A stretch of DNA of 64,000 nucleotides. Source: Blasia pusilla (Eukaryota). The translations under genes and the position numbers were made by a program. Below the pieces are notes generated by a model. It was not told where the DNA came from, ran no database searches, and saw nothing but the letters and a program-made list of their open reading frames with translations. This document shows positions 1 through 64,000 of this stretch, piece after piece (within the stretch, counting starts at the first letter, position 1; every line of letters begins with the position of its first letter). The stretch is taken from contig CM114271.1 in NCBI GenBank assembly GCA_050084515.1, positions 3,286,001 through 3,350,000 on the forward strand, in the 5' to 3' direction.

Positions 1-457
1 AAAACCTCTCCAAGGTAAAATTCAACTTCAATTGACAAATGTTTGGGATTAAAAATATCTATTCAAAGATTCATATAGATATTTTATTATGTGTATACAG
101 ATTGATATGTATCATAAATTGGTTACCATGTACAAACGTTTGAGATCCATTTCTCTTGTGAATGTTAACAAATTATGCAAATAACAATACAATTTTTTAA
201 TTCTTCACTCTTTCTCATATATAAACTCAAATTTGATTTAACCACTTTGATTCTCAAGCACAACACACGTTGATCTCAACAAGGGAATCTAATACAATAA
301 GTATTCCCTTTAATAGTAGCAGGTGTTTCCACGATAATGATGGATAATCTTCATTTGATTCAACACTCGCTTTATCCAAGAGCATCGGTAATCATATTTA
401 ATACCTCTTCTAATGTACACTCATTACCATTTATAATCAAGTGTCATCAAACAATGT

Positions 458-930
458 GTCGTAACTTATGGAGAGGAAGGTGAGATAACATCGAGGCCTA
501 AAGGGCTCCTTAATTCATAGTTCTCATATTATGAGGTCATGGTGAGGTGCTACCTTGGAGATTACTAGTTTGCTAGTTGTAGAGAGAGACCTTGGTGGCA
601 GACATTGTTATACTTTATCAAGGTTTTGGGGGATTGCGACAACTAATGTTGGAGCACATTGGGGATTGCTGGAGCAATCATAAAAGTTGGTGATATTATG
701 CTAGTTGGGAGTAACTAGATGCAAGGGAAAGTATTTAGTGGTTGTCTCAAGTGCGATGTCTGCATATCGTAGAGTGAGCATTGCTTTGACGTAGATCTTG
801 TAGCTCTAGAGTGAGCTAGATAGGTATTGCAAGGTTCATCACAACGTACCCAAAGATAGTATTGGGGAGTGTGTTATGAAGGATTTATGAGGAGTAGGGC
901 TAAGTATCAAGGATCTCCATGTAAGAATTT
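458..930 (+). mobile_element. Degraded remnant (LTR start plus 5' leader) related to the DNMT-gypsy copy D region
   Basis: About 480-540 resembles 19640-19697 (gagata..atcgaggcct..aggg....gaggtcat). About 790-920 resembles the leader upstream of gag at 22880-23020 (ggttca.ca...g.a.cca.aga.tattgggg; gggcta.gtatcaagg..t.tcca). Ends are approximate. Confidence 0.4.
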
Positions 931-1030
931 TATCTGTATCTTCTTTACAAGGGACTTTAATGGATTCTTAGTTTCTTTAGAGACCACAAAGTGTCGTAAG
1001 TGTTTCCATACTATTGTTGTGGGAGATGGA

Positions 1031-1876
1031 TGTGACGTCTTTCAGGATAGACCGGTAAGATCTAGTAGAGCGCCTTTGCGAGTAGTGTAGGATAGGCTCA
1101 GAAGGTTGAGGAGGACATGTTGAGGCCGCGGGAAACCTGAGAGAGCAAGTTTCCCCTTCGTTTCGGCTCATTTGGAGCCATATTGAGGAACTTACTATTT
1201 TGGATAATTACCATTTTGAGTATATGGTCACCTTTCTATTTTTGTAAGTCATCCTTGACCTCCTTCATCAGGTCAAGAGTCGAGGAGATGACTTGGGAGC
1301 ATAGATTACCACGGAGAGAACTTGGGAGAGGGAAGGGGTATACCTCAAGGAGAGAGAGCTTGAGAGCTCATTCTCTCTTTGTTGAACCTTTTGGCATGAG
1401 GCAGCGGAGCTATGGTCCTCCTTGCCTTGTGTGTGTAAACCAAGCCTCTCATTAGGAGAGTGGGTTTGGTTTGACATGAGAGCGAGTGCACACCATGGAG
1501 AGGTTGGTGTGAGGTGTTGAGAGAGATTTTACCTTATTTTACAAAGAGGGAATGAGAGGGTGGGAGAGCTTCAATGGAGGAGCACGCTAGTTACTCGTTG
1601 TTGGTGCAAGTTGGGGACCGTGTTCCCTATTCAACAGCTCACGGGAATGCTCACTGGAGCAAACGTTACTTATTTTACTATTTTCCATTGTTGATTTTTT
1701 GTGTGGAAGAGTGGCGCACGGAAGCGTTGCCCAAATTTCCTTAGAGATGAAGTTTAGGGGCAGATTTCCCTTTTAGTGCTCTCGAGAGCACCAAGTAGCT
1801 TGGTTGTTTATGATTTGACAGGTCTTGAGTTTTTTGTGGAAGAAATTAGCGCGGAAACACTGCTGATTTTGTCCTA
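1031..1876 (+). repeat. LTR of the DNMT-gypsy family, left part, interrupted by a CACTA terminus
   Basis: Starts TGTGAC and aligns from its first base with copies at 51669 and 62275. Homology to the 62275 copy stops at 1876 and resumes on the minus strand at 38468. Confidence 0.8.
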
Positions 1877-2111
1877 CACTGGAACAAATCATGGTTTTAA
1901 TAACTTGCTCATATGACTCATTTTAGTCATATATAACCATAAATGACTGGCCATGATTGGTGACTCATGGAGTCACAAAAGCCTAGTCATGTACCATATT
2001 ATGACTAAAGTCATTTAGAGATGACTCATGGAGTCATTCGGTTATATGACTAACACGTCATCAAGCCATTGCACGTGTAAACCCGTAGTCATATAGTATG
2101 ATTGTGTCATG
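1877..2111 (-). mobile_element. CACTA (En/Spm) transposon terminus with subterminal repeats; displaced 3' end of the element at 38469-47910
   Basis: TIR CACTGGAACAAATCATGGTTTT resembles CACTAGAAGAAAATGGTGGTTTT at 38469. Dense ATGACT/AGTCAT motifs at 1913-2110 match those at 38520-38760 and 47390-47910. Confidence 0.8.
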
Positions 2112-3000
2112 GCGTCGTGATGCCTCTGATACTGACGATATTGTCGTCACTCCTATGGGAAATCCCATCGCCCACTCTCTCTTGTCGACCTTGGGCTCCA
2201 CCAACCTCTGAACCTGGTCATCCCAAACCAAGCCAAGACCAGGCTCCTTGTATGCATAGGAAGCGAGAAAACTCACAAACGTGGGAAAGGCTGCCCACGG
2301 CTTGCCTATCCACAATCAGCGGTGGTCAATCATCATGCCTCACTGCTTGTGAGCGACCACCTGGATCCAGAATGGAAGCCACTAACAAATGGGAGGGGCG
2401 CTCCACTCTCGCATACGCCCTCGGTAACATCGCATGGGGCACCAAGTTGGTCCACCATAGACGCGGGCGATGGGCTCTAGAACCTACACTCGCCGCATCC
2501 AAAAACACTACAGGGCCGATCCAAGCACGCACTTGATGAGCACTCATCTCCACCCATAACCTGGAGTCTCCTAAGATTGGCACATTCTCCAGAATGTAGG
2601 CTGGAGAACGAGATAGGTGCTCTTGCAACTCTCGTAAGACCCTCAACATCTCCCAAAACAACCTAGACCGAGTGTCAGCCAACCCGTTGCCTCGTCAAGC
2701 AATCGATTGGCCTTAACATGGCCAACCGGAAATGACCAAATCAATGGTGCCTAACCGGTCTAAGTCCTGCGCCCCTAGCAACGAAATATCCCTTGGTAGG
2801 GAACGCTGGTACCCCTGTACCGCGAATGCAGACAATAAGTCGGGAAAACGTGGGCGTAACTGTGCCACATGTTGTAGTGAGATGCGCCACGAAAAATCAT
2901 CACTCTCCACATACGGGTACTGTTGCACTTGCACTCTTGCCTGCAAAACAACAGCTAATCCGATGCTAATCCCTCCAAAGAGATCTAACACTCAAATACC
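2110..3000 (-). pseudogene. DNMT3-like C5 cytosine DNA methyltransferase domain of the retrotransposon polyprotein (stops plus one frameshift)
   Basis: Motif I GI*VLDLFGGISIG; motif IV DLVISGWPC*GQS; motif VI YILENV; motif VIII FLDAASVGSRAHRPRLWWTNL; motif IX EPKVDKREWAMGFPIGVT. Motif X (LLGQAMDL) lies at 48892 on the minus strand. Covers ORFs 2713-2991, 2326-2682 and 2061-2315. Confidence 0.9.
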
Positions 3001-3168
3001 CTCCTCCGAGATACACCACACAATAGGTGTGGTATCCAAGGGTGTCATCGTAGCACTCCCTGCTACCTCGGGTTCCTCAGACCCGTCACGCTCCGGTGCA
3101 AATGCCTCGCTCGACGCGGTCTGCACGTGCTTATCTGCCAATCGTCGAAGCTCCTCAGTCGAGCCCCA

Positions 3169-3770
3169 CTACGGCACCTCTCCTCCACGGAATGATGCGG
3201 CTACCATAACACTCCTCTCCATGGAAATGTTAGGAACTGGAGTATCCTCTACATGGACATGTCCCTCAATCAAATCACGAGGCCAAGTGATGGCACTTGT
3301 AAATGCTGCTAAGGTCGCCGTCTCTCCTGGCCGTTGCTCAATCACTGCACCTGTGAATCGAACGGGTAACGAGGTAAGGCGCCCATGACCTGAGTGCCAT
3401 CGTGGTCTATAGGACGCAGACTCCTCCCAATTATCCAGGGAAAACCCCATCGGATATAACACTACTCCACCAACCAAGACGTCATAGGACTTTGTATCAG
3501 TCACTATCGTCTTGGCTCGCACCACGGACTCATCTGTTGGATGTTCTGGGTGAATCTTCACCACGACCTCCTATCGGGTGATATACTGTGTGGTACTCGC
3601 TCCACCCAAGGATTTCTGTATCCGGAATGGAAAACGCTCCACATCGGCTCTTGTCAAGCCCAATCCTATAAATGACGCTTTCCCCAACATCAGGGATTGC
3701 GCTCCTGAATCCAACAAGATGCGTTGCGGACTAAAAGGTCTACCTTGAGAACTCACCAATTGGAAGACCG
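3169..3770 (-). pseudogene. Retroviral-type aspartic protease region of copy B
   Basis: RILLDSGAQ active-site motif (ORF 3571-3759) and downstream YDVLVG motif (ORF 3169-3564). Homologous to 29585-29980. Confidence 0.8.
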
Positions 3771-4048
3771 CTCCTCAATTATCCAGCAACACAACACCAG
3801 GAGAATCCATGGCATGCTCTTTCGCGGGTCTAGCGGGCATCTCCGCCATCCTAGCAGCCGCAGCCTACCATGAATCTGACATGGATGTTTTGAGCATCCG
3901 CTCCAAGGGCAAGTCCATCACCTCCTCTGCAATCACTTCTGAACGTGATGCAGGAACTCCGACTCCGCGCTTACATAGTAAAGCGGCCAGCCGAAAAGCC
4001 TCGGCGGGCATACCCCCCAACATCATAACATCGAAAGTAGAAAATAAA

Positions 4049-5053
4049 TGTCGCGCCCCTACTCTCCTTGAACGTCAATCTTTAGTGTTGCGGAAGCGTA
4101 CGTTCAGTAGGTCACGAACTCATCGCCGATCTGCACCCAAACACGCACTCTCGTTAGTCGGGTCTGGGCCAACCAGCGTTCCAACCCACCGAGTCCTCAA
4201 CTCGGCGTCTCATCAAGCTCAACCTTCCTTAGTTCCTAGTTTCCAAAACATGGCAAGTCCTTCAAGACTTGGAACAAACTTCCTGGTTAGTCCAAGGATC
4301 TGAAACGGCACTTGCGCGCCTAGCGATCCCAACTGCTCAACGGTCCTCGGGTGAGTTCCGAAACCAAGACCCAAGTAAGTGAGTCGCGGGGTGGAATCCA
4401 AGAGGGACATCTAAAATCGCCTCAATGGACTTGGTGCAGGTTTTCCAACCCAACCCCCAAACTCGCGTTCCGTTCCATGCCCTTGAGCCGCCCCGCGGCG
4501 CCCAAAGTGGGGTTTGGGTTCCAAGCACTCTCGGAGACCGTCCCCCTTACTAGTACTTCTGGGGTTCTCCAATACCCCCCCCCCCTTTGGAAAAAGAGGG
4601 TCGGGCCCTTCATTGTGGCCCTCAACCCGACTCCACTTACAGTCGTTTTCGGATTGTTTCTCAGCCAGTGCTTATGAATTTGCAGCGATCTTTGGTGCGT
4701 TTGGACCGGATCTCCATAAGCTTTCCAACGCACCCTTATTTGATCCAAACGCGTCTTGGCGCTAAAAGTTATGGCCATAAATACAGTCGGAAACTCTCAA
4801 ACGCTAGTGGCGTTCCAAATCCGGATCTTTCCTTTGGCAACACACTTCCTAGACTCGACTTCTTTCAAGTCTCATTCCGCGTTTGGTCCAGGTTTCTCGG
4901 TCGCGACCATAACATCTGAAACGTGACTCCTCGCTCGCGTCTAGTCTCTTGTCTCCTCTTTAAGACTACTCCAACGCGCAAACCATCTTAGCGTGAGCCC
5001 GCTAATGTTCCGATGTTCCGCTTGGCACTTGTTTGGTCATGAGGGTTGCGACA
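4049..5053 (-). repeat. 3' LTR of the chromovirus element
   Basis: TGTCGCGCCC...GGTTGCGACA. About 8 differences from 10410-11408 spotted by eye. Confidence 0.95.
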
Positions 5054-5068
5054 CTCACCCCTCTTTTA
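5054..5068 (-). promoter_or_regulatory. Polypurine tract
   Basis: Minus-strand TAAAAGAGGGGTGAG directly abutting the 3' LTR. Confidence 0.85.
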
Positions 5069-5720
5069 GAGGGTGATGCCCTCATCAACGCAAACCTTTG
5101 TTATGTCAAGTCTCCTGGGCAGCCTATCCCTTGACATTGAATTGCGTTCTGGTGGCTAACCCCCAATTCCTCTTAGTCTCTAGTTGTCGCTTTGCCCCAC
5201 TTAGAATTATTAGCCTCTCCTCTTTGATAAGCCTGGACTAGTTCCAAGGAACTAACCTATCAAATAAGCTAACTAAGTGTGCAACCTTAGACTCTTCTGA
5301 CTCATTCCTGTAAACATCACACTTGTTTACCTGGTCTACAAATCGCACTACTATTGGGTCGCTCTCGTATTCAACTTAGGCGCGTCACTAAGTTTACTTA
5401 TGTGGCCAAAAGTAAGATCACCCCAAGCCCCAAGACAGACTTCATCTGCCCCGCCGACGCTAGGGCGAGCCCGAGTGTAATCCAACACAAGGTCCTATTC
5501 TAGGTGCTTATCCACATACGAGCTCTCACCTCAAATACTCCTTGTCTGTCCTCTTGTCGTACACCCTAAGCCTATGATGAACGACTCATAGCCATGCACT
5601 ACCACATACAAATTGCAATCAACTTTGGCATCGAATCTCCAAATCCATACACTCCTTTATTGCAACACTAGCATATTCTAGTTACAACGGCCTTCGGCCC
5701 AAGATTCCACTGGTTACAAG

Positions 5721-8700
5721 TCATGTCTCTAGCTTCTCCTCGTAATAACGTATGTGCTTCGCTTGTGTCCGCTTGAAGTCGCGCAACAAGTCTTGCACGT
5801 GTTCCAAATCCGCCTCCGCAATCCAAGTCGCCTCCTTCATATGGTAGCCCTTCCATTTTACCAATTATTCATACTTGTTGGCCCGACGCCTCGAACGTAA
5901 GATGGTCTCCACCTCAAACTCCAGCTCTTCATTTATGATGACCGGGTGCGGTCTCACCACCTGTCTCCGCGCGAAACGTCCATTATCTTGAAGATATTTC
6001 TTCAACAATGACACATGAAAGGTCGGGTGAATCTTGAACTCGTCCGGCAGCCTCAACGTGTACACATCCTCAAACGGGTTTGTCACAATCACATACGGTC
6101 CAGCATACTTGGCAGACAGCTTCGCAGACAGCTCTTTCGGAAGAGTGAGGTTCTTTACACTCAACCACACTTGTTCTCCAACTTGGAATCGTACTTGGCG
6201 CCGACTCTTGTTAGCATGCTTAACGTACCTCATTTGAGCCTTTGCAAGACTTCGCCTCGCGCGCTCTTCTTGTTCTCGCATCTCTACCAATAAACCTTCC
6301 GCCGTCGCTTGTCGTGTTCGTGCCAATGTAGTACCCTTCGAAAGGGCTAGATCAAGAGGCCCTTCTAGCTCTCGTCCATTTGCCATGAGAAACGGAGATT
6401 CTCCAGTCGCAGAATGCTTGGTCGAGTTGTAGAAGTACTCCGCCATGCTCACCCACTTGACCCAATCGCGTTGATCAGCACTGACATAATTCCTTAAGTA
6501 CTGATTCACGATAGATTTTACCTTTTCAATCTGTGGGTGGAAAGCCGTATTGAAACTCAGCTTGGTCTTAAACCTTCTGAACAAGTGCTTCCAGAAAGCA
6601 CTGGTAAACTTTGGATCCTGATCTGAAACAATGCTCCTCGGCAAACCGTGAGCACGCCACCAGCTATTGAGGAACAGTTGCGCCGTCGTATAAGCCGTTG
6701 CGGAACCCACTGTCGGCACAAATCTCGCCAACTTGCTAAACCGATCAACAATCACAAGTATAGCGATGTATCCCTCAGATTCCGGAAGACTCGTGATGAA
6801 ATCCATACTCACACTTTGCAAGGGTCCTTTTGGGATCGGCAAGGGATGCAGCAAGCCCTGCTTCTTATCATAAGAGACTCTATTCGCTTGGCAAGTCACA
6901 TAGGTCTTCACATATTGAGCAACATCCTCTTTCATGTTGGGCCAAAAGAACCGCTTCGACAAAACAGCTAGCGTAGATTTCTCTCCTTTATGTCCTGCCA
7001 AGGGTCCATCGTGACACTCCGCTAACACCTTGGTTCGCATCCTGCCTTGCCCTACATAGATCCTACTCTGTTTGAACCTTAGTAAACCGTGCCTCAAACT
7101 TACGTTGGCCACCTTCTCACCCTGCTTCAACTTCCTCAGGTACTCCCCTGCGTGAGCATCCTTCATATATCCTTCACGAATCCTTCTTTCCAGATCTATT
7201 TCTTTAGGGAACATTGCTCTTAAGACTTGTGTCGTCAATGGCATGTGTTCCTCCTTGCGACTTAACGCAACTGGAATCTCATTATCTTTACATGGCTTGT
7301 GAATCAACTCAACATCCATCAACGCCAAGGTATCATGCCATCGCAGTTGTTTCGGCCTCACTCGATCCTGGGTCTCAAAATACTTGAGTGATATATTATC
7401 AGTGGATACTCGATTCCTGTGGAGCCCTAGATAATGCCGCCACTTCCTCAAGAAATGTACCACCGTGAACAACTCTTTCTCGTGAGTAGGCCATCTCCTT
7501 TCAGTATCGCTAAGCTTCTTGCTCTCGTATGCCACCAGTCTCCCTTCTTGCACCAACATTCCTGCAACCGCGAAATCACTAGCATCAATATGCACTTCGA
7601 ACGGTTTGTCAAACTCCGGCAGCTTCAACACTGGTTCCTGCGATAGAATCTGCTTCACTCGGTTGAATGCCTCATTAACTTCCTGGGTCCAAGTCGTGTT
7701 GGAAAACTTTGCTGTCCAATCCGTGAGAGGTCTCACAATTCCCGAAAAGTTTTTCGCATAAGTACGATAAAACTGCACCGCACCTATGAACCTCCTCATC
7801 CCCTTTACAGTGGATGGGGTTTCCCACTCGAAAATCGCTTTCATCTTCTCCATGTCTGGACTGACGCCATCTGCACTGACCACGTGACCCAAGAATTTGA
7901 TCTTACTCAAACCAAATCCGCTCTTCTCTACATTCGCATACAGCTGATTTACCCTTAGCTTAGACAAGACCGCTCTCACATGTCGAAGGTGCTCCTCTAG
8001 TGACTTCGAGTAGATAAGTATGTCATCAATATAGATGATAACATACTCATCCATTTCCTTGTGAAAAATGGAGTTCATCAATGTGGTGAACGTTGGAGGC
8101 GCGTTACATAGACCGAAAGGCATCACTACAAACTCAAAGGAAATGTATCTCGTCCTACACGCATTCTTCTCCACATCTGCCTCGGCAATCCGAATCTGGT
8201 AATATCCTGACTTCAAGTCAATCCTACTGAAATATCTCGCGCCTGCCAGCCTATCAAAGAGATCATCTATCCTCGAAAGAGGATAATTGTTCCGAACCGT
8301 CACTTTGTTCAGTGCACGGTAATCAAGACACAACCTCATCTTTCCATCCTTCTTCTTTACAAAGAGAATAGGTGCTCCATAAGGTGACTTGCTAGTCCTA
8401 ATGTAACCCTTTTCCAAGAGCTCACTTAACTGCTTTTTCAACTCAAGAAGTTCCTTCTGATTCAACCTATATGGTGCTTTTGAAGGCGGTTGGGAACCGG
8501 GTATGATCTCTATCTTATGATCAACGGCTCTATGCGGCGGCAATTCAGTCGGAAGCTCATTTGTCAAGACATCCTCAAACTCCTTGACCACTTCCTGGAG
8601 TGGTTATGGGATTCCCCTCGAAGCAGTGTCATGATCTCTGCGTATACTGCTTGTAGCCTCCTCCACTTGTCTCATCAAGCAGAGAAATCCATCCTCCAAC

Positions 8701-10193
8701 TGAGTCATGCTCCTCCTTGTGATCGAGTTCACTAACTCCATTTTCGCTGGAAACTCACGGACCAACCGCACCTGTAACCGTTTGCCTTTTAGCAAGACGC
8801 TCAACCTCAAGGGTCTACGTCTTAACTCCACCTCATACGCATCTAGGAATGTATCCCCCAAGACTCCGTCAATGCCATCCATTTCGCACACAGTGAAATT
8901 CTCCTTCAACTCGAATACCCCGCATCCTACTGTCAAACCCAAGACCAAATCAGAAGTCCGATGAGACTTGCCTCCTGCAAATCCTACTCGAATGGGCTCA
9001 TCCACCTTAGAGGTAGACAGCCCCAGTTCCTTCATGATTCTCGGGCTTAGGAAGGAGTGCGAAGCACCTGTATCCACGAGCAACAACACATCGCGATCAG
9101 CAATCTTGGATCTTAGGTACACCAAATTGTGCGTCCTCTTGGTGACTTGAAGGGACGTCTCGAGATCGCCCGCCAACAGATGCTTAGCAGCAAATGCAAT
9201 CATACTCCCATTACTAACCTTCGGTTTCGAACACACTTTTGCCAGGTGCCCAGGTTCGCCACAGTTGTAGCATACGACCTTGCCGTTCCTTGACTTCGAG
9301 TGTTGTCCTCCTCTCGGTTTCGCATGAAGTTCCACTCGTTTTGCTGCCGAGGCAGACGACTCTCCTGGTTCGTGCTGGCCCCCACTCCAGCCTCTTTTGA
9401 ACGCCTCCTTATTTTTCGACTTCTTCGAAAAACCTTTTGGCTCGAAGGGTTTCTGGGTTTGGACCTCATCATCCCCAATCCGCTCCGCTAGCCTCAGAAG
9501 ATCCGCGCAGGTCTCTGGCAACGTCGGCATTCGATAAAGGGCCTTTTCAGCGCTCGGCTTGAGTCCACTAATGAAGATAGCCTTCTTCGCGTGCTCATCC
9601 ATCTTTGGACTAGAAGTCAGTTTAGCACTAAAATCCCTCACATACGCGCTTAAGGAACCACTCTGCCGCATCCGAATGCATTCCACCGTGTCGCGCAACC
9701 CTTGGTACTCCGGAGTGAACCGATCCCCAATCAACTCCTTGAACTCCTCCCAACTCAGAGGTGACTCGCCGCCCGAGATATTCTCTCGTTGAGTCGCCCA
9801 CCATTGTAGAGCATGATCCTTCAGAAAGTAACGGCTACCGTCACCTTGTCCTTTCACCGCCCTCTGCGCCTCGAAGTACAATTCGGTTTCAGAAGGAAAT
9901 CCTTCACTTTCATGAGTGCCCCACTCCGTGAATGGCGTGGGCGAGGTTTGTCTTCAGACCTTTTGCCCCCTTTTCGGGGTTCGAGTGGCCTCTAACTCTG
10001 CAATCCGCTTGCTTTGCTGGGACATCTGCTCCACCAACACCTTCAACAAGTCCAACGTCTGGCTCGACTCCGTCCGTTCCCCTGAGTTTGGGCCCACTGG
10101 CCCCGCGGAAGGATTCGCCTCCGGAACGTCCTCACGACTGGCGTTCAGCTCTTCGGGAGTATCCGTCTCCTCCATAGCTTCACGGTCCGGCAT
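5721..10193 (-). pseudogene. gag-pol polyprotein (Gag, CCHC knuckle, protease, RT, RNase H, integrase, chromodomain), interrupted
   Basis: CYNCGEPGHLAKVC, LLVDTGASH, YIDD, DASD, HHCC/DDE integrase. The chromodomain FEVETIL...KYE*LVKWKGYHMKEATW reads through an in-frame TAA at 5865-5867. Another in-frame TAA lies at 8604-8606, with frameshifts near 9880-9960. Confidence 0.93.
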
Positions 10194-10395
10194 TGGTTCC
10201 TCTCTTGGTTCACGTTGCTTGATTCAGCGCTTCTTGGGTTGTTCTCCCTCGATCGCCATCTCCAAGCCAACTCACTCACATCTCCTCCTCGTTTCTTGCG
10301 TCCCTCCTCGAGCGTCTGAGTCTAGCCGCCACCTTTGAGTTTCCCCAAGCGTCCGGTTGATCCCACGACCCCAAGTTCTCGCTCACCAAGGATTA

Positions 10396-10407
10396 GCTCT
10401 GATACCA
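10396..10407 (-). promoter_or_regulatory. Primer-binding site (tRNA-iMet)
   Basis: TGGTATCAGAGC on the minus strand, 2 nt from the 5' LTR. Confidence 0.95.
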
Positions 10408-10409
10408 CT

Positions 10410-11408
10410 TGTCGCGCCCCTACTCTCCTTGAACGTCAATCTTTAGTGTTGCGGAAGCGTACGTTCAGTAGGTCACGAACTCATCGCCGATCTGCACCCA
10501 AACACGCACTCTCGTTAGTCGGGTCTGGGCCAACCAGCGTTCCAACCCACCGAGTCCTCAACTCGGCGTCTCATCAAGCTCAACCTTCCTTAGTTCCTAG
10601 TTTCCAAAACATGGCAAGTCCTTCAAGACTTGGAACAAACTTCCTGGTTAGTCCAAGGATCTGAAACGGCACTTGCGCGCCTAGCGATCCCAACTGCTCA
10701 ACGGTCCTCGGGTGAGTTCCGAAACCAAGACCCAAGTAAGTGAGTCGCGGGGTGGAATCCAAGAGGGACATCTAAAATCGCCTCAATGGACTTGGTGCAG
10801 GTTTTCCAACCCAACCCCCAAACTCGCGTTCCGTTCCATGCCCTTGAGCCGCCCCACGGCGCCCAAAGTGGGGTTTGGGTTCCAAGCACTCTCGGAGACC
10901 GTCCCCCTTACTAGTACTTCTGGGGTTCTCCAATAACCCCCCTTTGGAAAAAGAGGGTCGGGCCCTTCATTGTGGCCCTCAACCCGACTCCACTTACAGT
11001 CGTTTTCGGATTTTTCTCAGCCAGTGCTTATGAATTTGCAGCGATCTTTGTGCGTTTGGACCGGATCTCCATAAGCTTTCCAACGCACCCTTATTTGATC
11101 CAAACGCGTCTTGGCGCTAAAAGTTATGGCCATAAATACAGTCGGAAACTCTCAAACGCTAGTGGCGTTCCAAATCCGGATCTTTCCTTTGGCAACCCAC
11201 TTCCTAGACTCGACTTCTTTCAAGTCTCATTCCGCGTTTGGTCCAGGTTTCTCGGTCGCGACCATAACATCTGAAACGTGACTCCTCGCTCGCGTCTCGT
11301 CTCTTGTCTCCTCTTTGAGACTACTCCAACGCGCAAACCATCTTAGCGTGAGCCCGCTAATGTTCCGATGTTCCGCTTGGCACTTGTTTGGTCATGAGGG
11401 TCGCGACA
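10410..11408 (-). repeat. 5' LTR of the chromovirus element
   Basis: Direct repeat of 4049-5053, followed by TSD ATAAA. Confidence 0.95.
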
Positions 11409-11413
11409 ATAAA

Positions 11414-12966
11414 GGAGTGCGGTACACAATGGTGGCCGCCCCCAACAACGTGCTCGACACATGCCCCTCCAGAGCATCAACAATAGGAGTCGTCGTACTC
11501 GATTCTCCCATCACCCTCCGTGCCTGCACACCAAAAATATCACCAACTCTCTAGGAACTCTGATCAAGATCCATCGATGGGGTCCTCATTGCATCTGACA
11601 ACGTGAAAGACTGAGGAAGCCTAGTCTGTTTCTTGGCTTCCCCTCGCTATGGATCCAACTCTGCGGCTGCTCCTCGCATCACAAACTGCGCCTTCCTCCA
11701 TCTAGGCAACCCCGCACATCCAACCAGGATCCTCCAGATCTCTGGCTGCTCCATATGATGTCGATGCCATGGATCTGGCATCGGGTAACCTCAATGCCAT
11801 AACGGCAATCTGCTCCTTTAGCTACTATATCTGAGCAGCCTTCCCAGCCTCACGTCCGGCGTCTCCCTCGGTGCGTCTAGGTGGTGGTACTCTACCTCCT
11901 CCACGGGCAGCTCCACTACCGTGTCGGACAACTCCAGCTCCTCGTCCCCCAATGGGACCACCTGGTGCACGATCTCTAGCCCACCCGGACCGGCTACTCG
12001 CTCTGATGCCCTCTCTAGCCCTCGGTCCGGACGTAACTCAGGATGTAAACTGAAAGACGTGGCGCGTGTATGACCATATCTCTAACAATAGTCACACTGA
12101 TAACCTCCTAGTGCAACACCATCTCCTCCTCCATGCTGAGGAACGTGTCCATGACCCTGACGAGTGCAACCGTGCTAATGATGGGCTCCACCACATGACC
12201 AACAAGTAATAGTAGGCGGCTGCTGCTGAGCCGCATATGAAGACGGAGGTCTCTGTAGCAAGGCTCCCTGAGCTCGTGGTGCCACAGTCGACCTATCTTG
12301 GAGTCCATGTTGTTGCACAAGTAGTGTAGGCAATCGTGACTGCTCTCGCCCAGAACCCATGGTGGCTACGCTCTCCTCGGCCATGTTGCGCTCAATGTTC
12401 TCGGAGGTCCTAAAAACACCTCTCAACGTAGGGGAGGTGTTCATAAGAAGCACCCCCTCCCGCACCCATGTCCGCAAGGTCCGGTCTAGCATCGCGTACT
12501 ATGACTGGATAGCCTGAGCCTCTACCACCCCGTGAGTGACATTGATCAACCAGTGCAAGCGAGTGTAAGCCTCACGCAAACTCTCACCTGGGCGCCTGTG
12601 GAAGTCGTGATGCTCCACAACTTCTCCGTTCATATCCCATGGTAGCTCGTTGTCAACTCAACAAAGAACTCAACCACAGGGTTGAACCTAGGACGAACCC
12701 AACTAAACAGTGCAACTGCTCCCATGCCAATAACCCCTCCTAAAACGTCACTAGTGGAAGAGCAAGTAGCCTCTCCTGACTCCTCCTCATCTAGGAACGA
12801 CTCCGTCCATGACACATAATGTGGGTCATAGTAGAGCCTCAATGCCTCAATCTAAGTGTTGGAACATACCGTTCCATGTTGTAAACGGGTTGAACTCTCT
12901 AGAGTTCCTGGCCCACTAGGAATCACACCAACTCCTAAACTCTACTATGAAATCGTGCAACTCAAT
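11414..12966 (-). pseudogene. gag of DNMT-gypsy copy B (5'-truncated)
   Basis: Homologous to the gag regions at 23097-24710 and 31270-32941 (EFRSWCDS, RPRFNPVVEFF, LREAYTRLH). Two degenerate CCHC knuckles (CWSCGGAHH, CDYC*RYGH). Confidence 0.8.
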
Positions 12967-13216
12967 CAAGAGAAGGTGAACAAAAGTTGCCAAGATAGAA
13001 GCGTCAAAAGAGGCCAACCGATGTAAGAACCTTGAATTGGGAGGAAAAGTGCAAAGAAGGTAGGAAGGACATCATATAAAACATTGGGAGAGAATCCCAT
13101 AAGCCACTTGGGGATCCCCTAGACGAGGTAACAAATGAAGCCATTCCACGTCTTTCAAAACTGCCTCATCCAAGAACTTTGAGACATAATCGATGAAGCC
13201 AGTTGGGACCCCGAGA

Positions 13217-14222
13217 TGTCGTGCGCCTACTCTCCTTGAATGTCAAACTTAGTGTTGCGGGAAGCGTTCGTTCAGTAGGGCACGCTCTCATCGCCAACTT
13301 GCACCCAAACGTGCTCATGCTATGTTGGCTTTGGATCAAGCGGCCTTCCAACCCACCGTGTCCTCAACTCGGCATCTCATCAAGCTCAACCTTCCCTCAT
13401 TCCTAGGTTCCCAACACGTGCAAGTCTTTCGAGACTTGGGACACACTTTCTGGTTAGTCAATGCACCTAAAATGGCGTTTGCGTGCCTAGTGGTCCCAAC
13501 TGTCCAACGGACCTCGCATGAGCCCAAACCAAGACTCAACAATATGAGTTGCAAGTTGGAATCCAATAGGGACCTCTAAGATCCCTCTATTGAACTTGGT
13601 TTGGGTTTTGAATCCCAACACCAACTCCCAATCCGTTCGGTGCCCTTGAGTTGCCGCACGGCGCCCAAAGTGTGGTTCAAGTCCCAAGCACTCTTTGAGA
13701 CCTTCCCCCTTACTAGAACTTCCGGGAAAATCCTTTGTTCCCCTACCTTTGGGAAAGACCACCCGGGCCCCTCTTTTTGGCCCTCAACTCGACTCCTCTT
13801 ATAGTTGGTTTTGGCACATATTTCAACCTTTGTGCAAGCGTTTGCCAAGATCTTTGGTACGTTGGAACTGTCTTGGCATAATATTTTCAACGCTACCTTA
13901 CTTGTCCCAAACTCGCCTTGGAAATCAAAGTTATGGTCAAAAGTACAGTCGGAAACTCCCAAACACAGCCCGCATGTCAAGTTCGGTTCTCACCCCTTGG
14001 CTATGTCTCGTCCAAGACTTGACTCCTCTCAAGTCTGAGTTCAGCATTTGGTTCTGGTTTCTTGGTCACGACCATAAATGCACGAAACAATCAAAACGCT
14101 TGCCTCGCTCGTGCTCGCCCTTTTGTTTTCTTAACTCCAAAGCGCAAAAAACCATCCTACCGTGAGCTCGCTAGAGTTCGGATTTTCCGCTTGGCGTTCA
14201 TTTGGTTACGAGGGTTGCGACA
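13217..14222 (-). repeat. Solo LTR of a subfamily related to the chromovirus at 4049-11408
   Basis: TGTCGTGCGCC...GGTTGCGACA, colinear with but clearly diverged from the 4049 LTR. TSD CGAGA/CGTGA; removing it restores GVRILGVP of the CRE RT. Confidence 0.9.
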
Positions 14223-15889
14223 CGTGAATCCTAACCCCTTCAATGTAGATAGGAAAATCAGGAATAGGTGAGGTGAATGTTGAGGGAAGGCATGAAGGAG
14301 ACCATATTCCATATTTACTAGGCTGGAATTTAAGGTTTAAGAAAGAGAGTTGCTCCACGAAATGGTTATGAGCAGGAACCACTTCATAAGGAGGACCTAC
14401 AATGTGAGTGTCATGAGCAATAGGAGGGAAAAGAAAAGATGGAAATGCTTGCACTAATCCTCGAAGGGAAAAAAATGGGCAATGGCAAAGAGTGGGCCAC
14501 CCGTGGGATCACCTTGACGTGTGCAACAAGCCGATTGTAGAATATTATATTCCCCAGAAGTATCATGATGAGAATAGATAATGGGCGTATCACACGCATA
14601 GAAGGAGCCAAAAAATGGAATGAGACTCGCAAGTTGTCCTCCTACACATTGTAACTCCTAAAAAATGGCCGCAAGAGAAATTCAGTTCAATGCGTTAGCC
14701 ACATCGGCTTGAATTGCTACCCATTTTGGATGAATATCGAGAGTGGAGTGAATCCCATGCACCACATACTCGCAACCTCTTGGAGTTTCCACTCCAAATT
14801 GACGAGGAAATAAGTGGGCACTAAAGTGAGGACGGAATTGCAAGCATAGGGATCGACTAACCAAGCGGTATAAAACCTCTTCAATAGCCAAAGGACGGAC
14901 ATCTGAAGGAGGTTTGTCCATAGCCAACAAACGACAAGCCCCTAAGAGCCTAGAGATAGAGAATGGGATATGACATGCCACAATATGTGCACACACCTTA
15001 TAAAGAGAGACAAAACCACTTGCCAAATCTATCGGGATAAAGCAATCGTGGAGATGCTCAAAAACCATCCCTGATAGCCCGCTTGCTGATAAGCGAGGAT
15101 CGAGTATGAAGAAAAGCCCTTGTGAAAACCTCCAAGTCAAGCTCCAAGCCAAGATCCATTGTATAGTCTTCCACAAAAGGTGGACCATCACATCTTGAAG
15201 GAGGGTGAAGAGCTTCTAAGAGAGCAATTGTTTCCGCACTCGGAAATGCCGGAGATAGAGGACCCAATGCTCCACGCGAAAACTCACCAACCTGCCCCAA
15301 AAGTAGACTTCGTCGAAGGCGTTGTTGTATTGAAGGCCTCCCATGATTGGCATGTTGAGTGGGATGAGCCGTAGCTAAGGCCTCTGCTCGAAGTACATGA
15401 TCATTCTAAAGATTCTCCCAATCCCCATACATAAAGCATTAAATACGTGAGGAGGTTTCACGGTGACCCGTCACACCACCCCTTGGAGGGAGGAATAAAA
15501 CCCATTGTGGGAAGAGTACTAGGAAATACCAAGCATTGAGATATGTGGGATCACGCGCTAACCTTTTAAATAGGAAAAGCAAAGCTTGTTGGGTGATGGG
15601 GCGAAGAGCAATAAGAATGCAAGTGTAGAGTCTAGGACAAGGAAGACCTTAATGGAAAGAGCAAAGGAGATCAATTTGGCTTAACCATATCCAAGTAGTT
15701 GTTGTGGGGAGTGCAGTAGGAGATGGTATTGGGTTAGGGATTAAAGCCCCATGCATGGATCGACAATACCGCTTATGTCTTTTGATCCCATTAGAAGCAA
15801 ACTCCCTACCACAAGGTATGCAACGAACCTTTGGTACAAATGCAAAAGTAGAAGGGTTACAAGTAGAGGAGGTGATAGGTGCAAGAGGT

Positions 15890-16424
15890 GGTGATGGACG
15901 ACGATGAGGGAGTAAGTAGGTTGGGGAAGAAGGAAGAGGAGGAAGAGGGGAGATAAGGGTAGAATAGATGGGACTTGGAAGCAAGGGCATAAATGAGATA
16001 TGTTGGGATGGCAAAGTAGTAGAATTCCGTAATAATGGATAAAGATTAGGCTCAATAGGACAAGACAAAGAAGGGAGGAGAGGAGAATTTGGAAGAAATA
16101 TAGCGAGTATAATGGGTGTATTAGTATCTAGACAAAAATTTCGAGATCTACGATGAGGAGGTGATGGACAACAATGAGGGGGTAAGTAGGTTGGGGAAGG
16201 AGGAAGAGGGGAGATAAGGGTCGAATAAATGGGACTTGGAAGCAAGGGCACAAATGAGATATGTGGGGATGGCATAGTAGTAGGATTCCATAATAATGGA
16301 TCAAGATTAGGCTCAATAGGACAAGATAAAGAGGGAGGAGAGGAGAATCTGGAAGAAATATAGCGAGTATAATGGGTGTATTAGTATTTGGACAAAAATG
16401 GCGAGATCTACGATGAAGAGGTGA
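15890..16424. repeat. Tandem duplication (units of about 270 and 260 bp) in the Pro-rich N-terminal region of the CRE-like element
   Basis: Units start at GGTGATGGAC (15890 and 16160) and encode repeated HISFxPLLPSPIYSTLISPLPP. Confidence 0.85.
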
Positions 16425-17362
16425 ACCATGGGGAGAGGATACGGCTGTAGGAGGGCGTGTAAAACCAGAGAAGCGAGTAGATAGAGAGATAAAACTCCAT
16501 CTCTGATGACATATAAGCAAAGGTAGGCAAGTTATCGAAGACAAGGGAAGATATATGAAACATGGTTTGGAGAAAGCATGAGGATAACGAGCAAAACAAA
16601 AGTAGTGGAATCCGTCCACTACTTAGAAGTTTAGATGGAGAGAAGAAGATTAGGAAATACCACATTTATGACTGAAGGTTACCAGAAGAAAAAGATAAAA
16701 ATCAATTGAAAAGGAAAAGTGATCTATATGGTATCGGAAGAGATGGCTCAAGAATATGAATTTCTAATGTCCTTAAGGAGATAGCAAACATATGTATGGG
16801 GCGAAACAGTAAGGTAAAGAGTTGAAAGAGCAAGAAAGACATTTGGGAGGAATTGACCTAAAACAAACCCATACAAAAAAATAGAAGTCTACGAAGAAGG
16901 AAGAAAAACTATAAAACCTACTTGGTATGAAAATAAGGAGCTCGTCAAGATGATCAAAACCGAACAAGTCCAAAACCGACACTCTAGGAGAAAGTTATGA
17001 AAGAAATTGGAAACACCAAAAAAGAGGATGTGAGGAGAAAGTGAGTTACCCACCAATGACTGCTTTGAGGGAATGAGTTTGTAATGTTGGGCCCAGCCCG
17101 TATCAAAAGATCGAGAAAAGCAAGAGGAATCCCTTAAACCAATGGTAATCCGATATCACTCTATAAGGAGAGCACTATGAGTGAAATTGCGTTTAGGAAT
17201 CTACGAGCAGATTTATGAGAGAAGGAGGTCCAAAGTTCCCAAGAACTTTGGAAAACTCAATCTTAAGTGGAAGTAGTAAGAGTCTATGATACGGTTAGTA
17301 ACAAACATCTATCTCCTTGACAACTATCCTCTAATAGTTTAGTTTCATCTAATCAAAGTAGA

Positions 17363-17544
17363 CTAAGCCGGTGCGTGCTATGCACAGGTTATACTTATTT
17401 TATTTTTTAATTATTTTTTAATCCTATTTTATCTCCCTTTCTCAAAGTGACACATGTTGACACCATAAGAGCCCTTAGAAGATAGGTGTCCATACCTTAG
17501 GAGATTTTCCTTGAACCCTATCCTCTTTTAATTGTATAGATAGA
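17363..17544 (-). mobile_element. Possible small non-autonomous Helitron
   Basis: Minus strand starts A|TCTATCTATACAATTAAAAGAGG and ends with a GTGCATAGCAC hairpin then TTAG|T (possibly CTAG with C>T). Confidence 0.4.
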
Positions 17545-17546
17545 TT

Positions 17547-18159
17547 TGTTGGATTCTCAACATCCACTTCTCTAAGCACCATTAATATGATTGGCCCCCT
17601 TGTATGAGGAGAAGCCTAGATTGATGGTTCCGACTTAAACGTCGAAGGAGTCATAGTAATATGATGTATGTGGTTTTAGGAGTAGCGTTACTAGGTTTAT
17701 CTAACCTTATATTGCATCAGGGTGCAGGGCACCTTGGTGCAAGATAATATCTTCGGCCTATGTGAATAATAACTTCGCCATATCTCTTGGTGATTCCGAT
17801 GTCTCCGTACACTACTTTGTATAATTGCTATCCATGAGATGTCGGTCGATGTTGAAGGTCCCGGATTAGTATACATTTGTATGGGTATTAGAGGAAGTCT
17901 AATCTTATATAAGTAAATGTTCATGCAGATACAAAAATATTATATTAATAGAAATAAAGACAAATAGGTAAAAACCCTAGTTTTCCCGAATAGTCAAATA
18001 GTCGGGAGCCGCAGCAGTAGCGCATTCTCGTATGTCGAGTTATCTCCATGTTCAGGTTCCATCGAAGCTCTTCTTTGAGCGCACGGACGGACTAGGCCAC
18101 TTTGTATCTCTAAGTTTTGTAAAGATTTCACTGATCTCGTCACTTTCTGTTTTCTCACA
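17547..18159 (+). repeat. Ty1/copia solo LTR (same family as 37584-38018) carrying a 188-bp insert
   Basis: TGTTGGATTCTC...TTCTCACA with TSD AGATT (17542-17546 and 18160-18164). Confidence 0.92.
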
Positions 18160-18582
18160 AGATTATCCTCTAATACTTAAGTTTCGTCTAACTAAAGTAG
18201 ATGAGATCAGACTATTAGACAAGTGTAATGGAGGGAGGGTAATTTTTGTTTAAATTTAGCAAAATAGAGAGGGTAATTAAGATCATTTTTATTTTTTGTA
18301 ATTGAATGAAAAACGATTTTTAAATGCTTCTATAACTTGTTCTACATATTTTTTATTTTTTAGAATTGAAAAAAACATTAAATTTTATGATTTCATGTAC
18401 TCTTTGTTTCTCAATTGTTTAAAATATATAGTTTATGTAATAAATTTCATTGCAGTTTTTTTGGGGGAAAAAAAGTGTAGAACAAGTTTTAGAAGTAGTA
18501 AAAAAAAGTTTTTTGATTCTAAGAGGTATGTATCTTGCATAAGTATGGATCTTGCGTGTTTTCCACTTTACAACATCATTAA

Positions 18583-18770
18583 ATAATATCTTCGGCCTAT
18601 GTGAATAATAACTCCGCCATATCTCTTGGTGATTCCGATGTCTCCACACACTACTTTGTATAATTGCTACCCATGAGATGTCGGTCGATGTTGAAGGTCC
18701 CGTGTTAGTATACATTTGTATGGGTATTAGAGGAAGCCTAATCTTATATAAGTAAATGTTCATGCAGATA
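18583..18770 (+). repeat. 188-bp segment duplicated at 17744-17931 inside the solo LTR
   Basis: Near-identical direct copy (ATAATATCTTCGGCC...TTCATGCAGATA). Confidence 0.9.
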
Positions 18771-20930
18771 AAAAATTCATTTAAATATTAAGAAATATCA
18801 ACCTACTATTTTCAAGCATACCTTCCTTTCACTTCCCTTGGAGTATAACTAATAAAAAAAAGTAACCTCCTTCTCCTCCTATTATAATATAGATTTACCA
18901 TACTATTAATAGTGAAAGATTTTTTATGGAATATTTTGTGGGAATGAAAGTTGACATTCGCTAATAGAAATAATGCCTTCCAAACCCTAAACAAAGAAAA
19001 GGTTATTTTATGGGGTTTTATCAAGCCTAGCGCATCGCATCACCATATAAAGTAATACTAGTATGAGAAAATGGAATAACAAAAGAGCCCAAAATCCATT
19101 CTCGGATCATATAAATGGGAAAATATGTTGACAACGTGTAGTAAGCAAGTAGCGAGGTGCTATTGGGTGGACTTTCTTGAAAACTTATTTTGGAATTTTA
19201 AAAAAAAAATCAATTCGGAAGGTTTACAAAATCAATCAAGAGTTTCCTTCTACTTAATTACTTTTTCATACTTGATATTATATAGGTACTCACATTTATG
19301 TTTGAATATGCATCACTTACATTCATAATACTTTTATGCTAATGATATGTAACTTGGAAGCAACTTAGGGATCATGAAAAGTATGTAATTTAAAATTAAC
19401 CTTACACATGTAGGAGTTTGATTGGTTGAAATTGATAGTTGTGAAATTATTATGTACGTGATCTTTGACGTTATGAACTCTAAATTTTGTCGTAAGCTTA
19501 GTACGTTAACATAAGGTGAGAAAATGATCTCTTAGAAGTGGCTTGGATAAATTGTGGCAATCCCCATGATGAACACCAAGTAAGACTTATCAAAAATCAT
19601 CACTATCTCAAAGACCATGCCATGGTAGATAAAGCGTAGGGGGAGATAGTATCGAGGCCTTAGAGGGGTCTTGTACTTCCCTATTTTGAGAGGTCATATG
19701 TGACATACTCTTAGGACGTGACCTACGAGTGTAGGTCACCCTTCCCTTTATGGAGAGTGGCAACCTTGGAGAGTTTCACCTTCCCAACCATGTATGGCTC
19801 CATTTGGACCTATAGGGTTGTGGGTTAGTTGCTAGTTGGTCTCATGAGGGGACCACATGTGTAGATGTTAGGGAGTTAGTACTTTATGTACTACAGGTTG
19901 GTAGTGACTTGCTAGGAGGGAGGTGACATGTGTGTACAGGTCATCCAAGGTGCCACGGGGGTATACCTCGGATGAAGTTCATTTGGAGCTCATCTCCTTA
20001 GGATTACAGATCCGTGTTGGGATCCGTGATACGATGCAGCTTGCATGTATAGAGCCTGGATTTTCTCTTGAAGAGTGGTCTAGGAGCGATCAATAAGGAA
20101 GATCATATTAATTTTTGGGAGTCCGTGTGTACACTTTCTCTTATTGTTACACTAGTGTGTATCTGATCACGAATATGGTTGTTTGGATGAAGTACGGTTG
20201 ATTGCAGATTCATGAGAGCCTACAGTGCATATTCAACTTTATATCCAAAGGAGATGCACCCTGGTTCTTAATAGAAGAGAACGTAGGAATCAATTTCTGA
20301 TGTAGAGCACAATTGTGATGTTATGGGATTTGCAAGAATTGCAAGCTAGAATATCTTGACCATGTGGGAGTACGCGGGACAAAATAATTGTTGAAATCAA
20401 AGTCAGATGTTCACAATTGAGAAATTTGTGCAATGCGACATATTTGACAAGATTCGAAGAGGGGGAGGCTTCTCAATCCTGATGGAGTTGCTAAAGAGTG
20501 GAGAAATTGAGGATCAGATTGTAGGAACGGAGTTCCTTGGACAATTATAGTGAGAAAATCCGTGTCAATCGTCACTTGATTGAGTGTGGGCAAGTCAACA
20601 AGTGCGTAGGCACTTCGTTGGTGATTTTGAGTGAGGTGTGCTTGATTCTGGACCAAATCGGATGAATGTTGGGCAGGAGGAAAATCAAGCAAGAAGCAAA
20701 TGTAAGGAGGGCAAAATGGTATTTGATTATGCAAGATTTTATGAGATCTGCATTCGCCATTGGAACGCTCACAAAAAACTGAGGCTGACAGTGAAAATGA
20801 GATCAGAAAAACATTTGATTTGAGAAAGATTCAAAAAAGATTCTCTACTACCACATAGATTCCCTAAGATGAGCAGATTACCGGTGTGGAAAGGGCGGGA
20901 GAGAGCAGCGATGGAGTTGTTGTACAAGAC

Positions 20931-22332
20931 ATCAAAACTTAAGTTCTGATAGCCCTTCTGTGGAAAAGTGAGAAAAGCGAAGAGGATCTTCTTATTCTAT
21001 CGGAACTCAAGTTCCGATACTCCTTGTTGGTGAACGTGGTTCAAGCAAAGAAGAGGTTATGTGGTACAACATCCCCTCATGTTAGAGGTTGGAAAGGTTT
21101 GGGTATCGCTAGTATGGAGGAACTAGCGCCACTAGTTTGGAGCTAGGATTGCTATCCACAAAGATAGTGGAGTTGAGGGAGGCATGAGAACTTAAGTTAT
21201 GATTCATGAGAGCCCTCCCAAGAGGCAATTTGGAGCAAACCGGCAAAGTGGGAATTGGAATTGAAGTTATGATTCAACAGCAAGGGCCAAGTTATCTGAA
21301 GGGCGCAATATGGCACGGTGCGGCAAGGGTGACAAGGAGCTGGATAAGGAATTTGAAACTCAAGTTCCATTTTGAGCATAGTTCCGCCAAGGCGTGGTTC
21401 AACTGCATCGTGGTCATCTCGATGGCATAGCAGAGATTGGCATAGTGGGAGTGATAAGGAAGCAAGGAGGATTTGGAACTCAAGTTCCAATTATATCTCA
21501 GTTGGAGAACAGTGGAGCGTCTCAACTTTAGTTGCCTACTACGGCGTGGCATAGTGCGACGACCTAGGGAAGTGAAGTGAGGAGGCAATTGGAACTTCAA
21601 TTGTGTGTCTTCTATATAGGAAGGAGTAGAGGATAGGAAGGAGGCAATTGGAAATCTAATTCCCATTCCGCTCCTTAGTTGTGTTGGGTTCTCTTTATAG
21701 GGAGGTGGAGAGGATAGTGAAGGCAATCAAAACTCAAGTTCTGATGAATCCCTTTGGTGCGGACCCAAAAAGTGAGGTGGGCGATACTCTTAGTTTCAAC
21801 ACGGAATTTGGAGGAAGGAGATAGGAATCGGAACTCAAGTTCTCATTTTGCGGATTATCAACTGGGCCGCGGCTCTTCTTCAAGTGAGGCAAGAGGAAAG
21901 AGGAAGAATTGGATATGTAGTTTCTATTTTGCAACTTGTTCAAGTGGGCTCGGATCTTTCTATCAAGTACGGTGCGGTGATGCATGTGAAGCAGAGAGGG
22001 AGGAATGAGTAATTGGAACTTCACTTCCAATTTCGTCATTCTTCTGTGAATTTAAGAAGGAAGGAGTGAGCCAAGAGCATTCAGAACTGAAGTTCCAATT
22101 CAAAACTCTTTCAGGTGAAGGATTTTCACACGCCCAAGTTTCAGACGAGTTTCCAAAGTGGCGCGATAATCGGATCCCAAGTTCCAATTGGGATAAATCC
22201 TTCCCCCATCTCTATCTCAAGGTAGTCTCTTTTGGTGCAGGCAAGAATCGAAACCCAAGTTCCAATTCCCACCTTGGTCTCCTGCGAATCCAGCGTTCGT
22301 GGCGCGGCACGAATCGGAACTGAAGTTCCCAT
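20931..22332. repeat. Dispersed array of about 16 copies of a 20-bp palindrome, consensus ATYGGAACTCAAGTTCCRAT, with non-repeated spacers
   Basis: Copies at 20931, 20999 (ATCGGAACT-CA-AGTTCCGAT, perfect arms), 21184, 21254, 21352, 21472, 21588, 21647, 21726, 21827, 21908, 22012, 22080, 22169, 22247 and 22313. Confidence 0.85.
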
Positions 22333-24710
22333 TCACATGTGAGTTTGGCGTAACAGAGAAGTGAGCGGCAGGTGAGGCGGGTGAATCACGGGTATTCTCG
22401 GCATTTAGAGGCTTTGAGGCAAGAGAGGTATTGAAGGTGCGTGAGAGGCATTGCAGGCGCGAGGAAGCCAACTTGTTGGCGGGCGCGAGGACTTGGAAAG
22501 TTGGTGGTGATCCAGTTTAGCATAACTTCCAAGTCACTCATCCCAGTTCCATTCTTCCAGAGTGTGCTTAACTAGAGAGTAATGTTGCTTGTTGTGTTAC
22601 CAACACATCCACAGGGAAGTGATGACTAGTTGTTGCACACAGGGGAATTTAATCACTTACCTTGATACTTACGGAGATGTTTGAGGGAATTTTTTGGGTG
22701 ACACACATATTTTTAGTACGTTGGTGAGTGTAGGGCATTACCGCGACTATTGTAGAGAACTTGGTGGGATGGATGTATACCACACAAGTCGGGAGTGACT
22801 TAGTGTGCGGGCTATTTGGTGAGTATTGATCTCAAGTGAGATGAGTGGGGGCGTGTCCATAGTTTGGGCATCGTCTAGTGCAGAACTAGTGGCTCAGAGG
22901 TGAGTCATATTAGTTTGCAGGGTTCACCAGGGCGCATCCATAGAGTATTGGGGAGCATGGTAATGGAAGAAGTGGCAGAGGATCTACACGAAGTGGGGCT
23001 AGGTATCAAGGGTTTCCACACGAGGAACCACCTTAGCCGCCGGTTGTAGTTACTCCAAGGGTAACGTCAGCGGATTCTGAGTTACCCGAGAGGCCAATGA
23101 GTGTCGTGAGTGTCGCCACATCGTTGTTGTGGAACATGGATGATCGCGATACCTATGGGTCCACGAGGGGACCCCAACGGTTCTCAAGCATGGTGGGAAC
23201 CATCAAGTTAGATGATTTAATGGAGGGTTTTTGTAGTTGGTGTGATGCACAGAGGATGCGGAACCAACAGAGATTCGACCCCTTCATGGCGTGGAAGGGA
23301 ATTTTTCAGCATATGGAGGGCCCTCCCATTGATAATTACCACCAGTTCTGAATTCTCCATGAGATGCAGATCAAGGCGTGGAGACTATTTTGGTCTCCTA
23401 GATATGTGTCCCTCACAGGGCATGCGATATATGATGCGGCGACTGCAATACCACCCACTAATCGCATGGAGGAAACACTTAGAGGAGTTTTTGACCCGAG
23501 TCTTACGAGTGTGACCATCCGTGTGCCACCTGGGTTCAACCCATTGGTTGAGTTATTCCGAGAGTTGGGGAGGAACTATTAGGGGGTGAGGATCGACAAG
23601 CTGAAGTCGATTAGTTCATGAGTTTCAGCAGAGAGCGAGAGAGAGTCAAGAGGCCTATGCGGTTGATCACAACAACTAAGGGTGTGATGGAAGCACAAGC
23701 GGTTCAGTAATGGTATGCGATGCTAGACCGCGAGTTGCAGAAGAGAGTTCGGGATGAAACTCTTGTACATGTTGGTTCGTCTACTCTCAAGTATGTTTTT
23801 TTTTTTTGGCGGAGCGGATTGAGCAACATACTTGAGGAGAGAGTTTTGACGACATGCGTGTCATCTTCAAGGGAGAGGACATAAATAATGGTGTCTCCAT
23901 CAGTGCCACAACGCACTACTTGAGATACAGTTATGGTACTGGGGGCTACGGGAGGATACCAGGAGCCACGACCACGACCTATTCAACCATACGTTGGGCA
24001 GCAGGGCTCATGTATTTCTTATTGGACGTGTGGAGGATCACATCATTAGCGGGATTATAGATAGTAGAGTGGAGTGTAGGCATCACCATCAATTGTGTAT
24101 GAGGCGGCCCAGGGGAGGCCACCCTGACCTCCGTGTGATCATTGCTAGAAATATGGGCACACACACAAGATATGTTTCGAACTCCATCCCGAGCTACAAC
24201 TAGAGGGAGGTCGAGAACTTGGAGATGGCCGAGGATGAGGTGTATGAGGTCGAGGACGTGGTGGAGGCAGGATCCCACCACCTGCCACAACGAGTGCAGA
24301 ACTTGCATCGGAGGCATCTTTGGCGAGGATTGCTCAGTTGGAGCAATACCTTCAGGCTATGACAACCCAACATACTACTACATCATGTGCAGGGGGCGCG
24401 TCGACTTCCGGATGTGCTCAGGCCCAAGATATAGCGGGAGATCTAGGAGGTATCATATTTTTGTGCAACACCACACAGGTGGATGCATATGAAGTGGTTA
24501 CGAGAGGTGCAGTGAGAGCTTCTGAGCCAGGAGTATCCGATGTGGAGTTGGATCCCTAAAGGGAAGAAGTTGGTAGGTAGGCTAGACTTCTTTCCAATAT
24601 TTTACATTGTCAGAGGCTCTTCGGACCCCATCGATGGTCCCTCTACGACCTTTGAGGAATGTTGTTGTCACAAATGTCGATGCAGTTAGGGGATCAGGTG
24701 AGGCGAGTAC

Positions 24711-27700
24711 TATAGAAAATTGCTAAAGAAGCATAACTTGTGGGAAACGGCTCTCACACTTACATACCACCATCGAGAACAAAATTTTGCAATGAGAGAA
24801 TAAGTGGAGGCTTGTCCCCTTCTCAATTATATAGGGTATGTACAAACAATCCTAACCCTAATCTTAACCATAGTATCGAGTTAGACTAATTATGATTAAC
24901 TAACCTTAGTTAAGATAATCACGCTGAACAGATAACCGAGATTAAGCTTTCATACTTCGTGTGAGTATCAAATATAGTAGTTCAAGTGTCTCATGAGCTT
25001 GACTGTAACTTAATCTCCAATACTCCTCCTCAAGCTCATATCGATATCTCTAATGCCTAAATTATTTCTAAACATGTTAAACTTATCTCTAGACAATGCC
25101 TTTGTAAAAATGTCAACAATTTTTTGATCTGTACATACATACACAAGATCAATTTTTCTTGCAAGCGCTTTCTCTATGATAAAATGATAGTGCACCTCAA
25201 CATGCTTTGTACGAGCATGAAATACAGAGTTATTAGCAAGCTTGATGCTACTAATATTGTCTGCATATATTACACTAGATCTTAAGTTATTAACACCAAT
25301 CTCAACAAGTAATCGATGGAGCCACACCACCTCATATATTGGATTGGTTACTCCTTGGTACTCAGCCTCTAGTAAAGATAAAACAACCATAGGTTGCTTC
25401 TTTGAAGCCCAACTTATAGCTACGCTTCCCAAAGTAGATGAATAACCAGATATGGAGTGTCGATCAACATCTGTGAATCCCTATAATTGTAATCACGGAA
25501 AAGGTTCAAATTGAAGCCCGAATTGAACAAAGAATTTCACTTACCGCATAATCCTCTTCACAACATCAAGGTGAGGTTTTCGAGGTGCTTGCAAAAATTG
25601 GCTCACTATGCCAACTGCATAGCTCAAATCTGGTTGGTTATAGTCAGATAGATCAAAATTGCAACCATGCGTCTGTACATATTAGAATCTGCAAGCAACT
25701 CTCCTTCATCCACTCTTAGCTTCACACTATGGTCCAAAAGTGTAGAGATTGGCTTATAAGCCGTCATACCATATTTTGAAAGTATGTGAAGAGCATATTG
25801 TCGTTGTAGTAATCACATGCTCTCTCCAACCTTGGTAAAATCAATACAAGGAAGTACTTGAGTTCTCCCAAGTCCTTCATACCAATCTAGCTTTGTATGT
25901 GTTAATTATACCATCTTGATTGCGATTGATTTTATAAACCCATTTGTACCCAATAGCTTCCTTACTAGAAGGTATATCAACCAACTCCTAGGTTTGTTGA
26001 TATCTTAATGCAACAAGCTCTTCCTCCATAGCTTTAATCCATTCAACTTTATTTGCGGCTTCTTCAAAATAACTTGGCTCTTGTTCTTGAAGAGTAGTCA
26101 TCATGTATACATGATGTGTTCAAAGGAAACCTTCATTTATGAATCTATGAACAAGATGCGTGACCCTACTTGATCTACAAACTTGTTGTTCAAAGGTAGA
26201 TGCCTCTAACACATGACTCGAGCTCTAACTAGTGTCAACAGACTGAATACGTACTCTTCTTATCGATGGACTCACAGATTTAACCGACAAATCTAAGACC
26301 TCTCCTAATCCTATACTAGTACTCGGGAAATTTGTAGGCAATGTCTGCTGGCTTACTGTCATATTCTTCCCTTCATAGGTGGAATAGGCTCAGATGGAGC
26401 ATACCATAATTTTAGCTCATCAAAGATATCATCGCGACCAATAATAAGCTGCCTAGATAATGGAATGTAGCACTTCTACCCCTTAGTTCCATGAATGTAG
26501 CCAATGAATATACATCTTCCATATTTGGGGTCTAATTTATGATGTTTTTCAAAAAGAATATGAGCATAATAAAAATACCTTAGGCATATTATTCTCATTC
26601 ATCATAGCTCATATCGCCTCAACAATATGTCGATTCTTCCTCTCAGCCACTCCATTTTGTTGTGGAGTGTAGCGGCAAATCACTTAACGTTAGATGTCAT
26701 TTTGACGTAATTAATCATCAAACTCTATTGAAAGATACTCTCCTTCTACATCATGATGCAATTTCACAACGTGTTCTGTAGTCTGCTTCTCTACTAGAAC
26801 TCTGAATGTTTGGAACATTGAGAATACCTCTAACTTGGCATTCAGAAAGTATATCCATATATACCTAGAGAAGTCATTAATAAATGAAATAAAGTATTGG
26901 AAACCTTTAATGCTATGTTGTGATGTTGTCAACACATCATTGTGAATCAATTCTAATATCTTGGATGTTTTTCTACCTTGTTTTGCAAATGTAAATCTAA
27001 CTTGTTTTCCAAATCGGCAAGCATGACATACCTCTAACGTAATCGGACTCGCTAGTTCAGGAAGTCCTATGACTAGATTAGATGATAAAAGACTCTATAA
27101 TCTTTGAAGATTTATATGGTCTATTCTCTTATGCCACACATTTAGATGTATGACTTGTTGGCCGGTTTGACCATGCATTGTTGTTTGAATCTCTGGCATA
27201 GAAACATCTCATTTAAACATTCTGCCAAACCTAGTTCCTCTAGCTACCGTAGTTTGATCATCCATTGTTTCAATGAAACAACCATCTACGTTAAACTTCA
27301 CTTGATAACCGTGTTATACTATTTGTCTTACATAGACGAGGTTTCTTGCAATGGTAGGAACATATAGAACATTTCCAAGAGCACAAAGACTATCTGATGC
27401 TATTAGAGCTTTACCAATATGCGTGATATGATGTTGAGTGTTATCTCTTCTGAGCACAATTGTAGAATCTTTCACCGAATCCAAACTACTACATCATTTA
27501 GCTTTTGAGGTCATGTGATTTGATGCACCAGAGTCAATGTACCAATCTGTTGTCGAGTCTTTCTTGACCATTGCTCCCATATGATGAGTCAAGACCAAGA
27601 GATGCTTAGTTTGTGAATGTTGTTGTTCTTGGTATTGCCCTTGATGTTGTTGCTCCATATAGTTTTGTTGTTGTAAGGCTCATCTTCTCATATCTGTCTT

Positions 27701-29275
27701 CTTCTTAGAGCAAAACTTTGCATAGTGACCATTTATTCCATAGTAATTACAAGATTCAAGGATCTTCTGCTGGTGACCTCGACCCCAACGATTTCCGCCA
27801 TCACCACCTTGTGATTGTATCAGATACTGATTCGTAGTTGATTAAGTGACGTTATATTAAGTGCCTCTTTCTCTATATGTCTAATATCCACCATGACCAT
27901 GGAAGCTTCTACCACAACCCCTGCCTCTGTTTGGTCCATTACCTGCAAATAGCGCACTCTCTTGCAAACTAGACAAGCTACCGCTATGTAGTAGGCGCAT
28001 CTCTTAATTGATTAACAGTGTGACTAACTTTTGAAAGATTGGATGGTTCTTTCTCATAGAGATAAAGGTCTCAAAGGACTTGTAATCCTTTGGAAGACCT
28101 TGAAGAGTGAACAAAATTAGATCATCATCTTCAACTGTCACTCTAATGTTATTCAACTGATCAACAATATGTCTGATATTCAAAATATAATCATTGATAC
28201 TCTACGATCCTTTCCTCACTTCATTCAATTGCTCTTTCAATTGAAGCTTTCTTTGTAGATGCCTGGGACAGATTTTCCAATGCATCCCAAGCCTTCTTTC
28301 GGAATATCAACATCTTGAAGGTGACGTATCATTGGCGAACTAGTCGTTATTGAAATGTAGTGGATTACTTACCTTGCGCGTTTGTTCAAAGCGCAAACAT
28401 TCAAATCTATTGAATCCCCTTCTGGATTGGCCTCATCACCTGTGACAAGCTCCCATAGTTTTTGACCCATGAGAAATTATTTCATGCAAAACTTCAAGAC
28501 ATGTTAATTATGCTTAACTAGCTTCTCGCCTATGATTGTTGTTGAGGAATACTCCATGACGAACAATTTTACTCACTAAAACGTAATTTCAGACACTCCA
28601 CTACTCCAAATGAAGCATAGATCACTCCTAGACAGAAATCGACTTGAAATTTTCCAAAATTGATCAATTGTATGAAAGAACTAGTCGAGATTGGCTTGTA
28701 GAGAGCAAATTGCACAACTTTTACTCACTAAATCGCTACTAGAGCTCAAAATTATTGAGCAATTTTGAGAATACTCTACAAAACAATTAGAACAATTTTA
28801 CTCAGACCTAGACTAAATCGATGGAACAAAAATTTCTTTTTATCATCGTCAAAGCTCCACATGAAATTTGTGCCGAAAAAAAAATTTCTTTTATTTTGCT
28901 TCTCTCTTCTCTCCTCAAACACCAAGAATTTCAAGTAATGTTCTCCTATCGCTCTGATATCATGTAGAAAACTGCTAAAGAAGCACAATTGGTGGGAAAC
29001 GACTCTCACACTCACATACTACCATGGAAAACGAAATTTTGCAATGAGAGAAAGAGTGGAGGTTGGTCCCCTTCTTAATTATATAGGGTATGTACAAGCA
29101 ACCATAACCCTAATCTTAACCATAGTCTCGAGTTATACTAATTATGATTCACTAACCTTAGTTAAGATAATCGAGCTTAACCGACTAACCAAGATTAAGC
29201 TTCCCTAATTTGTGTGAGTACCAAATGTAGTAGTTGAGGTATCTCATGAGTTTGACTGTAACTCAATCTTCTATA
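24711..29275 (-). mobile_element. Decayed Ty1/copia LTR retrotransposon
   Basis: LTRs at 24711-25022 and 28963-29275 (about 312 bp, visibly diverged), TSD AGTAC, PBS TGATATCAGAGC at 28951-28962, PPT next to 25022. RNase H SWASKKQ...HARTKHVEVHYHF and integrase YFISFINDFSRY. Confidence 0.92.
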
Positions 29276-30409
29276 AGTACGTCTACCGGGCCTATGCAGC
29301 ATTCAACACGGCCTAATATTGATACATTACGAGAGATGGCGATGGTTTTGTCTAGCGTCCCATTATTTACAGCCAGAGATTTTTTGACATGTGGAGATCA
29401 ACCAACTGATGTTTTTCGATTGGCGGCGAGGCTCTGTAAGAGCGATGAGTTTGGTTTTTCTAGTGTTGAGAGTCGCATAGGAGATGTGGTAGAGGTACCA
29501 TTGGAGTAGGTGCTCGGGACGAGGGCCATAAAGAGTTGGCATGCATCAACGGCCAGAGTCGCAGAGTTGCCAACTAAATGAGCCATGGAGCGTGCAACCG
29601 TCTCACTAGGATTTGTCTTGGACAATCGAGATGGATTTTTCCAGTTGGTTGGTCCGTCCGGAGTCGTGTATCGACCGCAGAGAGTGCTACTTGATTTAGG
29701 AGCACAACCCCTTATGTTGGGGAAGGCGATATATGTAGCGATGGGATTGCGGAAGTGTGAGATCATTCCATATCCATTCCAGATTCAGAGTTCATTGGGA
29801 GGCACATCCCCGGCACAGTTCATGAATCGCGATGAGATTGTTGTGAGGATTCGGCCCGATCATCTTACGGATAGTGCGATGATGCGGATGCGAGCGGTTG
29901 TGACACCGATCGAGTCTTGTTATGTTTTGGTAGGGGATATCGTATTGTATCCTCTAGAGTTCACACTTGACTTTTGGTAGGAGACAACCTCCTATGGACC
30001 ACATTGGTAGTCAAACGAGGGACGAGCCAATTCGCTATCCGTGTAGTATGTACGGAGACTTGATGGTTCACTCCGAGGGTTGACCACATCAATTGTTTCT
30101 TATTGTGGCACATTATGTTGGCTTGGAGATTTATTGGAGGGGAACACCGATGTAGAGGATATTCCTATAGAGGATAGTCTAAATGAGTGGCATGCGATGA
30201 CGAGCGTGGCTACATCTGTTGGCGACACTTCTTTAGCTTTGTGGGGGACAAGCATCGAATTGAAGAGGAGAGCAAATGAGCTCGTGAGGTAGGCGTGGAG
30301 CCGAGCCTATGCTCTAGAGCGAGACGGGACTGAGTAACCATGTGCTCTAAGAGTGGAGACGTTGACACCCTTGGACACCACACCGATTATGTGGCGGTAT
30401 CCCGAGGAG

Positions 30410-30883
30410 GGTGTACATATACTATATCTCTTTCGAGGGATTAGTACAGCGATGGTTGCAGTGTTGCAGGTCGGAGTATGAGTACAAAAATACTCGTATG
30501 TTGAGAGAGATGAGACTACACGTAGAGTCTCATTACATCATGTGTCGAGACTAGTCCATCAGTATCCTCGGTTATTGCCAGTGTCTGCAGTCAGGGGATA
30601 TCAACATATATTGCCGATCGACATTTCGTTGTTGGGGGGGCTAGATCTGGATAGGGATTGGTCCGATACACTTGGTGGTGGCACGAAAGCCATGTCAAGG
30701 TCATTCTTTTGCGGGTCTAGGACTTGGTTTGAAGGACTCGAGGTCGGCCATATTGCAAGAGATGTTGCAAGTTCTTCGACACTTGAAGACTACCCAATAA
30801 TGTTCTCCAACCTACATTTTGGAGAACGTCCCATTGTTAGGTTTACACTCAAGCCCAAATGATGGTAAGTGTACATCAGGTGC
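30410..30883 (+). pseudogene. DNMT3-like C5 methyltransferase domain of copy D (motifs I to VI), truncated
   Basis: GVHILYLFRGISTA (I), SYVERD (II), IDISLL (III), IHLVVARKPCQGHSFAG (IV), DSRSAILQE (V), YILENVPLLG (VI). Colinear with 2110-3000. Confidence 0.88.
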
Positions 30884-33247
30884 CGTCGATAGAAGTTCGC
30901 CAATCCCATGAATGCACGAACTTGACTCACATCTGTAGGGCGTGGAATGCGTGAAATAACCTCTACCTTCGTCTGTTGCACACCAAGGCTCCCTGGGTAT
31001 ATCGTATGACCTAGGTACTCAATCTGGTCGTAGAAGAAATTGAACTTGCCTCGATGTAGCTTCAACCTATTTTACTGCAATCGTCAAATACCTCCTCTAG
31101 ATGTCGCTCATGCTCCTCAACCGTGGCGCTAAAGACTACGATGTCATCAATATAACACGTAGCAAAATCCTTGGCGAGATCCTATTCATGAACCTCTGAA
31201 ACTAAGCTAGGCATTTTTTAACCCAAATGGTAAGAACCACCACTGGTACAAGCAATCCTTCCCGTCAACATCACCAACTCTCTGGGAACTCTGATCAAAA
31301 CCCATCAATGGGATCCTCATCGCCTGAGACAGCGTAAAACACTGAGGAAGCCTGGTTTGTTTCTTGGCTTCCCCTCGTTGTGGATCCAACTTGACGGCTG
31401 TTCCACACGTAACAACTATGGCGGCCTCCATCAGGGAACCCCGCATATCCAACTTGGATCCTCCATATCTCTGGCTGCTCCATATGACATCGATGCCATT
31501 GATCCAGCATCAGATAACCTCAGTGTCATGGCGGCTATCTCCTCCTATAGCTGTTGTATCTGAGCAGCCATCCCAGCCCGGCATCTCCCTCGACGGGTCT
31601 AGGTGGCGGAACTCTACCTCCTCCACGGGCAACTCCACCAGCCCCTGGGGCAACTCTAGCTCCTCTTTCCCCAATGGGACCACTTGGTGCACGACCTCTA
31701 GGCCCACCCGAACCAGCTACTCGCTCTAGTGGAGCTTCGCCCCCGGCGCTACAGAAAAGGCTATGAGCCCTCTGTGGCCCTCGGTCCGGACGTAACTCAA
31801 GGTACGTGTAAGCTTAAATATCTTGCGCGTATGTGACTGTATCTCTGACAATAGTCACACTCATAACCTCCTGGTGCAACACCATCTCCTCCTCCATGCT
31901 GAGGCACGCATCCATGACCCTGACAAGTGTAATTGCGGTGGTGATGGGCTCCACTACATGCCCAACAAATAATACATGGCGGTTGCTGCTGCTGGTGTGC
32001 CGCATATAATGGTGCGGATCTCTATGGCATAGGCTCTCCATAACCTCTATGTGCTCATGAAGCCACAGTCCTCTCTCAAAATCCACATCGCTGCAATGGT
32101 GGTGCAGATACTCGTGGCTGCTCTCGCCCAAAACTCATGGTGGTTACGCTCTCCTCCGCATGTTGGGCTTAATGTTCTCGGCGGTCCTAAAAACATCTCT
32201 CAACGTGGATGAGGTGTTCATAAGAAGCATCCCCTCCTCCACCCATGTCCGCAGGGTTTGGTCCAGCATCGCATACCATGAATGGATAGCTTGGGCGTCT
32301 GTCACCCCCTGAGGGACGTTCATCAACCTGTGCAAGCGAGTGTAGGCCTCATGCAAACTCTCACCCGGGTGGCTCTGAAAGTCGTGGATGCTCCGCAACT
32401 TCTTCGTCCGTATCCCCTGGTAGCTCGTCCTCAAATCCGCAAAGAACTTAACCACGGGGTTGAACCTGGGACGGACCAGACTGGATAGTGCAAGTGCTCC
32501 AGTGCAAGTCATCCCTCATAACACATCATTCGCAAAAGAGGAAGTAGCCTCTCCTGACTCCTCCTCCTGATCTGGGAATGACTTTGTCCATGACACATAG
32601 TGTGGGTTATAGTAGAGTCACCATACCTCAATCTCATAGGCATATATGTGGGAGAACTCATGGTAATCATCCATGGGTTCCCCCTCTAGGTGCAAGAATA
32701 TACCATTTCATGCTTTAAACGGGTTGAACTCTCTAGAGTTCCTAGCCTGTTGTGAGTCACACCAGCTCCTAAACTCCGCAATGAAGTCATGTAGCTCTAA
32801 AATGCCTACAACATCCAAAAACCTACGCGGTACTCTACCTCGATTGTCCATCTCGTACTCCCAAGCTGTAGGACCACAAACTGTATGCGGTGATGCACTA
32901 ACACACTCCTCTACACTCTCCCCCTGGTCTGAAGATGACACAGAATGAGGTCGAGGTGGTCCCTCATGTGGAGACCCTCGAAATCGCGTGCCACTCCGCG
33001 TAAAAGCTCTAGAGCTACTCTCGGGTCCACCACCTTGCCTCTCAAAGTCCCAAAAATGATGTCATGATGACCCTCTTGCCCCTTTGACGCGATCACTCTC
33101 AACCTCGCGAGTAATCTCTCAATCACTCAAACTAACATGCGACACTCAATCTACACTCTCTCTCATTGAGAAATGTGTTATGTGTCAACAAGCGGCGTGG
33201 TGCAGCAAATCAACTACTGTCATATCATCTCATGAACAAACACACAA
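30884..33247 (-). mobile_element. DNMT-gypsy family copy E: leader plus gag fused directly to mid-RT (PR-DNMT deleted)
   Basis: gag from 32941 to about 31270 is homologous to copy B. It then reads DVDGKDCLYQWWFLPFGLKNA...CYIDDIVVF...MGLANFYRR, matching RT at 47911-49210. Confidence 0.85.
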
Positions 33248-36200
33248 AATTTTTTCTATTAATAGAAACAAAGAAAAATAGGTAAAAACCCTAGTTTTCC
33301 CGAGTAGTCAAATAGTCGGGAGCCGCAGCGGAAGCGCATTCTCGTATGTCGAGTTATCTCCCAGTTCAGGTTCCATCGAAGCTCTTCTGTGAGTGCACGA
33401 ACGGACTAGGCCACTTTGTATCTCTAAGTTTTGTAAAGATTTTAGTGATTTCGTCACTTTCTTTTTTTCTCACATGGTATTAGAGCAGTAGGTTTTCCAG
33501 TATTTTGTATCTGGCGATCTAGTGTGTTTGCACAAAATCTTGAGAGATGGCTACTTCTTAGTCAGTTCATGCTCGCCCTCCTCCGTTGGGTGAAGGGAAG
33601 TTAGATGGGTCTAACTATACGTTGTGGAAGTTCAAAATGAGAACTGTCCTCGAATCATTTGAGATCTGGGAAACGGCTATAGGGGTCGATTCAAATCCAC
33701 AAGCTAGTTTGAGTTCTGCATGTTTATCTTCATCTGGGGATATCGATCTTGTTGTATTGTTGGCATGGAGACGTAGAAACGCTGATGCTCTATATGCGAT
33801 TGTCACGAATGTAACTGATTCTCTCATGATTCTCATTCAACATACAACCAGTATTGATGAGGCATGGAAAATTTTGAAGAATCAGTATGAAACGAGGAAT
33901 GAGACTCGGATTCAAAATCTGGAGAATCAGCTTACGTCCGAGAAACTTTCAAAAGGAGAAAGCCCGGAGCAATTTTTGACAAGGATCAAGAATCTTCAAG
34001 ATCAGATGGCGTCCATAAGAATTTCAAAGTCTAGCGAAGATTTGGCACGTCGGTGCATAAGGATTTTGCCTCCAAGGTATGATAGTTTGGTCACTGCACT
34101 GAATACTCAAGTAAGACCCACGCCGCTTACTTTTGAAAAATTTAATGCAATGTTGGTAGAAGAGGAAATGCGCTTCAAAGCAAGAGAGGGAAGTGATGCA
34201 GCATTTACTGCCAATGTACAGAGAGGTAGAAATGAGGATTACAATTCAAATGTCAAGAAGAAATTTCCAAGAAAAGCCTTCAAATGCTTTTATTATGGTA
34301 AGCTAGGTCATCTTATCAAAGATTGTAGAAAGAGGAGTCAGGATGAGAAGAACGGTTGTTTAAGACCTAAGAAGGAGTCTCCTATAGAACTAGGAGAACA
34401 TGAAGTAGATGCTTGGGTAGCAATAGAGTTTTGCACACAGGCAGAACATTCCACTAAGTCAAAGAGTGAAGATGCATGGGTGCTCGATAGTGGAGCATCT
34501 AGGCATATGACCAATCATAAGGATTGGTATAGCTCCTTACAGCCTCTACAAGAGCCCATCGTTGTTATTGTTGGGATAATGCAAAGTGCCATGTAGAAGG
34601 GAAAGGCACAATTTCTTTAGTCTCATAAAAGGAGATGAAAATAAGTTAACTGATGTACTATACTATACGTACCAGAGTTGAAGTGAAATTTGATTTCAGT
34701 GGCAGTATTATGTGATCGTGACCTAGAAGTTCGTTTCAAGAAAAACTGGAGCAGTCATTGAGGATGCCAATGGGAAAGTAGTGGGTGAAGGTATACGACG
34801 TGGAAATATATACGAGTTGTATGCTTTCACGACAAGTGTAGGTACAGATCTAAGTAGCAGTAAGTTATGGCATGAAATATTTGGTCACCTAAGCTTTTCC
34901 TTACTAAGTCAGATGCAGAAATCTGGCATGGTTGCTAATTTACCAACAATTTCTGGAGTGTCGGATACTTGTGAAGCTTGTATGATGGGCAAGCAACACC
35001 GACAACCATTTCCACAAGAGTCCAAACAATAGGGCAAAGGCTCCTCTAGAGAGTTGATACATGCTTGACCTCTGTGGTAAAATGAGAACAAGATGGCATT
35101 AGGTGGTTCTTCCTACTTCTTTTTAGTTGTCGACGATTATAGTAGGAAGATATGGGTGTATTTCCTTCGTGATAAGGCAAGTTCTTTTGGAAAATTTAAA
35201 GTATGGCACAAGCTGGTTGAGAATGAGACAGGAAAGAAGGTACAAAAGCTTCGCACCGATCGAGGAGGAGAATTCTTATCAACAGAATTCAACAAATATT
35301 TGGGGGAGCATGGAATCAAGCAATAGTTAACCACAACACATACACCACAACAAAATGGAGTTGTTGAGCGTCGAAACCGTACAGTGGTGGAGATGGCAAG
35401 ATGTATGATGACAAAAGGTTTGACAGAAGGATGTTGGGCTGAAGCTATTAATACTGCCGTATACATTCTAAATAGAAGTGCTACCAAGTCAGTGCAAGGC
35501 ATGACTCCTCATCAATCATACTCAGGTAAGGTACCATCAGTCCAACATTTCAGGATTTTTGGTAGTGAGTGTTTTGTACATATTCCTGAAGCATCTAGGA
35601 CCAAGCTGGAGTCCAAGAGCATGAAGTGCATCTTTATGGGATACAGTGATGAGTCTAAAGCTTATCGCCATTGGTGTCGTGAGGAAAAGAAGATGCTTGT
35701 GATTCGTGATGTGGTGTTCCAGGAACAGCCTCGTCAAGTGGCGGATATCAGTGGTCCGTCCACATTATCATCAAACGAAGAGATAACCCACCAGAGCACA
35801 CCACAAATGTTTACACCAGATCATCAAGAAGAAGAATTTGGTGATGATTACAAAGAGAAACCTGCTCTTCCACTACGGTTGTCATACCTTAAGTGGATAA
35901 AGCAGCTCTTGGATGGTAAGGATTCACCAGCAACTGATGAAGTTGTTACACATCCAAGGAGATCCAAGAGACTAGAGGAGCAGAATAGAGCTTCCGCACA
36001 TCTCGTCAACATGGCCTTGATGACAGAGGTCTTGAAGGTGGAAGAGCCATCATGCTTGGATGAGGCTCTTGCTCATCCTCAATGGAGAGAGGCCATGCAC
36101 ATGGAGATGGACACTATTAGAGGAATGAAACTTGGACTTTGGTTGAAAAGCCAAAGGACAGGAAGATAATACGCACCAAGTGGGTGTACAAGACCAAGTA

Positions 36201-38018
36201 CAAGTCGGACGGTACATTGGATAAATTCAAAGCGAGGTTGGTCGCACAAGGATGCTCACAAATCGAAGGTTTTGACTACTATGAGACTTTTGCTCCTACT
36301 GCAAGGATGACAACCATTCGAATTGTTATAGCGATCACAAGACATTGGCATGTATACCAATACGATGTGAAGTCTGCCTTTCTGAACGGGAGTCTCAAGG
36401 AGGAGATATATGTTTCTCAACCACCAGGTTTTGAGACACCCGGATCAGAAGAGAAAGTTTGTTTACTTCATCGAGCATTGTATGGGTTGAAGCAAGCCCC
36501 AAGGGTATGGTATCAACAAATAGATACATTCTTTCAAGAGAAGGGTCTCATCAAGAGTCTGTCAAAAGCAAATTTTTATGTGTTTTGCGAAGATGAGATG
36601 TATATGTTGATAGTCCTGTATGTGGATAATCTGATCATCATAGGAGACCAAAATAATAAAATAGAGGAAATGAAGGGAGTGTTGAAATCTGAGTTTGAAA
36701 TGTCAGATTTAGGTCTTCTGCACTACTTTATAGGGCTGGAAATTTGGCAACAATCAGATTCTATTTTTCTCTCTCAACAAAAGTATGCTAGAGAAATCTT
36801 GAAGGCATTCGGGATGACCGAGTGTAAGGCAGTGGTCTCGCCAATGGAGGTAGAGTTGAAACTCTCGATGGAGGATGTTTCACCATTGGTAGATGAAAAG
36901 TTGTACACAAAGCTTGTAGGCAGTTTGATATTTCTGTATAACACTAGACCAGACATAAGCTTCGTTGTGGGAGTGTTGAGTAGGTTCTCAACTAAGCCTC
37001 GTGAGAACCATTGGAAGGCAGGGATGCGTGTGTTGAAGTACATCAAAGGCACTATCGAGTACGGCATCACCTATGGAGCAGGGACGGAAATGACAGGTTT
37101 TGTGACTCGAGTTGGGGGAGATTGATTCTCGAAGATTAGTTTGGGTTATTTCTTCTTGGTAGGATCAGGTGTGTTGTCATGGGTCGACAAGAAGCAACCT
37201 CTGATGGCTCTTTCTTCTACCGAGGCAGAGTACAAGGCGGCTTGTTATGCTTCTTGTGAAGCAGTATGGTTGAGATGGATATTGGAGGACATAGGAGAAG
37301 CACGAGAAAGTGCTACTATAATGTGGTATGACCATCACAGTTGCATTGCCATAGCACATTATCGTGTGTTTCATGCTCTTACGAAGCACATAGAGATCCA
37401 ATATCACTTTGTTGGTGAATTGATCGAGAGAGAGGTTTTGAAGTTAGTCTATTGTCCAACAGAGGATAACGGTGCAGATATCTTCACGAAAGCTTTGAGC
37501 GGAGATCAGCTTCACCGACATCTGAAGGGTCTTGGCATAGGTCCAAGACAATAGTCCACATGAGAGTGGATATTGAGGGGGGGTGTTGGATTCTCAACAT
37601 CCACTTCTCTAAGCACCATTAATCTGATCGGCCCCCTTGTATGAGGAGAAGCCTAGATTGATAGTTCCGACTTAGACGTCGAAGGAGTCATAGTAATATG
37701 ACGTAGGTGGTTTTAGGAGTAGCATTACTAGGTTTATCTAACCCTATATTGCCCAAGACAACGCGGGGGTCTGGGGGCGCAGCCCTCGGAATTTTTTTTC
37801 TATTAATAGAAACAAAGAAAAATAGGTGAAAACCCTAGTTTTCCCGAGTAGTCAAATAGTCGGGAGCCGCAGCGGTAGCGCATTCTCGTATGTCGAGTTA
37901 TCTCCCAGTTCAGGTTCCATCGAAGCTCTTCTGTGAGCGCACGGACAGACTAGGCCACTTTATATTTCTAAGTTTTGTAAAATATTTTAGTGATTTTGTC
38001 ACTTTCTGTTTTCTCATA
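33248..38018 (+). mobile_element. Ty1/copia LTR retrotransposon with truncated 5' LTR, pseudogenised
   Basis: Partial 5' LTR 33248-33474, PBS TGGTATTAGAGC at 33475-33486, PPT (poly-G) before the 3' LTR at 37584-38018. gag/PR WVLDSGASRHMT, integrase VDDYSR...RTDRGGEF, RT QYDVKSAFL/YVDN, RNase H. Confidence 0.93.
33547..37554 (+). pseudogene. copia gag-pol polyprotein (stops and frameshifts)
   Basis: ORF fragments 33586-34596, 34781-35032, 35093-35326, 35384-36169, 36139-37125 and 37141-37554 in gag-PR-INT-RT-RH order. Confidence 0.9.
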
Positions 38019-38468
38019 AAGTACCTGGTGGCGGCTCGAGTCAGAGAATCAACGATCGTCGTGGAAGATCTTCCACTCCGTTATGGCAGCAATGGCAACC
38101 AACAGCGCACAACGGCCAAACGCGGCTTTGAGCGGCGCTAGGCAGCGGCGGGAATCGATGATGGATCGTCGACGATGATGGTTGACTGTTGATTACGGAC
38201 CGTTGACGATGACTATGACGGTGATGGCCACCGCCAACGCGGCAACTAATTTAGGGTTTGAACAATTTTACCCTTAAAAAAACCTAGCAATGGAAATTTT
38301 GCAAGATCAACCATAAATTTTTGCTCACAACTCATAATTGCACATTGTTTCTTCCACAATGTGCATAACTTTGAGATCTACGACAATATCTACTTCTTTT
38401 TTTTCATTCCACTTTCCCACAAAAACTGACGGGAATTGTCATGCAACCCTTCAAATCTACACTCCTAA
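38019..38468 (-). repeat. LTR of the DNMT-gypsy family, right part continuing the LTR at 1031-1876
   Basis: The reverse complement aligns with about 63130-63590 (gacaat.cccgtcagttttt; gagcaaaaa.ttatggt..atcttgcaaaa; ttggttgccattgc.gcc.t.acggagtgga), the part immediately following what 1031-1876 covers. Confidence 0.85.
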
Positions 38469-39139
38469 CACTAGAAGAAAATGGTGGTTTTTACAACTAG
38501 TAGTTTAATGATTGAGGTTCTTCATGACTCAAACATAAGACTAGAATGTCTGGTAGTCAGATAGAAGTCATATCATACAATATAATAGTAGAGTTTTAGT
38601 CATATAACAATATGACTAAGTCATTGAGAATTCCTAGGATATGGCATAGTCCTATACAAAATGACTTAGTAATTTTTTGGTCTTATGTATAGTCATCCTA
38701 CAAATTTATATGACTCACTTGTTTAAGAATAAAAAATGACTAAACATATCAAGTCATAAGCCAAGTAGAAATGAGGTACACACTGAAGTGAAAAAAAACC
38801 GTTGGGGCTTCTACATTCTCATTAACCTAGTTAAGTGCTTGCTTACGTGGCAGATGACATGGCGTGCTCATGATGCGCGAGCAAAGAAGTGTCTACCGAT
38901 TGGGGGGAGATGCGTGAGGGAGTGTGAGCGAGGGAACCTGATACGAGGGTAGGGCGAGCTAGGCAAAATCGCCGAGGGTAAGGCGATCACTCTAGGGCGC
39001 GAGAGAAGGCGAAGGGGAAGGTGAAGAGAGCAAGACATAGGCAAAGGTGTAGAGAGCATGCTGGTTGAAGGCAAAGGTGAAGAGAGCAGGTTGGGCAGAG
39101 GCAAAGGTGATAGAGGTGGAGTTAGAAGTCGTGATTGCG

Positions 39140-41648
39140 AGAAGGCTATTTTTGGTTGTCATTGTAGACACCTTCCATTAGACCATGCTTGGAGAGGAAG
39201 AGCTTATGGCTCCCAATTCAATGGCTTAGGGGAATCTAGAGTAACACCTAAGGGGGTTACAATTGATGACATTCTAAAATGGGCCGAGGAAAAAAGAATA
39301 TATGAGGAGCATGGGGGACGAGATGATGCTCCTAATGATTCTTGCAAGAGAACAGGGGTGAAGAGGCGAAGTCTTTTGTTTGATTTGCCATATTGGATAG
39401 TATCCACTTTATCCATTTACATTTGCAAAAGTTCATATTATATTTTTTTGAAGTTTAGCTCTCATGCTGAAATCTATTTTCCTTAACATAAGTTAGCATC
39501 TTCTTATTCGACATACATTAGATGTTATGCACGTGGAAGAAAACATATGTGAGAACATGGTGAAGACTCTGCGTGGTATCAAGGATACAGTGAAGTGTAG
39601 AAGAGATATGGAAGCTCGTGGAATTTGACCTCACTTGTCGTTACAACCACATCCAAGTAGGGCTCAAGGACTAGTGAAACCTCAATGTGATTATGTTTTA
39701 TCACCTCAAGATCTGAGCATATTCCTGTATAGGATTGAGTCTTTGAAAGTGTCGACAAGGTATAGTGGAGAGTTAAGGAAACATGTGGTGAAACAACAAT
39801 TGGGTAATATGAAGTCATATGATTATCATGTGTTCATTCACCAAATCCTTCCTTTTGCCCTTCGCGGCCTTATGAAGGATTCAATCCGCTCTACTGTCAT
39901 GCGCTTGAGCAAGATATTTAGGTCATTAGGTTGTAAAGCGTATGATCCTACATCTTATGAACAGTTGCATCAAGATGTAGCCATAACCTTATGTCTCTTA
40001 GAGATGCATTTTCCACCATCCTTTTTTGATGTGATGACACATCTCTTAATCCATCTAATCAAAGAATTGGATATATGTAGTCCATTAGCTTGCCGATGGA
40101 TGTATCCGATAGAAAGATACATAGGTACTTTGAACAAATATGCGAGATCTAAAGTTGGTCGTGAGGGATGCATTGTTGGATTCTCAACATCCACTCCTCT
40201 GAGCATCATTAATCTGATCGGCCCCCTTGTATGAGGAGAAGCCTAGATTGATGGTTCCGACTTAGACGTCAAAGGAGTCATAGTAATATGACCTAGGTGG
40301 TTTACGGAGTAGCGGTACTAGGATTATCTAATTCTATATATGCCGGGGTCCGGGGGCGCAACCCTTGGTATGCCAATACGACGCGGGGGTCTGGGTTTAG
40401 GGTTTAATAGAAACGAAGAAAAATAGGTTAAAACCCTAGTTTCCCGAGTAGTGAAACAATCGGGAGCTGCAGCGGTAGCGCATTCTCATATATCGAGTTA
40501 TCTCTATGTTCAGGTTCCATCGAAGCTCTTATGTGAGCGCATGGACGGACTAGGCCACTTTGTATCTCTAAGTTATGTAAAGATTTTAGTGATTTCGTCA
40601 CTTTGTGTTTTCTCACATGCATGGCCGAGGGGGTATGTAAAAGATGAAGCATTCGGATTTGTGAATGAGTATATGAGGAGATTTGAGCATGTGAGGACCC
40701 GTATTTGGGATAACGGTGAAGAAGAAGGAGTTGGAGGTGAGGAGTTGGAAGGTGTAGGACAGAAAGTTTGATTATCTCGAGAAATGCTACTCTTGGCACA
40801 CCATTATATGTTACATAATATTGAGGCCATGGTTTTATGGCACATGTGCATTTTCAATCAGTCACCTCATTCTCCAAGTATAATAAACTTTTATCCTAAA
40901 TCCTGCTCTTTTTTCTAATCTTCAAGGCCACCCTATTTATTGGTGATGTTATTTTCTTCCTTCTAGAAAATATGAAAGGTAGAGGGCATCAATTCCTTTC
41001 CAAAAGTGGATTCGACCAACCATCCTTCAAGATGCTAGGGAGAATGATGGGAAAGTGGATGAAGAGGCTTTGGCCTTGTCAACCCCTCCGCAACCCAAAG
41101 TAAAATCATATAAGTCTATGAAGGCTTATGGAAATCACTTCAGAGTAGAGGGAGAGGGTGGACGGAATGCATATTCAAGTTATGATAGTGGAATTGGAGC
41201 CATATTTTTGGATGAAGAGAAGGGGGACCAAAATTGTGCCTATTCATATGTGGGAGTCCTAGTAGATATTCTTGCATTTGATTATGGGATTTTAGAAAGA
41301 CCTATAATATTAATGAGAGGGAGGTGGGTGAGGGCAGATTGGGACTCTCGCATGCCCTCAATGAAGCGAGATCGTGAAGGCTTCCTACTCGTGAATCTTC
41401 GATTTTGTGAGCCAGCTATAGTGGACCACCAACCCTTTGTGTTCCCATCTCAATTGGAACAAGTTTTCTTTGGAGATGCAAATGAGGGAAGTGGATGGAA
41501 TGTAGTTTTGAGGAAAGAGGCTAGATCTCGTCGGGTGATTTTTTATATCTATGATGGTGGAAACCCAAATCAAGTCCATTCAATTGGCCTCAATCACCTA
41601 GAAGCCATGCCCCATAGGATACCACCAGAAAACACTATCGGGCCATAG
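39140..41648 (+). pseudogene. CACTA TNP2/TnpD-like transposase, C-terminal half only
   Basis: GVKRRSLLFDLPYW, HTLDVMHVEENICE, KSYDYHVF, FPPSFFDVMTHLLIHL, RWMYPIERY, EGC|MAEGY (split by a solo LTR), PFVFPSQLEQVFF...GWNVVL. Confidence 0.88.
40174..40617 (+). repeat. Ty1/copia solo LTR inserted in the transposase
   Basis: TGTTGGATTCTC...TTCTCACA with TSD TGCAT (40169-40173 and 40618-40622). Confidence 0.95.
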
Positions 41649-42017
41649 AGCTCACAGATGAGGAGCTATTGATTGCAAATAAAGATGTTTACAATGTCCC
41701 TAGCATCCATGTTTCCACGGAAGTGGTTTCTCAAGATGAAATTACGAAAGGCGATGTAGGTCTTTGATTATAGTGTAATGTCTAACATATTGTAAATTGG
41801 CCTATATGTCTTGCTTTAAGTAGTGAGTTTGAAGTATAAGCTATGGTATATAAATTTTGGACTATATTGAGTATCAAATTTTTGCATTTGAGTATCTATC
41901 TTGTACTGAGCCTAATTGAGCTCCTTGACATATATTTTTTAGCATAAACATTTTGAATGGCATTCCAAGCCATCCCCGATAGCACATTAGGTGGTCAGGG
42001 GGAAGCTCGGTTAGACC

Positions 42018-45000
42018 TTGAGGCCATTCTTGCTTTTGAAGGCTTGGGTGATAGCAGATGGGAAGAACCATCAGGTTTGGTTGGTGAAATGGAGACATAA
42101 AAAAAGCAAGAGTGAGATATATGTTTGTTGCATGTACCTACATGATGATATACATTATGAGAGTTGGGAACCCTATTCGAGTGCAGTAGAGGAGAGTGCA
42201 TGTCATGTGGATACAATGAATCCCAATGTGTGCATTAATTTTGATGAGCTCCATGGAGTTGGAGATGCAAATGGAGAAGAGGCTGAGAGAGGGGAGCTTG
42301 AATTAGCCAAGAAAACAAGTGGAGAGAATGATGAGAGGATTAGATCTGCATTTTTTGTTGGAGATAGGAATGTAGAATCTCTTATACCTCTTAGAAGTTA
42401 TGAGAAACTTCATAGAAAATCCATGGAAAACACTCATGGTATTATGGGGAAAACTATGGAAGACTATGAGTCAATGATGGTTATAAACCAAAATAGTTGT
42501 TCAAGCGTACATAGAAAAATTAGCCTAGTAGCTATTCCACATACAAGTATCTCCAAGGAGGACCTTGATTGCTGCAGGGATAAAGTTTTGGCTTATGATT
42601 TGAGTTTAGAAGGGGGAGAAGCACCTAAGGTGTTGGAAATACATGCAACGTACATGGCTCAAGAGAGAGAACCATCATCTGTCTACATGACCACTGAGTT
42701 AGAAGAGGAAGGTAATGTGGATAAGGACCCTCATGCTGACTTTCCAATTGATGAAGAAGGGGAACGAAAGATAAGGCAAAACAAAAGATTTGCAACACGC
42801 AAACTTCGTGACATTCCTACAGAGTAAGGAACTCTCCCTCTTGAATAATGAATATGTGGGCTTATGAGAGGTTCATTTAAGCATATTCATGGATTCTAGG
42901 TATTTCATGCTCTTACATGGTTTGTAAAAATGGATTTTTGCATTATTTCTTAAGTATGTTTGATGGTAAAATGATTGTTTGGAAAGGTTGAGATCAACAA
43001 AGCCACCCAGGAAAATCCAATCTTCTAGGGCAGTAGTGCCAAAGGTTGTGCAATTGCGACAAAGTTCAAGGTTGACATCGAAGGACAAGAATCCTTTAAT
43101 GCTCGAAAGCATGCAGGATAATAGAGTGACTGATCCAAATTATATGCCATCTGAAAATATGGATTATCATCCTGGTGATGAGGAAGATTTATCTGATCAA
43201 CCAGATAAAAAACATGATCGTGGGCCTACAACCCACCCTAAGCAGGTTGAGAGGGTAACTACATCTTTTCTAAACTAGCATCATCATGATTCATTGAAGG
43301 ATGATTCATTGCATCCATGTTTTCATTCTGGTTTCAACCACACTAACTCTGGAATATATTTCATAGGCCCAAGTAATTGGAGGAAGAGAGCAAATGGAGA
43401 TACGTCACCAAGGGAGACAAGAAATGGGATGGCAATATCCAACATACCCTAATCCCACATGGACACAAAGTGGGAGTCAGTATTGGAGTACTCACATGGG
43501 CCCAAGGTGGTACGATTCCGAACATGATTCATCAATGGTGAATCATGGACCTGTTGGCTCTTACAATGTGATGCAACCCCCTCCCCCTCCACCACAACGG
43601 AGTGCACAAACTCCTGTTCCTCAAATAAGCACCCAAAAACCATGGGTTGGTGGAATGCCTTGGTCACAACCAATACCAATAGATCATCAATGGATGGGGA
43701 ATACCCAATTTGGTTTACAAACATGCACTCAAGAATGTTGGCCTCCTCGCACACCATCTTCCCAACCAATGGAAAGTCAAGAACAATGGGGTACCCCCAT
43801 TCATGGGCAACCATGGGCAAGGCAAAGTGTAAAATCTATTACCTTGGAAAATTCTTGCATTGAATATTTTGATTATAGGTTTCCAGATATCATAGAATTA
43901 ATGTGGGAGTCTGAGTGGAACGAGTAGACTCATAATTGAGCTAGTATAACTTGTAGCATTGGATTTCCGCGTGTGTGTATATATATATACCCCATAAATG
44001 AGTTCTGATTGCTAGTTTCTTTCTTATGATAGGATGGAGGATCATGCCCACCCCCTTCATATCCAGCAGGTGGAGAAGGTTTTGACTCAACATTTTGTGA
44101 TGGGTCATCGGGATTTGTTGGGACGAGTGTACATTCGCAGCAAAGTGACTCTTGGTCTTTCATGGCCCCTAGTCTCTCCAAATCCATAATTAATAGTTGG
44201 ATATATAGTGTCTACATATAGTCTCTTCATATGGGTGGCATAAGTGCCAATTCAGCGTGGTTAGGATGTTATAATGTGAGATGCTAGTAATTGTCTTCTC
44301 ATGTTGGTTGAAAAAATATTTATTTGCTGCTTTTCTCTTTTCAGGTAATAGGGCAAGTGCAAGGAGAAGTAGAATCAAGAGGGACTTGTGGAATCGAGAT
44401 GTTGCTCAATGCAAGGAGCAAAACCTTCTACCCATATGCGAATTGTTGCCTACTGGTGTCCCTAAGACAAAGGTGCCTGGTTATGAACCATGGTTGAATG
44501 ATTTGAAGGTATAGACCATGTGCTATCTCGACTTATCGTGTGTCGAGATGAGTAGGCAAGACGCTTTTAGTGTGGCTAGTGTTCGTAACCATATCGAGAG
44601 TGCATACGCATATGTTGGCGCATAAGCACTGTATTTGGACTTCCTGAAGAAGAAATGTGCACAATTGTTAAAAACATAACGGTCCGCCATGAAAGCATAT
44701 TGGGTGGCCAATGGGGCTCATGTCGATGTCCCATGCCACCCTGATGCAAAGAAGGATGTGTGGGGACGATTGGTAGATTACTGGCTTTGAAGAGGGTATG
44801 TTGAAGGCCCAAAAGCTGGTGAGCGCAAGATCCAAGGTTGTCACTTTAAAACACACCGGCAGGGGAGGATTAGATGGGTTTTCTATAAGTTATTCTTAGC
44901 TTTCTTATTTACTATGTTCTATGATTTATTCAAGTGATGTCTACTAAATATCAAAGGTTGATCTAACTTCCCTTTGTTTCTCTTATTCATATATAACACG

Positions 45001-46801
45001 GTAGAGGTGTATCGACCACACCAAGCTATGTGGATATCAGTGATAGTGGCCCAAGAGCTTCACAAGGGAGTCTTGTAAGTTACTTGTTGGTTTTTGTGTA
45101 ATCAAAGTTGTATGACACGTCTTCACTTTTCTTGGGATCCAACCTTATGGAAATCACTTTCCTTTTAGTTTTTATCTCATTCTCATTGCTTTCATTGTCT
45201 ATAAAATCTTAGGGAAAAGGTACAATAACATGCATGGATGGTAAGGAACTTGAAGTGGAAATAGCAACAGCAAGTAAGAGCTTTTTTACATGTGGTTCTC
45301 GAGTAAGTCAAGTCGATCCTATTAATTTGGTAAATGTAGGTGGATTGGGTTTTGTTACTTTCTCTTTCTATTTTGTTTCTTCTTGTTGTGTTGAAGTCTT
45401 ATGATTATTATATGGCTAGAGCAAAGATGCAATTTAATTGGATATGTTTTGTTTATTTCCAGCAGAGTGTGGAATAAAATAAAATAACTCTTGAAGGTAG
45501 AGAATAAGTGGAGTGAAGATATGGGTGTAATCAAGGGCCAACTTGAAGAACAAATAGAAAAAAATCAACTACTCTTGGAAAATAAGATGTCCATTAACCA
45601 GAATTTAATTGAGCAGAAGTTGGAAAGGAACCAACAAGAACATAAATAAGCTTTTTCCATGCTTGTTGATATGATCAACAAGCTCTCGGAGAATAAGAGG
45701 CCTACAACATTAGCAAGTGATCTTAACCAATATCAAGAATGTAAGAAATCCTTTCTTCATTGTTCTCTTGTATAATTTTCTATCATGTTATTAGAAACTT
45801 GACACTCTACTCTTAAATTTGTGATGGCAGGTCGCTCTAAGGTACAGACAGAGCATGTGAAAGATCAAGTTGATATTGTAGCAATTGAAAAGGAAGCGTT
45901 AAGGGAGTCGGATAAGCATGTACGTATAGTTCAAGCTGGTATGTGTATAAAAATTCTCATACTACTTGTTAATCTCTTCCACCCATCATTGGAGATTGTA
46001 GCATGGGACATGGTACAGCTTTCCTTGAATATGTTTTGCAACTATCATCCTATATGTATTTCAATTAGAAAAGTACTTTGTAATGTAATGGGTTTCCATT
46101 CTTGGTGCTACATGGAATTCTAGAGGAGCAAGATACCTTTCAGAAAAAAAAGGAGGTTTAACTAAAGTGACGACCGACATCCTTCCAACTGCAAGTAGTG
46201 AACAAGAGAGCGATGTGAAATATGGGAGCACCAAGAAAAACAATGGAAAGGTAAATAGCATTTGATATATATTCTGAAGTCTTTGATCTTCCATGAACAT
46301 CAGGTCCTCACTTGTAGGTATGTGTAGGATTCTGATCTTGCATTATAAATGATCAATAAGTGACTTTTTATGTCAGGTGGGATATGTAAAGTTTTCAAGA
46401 TCTCTACCTTCCGAGGGTTGGTCTTTACCAAGGTAAAAAATAGTTGGTATTTACTTGTCAATCTATGATCTATTTGCTTTTGTTCACTAAGATGATTGGC
46501 TTTTCGGGGTTGTTTGCAGCTTCGGGTGGGAGATGAGGTTCAACTCACCAAACCTAAGCTCAACAGGACCATTTTGGGCCATGGTGTGGTGACACGCTTG
46601 AGTGCATGTGAGAAATTCCATGGGAGTGAAATCCCCTCAGGATTGGTGCGAGTAGACTTGAAGTTTTTTCAATTGGCTTATGTGGATCATTAACTATGGC
46701 AAGCAAATGAGGCAGACATGCCGCCCCAATACACCTTAGGTGATGCTCTTGGGAGTAGTATGCTTTGGCCTGAAGTGAACTTGAAGAAAGTTGTACGATA
46801 G
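42018..46801 (+). pseudogene. CACTA second gene (TNP1/TnpA-like), multi-exon, decayed
   Basis: Short exons with GT/AG introns. The last exon, GHGVV...FHGSEIPSGLVRVDL...YTLGDALGSSMLWP, matches the typical En/Spm TNP1 C-terminal pattern. Confidence 0.6.
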
Positions 46802-47389
46802 ATATCTTCCTTTATTCTAAGCCCAACTTCTATTGTTGATATTTATTGTGTGTCTCTTTTATGGACATTCAATTTTGAAAGGGCTTTACTCTTTACATCA
46901 CTTGGTTATAATAATGAAATGGTTTGTGCTTGCACTTTCTATATGGTTTGTGCTTGCTCTTTCTCTCTGGTTTGTGCTTGCACTTTCTTTCTTCCACTTT
47001 CTATCTGATCTATTGGTTTTGTTCCTACTATTGCAACTTCTCATCATGATTGATGTTTCACAATAAATTTTGAAGGGGATTAACCTTTTCAAAGGGCTAA
47101 ACTATGAAAACAAAAGCTCATTGATGCATTTTCGAGATTTCGGTGTTATGTTAGCATTTTTCAATGTTTCATATTAGACTTATTCGTGCTACATGCTACA
47201 ACATTATTTATTATAGCTCACTCTAAATTAATGTAAGAGTAGCTTGTTAGTGGGACAACTCCTATCTTATAAATCTTAAAAAAAAACTCACTACCATTCA
47301 AACATACTATAAAAAAAACTCTTTTTGACACTAAAGCTCAAAACACCATTAACAAGATTCAGCTAAAGCAAATATAGTCATTTAAATGC

Positions 47390-47910
47390 AACAAATCCAT
47401 CAATATGACTCGTCCATATTTTATGACTAATGTCAATCAATCATTTAAGTATTGCAAACTCATAATTTTGACTTTGTCATATTTTATGACTCGTATATAC
47501 AATCATTTATCCATATCAAACTCAGCAATATGACTTGGTCATACTCTATGACTCATCCACATTTAGTCATTTAGACACTAGAGTGATCACTATGACTCGA
47601 TATAAACTTTTTCCCCAATAATCTCAAGTTATTAAGACAACTTAAGGTGATCAATATTACTCAGTATAAACTTATGATTCAATAATCTCAAGTCATTTAG
47701 ACAAATTAAGGTGATCAATATGACTTAGTAGAATCTTTCGATTCAATAATCTCAAGTAATTTTGAAAATTTAAATTGATCAATATGACTGAATTGTATGG
47801 TATGACTCAATCATATCCTGTTATTTAATCAAGTCATAATGATCAATATGACTAAGTCATGCTTCATGACTCAGTCACATAGATAAGTCAATTTATGAAT
47901 ATGACTTAGT
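47390..47910. repeat. CACTA 3' subterminal repeats
   Basis: Many ATATGACT/AGTCAT units, ending abruptly at 47910 with no TIR. Confidence 0.85.
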
Positions 47911-48892
47911 TGAAACTCAGCCGGGCGTTCTTTAACCCAAATGGTAAGAACCGCCACTGGTACAAACAATCCTTCCCGTGAGGATCGATGCCCCAAAATG
48001 TCGTCTTCTGTCTGTCCTCCAATCTGCTAGGCAACTGATGGTATCCGGCTCGCAAATCCAATGAACAAAAGACCTTTGCGTGACCAATCGCATCAAAGAT
48101 CTCTCAAGGGTGGGCATGGCATACCTATCGGACTTTGTCTACCGATTGATAGGTCGGTAATCCCCACACATACGCCTATCCTTCCAATTGCCATGCACAT
48201 CCTTCTTGGCGGGCATGACACTGGCAGATGCACACTCCCCATGCGACATCTCCACTAGTCCTACTCCAACCAAGTCCTGACTCCTACTCTAAATCAAAGC
48301 CCTCTCCATATAATTATTCCTGTAGGAAGATCGGCGTATCACTCGACAACTCAATGTGGATCCCCGGTCCCTGCAGCGTACCCAAATCCTCCATGCTAAA
48401 TGCAAAGCAACTCCTAAAGCTCGTGAGGAATTGATGTATTTGGCGCCGCTCTCCTCCTGTCAACTTAGGGCCCGTATCTGACTCCCAAGTCTCCATCGTG
48501 ACTACAGTAGGACTCTTCGGCATGGATATCAGTGGTTGCTATGGTGCAACCCCATCTCGAACAACGACACTCGACCGCTCTCCTGCAACCAAGTGCAAAC
48601 TCTGATCTCCTCCACATGCAGGGCCCGGAACCACGCTCGATGTTGTGGCTATCATCTCTTGGCGTACCTGCAAAACATCCCTAGAAGTCCAAGGGTGTCT
48701 CTCCTGATCTCCCCAAGTGTGTTGATCTCCTCGGGTCTCGCCCCCAGCCACTGCCTCCACCATCTCGATAGGGGATTGGGGCTCACCAATGCAACCGCTA
48801 TGATCTGTTGCGATCTCATCTGACGCTGCTCAGCCACTCCTAAGCTGAAGATCCATGTCAAGCAGTTGAGGTCCATCGCTTGACCCAAGAGG
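47911..48892 (-). pseudogene. Fragment F of the DNMT-gypsy pol: DNMT motif X, linker and N-terminal half of RT (inverted)
   Basis: LLGQAMDLNCLTWI, then CFAFSMEDLG, RRMCGDYRPIN, SLDLRAGYHQL, LYQWRFLPFGLKNA, AEFQ. Confidence 0.88.
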
Positions 48893-51352
48893 GTCATGGA
48901 TAGGATCTTGGATGGTTTGGATTTTGCTAGGTGTTATATTGATGACATCGTAGTCTTTAGCACCACGATTGAGGAGCATGAGCGACATCTAGAGGAGGTG
49001 TTTCGACGATTGCAATTATATGGGCTGAAGCTTCATCCAGGCAAGTGCAAGTTCTTCTACGACCAGATTGAGTACTAAGGTCATACGATATACCCAAGGG
49101 GCCTTGGTGTTCAGTAGATGAAGGTAGATGCTATCTCACGCATTCCACGCTCTACAGATGTGAGCCGTGTTCACGTATTCATGGGATTGGCAAACTTCTA
49201 TCGACGGTACGTCAAAGGATTCAGTTTGATTACAAAGCGGCTGACCTTGTTGACCAAGGTGGATCACGAGTGGCACTAGGGGGATGAGCAGGAGCGAGCA
49301 TTTCAATTGCTCAAGGATAAGTTGTTGTCTGCGCCCATCTTGAGGAGACCGATCAGGGGGCGTCCTTTCTAGTTGCACACAGATTGGAGCATGTTGGGGC
49401 TTGGAGCGGTGCTCACGCAGTATGATGATGAGGGTGGAGAGTTCATGGTGGCTTACGCTAGCCGCTTGAACAAAGCTGCAGAGGCTTGTTGACCAAAGGT
49501 GGATCACGAGTGGCTAGGGGATAAGCGAGCATTTATGAAGATGAGTGCCAGCTACGGTGTGGAGCAGGGTCGTGCGATTCGGTGTTACTTATTCGGAAAC
49601 CCCTTTACCATCATCACTGAAGCTTGGGAGATGGGCTCTGTTGTTGCAGGAGTATGATTTTCAGGTGGTACATAGACCTGGGACGCTCAACCAAGATGCG
49701 GATGGGTCGAGTCGTAACCCATGCCCGAGTCAGCGAGATGCGACTGGAGCTCGATGGCATGGAGAGAGTGATGAGGAGTTGGTGCCAGGATGGCACGCGT
49801 CAGCTTATTTAGGCATGTTGGCTATGGAGAACCACAATGTGGAGACTTTGATGGTGAGGTCTAGTGGAGAGTCCTTGGATCCCGAGGCCAGTGAGGATAC
49901 GACAAGTGGCGAGATATTCATGATGATGGAGTAGTCATGGAGTACCTTCGTACTGGCAGCGTTGCGAGCATCGTGGATGCTAGAGAGCGGGATCGGATCC
50001 TACACCGGGCCAGACGGTTCCGTTGGGAGGGGACATATGTTTCGAGGGTTCGGGAGGATGGCAGAGTACGCGTAGTGCCGCATCCTTCGCAGAGAGCACA
50101 ACTAGTGCAGCATGCCCACGAGGAGTGGGTCACTTTGGGGTGAAGCGGACATACAACTTGCTCCAGATTCAGTATTGGTGGCGAGGCATGCAGACTAACG
50201 TTCAACAGTTTGTTGCCAAGTGCATGGTGTGTGATCGAGTCCGAGCATCGTTCAATGCTCCGACTCCACAATTGCATCCACTACCAATCATGGGCTTAGG
50301 GTATAGATGGAGTTTTGATTTTTCAGGACCTTTTCCTTTGACGGAGCGTCACACTCGTTATGTGTTGATGGTGGTCGAGCTCTTCTCGAAGTGGATCGAG
50401 TTGGTTGCATTGCCTGATAAAGCGAGTGAGGGAGTAGCTTATGCCTTCCTTGACAGAGTGTTGAGTCATTATCGCGCACCGGCTGATGTGTTGACAAACT
50501 AGGGTACCGAGTTTTGCGGTGAGTTCGAGGCCTTGTGTGATCAGGCGCTCATCAACCATCGTACGACTTCGCGAGATCATCTCGAGGCAGATGGATTAGC
50601 GGAGAGAGTTGTGCACGGTGAAGAGGGGTTTACGCAAGTATGGCTTGCAAAGAGGTCACCTAGGAGATTGGGACCTCCAGTTGCCATGGTTGGCGATGGG
50701 ATACACTTTCAGCAAGCAAGCATCCTTAACGTCTTTTTCACCATACTTGCTACTTTATGGTCGAGAGCCAAATTTACGTGCGGCCATTCGTCAAGATGCT
50801 GGTGAGGTGCTGGACCTTGATGACCCAAATGTATGGATTCGAGCATGTTCTTAGAGGGCTGAGTTGTTTCGGAGAGTGATGCCCATGGCATTCGAGAACT
50901 TGGCGATTGCGCAACATCGGGATACGTTGAGGTATGCGACTATTCGGGGTGGTGATTATCGACCAACTATCCGGAGGTTTCATGAAGGAGATTATGTCTA
51001 CTTGCAGCAAACGGCACCAACGACGTTGGATGTGATTGTAGGGTGCACTATCCTGAGAATGCGTGACGTTTTGCTATCTGGTGTTCTCTTGTTGGAGGGA
51101 CGCGATGGTATGGTATGGAAGGACCATGTGCGTAATTGTGCGCCATATCACCTTTCTTACATTGATGGTAGAGTAGATCCGAGCTTAGTAGTAGTTCCTG
51201 CAGGCTTGCGTTGTATGTTGTGTGGTTCTGCTTGTGGTGCGGCCACGATGCTAGTTTGTGATGGATGTTCGAGAGGTTGGCATATGGCATGTCTGATGCC
51301 ACCTCTCACTAAGGTTCCTCGGGGATGATGGATGTGTCCCAGATGTACATAG
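48889..51352 (+). pseudogene. Fragment G of the DNMT-gypsy pol: RT C-terminal half, RNase H, integrase, PHD finger
   Basis: RVMDRIL...CYIDDIVVF, LHTDWSMLGLGAVL, HAHE..GHFG..CMVC, RWSFDFSGPF, DGLAER, C-terminal C4HC3. Confidence 0.92.
51212..51349 (+). other. PHD finger at the integrase C-terminus
   Basis: CMLC-x11[29 protein letters not shown] gives the C4HC3 pattern, with one internal TGA. Confidence 0.9.
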
Positions 51353-51668
51353 AGGAGATACTAGGTAGGTTTCGATTCCTACTTTTTCTGTGACATGGAT
51401 GATAGGAAGGCGACTATCGATTGGGCCACATGAGCACCCGGCCTTTCTGCTCTTAGCGTCCTAGAGATGTATGTCGTGGGAGGTAGGGATAAATGGCTAC
51501 TGGAGTTAGAGGGATCTAACTACCAGCTAGGGGGGCGATTGGAGATATTTTGGTACTTCTCGCGTCTGTGTTTGGATGCCATGAGTTAGCATGGGATCGT
51601 GCGTGTTTTGTGTGTGTGTTCGGTGACTGCGATGTATGTTGTGTAACGATGTGTATGCGCATGACAAC

Positions 51669-52189
51669 TGTCACATCTTTTAGGATAGATCGGTAAGATC
51701 TAGTAGAGCGCCTCTGTGAGTAGTGGAGGACTGGCTCAGTAGGTTGAAGATGACGTGCTGAGGCCCCCATAAACCTGAGAGAGTAGGTTTCCCCTTCGTT
51801 TCGGCTCATTTGGAGCCATATTGAGGAACTTTCTATTTTAGGTAAGTACCATTTTGAGTATATGATCGACTTTATATTTTTGGTAAGTGGCCCTTGACCT
51901 CCTACATCAGGTCAAGAACCAAGGAGGTGACTTGGGAGAATAGGTTACCATGGAGAGAACTTGGGAGAGGGGAGGGGTATATATCCCAAGGAGAGAGAGA
52001 GCTTGAGAGCTCATTCTCTCTTTGTTGAACCTCTTGGCATGAGGCGGCGGAGCTATGGTCCCTTGCCTTGTGAGTGTAACCCAAGCCTCTCATTAGGAGA
52101 GTGAGTTTGGTTTGACATGAGAGAGAGAGAGTGCACACCTTTGAGAGCTACGATGTGAGATGGTGTAGAGAGAGATTGGATCTTACTTT
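51669..52189 (+). repeat. 3' LTR (truncated) of DNMT-gypsy B-F-G
   Basis: Starts TGTCAC and is homologous to the LTRs at 1031 and 62275. Followed at 52190-52298 by a second copy of about 51538-51665. Confidence 0.8.
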
Positions 52190-52299
52190 ATTGGAGATAT
52201 TTGGGTATTTCTCGCCTCTATGTTTGGATGCCATGAGTTAGCATGGGATCGTGCGTGTTTGTGTGTGTGTTTGGTGATAGCGATGTGTATGCGTACGAA

Positions 52300-53525
52300 A
52301 GCCCGAATACATTTGAGGGAGAGGATGGTGTCTTGGCTTCATGATAAGCTATCTTGCCTATTTCTTTTGGAGGGGTGGGACTTTCCTCCACAGTCGCATA
52401 TGCTCCTGCAGCCTTTTTGGGGAGTTGGGCGTTGGTAGCGTCGATTATGGCTTCAAGGTTTCTCCAAGGAGATACAACTATCTTGATGGATCATGTCGCC
52501 CATGTAGAGGAGGGGGACCTGTTATTTCAACAACAACCGAGATCTGCACAAGCTCTTCTTCCTCTTGCTACACAAGCAATTCTATCCCTTTTCAGCCAAT
52601 TGATTACGGAAGGGCTTGATCGACTTCAAGAGCATGTCTCCGAGAATGTGCGTTAAATAAACTTTTCCATCATTCTCTCAGAGGCATCCTCTGACGCTCA
52701 TCAAGATGTTTGCGTTCATGTGTGAGTACCGAAGTGAGGGCGTGGCTTGTTGCGAATCCTCTTATTCTTCCATTTCGTCTTCCTCGAAGTATATTCTCGA
52801 CAACTTTGCGGTTACGCCTTGGACTTCCCCATCCTTCTCTGTTAGGTGTGCCGAATTGTGTATGTGGGGATCCCATTGATGCCAAGGGTATCCATATTCT
52901 CCGATGTGCACATGGTGGAGAACGAACGGCCACACATGATGTCATTAGAGAGGCGGTAGCATCAATGGCTCGTATTGTAGGATACACCGTTGGGCAAGAG
53001 CAACTCCATGTCCTACCTTCAACCGCACAAGCAACCTCTCGTCGGAGAGTGGATCTTGTTATGTTTCGAGGTGGATTCCGGACACTAGGTGATGTGGTGG
53101 TTGGTGATCCAACACGTTCTGACTTGGTGTGTCGAGCCACACATACCAAAGGTTCGGCGGCTGAAGCTGCAACAAGAATCAAGGAGTTAAGTTATGTTGT
53201 GAGACATGCAACTGATGGATTTATTCCCTTTGCAATGGAAGTATTCGGTCATTTACATGGGTCTTTTGATACTTTCTTGAAAACATGTGCTCACCACTCC
53301 CTCGAGAATCGTCACCTTGCCCCTTTCCGTAGTCCTTCTCTCTTTGTAGTTACTTCTTATTTTCGGCAAGGCATCTCAATGGTCCTACAATGTGCACAAG
53401 CCTTGGCATTGATACATCGTGCGGAGGTGGTAGGGGGTTGCTCGCCTCGTCGTCCATTCACATTTGACCAACCACTCGTATTCCTGCCAGATTTATTTCA
53501 AACTATCAATCGTGTATCTCGTTGA
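52300..53525 (+). mobile_element. CRE-like non-LTR retrotransposon 3' part: linker, CCHC knuckle and restriction-like endonuclease
   Basis: LPISFGGVGL, LRLRLG, CVCGDPID..HILRC, THDVIR, EQ, RRVDL, DVVVGDP, KELSY, FIPFAMEVFG. Confidence 0.88.
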
Positions 53526-53792
53526 GACGGTGTTTGCGTTGGCTGGTTGGCATTTTCATTTTGCATTCCATTATGCATTTTTTAACTCCTATTTTGAAAT
53601 GTTATTACCTTTTCTTTACCCTCTTTTGAGGTTTATTTTATAATGAAATGGATATATTAGATTTCACGCCAAACTAATTTGACGTCTAAAGGGGGAAGAG
53701 AGAAATATGAACCGAAGCTTAAGTGGAAAGAGCGAGGACCGAGGAATGCACGGAGGAAAGGAAACGCGAACGGACGGAAGGAAGGTAAGTTC

Positions 53793-53807
53793 TTAGGGTT
53801 AGGGTTT
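53793..53807 (-). promoter_or_regulatory. Telo-box (AAACCCTA) in the RPA12 5' region
   Basis: TTAGGGTTAGGGTTT just after a likely 5'-UTR splice donor (AG|GTAAGT, about 53785). Telo-boxes are typical of plant ribosome-biogenesis genes. Confidence 0.5.
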
Positions 53808-54023
53808 CAAGCAATTTCTGTCCCGTCTTTCAGTCAGTCAGTCACACACAACAGTAGGCAGTGAGGAGGGTTCATGGAGTTTAGGGTTGGCTAGATGTCG
53901 TAGGCGAAATCTGGTGAAGCGAAACGGAAAGGGGAGAAAGCAGAGAAGAGGAGGATTTGGTAGCATCAGCCAGCGTGAATGTCGATCAATGATCGAAAAA
54001 AGTCGTAAGAAGATGCGATGATC

Positions 54024-56318
54024 ATGGCGTCCAAGAGCCAGGAGCACGACAGTTTGTTCTGCAATCTGTGTGGCACGGGCTTGTCCTTCGGCTCTGCCAG
54101 CTATGCGACTTGCCTCCTTTGCAACTCTCACCGCTCCGTGTCAGGTTCGCTACTTTCCCCGCCCGCTGTTCTTCTTCTGTTCCTTTGTCAGTCGGTCTGT
54201 CTGGGACGAGGCTTGCGATTTGTGTGTAGGCGGGTATGGTTTGTGGACGATGTGTATCAGCACAGCATTGGCCTTGCACTGAACGTGAATTCTTCTGTGC
54301 CCTATATGGGCTGCGGAAGGTTAGAATGGTCGCTGCACTGCTTTCTTTCCGGTAGCTGAGAGGGTGCTTGCATCTCGTTGGGTGGAGGGATTTGGTCTAG
54401 GGGACGGTGTGCCAGGCGTAGTGTTTCTCTTTCATGAAATCTAGAAGTCTTCTGTCCAATTGGCCCTTTCCTCTGGAGACGTCGGTAGCTACATCGCGGA
54501 GATTAATTTTCCTCCATTACTGAGTCTTGAGTCTACGATTGGCCGGTTTTGGCGAATTATGGATTCGCTAGGCTTCTACTTTTGACAGGTGGTTGGAAAT
54601 CAGAAGAAATTTCGAGTTCAGTGTGCTAGGAACGATTTGGAGTGTTGCATCGTCACTTTGCGCAGTTGTTTCGTAGAGCGCTCTAGGTTCGCCAGCTAAG
54701 TTCTAGCACACCCGTCGAGGGATTTAGTTTTCTGTGTTTTGTTGAATAGTAACATGACAATTAATGGCAAGTCCTGAATGTGGACGTATACCTTTATGCA
54801 GATTTTGAAGGCAAAGAGATCTGGTGTTCCAGTAGTGCCGAGGTAAGATGTTATGGTATGCAGCATGTGTTCAACATTGCCTGCTTAATTCGCCCCTACC
54901 CAGAGAGCAGATCGTGTTGTTTTAATTTCCCGGGAAAGGTCTTCACTACAGAACACATTTACCTTGTTTACTTTAACTCATCCTTAGAGAAATTATCACG
55001 CGAGCGTAAATTTCGGCACCATTTCTTCAGAGTGTTTTAAATTCCGGGCACTTCAGTCACGATTCTGAAAATAAGAGTAGCCGGCTAATCCTCAGAGAAA
55101 TAATCACGCGACTGTTAATTTCCGCACCATTTCTTCAGAGTGTTATATTGCGGGCACTTCAGTCACGATATTGAAAATGAGAATCGCCGATATCTTTTAA
55201 GTGAATTTCCACCTACAGTTTCGTTAAATCCCCCTTCAGTCTTCTCTCACACTTAACCCTTTCGCCCCTAGGCATTCCTGTGCAGAAGTGAAAGATATGT
55301 CGACAATGACACACCCTGTCAATGTCCCTATCAGTTATTACACTCTTGATGTCGTCATTGGGTTGTGCAGGACTTGATCCGGAGGCTTGGCATTGAACCC
55401 CTAATCCTACCAGACACTGATGTTGTTGGTGGTGAAGAAAACGAAGAAGCTCAGCAAAGGGCAGTGGTGAGGGGAGATCGTAAACTAACACAACAAAAGC
55501 TATTATAATTTTTCCTAGGAGATTGAATTCAGTTCTTGAGGAGTAATTTTAGCCTTGGAATCCATCAGTTTTGGTCTATTATCGAAATCTGATGGAAGCA
55601 TGTCTTGTAAAATTGTGGCATACAACTTCCTTTCATACGATGTCTAATATTTATCATTCTGTGCAGGTGAATGATGAATGCCCCAAATGTCATAATCCTC
55701 AGTTGGAGTACTACACAAGACAGGTTCAAAGCTTTTTAACCTTCGTCAATCCTTCAGTTTGCAGGTCAAGCTTGCTTTTGAAGATTGCCACACCTAAGAA
55801 CTGCTCAGGAAAGAATGGAGAACGTAACTCGGATTCTAAGTCATGTAGATGTGAATCAACAGGGTGCAAGTGTACAATCACTATTTTAAATCATTTTGTA
55901 GCTAGATTTGTTGAGATTTGGGGCACTTTCTCTCAGTTGGCAGTGCATGTAGTAGAAACCACATGAATGGGGTCAACTGCCTCAGGGAATCCTCTGAGTA
56001 TGTGGTGCCCTAGTGGATTCAGCTATGTCTTGGCCGGCTATGGATACTCCTCGCTACTCTATGTGAAGAACAGTTCTAGATAAGCGAGTGTAGGGATGGG
56101 AGGACGGGAATCAATGAACTATTCTATGAGTCAGACAAAGACCCAGGTTTTTCTTACAACCTTGGTGGGATGGGAAGGGTAGATAAGATTGCTTTCGACC
56201 GCTGACTAAATTCCTGTTTTTGATGTTTGTTGGTATGCAGTTACGATCTGCCGATGAAGGGCAAACAGTTTTCTACGAATGTGCCAGATGCCAATACAAA
56301 TTTTCCCAAAATATGTAG
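54024..56318 (+). CDS. RPA12: DNA-directed RNA polymerase I subunit RPA12 (130 aa); exons 54024-54144, 54802-54842, 55371-55466, 55667-55723, 56241-56318
   Basis: N-terminal zinc ribbon FCNLCG...CLLC and C-terminal TFIIS-like ribbon CPKC..YYTRQ|LRSADEGQTVFYECARC. All introns are GT-AG, phases are consistent and the total is 393 nt. Confidence 0.93.
54980..55190. repeat. About 108-bp tandem duplication in RPA12 intron 2
   Basis: Units start ATCCTYAGAGAAAT at 54980 and 55088. Confidence 0.8.
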
Positions 56319-56779
56319 CTGAATATCCAAGGTTTAGCCGGCTCACATTCCCTGTTTGGCTACCTATGCAGGTGGACTGGAGAGAGATGGTTTAAACAGG
56401 CCCCTCACTGTCAAAATTCAATGATGTAATGTTTGTGTTGAGGTTGCTGTCTTGTGCTTGTTAAAAAATCTTTCCTTTATTTTCTTTGGTAGGAATGCTG
56501 ACACACTTTTGGGAGAATGCCTGCCTTCACCCCCTCTGCGCTTCATGATTGGCCATGAGAGGGTTTCTCACAGTATCACTAGAGCCTTTGGGATCCTGGT
56601 CGAAGAGTTCAAGTTTGAAGAATCTTAGTGAGAGTTCATTCTCGGGCCCTGTTATCCTTTTCTGAGCTGAAGTGTACATTCATTGTCCTTTCATCTTGGT
56701 ATAATGAGACAATTTAGGTGACGTTTGGCTTCTCTATCGCATTGAATGGTTGACAGAAAGGACAGGAGTGGTAAGCAAA

Positions 56780-59566
56780 ATGATTGTGGAAAAGTTAGAC
56801 TGGCTACGACATGCAGGGCTTCAGATCTTCTCCTTGGATATTCAGCCCGATGGTTTGCGGTTTGCGACAGCTGGAGGTGATCACAAGGTCCGCATATGGA
56901 GCATGACTGCACTGCAGAGCCTTGATCAAGGACCCTCGCAACCGAGGTTGCTTGCTACACTGCGGGATCATTTTGGTTCAGTTAATTGTGTACGTTGGGC
57001 AAAAGGTGGTCACCTCATTGCCTCTGGATCAGATGATCATCTGGTACTAGTGCACAAGAGGCATCCTGGTTCAGGTACAACAGAATTTGGGAGTGGAGAG
57101 CCTCCAGATGCAGAGAACTGGAAAACACTCCTTACACTACGGGGGCACTCAGCTGATGTTGTGGACATTGGATGGTCACCAGATGACTCCATGATTGCAA
57201 GCTGCAGCTTGGACAACACTGTACGGATATGGTCAGCAGTTAATGGAAATTTGATCTCGGTTCTAAATGGCCACAAAAGTTTAGTGAAGGGTGTAGCCTG
57301 GGATCCGGTGGGGTCTTTTCTCGCTAGTCAATCAGATGATAAGTCTGTGATTATATGGCACACAGGCAACTGGGTCATGGTACACAAGGCAGAAGGACCA
57401 TGGGAGAAGACAGTGGGGTTCACATTTTCCCGGCGTCTGGCCTGGTCTCCGTGTGGGCATTTCATTACAACGACACATGGGTTTCAGGAACCAAGTCACA
57501 CTGCGCCTGTGCTAGAAAGAGGAGACTGGTGCACATCTTTTGATTTTGTAGGGCACAATGCCCCAGTAGTTGCAGTGAGATATAACCATTCAATGTTCCG
57601 AAGAGTGCCCGACACCAAGAAGAATGTTGGTGCCAACGATTCCTTTGTAGTTGATGCTGCCCCTTACAATGTGATAGCAATGGGAAGTCAAGACTGCAAT
57701 ATTACAGTGTGGACTACTGCAAGTCCACGCCCAGTATTTGTTGGCAAACATTTTTTCACACAGAGTGTCGTTGATCTATCCTGGAGCACTGATGGATACA
57801 CACTCTTGTGCTGTTCACTTGATGGTACCGTTGCCGCATTCACATTTGAATCTAAGGAATTGGGGTCCAAGGTTACTGAAGAGGAGATGCAGGAGTTCAA
57901 AAAGACAAGGTACGGAGATGTACAGGTGCGGGGTCTTACATTGGTGGAAAGCCCCTCTCAGCTCATCTTAGAAGCTGCTGCAGCAAAGCAATTGGCTAAT
58001 TCCGTGGGCATTCTAGAAGTCCAAGCTTCCGTACCTGAAAAGCCCACAGGTGTTACTGAGGCTCCTTTTGATTCTGCATCCAGCAGAAGAACCCGGGTTT
58101 TGCAGCAGACGGAGTATCGAGGAGCTGATGGACGCCGAAGAATAATCCCGAAGCCTTTGGAACAGGACTTCAAGGAGAACGAAGCTCCTGATGGTTCAAG
58201 AGGGATTCTACATGAGGGATTCTCCAGTCTTGCACAACTGTCAAAGAATGGATTGACTACCACTCATAGATCTGAAACAAGGGAGAGATTGCCTGTGTCA
58301 GAGGGAAAGACCATAGACAGGCAAATGAATGATGTGAGTGGTGGTGATGCTCGACTCAAATCTTCAGTTGACCCCATACCTGCTGAGATGGGCGCAGAAT
58401 TACCGAAACAAATGAACAGGATCCGTACGACCAAGTTATTGGTGCAGCCAGCGATTAATCACAGCGGTGTCCTGTCATTTGAGGTCCAACCACCCTTGGA
58501 AGGACCAATTTGCTTGGAAGCTCGCCCTGCTGGTGTGCAGCAGAAAGGTGGATCAGTGGGGGAGGCAAATGGCTTGGGAGATGGTAGTGTGGAAACTGAT
58601 CTTGTCTGCTCACAAGGAGGAAAGGTTCTTTGGTGCGACCGACTAAAGAGAAAGGCCACGATTTTGACTGGCAATATGAATTTCTGGGTGGTGGCTTGTG
58701 ATGATAACAGTGTGCAGGTTTACACCGTTGCAGGCAGACAAGCTCTGCCACTCATCATTTTGAGTGCTCCGGCTGCATTCATGGACTGTGACAAAGGTTG
58801 GAATCTGCTGCTACTCACGGGATGTGGGTCCTTGCATATGTGGGATTTGCGTGGATGTACGAGTGTCCTTCAGGAATCAGTTTCTGCTTTGTTATCATGT
58901 TATCCAAGCCCACCCTCTCCTGAAGGTCAGATTAAGGTAATCTCAGCAAGAATATCTGATGTGGGTGCACCACTGGTTGTGCTTGAAAACCATCATGCAT
59001 TCCTCTTCCATTTGGATCTGCGATGCTGGCTTAGAGTAGCTGACTCTTTCCCATCTTCAACTTTCTGTGCATTTAAGCCTATAGTAACACCCATGGTCAT
59101 GAAAGGTATCCCAGACACCAAGAAGTCAGGTTCGCTGTTTGCTGATGGAACATCCTTCAGTTTGGCGAGGGCCTCTGCACATGATGCTGGAAGCTACAAC
59201 AGGTCGCAACTAGAGGGTCAAATGGCTGCCGCCTTAGCTCTCCAGTGTGCAGAGGATTATCGAAGATGTCTCTTGGCTTATGCTCGATGCCTTGCACGGG
59301 ATGCAGACAAGCCAAGACTAAGAGAACTGTGTGAAGAGCTGCTAGGCCCTCGACATGCACCAGAAATAAACCACTCAAAAGATATCACAGCTGCACCGGA
59401 ATGGAACCAGTACATTCTTGGCATGAAGAAGCGTGACTTACTCAAACAGGATGTGTTACCTGCTATGGCATCTAACAGGGCTATCCAAAGACTTTTGAGT
59501 GAATTTGTAGATCTACTTACTGAAATTGAATCAAGGATTCAGCAAGGGATATCTGATGATGTATAG
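56780..59566 (+). CDS. HIRA: Histone chaperone HIRA (928 aa), intronless
   Basis: N-terminus MIVEKLDWLRHAGLQIFSLDIQPDGLRFATAGGDHKVRIW, WD40 repeats, ASF1-binding B-domain EYRGADGRRRIIP, C-terminal Hira domain (RLRELCEELLGP). Single uninterrupted ORF. Confidence 0.96.
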   Translation: MIVEKLDWLRHAGLQIFSLDIQPDGLRFATAGGDHKVRIWSMTALQSLDQGPSQPRLLATLRDHFGSVNCVRWAKGGHLIASGSDDHLVLVHKRHPGSGTTEFGSGEPPDAENWKTLLTLRGHSADVVDIGWSPDDSMIASCSLDNTVRIWSAVNGNLISVLNGHKSLVKGVAWDPVGSFLASQSDDKSVIIWHTGNWVMVHKAEGPWEKTVGFTFSRRLAWSPCGHFITTTHGFQEPSHTAPVLERGDWCTSFDFVGHNAPVVAVRYNHSMFRRVPDTKKNVGANDSFVVDAAPYNVIAMGSQDCNITVWTTASPRPVFVGKHFFTQSVVDLSWSTDGYTLLCCSLDGTVAAFTFESKELGSKVTEEEMQEFKKTRYGDVQVRGLTLVESPSQLILEAAAAKQLANSVGILEVQASVPEKPTGVTEAPFDSASSRRTRVLQQTEYRGADGRRRIIPKPLEQDFKENEAPDGSRGILHEGFSSLAQLSKNGLTTTHRSETRERLPVSEGKTIDRQMNDVSGGDARLKSSVDPIPAEMGAELPKQMNRIRTTKLLVQPAINHSGVLSFEVQPPLEGPICLEARPAGVQQKGGSVGEANGLGDGSVETDLVCSQGGKVLWCDRLKRKATILTGNMNFWVVACDDNSVQVYTVAGRQALPLIILSAPAAFMDCDKGWNLLLLTGCGSLHMWDLRGCTSVLQESVSALLSCYPSPPSPEGQIKVISARISDVGAPLVVLENHHAFLFHLDLRCWLRVADSFPSSTFCAFKPIVTPMVMKGIPDTKKSGSLFADGTSFSLARASAHDAGSYNRSQLEGQMAAALALQCAEDYRRCLLAYARCLARDADKPRLRELCEELLGPRHAPEINHSKDITAAPEWNQYILGMKKRDLLKQDVLPAMASNRAIQRLLSEFVDLLTEIESRIQQGISDDV

Positions 59567-60543
59567 TTCAAGGTAAGTTGTCTACCCTCAGGTATCCCCA
59601 TGTGTAGTAGCCTGACTGAATGCAACATATTTAGACAGCAGTAAAGGGGTTTAGCTGTTAAGGACTAGAGTTTAGGCTTTAATTACACTAGTAAATGTAT
59701 TGTAACCAAGCCTGTAGATGAATATGTGGTGATGGGCTTTTGTAGGCAAAAGAAATGGACTAATATCTCATCTACAATGAAGCCATTTTGCTCAGGACCA
59801 CAATTTCGAAATTCTTTGGAGGCTATTGTTCGCATGAACGCTGGTCAATTAGGCCTCCCTGTACAGCTACTTGAGATGGATGTTCTAAACACGCAGTCTA
59901 CAGGGGGACAGATTATGCAAGTCTCCACGGAAATTACAGAAGGTATGAAGATGAGGAGTTGTAGACATCCCTACTATAGAGTGGGATAAAATCCAAAAGC
60001 ATTGAATGTAACTTTGTCAACAGCATGGTCCTCATATTTTGTTCTTATCTTCCTGTTGACGTTAAAATTAATAGAATTCTGTATAAAAGTTATATTCATC
60101 CTCCATCTATATGCCCCTTAGGGCACAGACATTGGATCCAAAATCATCTTCTTGGGCATGTCGGATGTCTTCCACGTCCACATATAGGTGTTATTTGCAC
60201 CTTCAATTTTACTTAATATTGTCATCGTCACAATCTGTGTTATCATCAGAGGACATTCTCAATTTTCAAATACTTGTTGCAGCAACACACGTACTCTTGG
60301 TAGGTACAACTCTTGATAGGCAAGAATCTAGAGATGATGTCTAGAGTAGCTGCTCCTCAACGTGGATTCTTGGTCATAGGAAGAGAAAGTGAATATTTAA
60401 ATAGGGATTCGAGTGAATATTTAAGTGGTCATAACTAGTATCATTGAAGTGCAATAGAAACAAATTGTATGAAGCATGATTCACATTCACTTCATCTCGT
60501 CCTAACTAACTATCATTTTTACTGCAATATTTAATTAAAAAAA

Positions 60544-61426
60544 TCTACCCAATAATGTGCGATTATATGCATAATACGACAATATAGCCAGACACAAGAT
60601 AAAATACGCAACACTCTTTTGTTGCGTTAGCCCCTGTAGATTTGAATGGAACATATATTAATCGATTAGTGATTAATTTAGTATTATAATGAGGGATTAT
60701 AAACATTAATAAAATATAATTAATATGATAAATAACCAAAATTTTAGAATGGAAGAGAAGATTTTGTTTAAATTTTACGGAAAGATAAAAGTAATCAGTA
60801 TATTGAGATACCATTTAAATTTAAACGGAGGATTGTAATTACTAAGAAGAATATAACATTATTTTTTTTAAAAGATTTTAGAAAATAAAAATTTTATTTA
60901 AAATTTGAAATAAATAACACTATCGATTTTTGAAATAATTGTGTTAATTCATATGTTATAATTTGGGAAAAAAATTTGAATTTAAACGGAAAAAGAAAAT
61001 GATTTCGTTAATTAAAAGTAGCTAAGATTTTGGTTAGTAAATGTTGTTTTGGTGGGAAGAATGGAAGGCCAAGAAAAGTTATTTTTTGAGCTTTTACGGA
61101 GGAGTGAAATTATTTAAGGGAGATGGGAGTTATTTAAAGGTGAAATTTTCTTATTCTCTTAAGATTATAAAAAGTGGAAATTATACTTAAATTTGAAAAC
61201 TAAATAAAATTTGAAAATTTAAACATAATTTATAAACCTATTATTGACACCTGTTTTTTAAAGGCCCTATTGACATGTGGTAATTGGACAAGAAAAAATA
61301 AATTTCACGTGATATCGTCAAGAAGAAAAAAGTTTGAATTTATGTGCACCATCATTAATCCCTTCACTAACAAAAAGTCTTCAAACATTTTTTTATTTTC
61401 CCTACATCGTACGGGTACCTTACTAG
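60544..61426 (+). mobile_element. Possible AT-rich non-autonomous Helitron
   Basis: 3' degenerate hairpin CCCTACATCGTACGGG followed by TACCTTACTAG|T. The 5' TC start is only a guess. Confidence 0.3.
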
Positions 61427-62274
61427 TTTGTATGAAGCATGATTCATACATGAATTGCATTTGGCGCGGACTACACAATAGTGTCTAACAAGTGGATGAT
61501 CTTTAAGAGGAGATTAAGGAGGTTTTTTAGATTTTGTAATAAGTAAGACTAGATATGAATGAAAGGAGTACATCCATTGGAAGGAATGGGCGGGGGTTTG
61601 CTGGTTTCAAATGGGACACCCAAGGGATCCTCCAAGGATTTAGGGAGGAATCCTGCAAAAGCTAATCTTGGACATGACTAAAGGGACAATACCTTGCCTT
61701 AAAAAACTTAGGTATTTATAAAATAAATTATTCATAAAAGTATGTAATATCCTAAAACCAACTTAGAATCTATTGGAAGGACATATAAATTCTAATAGTT
61801 GGAACTAGTCCCCTCCTTAGTGAAGTAGGAGGAGGAGAGAACATGGAGGATTGTAATGTGTTTTGCTAGTTTCCATTTTCTTTTTGTGTTTCTTGCCTCC
61901 TCTTCTTGGGATGTTGTTACCTTTCTTTCTCCTCTTTTGAATTTTATTTTTCTAATTAAAATTGAACCTAAAAAATGGATATCTATAATATTAAAAATTT
62001 GATATATGTTGGAAAGGTGCACATGTGTAGATGCTAGTTTGTTTTATTATTAGCATTTGCACATGTTAGATGTTAAATTCAAGTACGACTCAAACTGTGC
62101 TTTTTCTTGCTTGACGAATATGAGATTACATAAAAGTGAATACGAGACATGACTGAAAGAAAATGGGGAATCCCAAAAGACTTATGAGGAGGGAAACTCC
62201 AAGGTTAGAAAAAAAAGGTAACTCTTAAAATATAATATCACAAACACCCGAAATAATCTATATTATTATGGGAG

Positions 62275-64000
62275 TGTCACGTCGTTTAGAATAGATCGGT
62301 GAGCTCTAGTAGAGCGTCTTCAAGAGTAGTGGAGGACAGGCCTAGGAGGTCGAGGATGACAAGCTGAGGCCCCAGGAAACCTGAGAGAGCAAGTTTCCCC
62401 TTCGTTTTGGCTCACTTGGAGCCATATTGAGGAACTTACTATTTTAGGTAAGTACCATTTTGGGTATATGATCGACTTTCTATTTTTGGTAAGTGGCCCT
62501 TGACCTCCTACATCAGGTCAAAAGCCAAGGAGGTGACTTGGGAGAATACGTTACCATGGACAAAGCTTGGGAGAGGGGAGGGGTATATATCCCAAGGAGA
62601 GAGAGAGCTTGAGAGCTCATTCTCTCTTTGTTGAACCTCTTGGCATGAGGCGGCGGAGCTATGGTCCCTTGCCTTGTGAGTGTAACCCAAGCCTCTCATT
62701 AGGAGAGTGGGTTTGGTTTGACATGAGAGAGAGTGCACACCTTTGAGAGCTATGGTGTTAGATTGTGTAGAGAGAGATTAGATCTAATCTCTCTCTACAC
62801 AAAGAGAGAATTTGAGAGCTACAATGCGGGAGCTTGGTGGAGTTTCGATGTGTATGTAGGTTAGGGACCGTGTTCCCTGCTTCATGACTCATGGGAGTGC
62901 TCACGGGAGCAAGAGTCATTCAGTTTGATGTTTTCCTTTACTGTTTTTTCGTACGGGAGAGTGGCGTGCGGAAGCGTTGCCCAAATGTTGGTAGAATTTG
63001 AGTGTGTGGGAGGATTACCCATGCCGGTGCTCTGGGGAGCACCATACAGCTTTCTGATTTTTCTTTTCACAAGTTTTATATTTTCTTTGGGAGAAATCAG
63101 CGCGGAAGCGTTGCCGAATGTTGGGTAGAAGAAAGAGACGTTGGGCTTTACGACAATCCCCGTCAGTTTTTACAGGAATGTCCAATTCAAATACTTTGTA
63201 ATTTTGGCGTAGATCGTGAAGCTTTGCACGCTGTGCAACAAACAGTGCGCAATTTGGAGTTGCGAGCAAAAAGTTATGGTCAATCTTGCAAAACTGCCAT
63301 TGCTAGGCGATTTTTAGGGTTAAATTGTGCAAACCCTTAACCAACCGCCACACCGGCGGCGGCCGTCGCCGTCATAGTCAACGGTCAACCGTCACCATCA
63401 CAGGTCAACCATCACCAACGACGGTCAACCGTCAGTGTCACCGTTCGGCCGTCACCATCAACGGTCAACCGTCACCGTCAATGGTCCACCGTCCGTTGTC
63501 CACCCTTGGTTGCCATTGCCGCCGTTACGGAGTGGAGGGTCTTCCACAACGTTCGTTGATTCTCGGACTTGCGTCGCCATCACGTACTTTGTTTTGGTCG
63601 CCACCGTCATCAACCTGTGATGGCATATGACCTCCTGTTATAGTGTTTGAGTTTTGATTTCATGCTGCTATGTTATGATTGGTAGCCGCTCAACGACGAT
63701 CGGGTACCGTGCGGTGACGCTCGTAGCCGCAACGCGCCACCGATTTCCGCGCCGTGCTGCTCATGGCCGCACCGCACCGTCTCGATCTCAGAGCCGCTTG
63801 GGCATTGTGGAGCAGAGTGTGGGTTTATTGTTGATTGAGGAGGGTATGCCGCCGAGTGCCGCATCCCATCATCGAGGGCCGTGCCGTTCGTAGCCGTTCC
63901 GTGCCGCCTGCAACGCCGCATTGTTCTGCTGGAACCGCACCGTCTATCGAGGAGTTTTGAGCAACGTTAGTACGGGAGGAGTATGACTTGCTAATTGGAG
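62275..64000 (+). repeat. LTR of the DNMT-gypsy family (at least 1.7 kb, runs off the window)
   Basis: Starts TGTCAC. Homologous to 1031-1876 plus the reverse complement of 38019-38468, and to 51669-52189. CG-rich CGGTCAACCGTCACCATCA micro-repeats at about 63360-63500. Confidence 0.85.

Follow-up and report, generated by a model that had tools for sequence, protein, structure and literature searches.

The role of transposon-encoded cytosine methyltransferases is debated, with self-silencing, camouflage and targeting all under discussion, and the sole streptophyte example studied before comes from an alga, its domain having proved inactive in a single assay. The locus analyzed here raises the question in a liverwort. 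The window (64,000 nucleotides of Blasia pusilla contig CM114271.1, positions 3,286,001 to 3,350,000) had been described in an earlier note, made from its letters alone, as containing a DNMT3-like cytosine methyltransferase between the protease and the reverse transcriptase (RT) of a Ty3/gypsy retrotransposon; is this domain a constituent of a transposon family, and could it be an enzyme? Our analyses identify it, very probably, as the methyltransferase of a dead, nested and rearranged Ty3/gypsy-type copy from the bryophyte branch of a streptophyte Gypsy-DNMT3 lineage, and we are highly confident of the identity of the element and of its family. The same architecture was already known from Klebsormidium nitens, and the window adds a land-plant branch; what is new here is the occurrence of this architecture in land plants, in tens of copies and with transcription in a liverwort.

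Methyltransferase domain and dispersed pieces of copy 1

The C5-methyltransferase motifs I to IX that had been read in order downstream of the protease could all be placed, on the minus strand (Table 1), and the canonical order I, IV, VI, VIII, IX, X is found in copy 1 as it is in its homologues (best E 1.8e-95). The retropepsin-like protease lies about 235 residues upstream of the methyltransferase, and its LLDSGAQ motif has the strand and frame of motif I. When 2326-3168 was read through with stops written as X, PF00145 (DNA_methylase) matched at 38.3 bits (E 1.4e-9, gathering cut-off 22), so that the HMM search proposed in the earlier note brought no refutation; of the stop-free pieces taken alone, three of the first four had no Pfam match and the fourth, at 16.5 bits, fell short of the cut-off. 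The copy 1 domain contains four in-frame stops, and its frame shifts near 2300-2320. One of the stops stands directly 3' of the motif IV Pro-Cys, at a site that is Gln in 18 of 22 bryophyte-clade relatives, and copy 1 has no intact open frame with a Pro-Cys-Gln motif IV. The copy 1 methyltransferase is a pseudogene, unable to yield an enzyme, and the window copy is dead and without functional consequence.

Table 1. Positions within the window of the three element copies, the methyltransferase motifs and the inserted chromovirus
Feature	Position	Strand	Evidence
Copy 1 gag region, degenerate (stops, two frame changes)	11409..12966	-	tblastn Marchantia P0007, translation
Copy 1 linker and retropepsin-like protease (LLDSGAQ 3717-3697)	3169..4047	-	tblastn P0007, motif location
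Copy 1 DNMT3-like C5-methyltransferase domain, motifs I-IX	2109..2991	-	six-frame translation, motif location, Pfam, solved-structure match
Motif I VLDLFGGI	2991-2968	-	six-frame translation, motif location
Motif IV GWPC	2727-2716	-	six-frame translation, motif location
Motif VI ENV	2589-2581	-	six-frame translation, motif location
Motif VIII AHRPRLWWTNL	2475-2443	-	six-frame translation, motif location
Motif IX REWAMGFP (frame shifted by one base)	2180-2157	-	six-frame translation, motif location
SRRH	2120-2109	-	motif location
Motif X LLGQAMDL (on fragment F)	48891-48868	-	motif location
Copy 1 fragment F: motif X, linker, N-terminal RT half	47911..48890	-	tblastn P0010 and P0022, translation, junction mapping
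Copy 1 fragment G: C-terminal RT half, RNase H, integrase zinc finger and core, PHD finger	48888..51346	+	Pfam, tblastn
Nested chromovirus-type Ty3/gypsy element, between copy 1 gag and protease	4049..11408	-	LTRs, Pfam on open frames
Copy 2 gag region, degenerate	23154..24604	+	tblastn P0007 residues 5-478, E 2.9e-74
Copy 2 protease and DNMT motifs I-VI, degenerate	29279..30842	+	tblastn P0007 residues 502-1023, E 1.7e-111; translations
Copy 3: gag 32830->31324 joined to RT piece 31257->30877	30877..32830	-	tblastn, self-BLAST, pairwise alignment

Marchantia and Sphagnum proteins, used as tblastn queries, recover gag, protease-DNMT, RT, RNase H and integrase one after another: residues 21-488 of P0007 align to 12966->11572 in the gag region and its residues 529-1113 to 4047->2278 (50% identity, E 2.9e-151). 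Residues 226-1534 of a further protein, P0029, align to fragment G. The gag region holds two zinc-knuckle-like CX2CX4H strings (CWSCGGAHH and CDYC.RYGH), the RT half on fragment F ends at FLPFGLKNA (47950-47924), and fragment G bears YIDD at 48935-48946 and ends in a PHD finger with an in-frame stop. Pfam recognized RVT_1 (53.3 bits), RT_RNaseH_2 (72.4), Integrase_H2C2 (49.8) and PHD (31.2) in fragment G, with rve at 24.6 bits under its cut-off of 32.6, and matched nothing in the gag and protease pieces of copies 1 to 3; Klebsormidium relatives have Asp_protease_2 and gag-asp_proteas matches at the position of the copy 1 protease, and zf-CCHC with Asp_protease_2 was matched in K. nitens and further relatives. 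The Pol order protease, RT, RNase H, integrase is thus present in copy 1 by tblastn and Pfam together, in agreement with the placement of the methyltransferase between protease and RT in a Ty3/gypsy-type Pol. The polyprotein predicted from these pieces comprises gag with zinc knuckles, aspartic protease, DNMT3-like methyltransferase, RT, RNase H, integrase and PHD finger.

Copy 1 is nested, rearranged and cut into three pieces, and the joins proposed for them proved accurate to 1-2 bases. The connection from 2110 to 48892 is right in substance, as homologues read SRRQVLGQAMDL across it, but the break lies at 2108/2109; likewise, motif X is indeed on fragment F, with its first base at 48891 rather than 48892. 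Reads from other copies pass from 2108/2109 into sequence like 48861-48890 (715 genomic, 24 RNA). The join of fragments F and G, which overlap by 3 bp, is borne out by copy 3, which is uninterrupted across the point. The AT-rich break flanks, 1700-2130 and 47300-47930, have only ATGACT-rich words of 8-15 bp in common. The three-piece split might instead be an error of the assembly, since no sequence is missing where the pieces meet, an outcome that a false join between repeats could also give; on the other hand, DNA depth is steady at about 23 in the flank bin 2022-2108, like that of neighboring bins, and the 3-bp overlap is typical of end joining, and while neither point is decisive, we consider such an error improbable and take the rearrangement to be probably real.

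The element that separates the copy 1 gag from its protease is a distinct one, a chromovirus unconnected with the DNMT element. Its LTRs (4049-5053 and 10410-11408) are 98.8% identical with TG..CA ends, it is flanked by a 5-bp target duplication (ATAAA), and its open frames of 449 and 912 aa encode Retrotrans_gag, Asp_protease, RVT_1, RNase H, rve and SH3-like domains. Its insertion site (4048) is crossed uninterrupted by 677 genomic reads of other copies of the DNMT element. For the DNMT element itself, self-BLAST with word sizes 11 and 7, comparing the sequence upstream of the three gag copies with that downstream of the PHD finger, found no LTRs, primer-binding site or target duplication within the 64-kb window, where all copies are truncated or rearranged, so that the result is compatible with LTRs in intact copies. 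Because no terminal repeats were found in the window, the status of the element as an LTR retrotransposon rests on its protein domains.

Further copies, copy number and transcription

Two more fragments of the element lie in the window. Copy 2 can be followed through LLDLGAQ (29687-29707), ILYLFRGIS (30419-30445) and ENVPLLG (30822-30842), ends after motif VI, and is 69% identical in nucleotides to copy 1 over 2866-3138. In copy 3, gag and RT are joined by an internal deletion; by self-BLAST its 30880-31197 resembles the reverse complement of 48888-49210 (86%) and its 31267-32634 resembles 11536-12853 (78%).

Whole-genome reads extend this to the rest of the genome. Summed DNA depth was 943-2390 in the 23 bins of 2109-4100 and 13-60 in the four flank bins of 1761-2108, which places the protease-methyltransferase stretch at about 40-100 times the depth of a flank that may itself not be single-copy. 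A word-based screen of sequencing runs listed no RNA run as a carrier and gave word shares of at most 0.20. Only 497 of 29138 genomic reads were at least 99% alike copy 1, and reads showed 629 variant positions against its stretch. The same genome thus contains tens of related copies. These data bear on the possibility that a fragment of a host DNMT3 gene lies beside a single copy, or was transduced by it, and does not belong to the family, as could happen in a degenerate copy within a heavily nested and rearranged region. However, the diverged copy 2 keeps the protease-DNMT order, the DNMT part reaches a depth (943-1660) comparable to that of the protease part (1650-2390) and far above that of the flank, and proteins with the same order occur in Marchantia polymorpha, Calypogeia, Sphagnum and K. 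nitens. A one-off capture is ruled out on these three grounds, and we give it almost no credence; the second ground on which the earlier note could have failed, copies that lack the domain, brought no refutation either, as other copies carry it.

The family is also transcribed. RNA runs X19, X20 and X21 contributed 945, 843 and 1087 reads, with a depth of 20-95 in one direction versus 0-12 in the other across the three runs; the majority direction is sense for the common type of library, whose first mate reads antisense to the transcript, and antisense otherwise. Because only 4, 4 and 5 of the RNA reads, respectively, were at least 99% alike copy 1, the transcribed copies are other ones. The RNA reads at 85-95% likeness indicate that family members are transcribed, and say nothing about their open frames.

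A bryophyte family with DNMT3 affinity

The earlier note knew of no land-plant family of this kind, yet one exists. In a protein search, 21 of 21 matches carry the DNMT region, among them 13 from M. polymorpha, 2 from Calypogeia fissa and 2 from Sphagnum, at 40-61% identity, and annotated proteins of these three taxa that are 47-61% identical have the domain order of the window element. A protein-cluster search with the Marchantia domain returned only generic DNA_methylase clusters. In one relative, P0050 (2188 aa), a single frame spans CCHC, protease, DNMT, RT, RNase H and integrase, and in K. nitens KFL_013780020 has CCHC at 297, protease at 598-691 and DNMT from 833, with protease at 601-699 and DNMT from 843 in KFL_014710010. 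Literature searches brought up no account of such elements from bryophytes or other land plants; PMC12344493 and bioRxiv 10.64898/2026.05.21.726589 name "streptophytes" in general terms, and their supplements, like those of PMC5890265, may list bryophyte sequences. As a side observation, the window contains a host HIRA gene, the open reading frame of which matches Marchantia paleacea at 80%, Riccia sorocarpa at 76%, Calypogeia fissa at 71%, and lycophytes and mosses at about 53%, and so assigns the window to a liverwort.

In a FastTree phylogeny of 154 DNMT domains, built without an outgroup such as host DNMT3, DRM or DNMT1, the window sequence groups with Calypogeia, Sphagnum and 11 rows of Marchantia in a clade of 19 rows (support 99). 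This clade is nested in a 71-row clade (SH-like support 96) that holds all 36 protease-DNMT rows, including both of K. nitens, which form a separate subclade, and that excludes Haematococcus and all 54 rows of a second order, type B, in which the methyltransferase lies elsewhere in Pol. Among 22 proteins of the bryophyte clade, GWPCQ is present in 18, LENV in 22 and motif I in 17.

The bryophyte relatives might alternatively be domesticated host genes, with the window copies as their pseudogenized paralogues: M. polymorpha gene models do exist, one cluster has 18 member sequences, and one protein is called DNA (cytosine-5-)-methyltransferase in UniRef. These models, however, contain gag, protease, RT, RNase H and integrase, at least 13 of them lie on different scaffolds in M. 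polymorpha, the window's genome has tens of copies, three fragments lie within these 64 kb, and insertion into and by other transposons is transposon behavior. We reject domestication, as a very improbable reading, on the Pol domains, the multiple scaffolds, the copy number and the transposon-like insertions, and retain that of a transposon family. The practical corollary for annotators is that some bryophyte "DNMT" gene models are transposon Pol fragments.

As to the class of the enzyme, the best solved-structure match of the single copy 1 sequence was DNMT3A (E 2.4e-9), with DRM2 at 0.04. A family profile built from 26 family domains and searched against solved structures gave DNMT3A at 3.6e-26, DNMT3B at 2.5e-23 and DNMT3C at 1.6e-22, followed by tobacco DRM (2.8e-14), DRM2 (1.3e-10), M.HhaI (6e-9) and DNMT2 (2e-6); DNMT1 was absent at E<=0.01. 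Judged by sequence, the copy 1 domain appears to have its nearest kin in DNMT3, ahead of DRM, DNMT1, DNMT2 and bacterial enzymes, in keeping with the reading of its motifs as DNMT3-like. The label "DNMT3" is used here on the strength of these profile E-values and of the position in the DNMT3 clade published for the K. nitens relatives (PMC5890265). Copy 1 thus has a catalytic domain of the family found in host DNMT3 and DRM, with DNMT3A, B and C as best solved matches; its motif order is of the DNMT3 type, whereas that of DRM is permuted. Animal DNMT3 proteins carry N-terminal PWWP and/or ADD reader domains. Pfam found neither PWWP nor ADD in the window pieces or in eight relatives; what lies upstream of the methyltransferase is gag and protease, and a PHD finger stands at the far C-terminus of Pol. 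In contrast to host DNMT3 and DRM, the window domain is embedded in Gag-Pol, multi-copy, intronless and without PWWP or ADD.

Possible role and comparison with known systems

In intact copies, the methyltransferase would be made within Gag-Pol and then freed, or kept tethered, by the protease of the element. It may act de novo on DNA cytosines, its likeliest substrate being the element's own reverse-transcribed DNA or the new insertion site, and the integrase-linked PHD finger might read a histone mark and so choose or hold the chromatin context. The earlier note further proposed packaging in the particle. We offer the self-methylation mechanism tentatively, as a possibility that we hold to be somewhat less likely than not.

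A competing view is that the family is real but that its domain is no longer an enzyme, either serving Pol as a module for structure or DNA binding or drifting into neutral decay, with no self-methylation. All window copies are broken, the Pro before the catalytic Cys is replaced (xCQ for PCQ) in 66 of 154 domains, with a further 13 matching neither form, and the KnitGypsy-Dnmt3 domain of K. nitens produced no detectable methylation in yeast (PMC5890265). The authors of that study, on the other hand, regarded the result as inconclusive because human DNMT3B failed likewise in the assay, and reported Ka/Ks <0.2 for the K. nitens copies (PMC5890265); moreover, motifs I, IV, VI, VIII, IX and X are conserved among relatives only 30-35% identical, 141 of 154 domains keep the motif IV Cys-Gln, and 135 of 154 have a motif VI resembling ENV. 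We consider loss of enzymatic function unlikely for the family.

Taking the domain as an enzyme of the family, a broader scenario can be drawn, which we present as speculative and decidedly uncertain. An ancient PHD-bearing Ty3/gypsy lineage with a DNMT3-type writer may predate the split between land plants and Klebsormidium-like algae and be still transcribed, and possibly mobile, in liverworts; its DNMT and PHD finger would form a reader-writer pair setting the methylation of new insertions, and type B would be a sister lineage. If so, the type B position would imply that the domain either moved within Pol or was captured a second time, and the lineage would include relatives in the genetically tractable M. 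polymorpha. Because close relatives are already annotated in that species, what such methyltransferases do becomes a question approachable with good genetics and methylome data.

The closest known system is KnitGypsy-Dnmt3 of K. nitens, in which a DNMT3-like domain with unpermuted motifs lies inside a Gypsy-type Pol, as in the window (PMC5890265). The K. nitens proteins also share with the window the succession of zinc knuckle, protease and DNMT and the same major DNMT clade, but they differ in their separate subclade, with a DNMT identity of 30-32%, and the host here is a land plant. The window element has a C-terminal PHD finger. Whereas the legend to Fig. 4c of the published account gives KnitGypsy-Dnmt3 a DIRS-like repeat structure (PMC5890265), self-BLAST found no terminal repeats in the window. 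Type B elements, which our searches found in Haematococcus lacustris and others, resemble the window element in their related DNMT domain (32-42% identity), related RT and integrase, and C-terminal PHD finger, but follow the order RT, RNase H, DNMT, integrase, PHD, with the methyltransferase between RNase H and integrase, as opposed to between protease and RT; both the DNMT tree and a small RT tree set the two orders apart. The relatedness of RT and integrase shows in P0029, which shares 36-44% identity with the window element across RT, integrase and PHD, versus 25-28% with the nested chromovirus.

More distant are the retrotransposon-borne cytosine methyltransferases of Symbiodinium, SymbioDIRS-Dnmt3 and SymbioLINE-Dnmt, the acquisition of which the authors inferred to be independent and of which the SymbioDIRS domains carried out de novo CG methylation in yeast (PMC5890265); unlike the window element, they belong to the DIRS (tyrosine-recombinase) and LINE classes and to a different host kingdom. 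EpiLTRs, reported from Cymbomonas and Euglena (bioRxiv 10.64898/2026.05.21.726589), resemble the window element in that an LTR element there unites a cytosine methyltransferase and a chromatin reader. In that report, the EpiLTR DNMT is sister to DNMT4, is located at the 3' end of pol or paired with an adenine methyltransferase, and is accompanied by a chromodomain, whereas the window element has a DNMT3-like domain between protease and RT and a PHD finger as its reader.

Three members of one family in the window

Homologues from Marchantia and Sphagnum, used as tblastn queries, and a self-BLAST comparison resolved three members of a single Ty3/gypsy-type family bearing a methyltransferase (DNMT) domain within the 64-kb window, in which self-BLAST found no terminal repeats of the element. 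Copy 1 holds the full content, split over three pieces (B, F, and G), and stops and frame changes occur in every piece of copies 1-3. All the DNMT motifs read in the earlier note were located again, on the minus strand. Translated through from 2326 to 3168 with stops written as X, the copy 1 domain matched PF00145 at 38.3 bits (E 1.4e-9; cut-off, 22 bits), and the stop-free pieces taken singly matched Pfam weakly, with one match of 16.5 bits. The solved structures closest to this read-through were DNMT3A (2.4e-9), then DNMT3C and DNMT3B, with M.HhaI at 0.006 and DRM2 at 0.04. The domain is a pseudogene: it carries four in-frame stops, one of them immediately past the motif IV Pro-Cys, and shifts frame near 2300-2320. 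Copy 1 is a relic. In piece G, RVT_1, RT_RNaseH_2, Integrase_H2C2, and PHD exceed the Pfam cut-offs, and rve falls under its own.

Copy 3, unbroken across the corresponding point, sets the F/G break at 47911/48888, which matches the join proposed earlier (47911 to 48889). At the other join, homologues read across B and F as SRRQVLGQAMDLNC, and the junction is in frame (SRRHVLGQAMDLNC). Reads of other copies (715 genomic and 24 RNA) diverge from the window at 2108/2109, beyond which their consensus equals window 48861-48890 at 28 of 30 letters, as matched by eye. Copy 1 therefore has three cuts (2108/2109, 47911, and 48888-48890) with zero element sequence lost. The earlier reconstruction is correct, give or take 1-2 bases. 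B and F lie 46 kb apart on the minus strand and G on the plus strand, with F and G head to head and overlapping by 3 bp (AGA). Such a layout could come from a single three-break event or from two neighboring inversions; a mis-assembly could also account for the split.

Features of the DNMT-bearing family and other contents of the window
Feature	Coordinates	Strand	Means or remark
Copy 1, piece B: gag	12966->11572	minus	tblastn
Copy 1, piece B: protease + DNMT	4047->2109	minus	tblastn
Retropepsin-like LLDSGAQ	3717-3697	minus	motif I frame; upstream of DNMT motifs
Motif I VLDLFGGI	2991-2968	minus	six-frame translation, motif location
Motif IV GWPC	2727-2716	minus	six-frame translation, motif location
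Motif VI ENV	2589-2581	minus	six-frame translation, motif location
Motif VIII AHRPRLWWTNL	2475-2443	minus	six-frame translation, motif location
Motif IX REWAMGFP	2180-2157	minus	frame shifted by one base; translation, motif location
SRRH, end of piece B	2120-2109	minus	translation, motif location
Copy 1, piece F: DNMT motif X, linker, N-terminal half of RT	48890->47911	minus	
Copy 1, piece G: C-terminal half of RT, RNase H, integrase, PHD finger	48888->51346	plus	
PHD finger at integrase end	51257-51346	plus	in-frame stop ahead of last Cys pair
Copy 2: gag	23154-24604	plus	
Copy 2: protease + DNMT motifs I-VI	29279-30842	plus	
Copy 3: gag	32830-31324	minus	fused to RT piece
Copy 3: RT piece	31257-30877	minus	fused to gag
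Chromovirus	4049-11408	minus	interrupts piece B
Solo LTR	13216-14223		related to chromovirus LTR, 74% identical
LTR pair	24713-25022, 28965-29275		87% identical; between copy 2 gag and protease
Copia-type element	33250-38016	plus	LTRs 33250-33472 and 37794-38016, 94.6% identical
CACTA-like frames	39.6-41.6 kb		in region 39000-42800
HIRA frame	56708-59566	plus	952 aa
Repeat, ~0.5-0.85 kb	1012-1856, 51669-52190, 62261-63107	plus	79-91% identity
98-bp direct repeat	51538-51635, 52190-52286		92%; flanks second repeat copy

The chromovirus nested in copy 1 looks young and may be intact: the two LTRs agree at 98.8% and carry TG..CA ends, a 5-bp duplication (ATAAA) is present, and its frames are open (a 449-aa gag-protease and 912 aa of RT, RNase H, and integrase). 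The rest of the window is largely other transposons, including frames that by eye resemble a CACTA-type transposase. Amid them stands an uninterrupted HIRA histone-chaperone frame, identical at 80% to Marchantia paleacea (over 97% of length), 76% to Riccia sorocarpa, 71% to Calypogeia fissa, and ~53% to lycophytes and mosses. These identities place the window in a liverwort, closest to the complex thalloids. The frame is that of a host gene lacking introns or else of a retrocopy that has stayed intact.

Copy number and transcription

In whole-genome run X18, sampled at ~1 in 100 with reads placed at ≥85% likeness, summed depth was 943-2390 over 2109-4100 vs 13-60 over the flank 1761-2108, and the DNMT and protease parts had depth of the same order. 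This points to tens of related genomic copies with both protease and DNMT, a rough number because the flank may not be single-copy. Just 497 of the 29138 placed reads were ≥99% alike. The reads placed on window 1500-4100 show 629 variant positions. Where copy 1 differs from the majority of family reads, it has A/T against their G/C at 146 places and the reverse at 103, a surplus such as decay of methylated cytosines in copy 1 would give.

Three RNA runs placed 945, 843, and 1087 reads, and depth over the element was lopsided: 20-95 for one mate direction against 0-12 for the opposite one. RNA on the neighboring repeat at 1500-1760 runs in the reverse direction, showing that the libraries are stranded; if they are of the common type, the transcripts have the sense orientation of the DNMT element. 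So few RNA reads were ≥99% alike to copy 1 (4, 4, and 5) that copies other than copy 1 must be the transcribed ones.

Relatives, architectures, and DNMT3 affinity

A word-indexed search of longer proteins gave 21 matches at 40-61% identity (best E 1.8e-95), comprising 13 M. polymorpha models, 2 from Calypogeia fissa, 2 from Sphagnum, and 4 others, in the order gag with two knuckles, LLDSGAQ, motifs I, IV (GWPCQ), VI, VIII, IX, and X, and RT. Exhaustive search of representative proteins returned 2245 matches at E≤1e-3, 418 at ≤1e-10, and 30 at ≤1e-30. Local domain ordering of gathered relatives of at least 700 aa sorted them into two architectures, and Pfam on 13 relatives concurs. In type A the DNMT follows gag and protease and precedes RT, RNase H, and integrase; in type B, RT and RNase H come before it and integrase and PHD after it. 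By profile search, K. nitens KFL_013780020 and KFL_014710010 (CCHC and/or protease, then DNMT) are type A, and QJQ45_005506 of the green alga Haematococcus lacustris is a named type-B member. The type-B sister group is large (P0029, P0036, P0037, P0043, P0060, P0062, and P0174 among its members), and the PHD finger is unbroken in, e.g., P0029 and P0060.

A FastTree phylogeny of 154 DNMT domains (no outgroup, SH-like supports) separates a clade of 71 rows (support 96) with all 36 type-A rows and zero type-B from one of 83 rows (support 96) with all 54 type-B rows and Haematococcus. Eleven Marchantia rows, Calypogeia, Sphagnum, and five further rows join the window in a clade of 19 rows (support 99), apart from the K. 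nitens rows, which form their own clade of 13 (support 100). A small tree built on RT-RNase H from 3 type-A and 32 type-B rows, with the window chromovirus as outgroup, likewise splits the types (supports 92 and 88).

Against solved structures, a profile from 26 family domains matched DNMT3A (E 3.6e-26), DNMT3B (2.5e-23), and DNMT3C (1.6e-22), followed by tobacco DRM (2.8e-14), DRM2 (1.3e-10), M.HhaI (6e-9), and DNMT2 (2e-6), with zero matches to DNMT1 at E≤0.01. Unlike DRM, the family has an unpermuted motif order. Pfam found no PWWP or ADD domain in the window DNMT read-through or in 8 relatives. Among bryophyte-clade proteins, GWPCQ is present in 18/22, LENV in 22/22, and motif I in 17/22; across the family, 141 of the 154 domains have Cys-Gln at motif IV and 135 an ENV-like motif VI. 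The Pro before the catalytic Cys is replaced in 66/154, by Glu, Leu, or another residue (e.g. GWECQ), whereas the bryophyte clade keeps Pro-Cys-Gln.

Proposed working and known counterparts

The DNMT would be translated as part of Gag-Pol and would methylate cytosines de novo in the element's cDNA or new insertion, and the PHD finger at the integrase C terminus would read chromatin, by analogy with the chromodomains of chromoviruses. Such self-methylation is possible, but we lean somewhat against it. The 66 domains without the Pro argue against it, as does the K. nitens domain, which gave no methylation in yeast, a result that its authors deem inconclusive (PMC5890265).

Main texts of openly available literature, Marchantia and plant DNMT3 papers among them, yielded no bryophyte description of such an element, and later work names "streptophytes (Gypsy-DNMT3)" (bioRxiv 10.64898/2026.05.21.726589, PMC12344493). 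Because of this, and because the window element matches the architecture of KnitGypsy-Dnmt3, the Gypsy-type element of Klebsormidium nitens with a DNMT3-like domain (PMC5890265), we class the window family as a land-plant branch of the KnitGypsy-Dnmt3 type that is multi-copy, transcribed, and has relatives in a model liverwort.

Follow-up and report, generated by a model that had tools for sequence, protein, structure and literature searches.

A DNMT3-like domain maintained by selection ahead of a conserved UAG codon in a Gypsy-type retrotransposon family of Blasia pusilla

Why retrotransposons keep an enzyme that their hosts use for silencing has been a question since 2018, and the sole Gypsy case came without a tractable host. 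The locus described here raises this question in a liverwort. In the window (the whole stretch of 64,000 nucleotides of Blasia pusilla DNA that was analysed), two copies of one element, termed D and B, carry a protease, a linker and a cytosine methyltransferase domain (DNMT) in the same order. The first-pass annotation took the second, diverged copy (D) as a sign that the DNMT is a fixed feature of the family, maintained by purifying selection rather than carried along as neutral cargo. Copy D and its surroundings are composed as follows:

19618..20244, + strand: 5′ repeat A1 of copy D (82-85% like the 3′-end A2 repeat of four other D-subfamily copies)
22455..24704, + strand: copy D, 5′ region plus gag, with 13 stops and 2 breaks (83% like a D-subfamily copy on C5)
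24713..29275, − strand: Copia LTR element inside copy D, with a 5-bp target duplication (LTRs 24713-25022 and 28965-29275, 87% alike)
29279..30364, + strand: copy D from the end of gag through the aspartic protease (∼29668-29970, recognised by its D(S)G and DVLVG motifs) to the conserved linker
30365..30885, + strand: DNMT3-like domain of copy D, of which the N-terminal half (motifs I-VI) is left in a broken, truncated form
30884..31265, − strand: RT fragment of a B-type element (87% like the B-subfamily RT)
31266..33239, − strand: gag region from a B-like element; it forms a fusion with the preceding RT fragment

All motifs previously quoted for copy D are present on the + strand (TPLDTTP at ∼30365-30385, the Glu of YVE at 30503, PC at 30690-30695 and ENV at 30822-30830) and match those of copy B on the minus strand; TPLDTTP begins 45 nt to the left of the start that had been given (30410). 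The motif string spans two frames, with breaks near 30659 and 30846, seven in-frame stops lie between 29980 and 30800, and the SAM-binding motif I is altered. Copy D ends near 30885, after ENV, and the RxR motif and motif X are missing; in place of its 3′ half, the B-type RT fragment abuts it tail to tail. Its gag, which aligns with residues 5-504 of the Marchantia protein P0004, is separated from the protease-DNMT part by the Copia insertion. Pfam gave no match for copy D's own pieces, and no protease match for either copy D or the reference copy L083. D-subfamily sequence is also present in contigs from four DNA sequencing runs, and among the pieces listed none spans the junction at 30885, which is known from the assembly alone. 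Copy D is thus a dead, truncated copy of a Gypsy-type retrotransposon. Its 5′ region also harbors a 1.6-kb insert (20846-22455), which is partly common to two other copies, L056 and L213.

Copy B is spread over both ends of the window:

2108..4048, − strand: protease, linker and DNMT of copy B to just before motif X, with 6 stops and 1 break
11408..12967, − strand: gag of copy B; a nested Gypsy element (4049-11408) lies between it and the protease
47911..48890, − strand: continuation of copy B (end of the DNMT, spacer and start of the RT; an inverted piece)
48533..48541, − strand: conserved TAG CAA CCA between DNMT and RT of copy B
48888..52288, + strand: remainder of copy B, with RT, RNase H, integrase, PHD (integrase and PHD from Pfam) and the 3′ repeats B1 (51538-51667), A2 (51669-52190) and B2 (52190-52286)

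The piece at 2108 ends at base 3095 of the reference and the one at 47911-48890 resumes at base 3096; with such base-exact breakpoints, the pieces at 2108, 47911-48890 and 48888-52288 are one element. Two adjacent inversions (∼46 kb and 1 kb) may account for the split, the alternative being an assembly fault; copy D sits within the larger of the two. The element nested in copy B is a young, ordinary Gypsy (LTRs 98.8% alike), whose family is also found between DNMT and RT of copies L107 and L109. Elsewhere in the window, among retroelements, a 952-codon open frame (56708-59566, + strand) with WD40/CAF1B-HIR1 and Hira domains is a HIRA gene apparently without introns, and possibly a retrocopy.

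The similarity of copies D and B (tblastn E value 2e-101) is unevenly distributed. Within the DNMT half, 57% of the amino acids and 64% of the nucleotides are identical over 145 codons (dN 0.33, dS 1.46), compared with amino acid identities of 51% in the protease, 36% in the linker and only 28-46% in gag. The DNMT is thus indeed conserved between the two copies despite strongly diverged gag and DNA sequences, as had been claimed.

Full-length copies of the family comprise ∼9.7 kb and encode, in this order, gag, protease, linker, DNMT, a spacer, RT, RNase H, integrase and a PHD domain; RVT_1, RT_RNaseH, Integrase_H2C2 and rve, followed by PHD, were identified by Pfam, as is typical of Gypsy elements in both kind and order. 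At their ends the copies carry split direct repeats, with A1 on the left and B1-A2-B2 on the right, in copies of the B, M and D subfamilies and in the metagenome element L198. The termini are TG..CA, and full-length copies are flanked by a 4-bp target duplication (exact in 3/5, with one mismatch in 2/5); L198 likewise shows such termini and duplication. Moreover, one insertion site of the family was found empty, in the Copia element of the window (28367-28370). The 3′ terminal 20 bases of L198, which is Sphagnum-like, and of the subfamilies of this genome are nearly identical.

Genome searches returned at least 151 matches with the DNMT half of copy D (8496 candidates) and at least 150 with that of copy B (9877 candidates), and an exact 17-base word of the B type occurred 1746 times, one of the D type 83 times. 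In a tree of 63 rows (a duplicate, L022, and two short fragments had been removed beforehand), three main subfamilies, B, M and D, were recovered, which are 29-37% apart in their DNMT DNA. Copy D stems from one of these; the family as a whole, a Gypsy-type retrotransposon that uses an integrase and has split direct repeats, comprises at least three such old subfamilies. Of 62 copies inspected, not one was unbroken, and a search of sequencing runs gave no RNA run among those listed as containing the sequence. Searching IMG/VR yielded a single weak match (42%). The CpG observed/expected ratio (0.78-0.88 for the family, 0.87 for a DNMT-less Gypsy and 0.51-0.53 for Copia) is uninformative with respect to self-methylation.

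At the family level, the domain has the hallmarks of a C5 cytosine methyltransferase: motifs I, PC, ENV, RxR and X are all present, in unrearranged order and free of introns, and it matches PF00145 above the cut-off. Its best match by sequence among solved structures is DNMT3A (E 2e-11), and a structure model (pLDDT 80.8) finds DNMT3A/3B as best fold matches (E 5e-15, TM 0.62). Of 90 copies, 80 retain the catalytic Cys, and the Glu of ENV is present in 89 of 92. Together with both arginines of RxR they are the majority residue in every subfamily, as the idea of a maintained domain had implied; the arginines are weakest in D (11/19 and 11/18), where losses mostly came about through changes at CpG codons. 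PCQ and ENV are invariant across 14 aligned proteins, including those of Marchantia, Calypogeia and Sphagnum.

Selection was analysed on a codon alignment of individual copies, in which stops and breaks were masked, with dN/dS estimated separately for the tips, for the internal branches of each subfamily and for the three stems that connect the subfamilies; the singletons M2 and D2, two B2 copies and copies covering less than 45% of a given domain were left out of the codon models. On the stems, dN/dS of the DNMT was 0.094 (58 copies, 331 codons; about 0.07-0.125; 2ΔlnL against a ratio of 1, 345), and 0.105 for the half present in copy D. These values are far from 1 and comparable to those of protease (0.089) and RT (0.058), which bears out the purifying selection across subfamilies that had been proposed. 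RNase H (0.024), integrase (0.025) and the integrase end with PHD (0.043) were lower still, whereas tips ranged between 0.70 and 1.25 across domains (0.89-1.03 for the DNMT). Since stem dS is uneven, spanning 1.2 (RT) to 6.4 (gag), the ratios of the individual domains are rough; using the smallest dS of any domain, that of the DNMT is at most 0.18. The linker had been intended as a neutral control and turned out not to be neutral (0.123); as gag (0.079) is constrained, too, a low ratio is by itself no proof of catalysis. The linker (residues 111-236 of L083; 29980-30364 in the window) is conserved as far as Marchantia and Sphagnum and may be an unrecognised domain. Stem dN was 0.04-0.07 for RT, RNase H and integrase, 0.22 for the DNMT, 0.26 for the protease, 0.51 for gag and 0.56 for the linker.

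Two copies alone are insufficient to call the DNMT "fixed"; samples picked by RT only (38 with a B-type query, taking every fourth match, and 20 with a D-type query) do, however, support the term. At least 80% of the DNMT was found upstream of the RT in 44/58, and 204-263 of its 331 codons in 6 more, so that 50 of 58 keep most of the domain. In two of the remaining 8, a Gypsy element is inserted between DNMT and RT, in four, part of the DNMT survives next to an insertion, a break or a rearrangement, one is cut off immediately ahead of the stop described below, and one, a D copy, has two deletions, one of which removed most of the DNMT. No DNMT-less lineage was present among the 58, in searches that reach near relatives rather than distant lineages. 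Selection has thus very probably acted on the DNMT while the lineages were active. Fixed place, low dN/dS and retained catalytic residues show, as far as sequence can, that the DNMT3-like domain functioned as part of the element during that time, and its enzymatic activity in active elements appears quite probable.

Between DNMT and RT, all subfamilies contain TAG CAA CCA, 82-96 codons past the DNMT and ∼76-79 codons ahead of the RT anchor; copy B carries the sole family copy of this signal in the window (48533..48541), copy D having lost that part. Among copies with usable anchors (73 of 100; 27 were without), TAGCAACCA was present in 67/73, and in 18/20 of a further set (85/93 together); genome-wide, TAG occupies 1746 of 1890 sites with B-type context. 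Identity between subfamilies is 0.92-1.00 at the nine bases of the signal and 0.75-0.97 at positions −10 to −5, but mostly 0.0-0.4 around them. Of the 73 copies, 42 have the stop in the frame of the DNMT and 49 in that of the RT; the others carry private indels. Along gag, protease and DNMT, in contrast, no stop is common to more than 5 of 22 copies, which indicates that this stretch forms one ORF (ORF1).

The same arrangement is found in metagenome loci (54 of 80 usable; 26 were without anchors). The unbroken locus L181 consists of an ORF1 of 1369 codons, TAG CAG TTA and an ORF2 of 1047 codons, the first Met of which lies within the RT. The signal of L180 is identical to it; L182 shows TAG CAA TCA, together with a frame change between gag and protease. 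The hexamers following the stop (CAA CCA, CAG TTA and CAA TCA) thus vary, yet all remain within CAR-YYA, as does that of L129; only 4 of the 54 loci, however, fit this consensus fully. In 42 of the 54, a group clustering with Sphagnum, TAG or TAA is followed by CAA CCC, which departs from CAR-YYA at the last base. Proteins of Marchantia and Calypogeia stop 81-83 residues after the DNMT, which matches the position of the stop. Calculated RNA structure within 90 nt past the signal gave z scores between −0.6 and −2.4 (five loci), which does not weigh clearly for or against readthrough. CAR YYA after UAG is a known plant/TMV readthrough signal, with about 10% efficiency in vivo (PMC2754532). Because of this context, the UAG is likely to have been read through by a minority of ribosomes, although conservation extends to positions −10 to −5 as well, and retention of Gln-Pro as protein sequence could be an alternative reason for it.

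Taken together, the best explanation (probability roughly 0.6) is that the DNMT was selected, made at the Gag level by virtue of UAG readthrough and used to methylate cDNA. Gag, protease and DNMT occupy one frame ending in UAG, and RT, RNase H, integrase and PHD continue in the same frame. The UAG would halt most ribosomes, and the minority passing it would yield the full polyprotein. Retroelements require ∼20 Gag for each Pol (PMC2194720), and the amount of a domain is therefore set by whether it lies before or after the stop; being part of ORF1, the methyltransferase would be made at the Gag level and packaged in excess over RT and integrase. Released by the protease, it would methylate cytosines, most likely in CG, of the new double-stranded cDNA inside the particle. 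By analogy with SymbioDIRS-Dnmt3, which carries a cytosine methyltransferase methylating CG in yeast but is a DIRS element, new copies would integrate already marked; on this analogy, the odds for cDNA as the substrate are about even. The mark might serve to pass as self, to shield the cDNA or to temper new copies, as considered in PMC5890265.

Somewhat unlikely is a true stop, with the DNMT selected as part of ORF1 and ORF2 expressed by reinitiation at a nearby AUG, by splicing or from a shorter RNA. An in-frame ATG does occur within 25 codons of the stop in 15/16 B and 15/16 M copies (∼15 codons on), and close behind it in 40 of the 42 CAA CCC loci of the Sphagnum-like group; moreover, a plausible stop context failed the readthrough assay in Tca2 (PMC2194720), so such signals may mislead. 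However, only 2/10 D copies have this ATG, it is absent from L129 and L181, and its position is variable, while the frame is kept across the stop and three different hexamers all fit CAR-YYA. Even with a true stop, the DNMT would still be produced at the Gag level. It is unlikely that an active enzyme worked in trans, with chromosomal copies or host DNA as its targets, and so restrained the element's own spread or served the host, as raised by the authors of PMC5890265. High output of ORF1 would permit action outside particles, but selection is seen on the branches of multiplying lineages and not in single genomic copies (tips near 1), none of the 62 being unbroken. A non-catalytic DNMT, which binds cDNA or RNA, acts as particle scaffold or is merely needed as a folded domain in the polyprotein, is rather improbable. 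It would agree with the similar dN/dS of linker and gag and with the charophyte domain lacking activity in yeast, but variation among bryophytes and far relatives (45-68% identity) is lowest at the catalytic Cys and Glu and in the SAM loop, and dN of the DNMT is well below that of linker and gag. Neutral cargo of a successful element, whose only support is that single copies, D among them, have decayed, can be dismissed given a dN/dS of 0.18 at most, the catalytic residues kept and a spacer that, unlike the DNMT, is unalignable between subfamilies.

Among the matches listed, named proteins of Marchantia polymorpha, Calypogeia fissa and Sphagnum share 45-68% identity over most of the DNMT, and those of M. 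paleacea and Riccia sorocarpa match partially. No vascular plant or Klebsormidium name was found among 43 matches in one search and the 120 of 162 matches listed in another, and no K. nitens protein in 10 protein clusters. The three subfamilies group with the bryophyte-named proteins in a tree made by a quick method, as was the RT tree below (SH-aLRT 100). The proteins in which DNMT and RT are fused without a stop (P0024, P0026, P0036 and P0042) are all environmental and more distant. Five unnamed proteins (P0029, P0032, P0033, P0037 and P0039) carry a related DNMT flanked by RNase H and integrase, with PHD coming after; related DNMTs are thus found in two different places among related elements. 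Both kinds branch outside the stop-bearing group (RT tree, SH-aLRT 99).

The closest published system is KnitGypsy-Dnmt3 of Klebsormidium nitens, a Gypsy-type element with a DNMT3 (de Mendoza et al. 2018, PMC5890265). It shares with the Blasia element an intron-free, unrearranged DNMT3-like domain, the Gypsy domains, DIRS-like split repeats and purifying selection on the DNMT; the Ka/Ks reported there is <0.2, so that the inference of selection drawn for copy D was already known for such elements. By its published description, however, the DNMT of KnitGypsy-Dnmt3 shares an ORF with RT and RNase H, a trait that the Blasia element, with its conserved UAG in between, does not have, and it is therefore not placed there. 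Also, 33 methylase genes in all are described for that alga, compared with thousands of copies and named land-plant hosts here. The charophyte Gypsy DNMT caused no methylation in yeast, which the authors judged inconclusive (PMC5890265); in the portions available, later papers cite only "streptophytes" with the 2018 reference. EpiLTRs (bioRxiv 10.64898/2026.05.21.726589) are also retrotransposons with a cytosine methyltransferase, which is described as sister to DNMT4 and accompanied by DAM and a chromodomain. Host DNMT3 of non-flowering plants (PMC6453930) has the DNMT3-type catalytic domain with a C-terminal DUF3444, for which Pfam gave no match in the ORF1 piece of the element.

As in TMV-type readthrough, an in-frame UAG is followed by CAR-YYA and a long continuing frame (PMC2754532). 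Stop suppression is described for SIRE1 (pol/env), MuLV (gag/pol) and, as a candidate, rice RIRE2 (PMC2754532, PMC2194720, PMC2829016); in the Blasia family, the putative readthrough site lies after gag-protease-DNMT and before RT, and CAA CCC is found in one of the related groups. Those plant Gypsy elements whose first ORF is GAG-PROT (Neumann et al. 2019, PMC6317226) resemble the element in having gag and protease first and the remainder second; the available text of that paper mentions neither a methyltransferase, nor PHD, nor Marchantia. With Ty3/Gypsy (Metaviridae) it shares a DDE integrase, TG..CA ends and a target duplication of 4-6 bp, but has split direct repeats instead of two plain flanking LTRs. 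Membership in DIRS/Ngaro/PAT was rejected, the element having an rve integrase in place of a tyrosine recombinase and L181 only two long ORFs, as was Troyka, described with CG..CG ends and 3-bp duplications from animals only (PMC12440569), in contrast to TG..CA and 4 bp here. In the literature searched, no account of a stop between DNMT and RT in such elements and no paper on the bryophyte copies was found; Repbase, subscription papers and the supplementary figures of PMC5890265 may hold either.

Apparently new are the land-plant range (liverwort, moss) and the stop placing the methyltransferase with Gag. The land-plant relatives contradict the printed absence of methylase-encoding transposons from "land plants, such as tracheophytes" (PMC6338049), and annotators should be cautious, as databases list ORFs of these elements as hypothetical proteins or host methyltransferases. 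The stop changes the published model of a DNMT-RT fusion: if readthrough were as in TMV, DNMT would be made ∼10-fold in excess of RT. Tentatively, at somewhat less than even odds, we propose that in this liverwort and peat-moss lineage readthrough puts a de novo methyltransferase on the Gag side and every particle, loaded with it, pre-methylates its cDNA before integration; thousands of copies in this genome would have originated in this manner, which would amount to transposon-made 5mC in a land plant. With relatives in Marchantia polymorpha, the question of why retrotransposons keep such an enzyme is brought into a genetic model.

Follow-up and report, generated by a model that had tools for sequence, protein, structure and literature searches.

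Whether a PHD finger and a DNMT3-like cytosine methyltransferase (DNMT) belong to one retrotransposon polyprotein, and whether they would act there as a single unit, is the question raised by this locus. In the window (the whole stretch of 64,000 nucleotides analysed here), the first-pass annotation had placed a PHD finger at the end of a Ty3/gypsy Pol and had proposed that finger and methyltransferase form a reader-writer module of the kind known from animal DNMT3.

A PHD finger ends Pol

A C4HC3 PHD finger interrupted by a stop codon is encoded at the 3' end of Pol:

51212..51349, + strand: C4HC3 PHD finger, C-terminal domain of Pol, frame 2 (PF00628 and translation)
51326..51328, + strand: in-frame TGA in the P-x-G-x-W loop of the finger (translation)
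51350..51352, + strand: TAG stop, the end of Pol, after Thr and one residue beyond the last zinc-ligand pair (translation)

The finger is real. All eight zinc ligands (C1 to C7 and the H) are present between 51212 (C1) and 51346, with the translated spacing C-x2-C-x11-C-x2-C-x4-H-x2-C-x14-C-x2-C. Pfam PF00628 matched the 38 residues ahead of the TGA (E 8.9e-9, 35.7 bits, cut-off 24), and with an X placed at the stop the match covered profile positions 1–47 of 47 (E 3.1e-8). The sequence at the zinc-binding His reads SRGWH, in which Gly occupies His-2 and Trp occupies His-1; the Gly, not Trp, reported at His-2 by the annotation was thus found in the window, and it recurs in 253 of 270 family fingers. 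Most other copies appear to lack the TGA, because a letter other than that of the window at 51326 accounts for most contig depth in X2 and X4 and for all nine of the nine RNA reads in X22; among the listed runs containing the stretch, none is recorded as RNA.

The position of the finger agrees with the annotation as well. The integrase zinc domain (PF17921), the integrase core (PF00665), and then about 200 residues precede the finger, which therefore occupies the slot of the chromodomain in chromoviruses; the three domains are collinear and are followed by the TAG. Pfam found no Chromo domain in the window copy, with the PHD finger in its place, and Pol of the clade relatives stops 1–13 residues past the PHD finger. 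A 250-residue query comprising the integrase end plus the PHD finger matched 64 longer proteins, with E-values down to 1e-124, and showed 73–74% identity to P0001/P0002. A protein-cluster search with the integrase end plus the PHD finger found 301 representatives at E<=1e-30; among the 150 of these matches that were listed, most align through to the end of the PHD finger. These numbers of matches argue that the finger is not a chance match. The nearest named relatives of the stretch are from Marchantia, Riccia, and Calypogeia.

The Pol copy around the finger is decayed

The sequence upstream of the finger comprises the following parts of Pol:

50600..51211, + strand: integrase C-terminal region, from core to PHD, frame 2, stop at 50852 (tblastn)
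50023..50616, + strand: integrase zinc-binding domain and DDE core, frame 1, stop at 50500 (Pfam, tblastn)
48894..49829, + strand: C-terminal half of RT (starting RVMDRILDG) and RNase H, frames 2 then 3, 5 stops (Pfam, tblastn)
47900..48891, - strand: inverted segment with the tail of DNMT3 motif X (LLGQAMDLNCLTW), linker, and N-terminal half of RT ending ...NAPAEFQ (tblastn)

The integrase C-terminal region matched P0004 (aa 779–1028, 67% identity) and P0002 (aa 359–608, 73%) in tblastn. In the part ahead of it, Pfam recognized PF17921 (E 3.9e-13) and PF00665 (E 3e-8), and the RT/RNase H part covers RVT_1 profile positions 132–205 and RT_RNaseH_2, with tblastn matches to P0004, P0217, and P0205. 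The order by Pfam is that of Ty3/gypsy (RVT_1, RT_RNaseH_2, Integrase_H2C2, rve), the protease DSGA lying in a separate upstream fragment. The inverted segment was delimited with the Marchantia models P0204, P0205, and P0210. Another copy in the window, at 30880–31265, has a contiguous RT, and reads from other copies link 47923 with 48888 on opposite strands.

Eight in-frame stops and at least four frame changes lie between 48887 and 51349, from which we conclude that the PHD-bearing copy is dead and without any activity. No DNMT body was found by Pfam on the + strand in the PHD copy as now placed, and its gap between RNase H and integrase is too short for one. The claim that finger and methyltransferase share one polyprotein holds for the family (130 of 311 relatives, see below), whereas the PHD copy in the window keeps only the last DNMT motif.

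The methyltransferase fragment and other copies in the window

The body of a DNMT lies about 45 kb from the PHD copy, on the opposite strand:

2109..4047, - strand: protease and DNMT3-like domain, 10 in-frame stops, 1 frameshift (Pfam, tblastn)
4049..11408, - strand: nested, intact-looking, unrelated Ty3/gypsy element, outside the family (LTRs)
11572..12966, - strand: gag of the same former element (tblastn with P0204 aa 21–488)

Pfam over the 93 remaining window ORFs of at least 90 aa found no DNMT; the domain is cut by stops and was therefore missed by the ORF-wise search. It was detected using tblastn with relatives and a read-through Pfam scan, in which PF00145 matched 3507–2284 (E 2.5e-9). 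Landmarks on the - strand are the protease LLDSGA (3717–3700), motif I (2988–2971), the PC of motif IV (2730–2716), ENV (2595–2581), and GSRAHR (2484–2467). The fragment shows 46–53% identity to 15 Marchantia models. The best solved matches of the DNMT are DNMT3A/3B/3C (E about 1e-9), ahead of bacterial methylases, in accordance with its earlier description as DNMT3-like.

A young Ty3/gypsy element is nested between gag and protease. Its LTRs (4049–5053 and 10410–11408) are 98.8% identical, and a 5-bp target duplication, ATAAA, is found at both ends. At least two further partial copies of the family are present in the window; one consists of gag (22944–24604) and PR-DNMT (29279–30842), and another of gag (33031–31324) and RT (31263–30877).

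A probable single former element broken by two inversions

The breakpoints of the scattered pieces are complementary. The protease-DNMT fragment (4047–2109) ends with SEASRRH, corresponding to residue 1179 of P0204, and the inverted segment (47900–48891) begins with LLGQAMDLNC, corresponding to residue 1180. The inverted segment in turn ends with ...NAPAEFQ and the forward part begins with RVMDRIL, with zero residues lost or doubled. Because the breakpoints are complementary to the residue, the pieces are read as one former element, and an element with the order gag-PR-DNMT3-RT-RH-INT-PHD broken by two adjacent inversions is strongly indicated. Both outer junctions adjoin subterminal repeats of a CACTA transposon, one without and one with a terminal inverted repeat (TIR):

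38469..47899, + strand: CACTA transposon, left TIR CACTAGAAGAAAATGG, transposase 39025–41648 (Pfam, repeats)
1869..2108, + strand: degenerate CACTA TIR and the same subterminal repeats, adjoining the DNMT fragment (repeats)

The right side of the CACTA transposon at 38469..47899 carries ATGACT/AGTCAT subterminal repeats and adjoins the inverted RT segment; no right TIR of this transposon was found. The sequence at 1869..2108 is probably the missing right end, inverted. The present arrangement would have arisen from three breaks (one in DNMT motif X, one in RT following AEFQ, and one in the neighbouring CACTA transposon), and inversion of two adjacent segments would have carried protease-DNMT to 4047–2109 on the - strand and the DNMT tail, RT, RH, INT, and PHD to 47900–51352.

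Two other routes to the arrangement were considered and dropped. Homologous recombination between inverted copies would yield two complete chimeric elements, not complementary halves, and a plain transposon insertion at the break would not account for how the halves are ordered and oriented. The reconstruction requires two inversions with a common breakpoint.

The PHD piece and the DNMT piece might alternatively stem from separate copies of the family, with breakpoints that match by coincidence or through misassembly. The window contains at least two further partial copies, independent fragments are common since the family is very abundant in the sequencing runs, and no reads bridge the junctions at 47899|47900 or about 48890 by 31 letters on each side; contigs of three runs cross the former, by only about 11 letters, and no contig bridges the latter. 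Against this, two breakpoints are codon-exact (P0204 1179|1180 and AEFQ|RVMD), and each outer junction lies in CACTA subterminal repeats, the TIR-less part at one complementing the TIR-bearing part at the other. By a rough estimate, the chance that one breakpoint pair in a polyprotein of about 2000 residues agrees within two residues is about 0.2%. We therefore regard an origin from two copies as unlikely. There is next to no probability that the finger comes from a host chromatin gene, as an exon or as a pseudogene fragment: even though Marchantia Mp_7g09570 (P0002) is annotated just as 'PHD-type domain', the finger is collinear and in frame with the integrase, all close relatives are Pol proteins, and the DNMT and integrase parts of the element both align with P0002.

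Repeats downstream of Pol

Three repeat units lie 3' of the Pol stop:

51538..51635, + strand: repeat B, first copy, 3' of the Pol stop (91.8% identity to 52190–52286)
51669..52190, + strand: repeat A2, starting with TGTCAC (repeat search)
52190..52286, + strand: repeat B, second copy (identity to 51538..51635)

Other copies of repeat A were found at 1012–1856 and 62261–63107 (identities 86% and 91.5%). The summed read depth of repeat A2 is the highest of the stretch, and joints of the A end to the B start were found in contigs of X1 and X4. KnitGypsy-Dnmt3 of Klebsormidium is described as having A1/A2 repeats with B repeats flanking A2 (de Mendoza 2018, PMC5890265). Judging from its repeat pattern, B-A2-B (51538–52286) is probably a split-direct-repeat 3' end as reported for that element. 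An initial reading of 51669–52190 as an unrelated solo LTR was dropped in favour of repeat A2 of the B-A2-B end. No repeat A (A1) was found 5' of the gag pieces within the window.

Methyltransferase and finger co-occur in the family

The annotation named the absence of PHD and DNMT from any common element as the observation that would speak against it. Using our own HMMs, both domains were found in one protein in 130 of the 311 fetched relatives, a share that is biased and not a true frequency, because INT-PHD or PR-DNMT served as the seed for the protein sets. On this point the proposal is therefore not refuted. The 130 proteins comprise 81 with the order RT-DNMT-INT-PHD, 46 with DNMT-INT-PHD, and 3 with DNMT-RT-INT-PHD; Pfam confirmed the co-occurrence in P0015, P0029, P0054, P0220, P0227, and P0287. 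Among the RT-INT-PHD proteins, 30 of 32 are N-terminally too short to show any DNMT upstream. At least two relatives whose sequence ahead of RT exceeds 600 residues have the PHD finger without a DNMT, and P0287 has both a PHD finger and a chromodomain, the PHD finger coming first. The Ty3/gypsy lineage occurs widely, in green algae, Klebsormidium, liverworts, and mosses, and a DNMT3-like cytosine methyltransferase also forms part of most of its long polyproteins.

Two domain orders were found. The streptophyte type, gag-PR-DNMT3-RT-RNaseH-INT-PHD, is the order reconstructed for the window element; the three DNMT-RT-INT-PHD proteins share it, as do gene models from Marchantia, Sphagnum, and Klebsormidium. 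The chlorophyte type has its DNMT after RNase H and ahead of INT; the gap from RT to INT has a median of 832 residues in the 81 RT-DNMT-INT-PHD proteins. The DNMT thus occupies two different polyprotein positions across the family. In a quick, midpoint-rooted tree, the window copy falls into an 11-row clade (SH-aLRT 100) together with P0015 (DNMT-RT-INT-PHD). Of the K. nitens proteins, P0017 and P0049 show 52% identity to the integrase-end-plus-PHD stretch of the window, and P0223 has the streptophyte-type domain order. K. nitens KFL_009030040 is a DNMT-RT-RH-INT protein that shows 75% identity over 949 residues to a PHD-ending relative; the K. nitens protein stops 44 residues short of the PHD finger of this relative.

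Class of the finger

H3K4me0 readers lack the aromatic-cage Trp two residues before the zinc-binding His, and acidic residues N-terminal of their Leu-Leu-Cys-Asp strand touch K4 and R2. In solved relatives, the H3-tail groove is built from this strand, the Asp after C3, and the PPL...P-G-W-C-P-C loop; the fingers of CHD4, KDM5A/B PHD1, BHC80, and AIRE read unmodified H3K4.

The solved chains nearest to the window finger are CHD4 PHD1/2 (E 1.4e-16), PHF12, KDM5B PHD1 (1.3e-14), Lid, and KDM5A PHD1, with further matches to DPF3, ATXR5, BHC80/PHF21A, BAZ2A/B, AIRE, and UHRF1. KDM5A/B PHD1, CHD4 PHD1/2, BHC80/PHF21A, and AIRE PHD1 are among the best matches (E 1e-16 to 1e-9), which bears out the assignment to the AIRE/CHD4/KDM5-PHD1 sequence class. 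These fingers share with the window finger the pattern CDxC...H..CL.PPL...P.G.W.CP.C and the lack of Trp at His-2. They belong, however, to host chromatin proteins, and the acidic residues of KDM5B PHD1 are missing in the window clade.

Among the 311 fetched proteins, 270 fingers were found. Besides the Gly at His-2, Asp after C3 is present in 254 and Trp at C6-2 in 248, and the Leu-Leu-Cys-Asp strand and the PPL...P-G-W-C-P-C loop are conserved. Trp at His-1 was found in 180 of the 270 fingers, whereas the aligned solved fingers have Tyr or Phe. The window finger has no acidic residue before the Leu-Leu-Cys-Asp strand. At the same patch, the 16 hand-picked fingers of the streptophyte-type clade have on average 0.44 acidic and 1.12 basic residues, and the 127 fingers of the chlorophyte type have on average 2.08 acidic residues, as in KDM5B PHD1. 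The absence of the acidic patch suggests that the ligand of the clade fingers may differ. For the family as a whole, the PHD finger is predicted from these sequence features to be most likely a reader of the H3 tail without K4 methylation.

Possible roles of finger and methyltransferase

In intact members, the PHD finger would tether the integrase complex to nucleosomes via the H3 N-terminal tail, in a manner similar to the chromodomain of chromoviruses. A preference of the finger for the K4-unmethylated H3 tail would bias insertion away from active promoters, and the DNMT3-like enzyme would separately methylate CG sites of the element's own DNA, a role already put forward for the family in the literature. 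The account as a whole, comprising a decayed Gypsy-DNMT3 Pol with a PHD finger, a double inversion, a PHD tether, and separate self-methylation, seems to us moderately probable.

The annotation had gone further in treating finger and DNMT as one reader-writer unit, convergent with the ADD domain, in which H3K4me0 sensing directs both integration and methylation to silent chromatin. In animal DNMT3, the reader of unmethylated H3K4 is the ADD domain, which lies next to the catalytic domain of the same protein and regulates that domain. The pairing of a zinc-finger reader with a DNMT3 catalytic domain in one system may be regarded as a conceptual parallel, and the two domains do occur together in 130 of 311 related proteins; the DNMT is DNMT3-like, the nearest solved relatives of the finger include AIRE, BHC80, and KDM5 PHD1, and a DNMT-INT-PHD protein is conceivable for the chlorophyte type, in which the DNMT lies directly ahead of INT-PHD. 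Unlike the ADD domain, however, the PHD finger sits on the integrase. In the window clade RT and RNase H stand between DNMT and INT-PHD, and a retroviral-type protease is encoded, so that the mature DNMT and INT-PHD are probably separate proteins; an ADD-like unit is not implied by this anatomy. The PHD finger also behaves as an integrase accessory independent of the DNMT, as seen in the relatives of sufficient length that have the finger but no DNMT and in the one that adds a chromodomain. A single reader-writer unit therefore appears improbable to us. A coupling of finger and DNMT as reader and writer would be hypothetical, and the idea that integration and methylation are steered to silent chromatin is speculative. 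A further alternative is that the finger serves the integrase without reading H3K4me0; its ligand would then be another histone state, a nucleic acid (DNA or RNA), or a host protein, or its role would be confined to stabilizing integrase assembly. The replacement of the acidic patch by neutral or basic residues in the clade and the Trp at His-1 would fit such a role, but the groove-forming strand, Asp, and loop are conserved, and the matches to H3-tail readers reach E-values of 1e-14 to 1e-16, which makes this alternative possible but rather doubtful. The tether with separate self-methylation is thus the reading that we prefer.

A broader interpretation, to which we give little credence at present, would regard PHD-integrase and DNMT3-like enzyme as an ancient set of the green lineage, in which an H3K4me0-type reader takes the role of ADD, the element inserts into K4-unmethylated chromatin and then methylates itself there, and the DNMT moved once within the element. 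If this were true, the element would hide from selection and host surveillance, and the DNMT, originally placed after RNase H and ahead of the integrase, would have shifted en route to the streptophytes to a place after the protease and ahead of RT.

Relation to known elements

Judged by sequence, the family is the published Klebsormidium Gypsy-DNMT3, and the window copy is a further member rather than a new kind of element. The accessed parts of de Mendoza 2018 (PMC5890265) describe a Dnmt3 within the Pol ORF of a K. nitens Gypsy element with DIRS-like repeats and report that retrotransposon DNMTs perform de novo CG methylation; the term PHD has no occurrence in the accessed text and supplement text. 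KnitGypsy-Dnmt3 and, as reconstructed, the window element are both Ty3/gypsy with a DNMT3-like domain in the Pol ORF, and the 3' B-A2-B of the window resembles part of the DIRS-like split repeats of the former, but the window copy is dead, rearranged, and located in a liverwort-like genome.

Chromoviruses likewise carry a small histone-reader domain at the integrase C-terminus, which is a chromodomain in their case and a PHD finger in the window element, P0287 having both. Integration targeting via histone marks is cited in the accessed passages of PMC6673714 and bioRxiv 10.64898/2026.05.21.726589. The latter passages describe EpiLTRs, which combine DAM, a DNMT4-related DNMT, and a chromodomain and which resemble the window family as LTR elements stacking several epigenetic modules; they treat the streptophyte Gypsy-DNMT3 as a separate acquisition, and PHD was not found in them in this context.

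The annotation described PHD-bearing gypsy elements as known from non-seed plants, whereas the searchable portions of the texts name PHD in LTR elements of Chlamydomonas only. These are REM1 (Perez-Alegre 2005, as cited) and Gypsy-7a_cRei (figure legend, PMC9940879), the latter with PHD listed before INT. As far as the accessed passages go, both resemble the window element as green-lineage LTR retrotransposons with a PHD accessory domain, but no DNMT is listed for them, unlike in the window family.

Our literature searches found no text naming PHD together with Gypsy-DNMT3, and the link may merit stating in print. In a large family of the green lineage that extends to liverworts and mosses, an integrase-borne histone-reader finger and a DNMT3-like enzyme are carried together, and retrotransposons with chromatin tools of their own show mobile DNA adapting to host silencing. 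The family provides material for two questions, namely whether the PHD finger steers integration as chromodomains do and whether self-methylation is linked to targeting. Natural intact relatives exist; examples are copies in Marchantia and the single-ORF proteins P0015 and P0227.

PHD finger and the decayed copy that carries it

The stretch at 51212-51349 is translated in frame 2 into a C4HC3 PHD finger possessing all eight ligands at canonical spacing, followed by a TAG stop. A single in-frame TGA lies within the finger (51326-51328). In the Pfam search, the 38 residues ahead of the TGA matched PF00628 with an E-value of 8.9e-9 (35.7 bits vs a cut-off of 24), and all 47 profile positions were matched when X was placed at the TGA (E-value 3.1e-8). 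The integrase zinc domain comes first, then the DDE core, and about 200 residues further on the finger itself, at the position where chromoviruses have a chromodomain. The Pfam match and this domain order bear out the first-pass annotation, which had placed a PHD finger at the end of Pol in the chromodomain position. It had also reported Gly rather than Trp at position -2 from the zinc-binding His; the translation agrees (Trp is at -1), as do 253 of 270 fingers of the family. The PHD observation is thus confirmed. The family fingers also share Asp after C3 (254/270), an aromatic residue one before His (260/270), and Trp two before C6 (248/270).

The copy bearing the finger (the PHD copy) is a dead member of the already known Gypsy-DNMT3 family. 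Its parts, located by tblastn and, on the plus strand, also by Pfam, are as follows.

48891-47900, minus strand: N-terminal half of RT, inverted
48894-49621, plus strand: C-terminal half of RT
up to 49829, plus strand: RNase H
50023-50616, plus strand: integrase
50600-51349, plus strand: integrase end and PHD finger

The plus-strand parts, from RT to the PHD finger, contain eight in-frame stops and four frame changes. A second family fragment (30880-31265, minus strand) has an unbroken RT, with 86-90% identity on either side of the break in the PHD copy. Reads of other family copies link 47923 with 48888 across opposite strands, both in DNA (two runs, each from a different study) and in RNA (20 reads), and therefore the RT inversion is private to the PHD copy. 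The gap between RNase H and integrase is 138 bp, as against 513 residues in the related protein P0054 (tblastn), so a DNMT cannot fit there. Pfam gave no DNMT on the PHD-copy strand within 43000-54000.

DNMT fragment and reconstruction of one element

Two DNMT-like stretches, 3507-2109 on the minus strand and 29897-30830 on the plus strand, were located by tblastn with relatives as queries. With stops read through, 3507-2284 (minus strand) matched PF00145 with an E-value of 2.5e-9. The fragment contains motif I (LDLFGG), motif IV (GWPC, then a stop), ENV, and GSRAHR, and the protease motif LLDSGA is directly upstream. The protease-DNMT stretch as the query found 19 longer proteins, of which 15 were Marchantia polymorpha gene models (43-58% identity) and one was from Sphagnum fallax. 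The Marchantia and Sphagnum models mapped to the window collinearly as gag (CCHC), protease, DNMT, linker, RT, and RNase H.

The last residue of the fragment at 4047-2109 (minus strand) corresponds to residue 1179 of the relative P0204 ("...VSEASRRH"), and the first residue of the inverted segment of the PHD copy corresponds to residue 1180 ("LLGQAMDLNCLTW"). This start is DNMT3 motif X, the DNMT3A counterpart being RQRLLGRSWSV. The inverted segment terminates in "...FGLKNAPAEFQ" and the forward part opens with "RVMDRILDG"; relatives are continuous across this RT break ("...NAPAEFQRVMDRIL..."). Both breaks (P0204 1179/1180 and AEFQ/RVMD) are codon-exact. Clusters of ATGACT/AGTCAT repeats adjoin both outer junctions, 2108/2109 and 47899/47900, and such repeats also come after the left TIR (CACTAGAAGAAAATGG at 38469) of a CACTA transposon, whose transposase is encoded at 39025-41648. 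Of the two junction clusters, the one at 47250-47899 lacks a TIR, and that at 1869-2108 opens with a degenerate one. Reversing two adjacent inversions (2109-47899 and 47900-48891) would yield an intact CACTA transposon together with a one-strand gag-PR-DNMT3-RT-RH-INT-PHD element, a reconstruction that we regard as quite probable. No junction-spanning reads (at least 31 letters) were found at 47899/47900 or at approximately 48890. The right end of the CACTA transposon appears to have been divided by the same rearrangement as the retrotransposon, the breakpoint being within the subterminal repeats and not at the terminus. The CACTA (En/Spm) transposon (38469-47899 plus 1869-2108) has ORFs for Transposase_21, DUF4218, and DUF4216.

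Relatives and domain orders

A 250-residue query comprising the integrase end and PHD finger, with X at stops, matched 64 longer proteins. The closest was Marchantia Mp_7g09570 (73%), followed by unnamed Pols of 1033-1083 residues (64-67%); K. nitens (52%) and Tetrabaena (44%) proteins were more distant. In an exhaustive HMMER search, the number of matching cluster representatives was 6419 at E<=1e-3, falling to 301 at E<=1e-30. We sorted 311 fetched proteins by domain order, detecting DNMT, RT, and INT with our own HMMs and PHD with a regular expression.

Domain orders among the 311 fetched proteins
RT-DNMT-INT-PHD: 81
DNMT-INT-PHD: 46
DNMT-RT-INT-PHD: 3 (P0015, P0227, P0228)
RT-INT-PHD: 32
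INT-PHD: 83
PHD only: 25
other classes, without PHD: 41

DNMT and PHD occurred together in 130 of the 311 proteins, a share that is not an unbiased frequency because the protein sets were seeded with INT-PHD or PR-DNMT. The co-occurrence of a PHD finger and a DNMT3-like domain in one polyprotein, as proposed from the first reading, thus stands. DNMT was truly absent in only two of the 32 RT-INT-PHD proteins (more than 600 residues ahead of RT); the remaining 30, in which RT is preceded by no more than 209 residues, are uninformative. Whole-protein Pfam scans confirmed the architectures of all 12 proteins scanned, and one 2358-residue protein, P0227, unites Asp_protease, DNA_methylase, RVT_1, RNase H, integrase, and PHD. 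The named chlorophyte sources were Volvox, Tetrabaena, Pleodorina, Haematococcus, Chlamydomonas eustigma, and Chromochloris. This family-wide co-occurrence is a useful addition to an already known kind of element.

In a quick-search tree of 56 INT-PHD rows (midpoint root, SH-aLRT support only), the window copy fell in an 11-row clade with P0004 to P0013 and P0015 (SH-aLRT 100). The enclosing 18-row clade (SH-aLRT 98) has no member with DNMT between RNase H and integrase, and this quick tree placed it among RT-DNMT-INT-PHD rows. The topology would fit a single move of DNMT within the element.

In P0287 (2306 residues), RT, RNase H, DNMT, and integrase are followed by a PHD finger (1923-1967) and a chromodomain (1993-2043); a PHD finger and a chromodomain can therefore occur together after a single integrase. 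In many relatives of the chlorophyte type (DNMT between RNase H and integrase), the PHD finger is followed by 100-500 uncharacterised residues. Several chlorophyte-type DNMT modules (P0137, P0143, P0093) have GWEC, not GWPC, as catalytic motif IV.

Predicted roles of the PHD finger and DNMT

The nearest solved chains were CHD4 PHD1/2, PHF12, KDM5B PHD1, Lid, MLL3/KMT2D, KDM5A PHD1, and DPF3, together with ATXR5, PHF21A, KAT6A, BAZ2A/B, WSTF, AIRE, and UHRF1. These proteins recognize the H3 tail in its unmodified state. These matches point to the AIRE/CHD4/KDM5-PHD1 class, as the initial annotation had suggested. Chlorophyte-type fingers have an acidic patch, typically P-D-D-E, ahead of Met-Leu-Leu-Cys-Asp (mean 2.08 acidic residues, n=127), resembling KDM5B PHD1. 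The patch is lost in a hand-picked set of fingers of the streptophyte type, in which DNMT lies between protease and RT (mean 0.44 acidic and 1.12 basic, n=16), and the window finger has no acidic residue at this position. H3 tails without K4 methylation are probably the ligand, although the streptophyte-type clade may differ. The finger would tether integrase to the H3 tail in the manner of a chromodomain.

The best solved matches of the family DNMT indicate a DNMT3-like enzyme. The earlier interpretation, a reader-writer module that would steer integration and methylation to silent chromatin, is partly supported: the finger class and the DNMT3-like co-occurrence hold, whereas functional coupling and such targeting are speculative. 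A fused, ADD-like unit is not implied in the streptophyte-type clade, because RT and RNase H lie between DNMT and INT-PHD and a protease is encoded.

3' repeats and the state of the family

Downstream of the Pol stop, the following repeats were found.

51538-51635, plus strand: repeat B, first copy
51669-52190, plus strand: repeat A2, starting TGTCAC, between the two B copies
52190-52286, plus strand: repeat B, second copy, 92% identical to the first

Joints of an A end to a B start recur in many contigs of DNA run X1 and one contig of DNA run X4, and thus the B-A2-B order is a family feature. A DIRS-element repeat structure, with A1 and A2 repeats and B copies on either side of A2, is described for K. 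nitens Gypsy-Dnmt3 (de Mendoza et al. 2018, PMC5890265). Repeat A also occurs at 1012-1856 and 62261-63107; no repeat A1 upstream of gag was found within the window.

The organism clearly harbors the family in abundance: for the runs labelled organism A, contig depth summed over the element, which is not copy number, exceeded that over the flanking CACTA repeats by a factor of hundreds and peaked over repeat A. Of 242 mapped reads from the RNA run, with the first mate mostly on the minus strand, 240 matched at 95-99% identity; they stem from other copies, which are thus transcribed. Most other copies have no stop at 51326. Among the differences within 47400-52400 (DNA runs X1, X2, and X4 and RNA run X22), A/T in the window vs G/C elsewhere prevails: each run shows 19-24 places of the A>G kind and 18-24 of the T>C kind, vs at most 7 for most other kinds in the DNA runs. 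Such a bias would be expected if methylated cytosines in the PHD copy had been deaminated.

Relation to published families

The published Gypsy-Dnmt3 family almost certainly carries the same PHD finger, judging from protein comparisons. K. nitens KFL_009030040 (P0223, partial), with the order DNMT-RT-RH-INT, shares 75% identity with the PHD-ending P0222 across 949 residues and stops 44 residues short of the P0222 PHD finger; P0223 is also 79% identical to K. nitens KFL_005000010 (P0017), which has INT and PHD. The term "PHD" is absent from the text and supplements, figures aside, of the paper on this family (de Mendoza et al. 2018, PMC5890265), in which retrotransposon DNMTs are reported to methylate CG sites de novo. 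Streptophyte Gypsy elements with DNMT3 are already known (PMC5890265; bioRxiv 10.64898/2026.05.21.726589), the 2026 preprint also describing elements that unite a chromodomain and two methyltransferases. PHD fingers have been described as common accessory domains in Chlamydomonas retrotransposons, such as REM1 and Gypsy-7a_cRei, the latter given as GAG, PROT, RT, RH, PHD, INT (PMC9940879). In the REXdb survey of plant LTR elements, PHD and methyltransferase both go unmentioned. Our search of freely accessible full texts and of preprint main texts found no text naming PHD together with Gypsy-DNMT3 and no description of the family in liverworts or mosses.

Other elements and ORFs in the window

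At least two additional partial copies of the DNMT-bearing family, meeting tail to tail near 30860, and a nested element are present.

4049-11408, minus strand: young, intact-looking, unrelated Ty3/gypsy element, between gag and protease of the family element
22944-24604 (gag) and 29279-30842 (PR-DNMT), plus strand: extra copy, split by a nested insertion
33031-31324 (gag) and 31263-30877 (RT fragment), minus strand: extra copy

The nested Ty3/gypsy element has LTRs of about 1005 bp (98.8% identical), a 5-bp target duplication (ATAAA), and ORFs for gag-PR (449 aa) and RT-RH-INT (912 aa). Its integrase ends with an SH3_Tf2-1 domain, without chromodomain or PHD, and its identity to the PHD family is only about 30%. 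The insertion in the plus-strand extra copy has 310-bp repeats (24713-25022 and 28965-29275, 87% identical).

A Ty1/copia element at 33250-38016 (plus strand) encodes Retrotran_gag_2, gag_pre-integrs, SH3_retrovirus, and RVT_2; its 223-bp LTRs are 94.6% identical, with related LTR-like pieces at 17931-18159 and 40404-40617. Directly after the 3' repeats of the PHD copy, a 276-aa ORF (52695-53525, plus strand) with a C-x-C...H...C motif had no Pfam match at E<=0.01; it resembles the C-terminal region of a different retroelement protein. An uninterrupted 952-aa ORF at 56708-59566 (plus strand) encodes the histone chaperone HIRA (CAF1B/HIR1 beta-propeller, E 2.4e-54; Hira, E 6.6e-37); intronless in a plant-like genome, it could be a retrocopy or a real gene.
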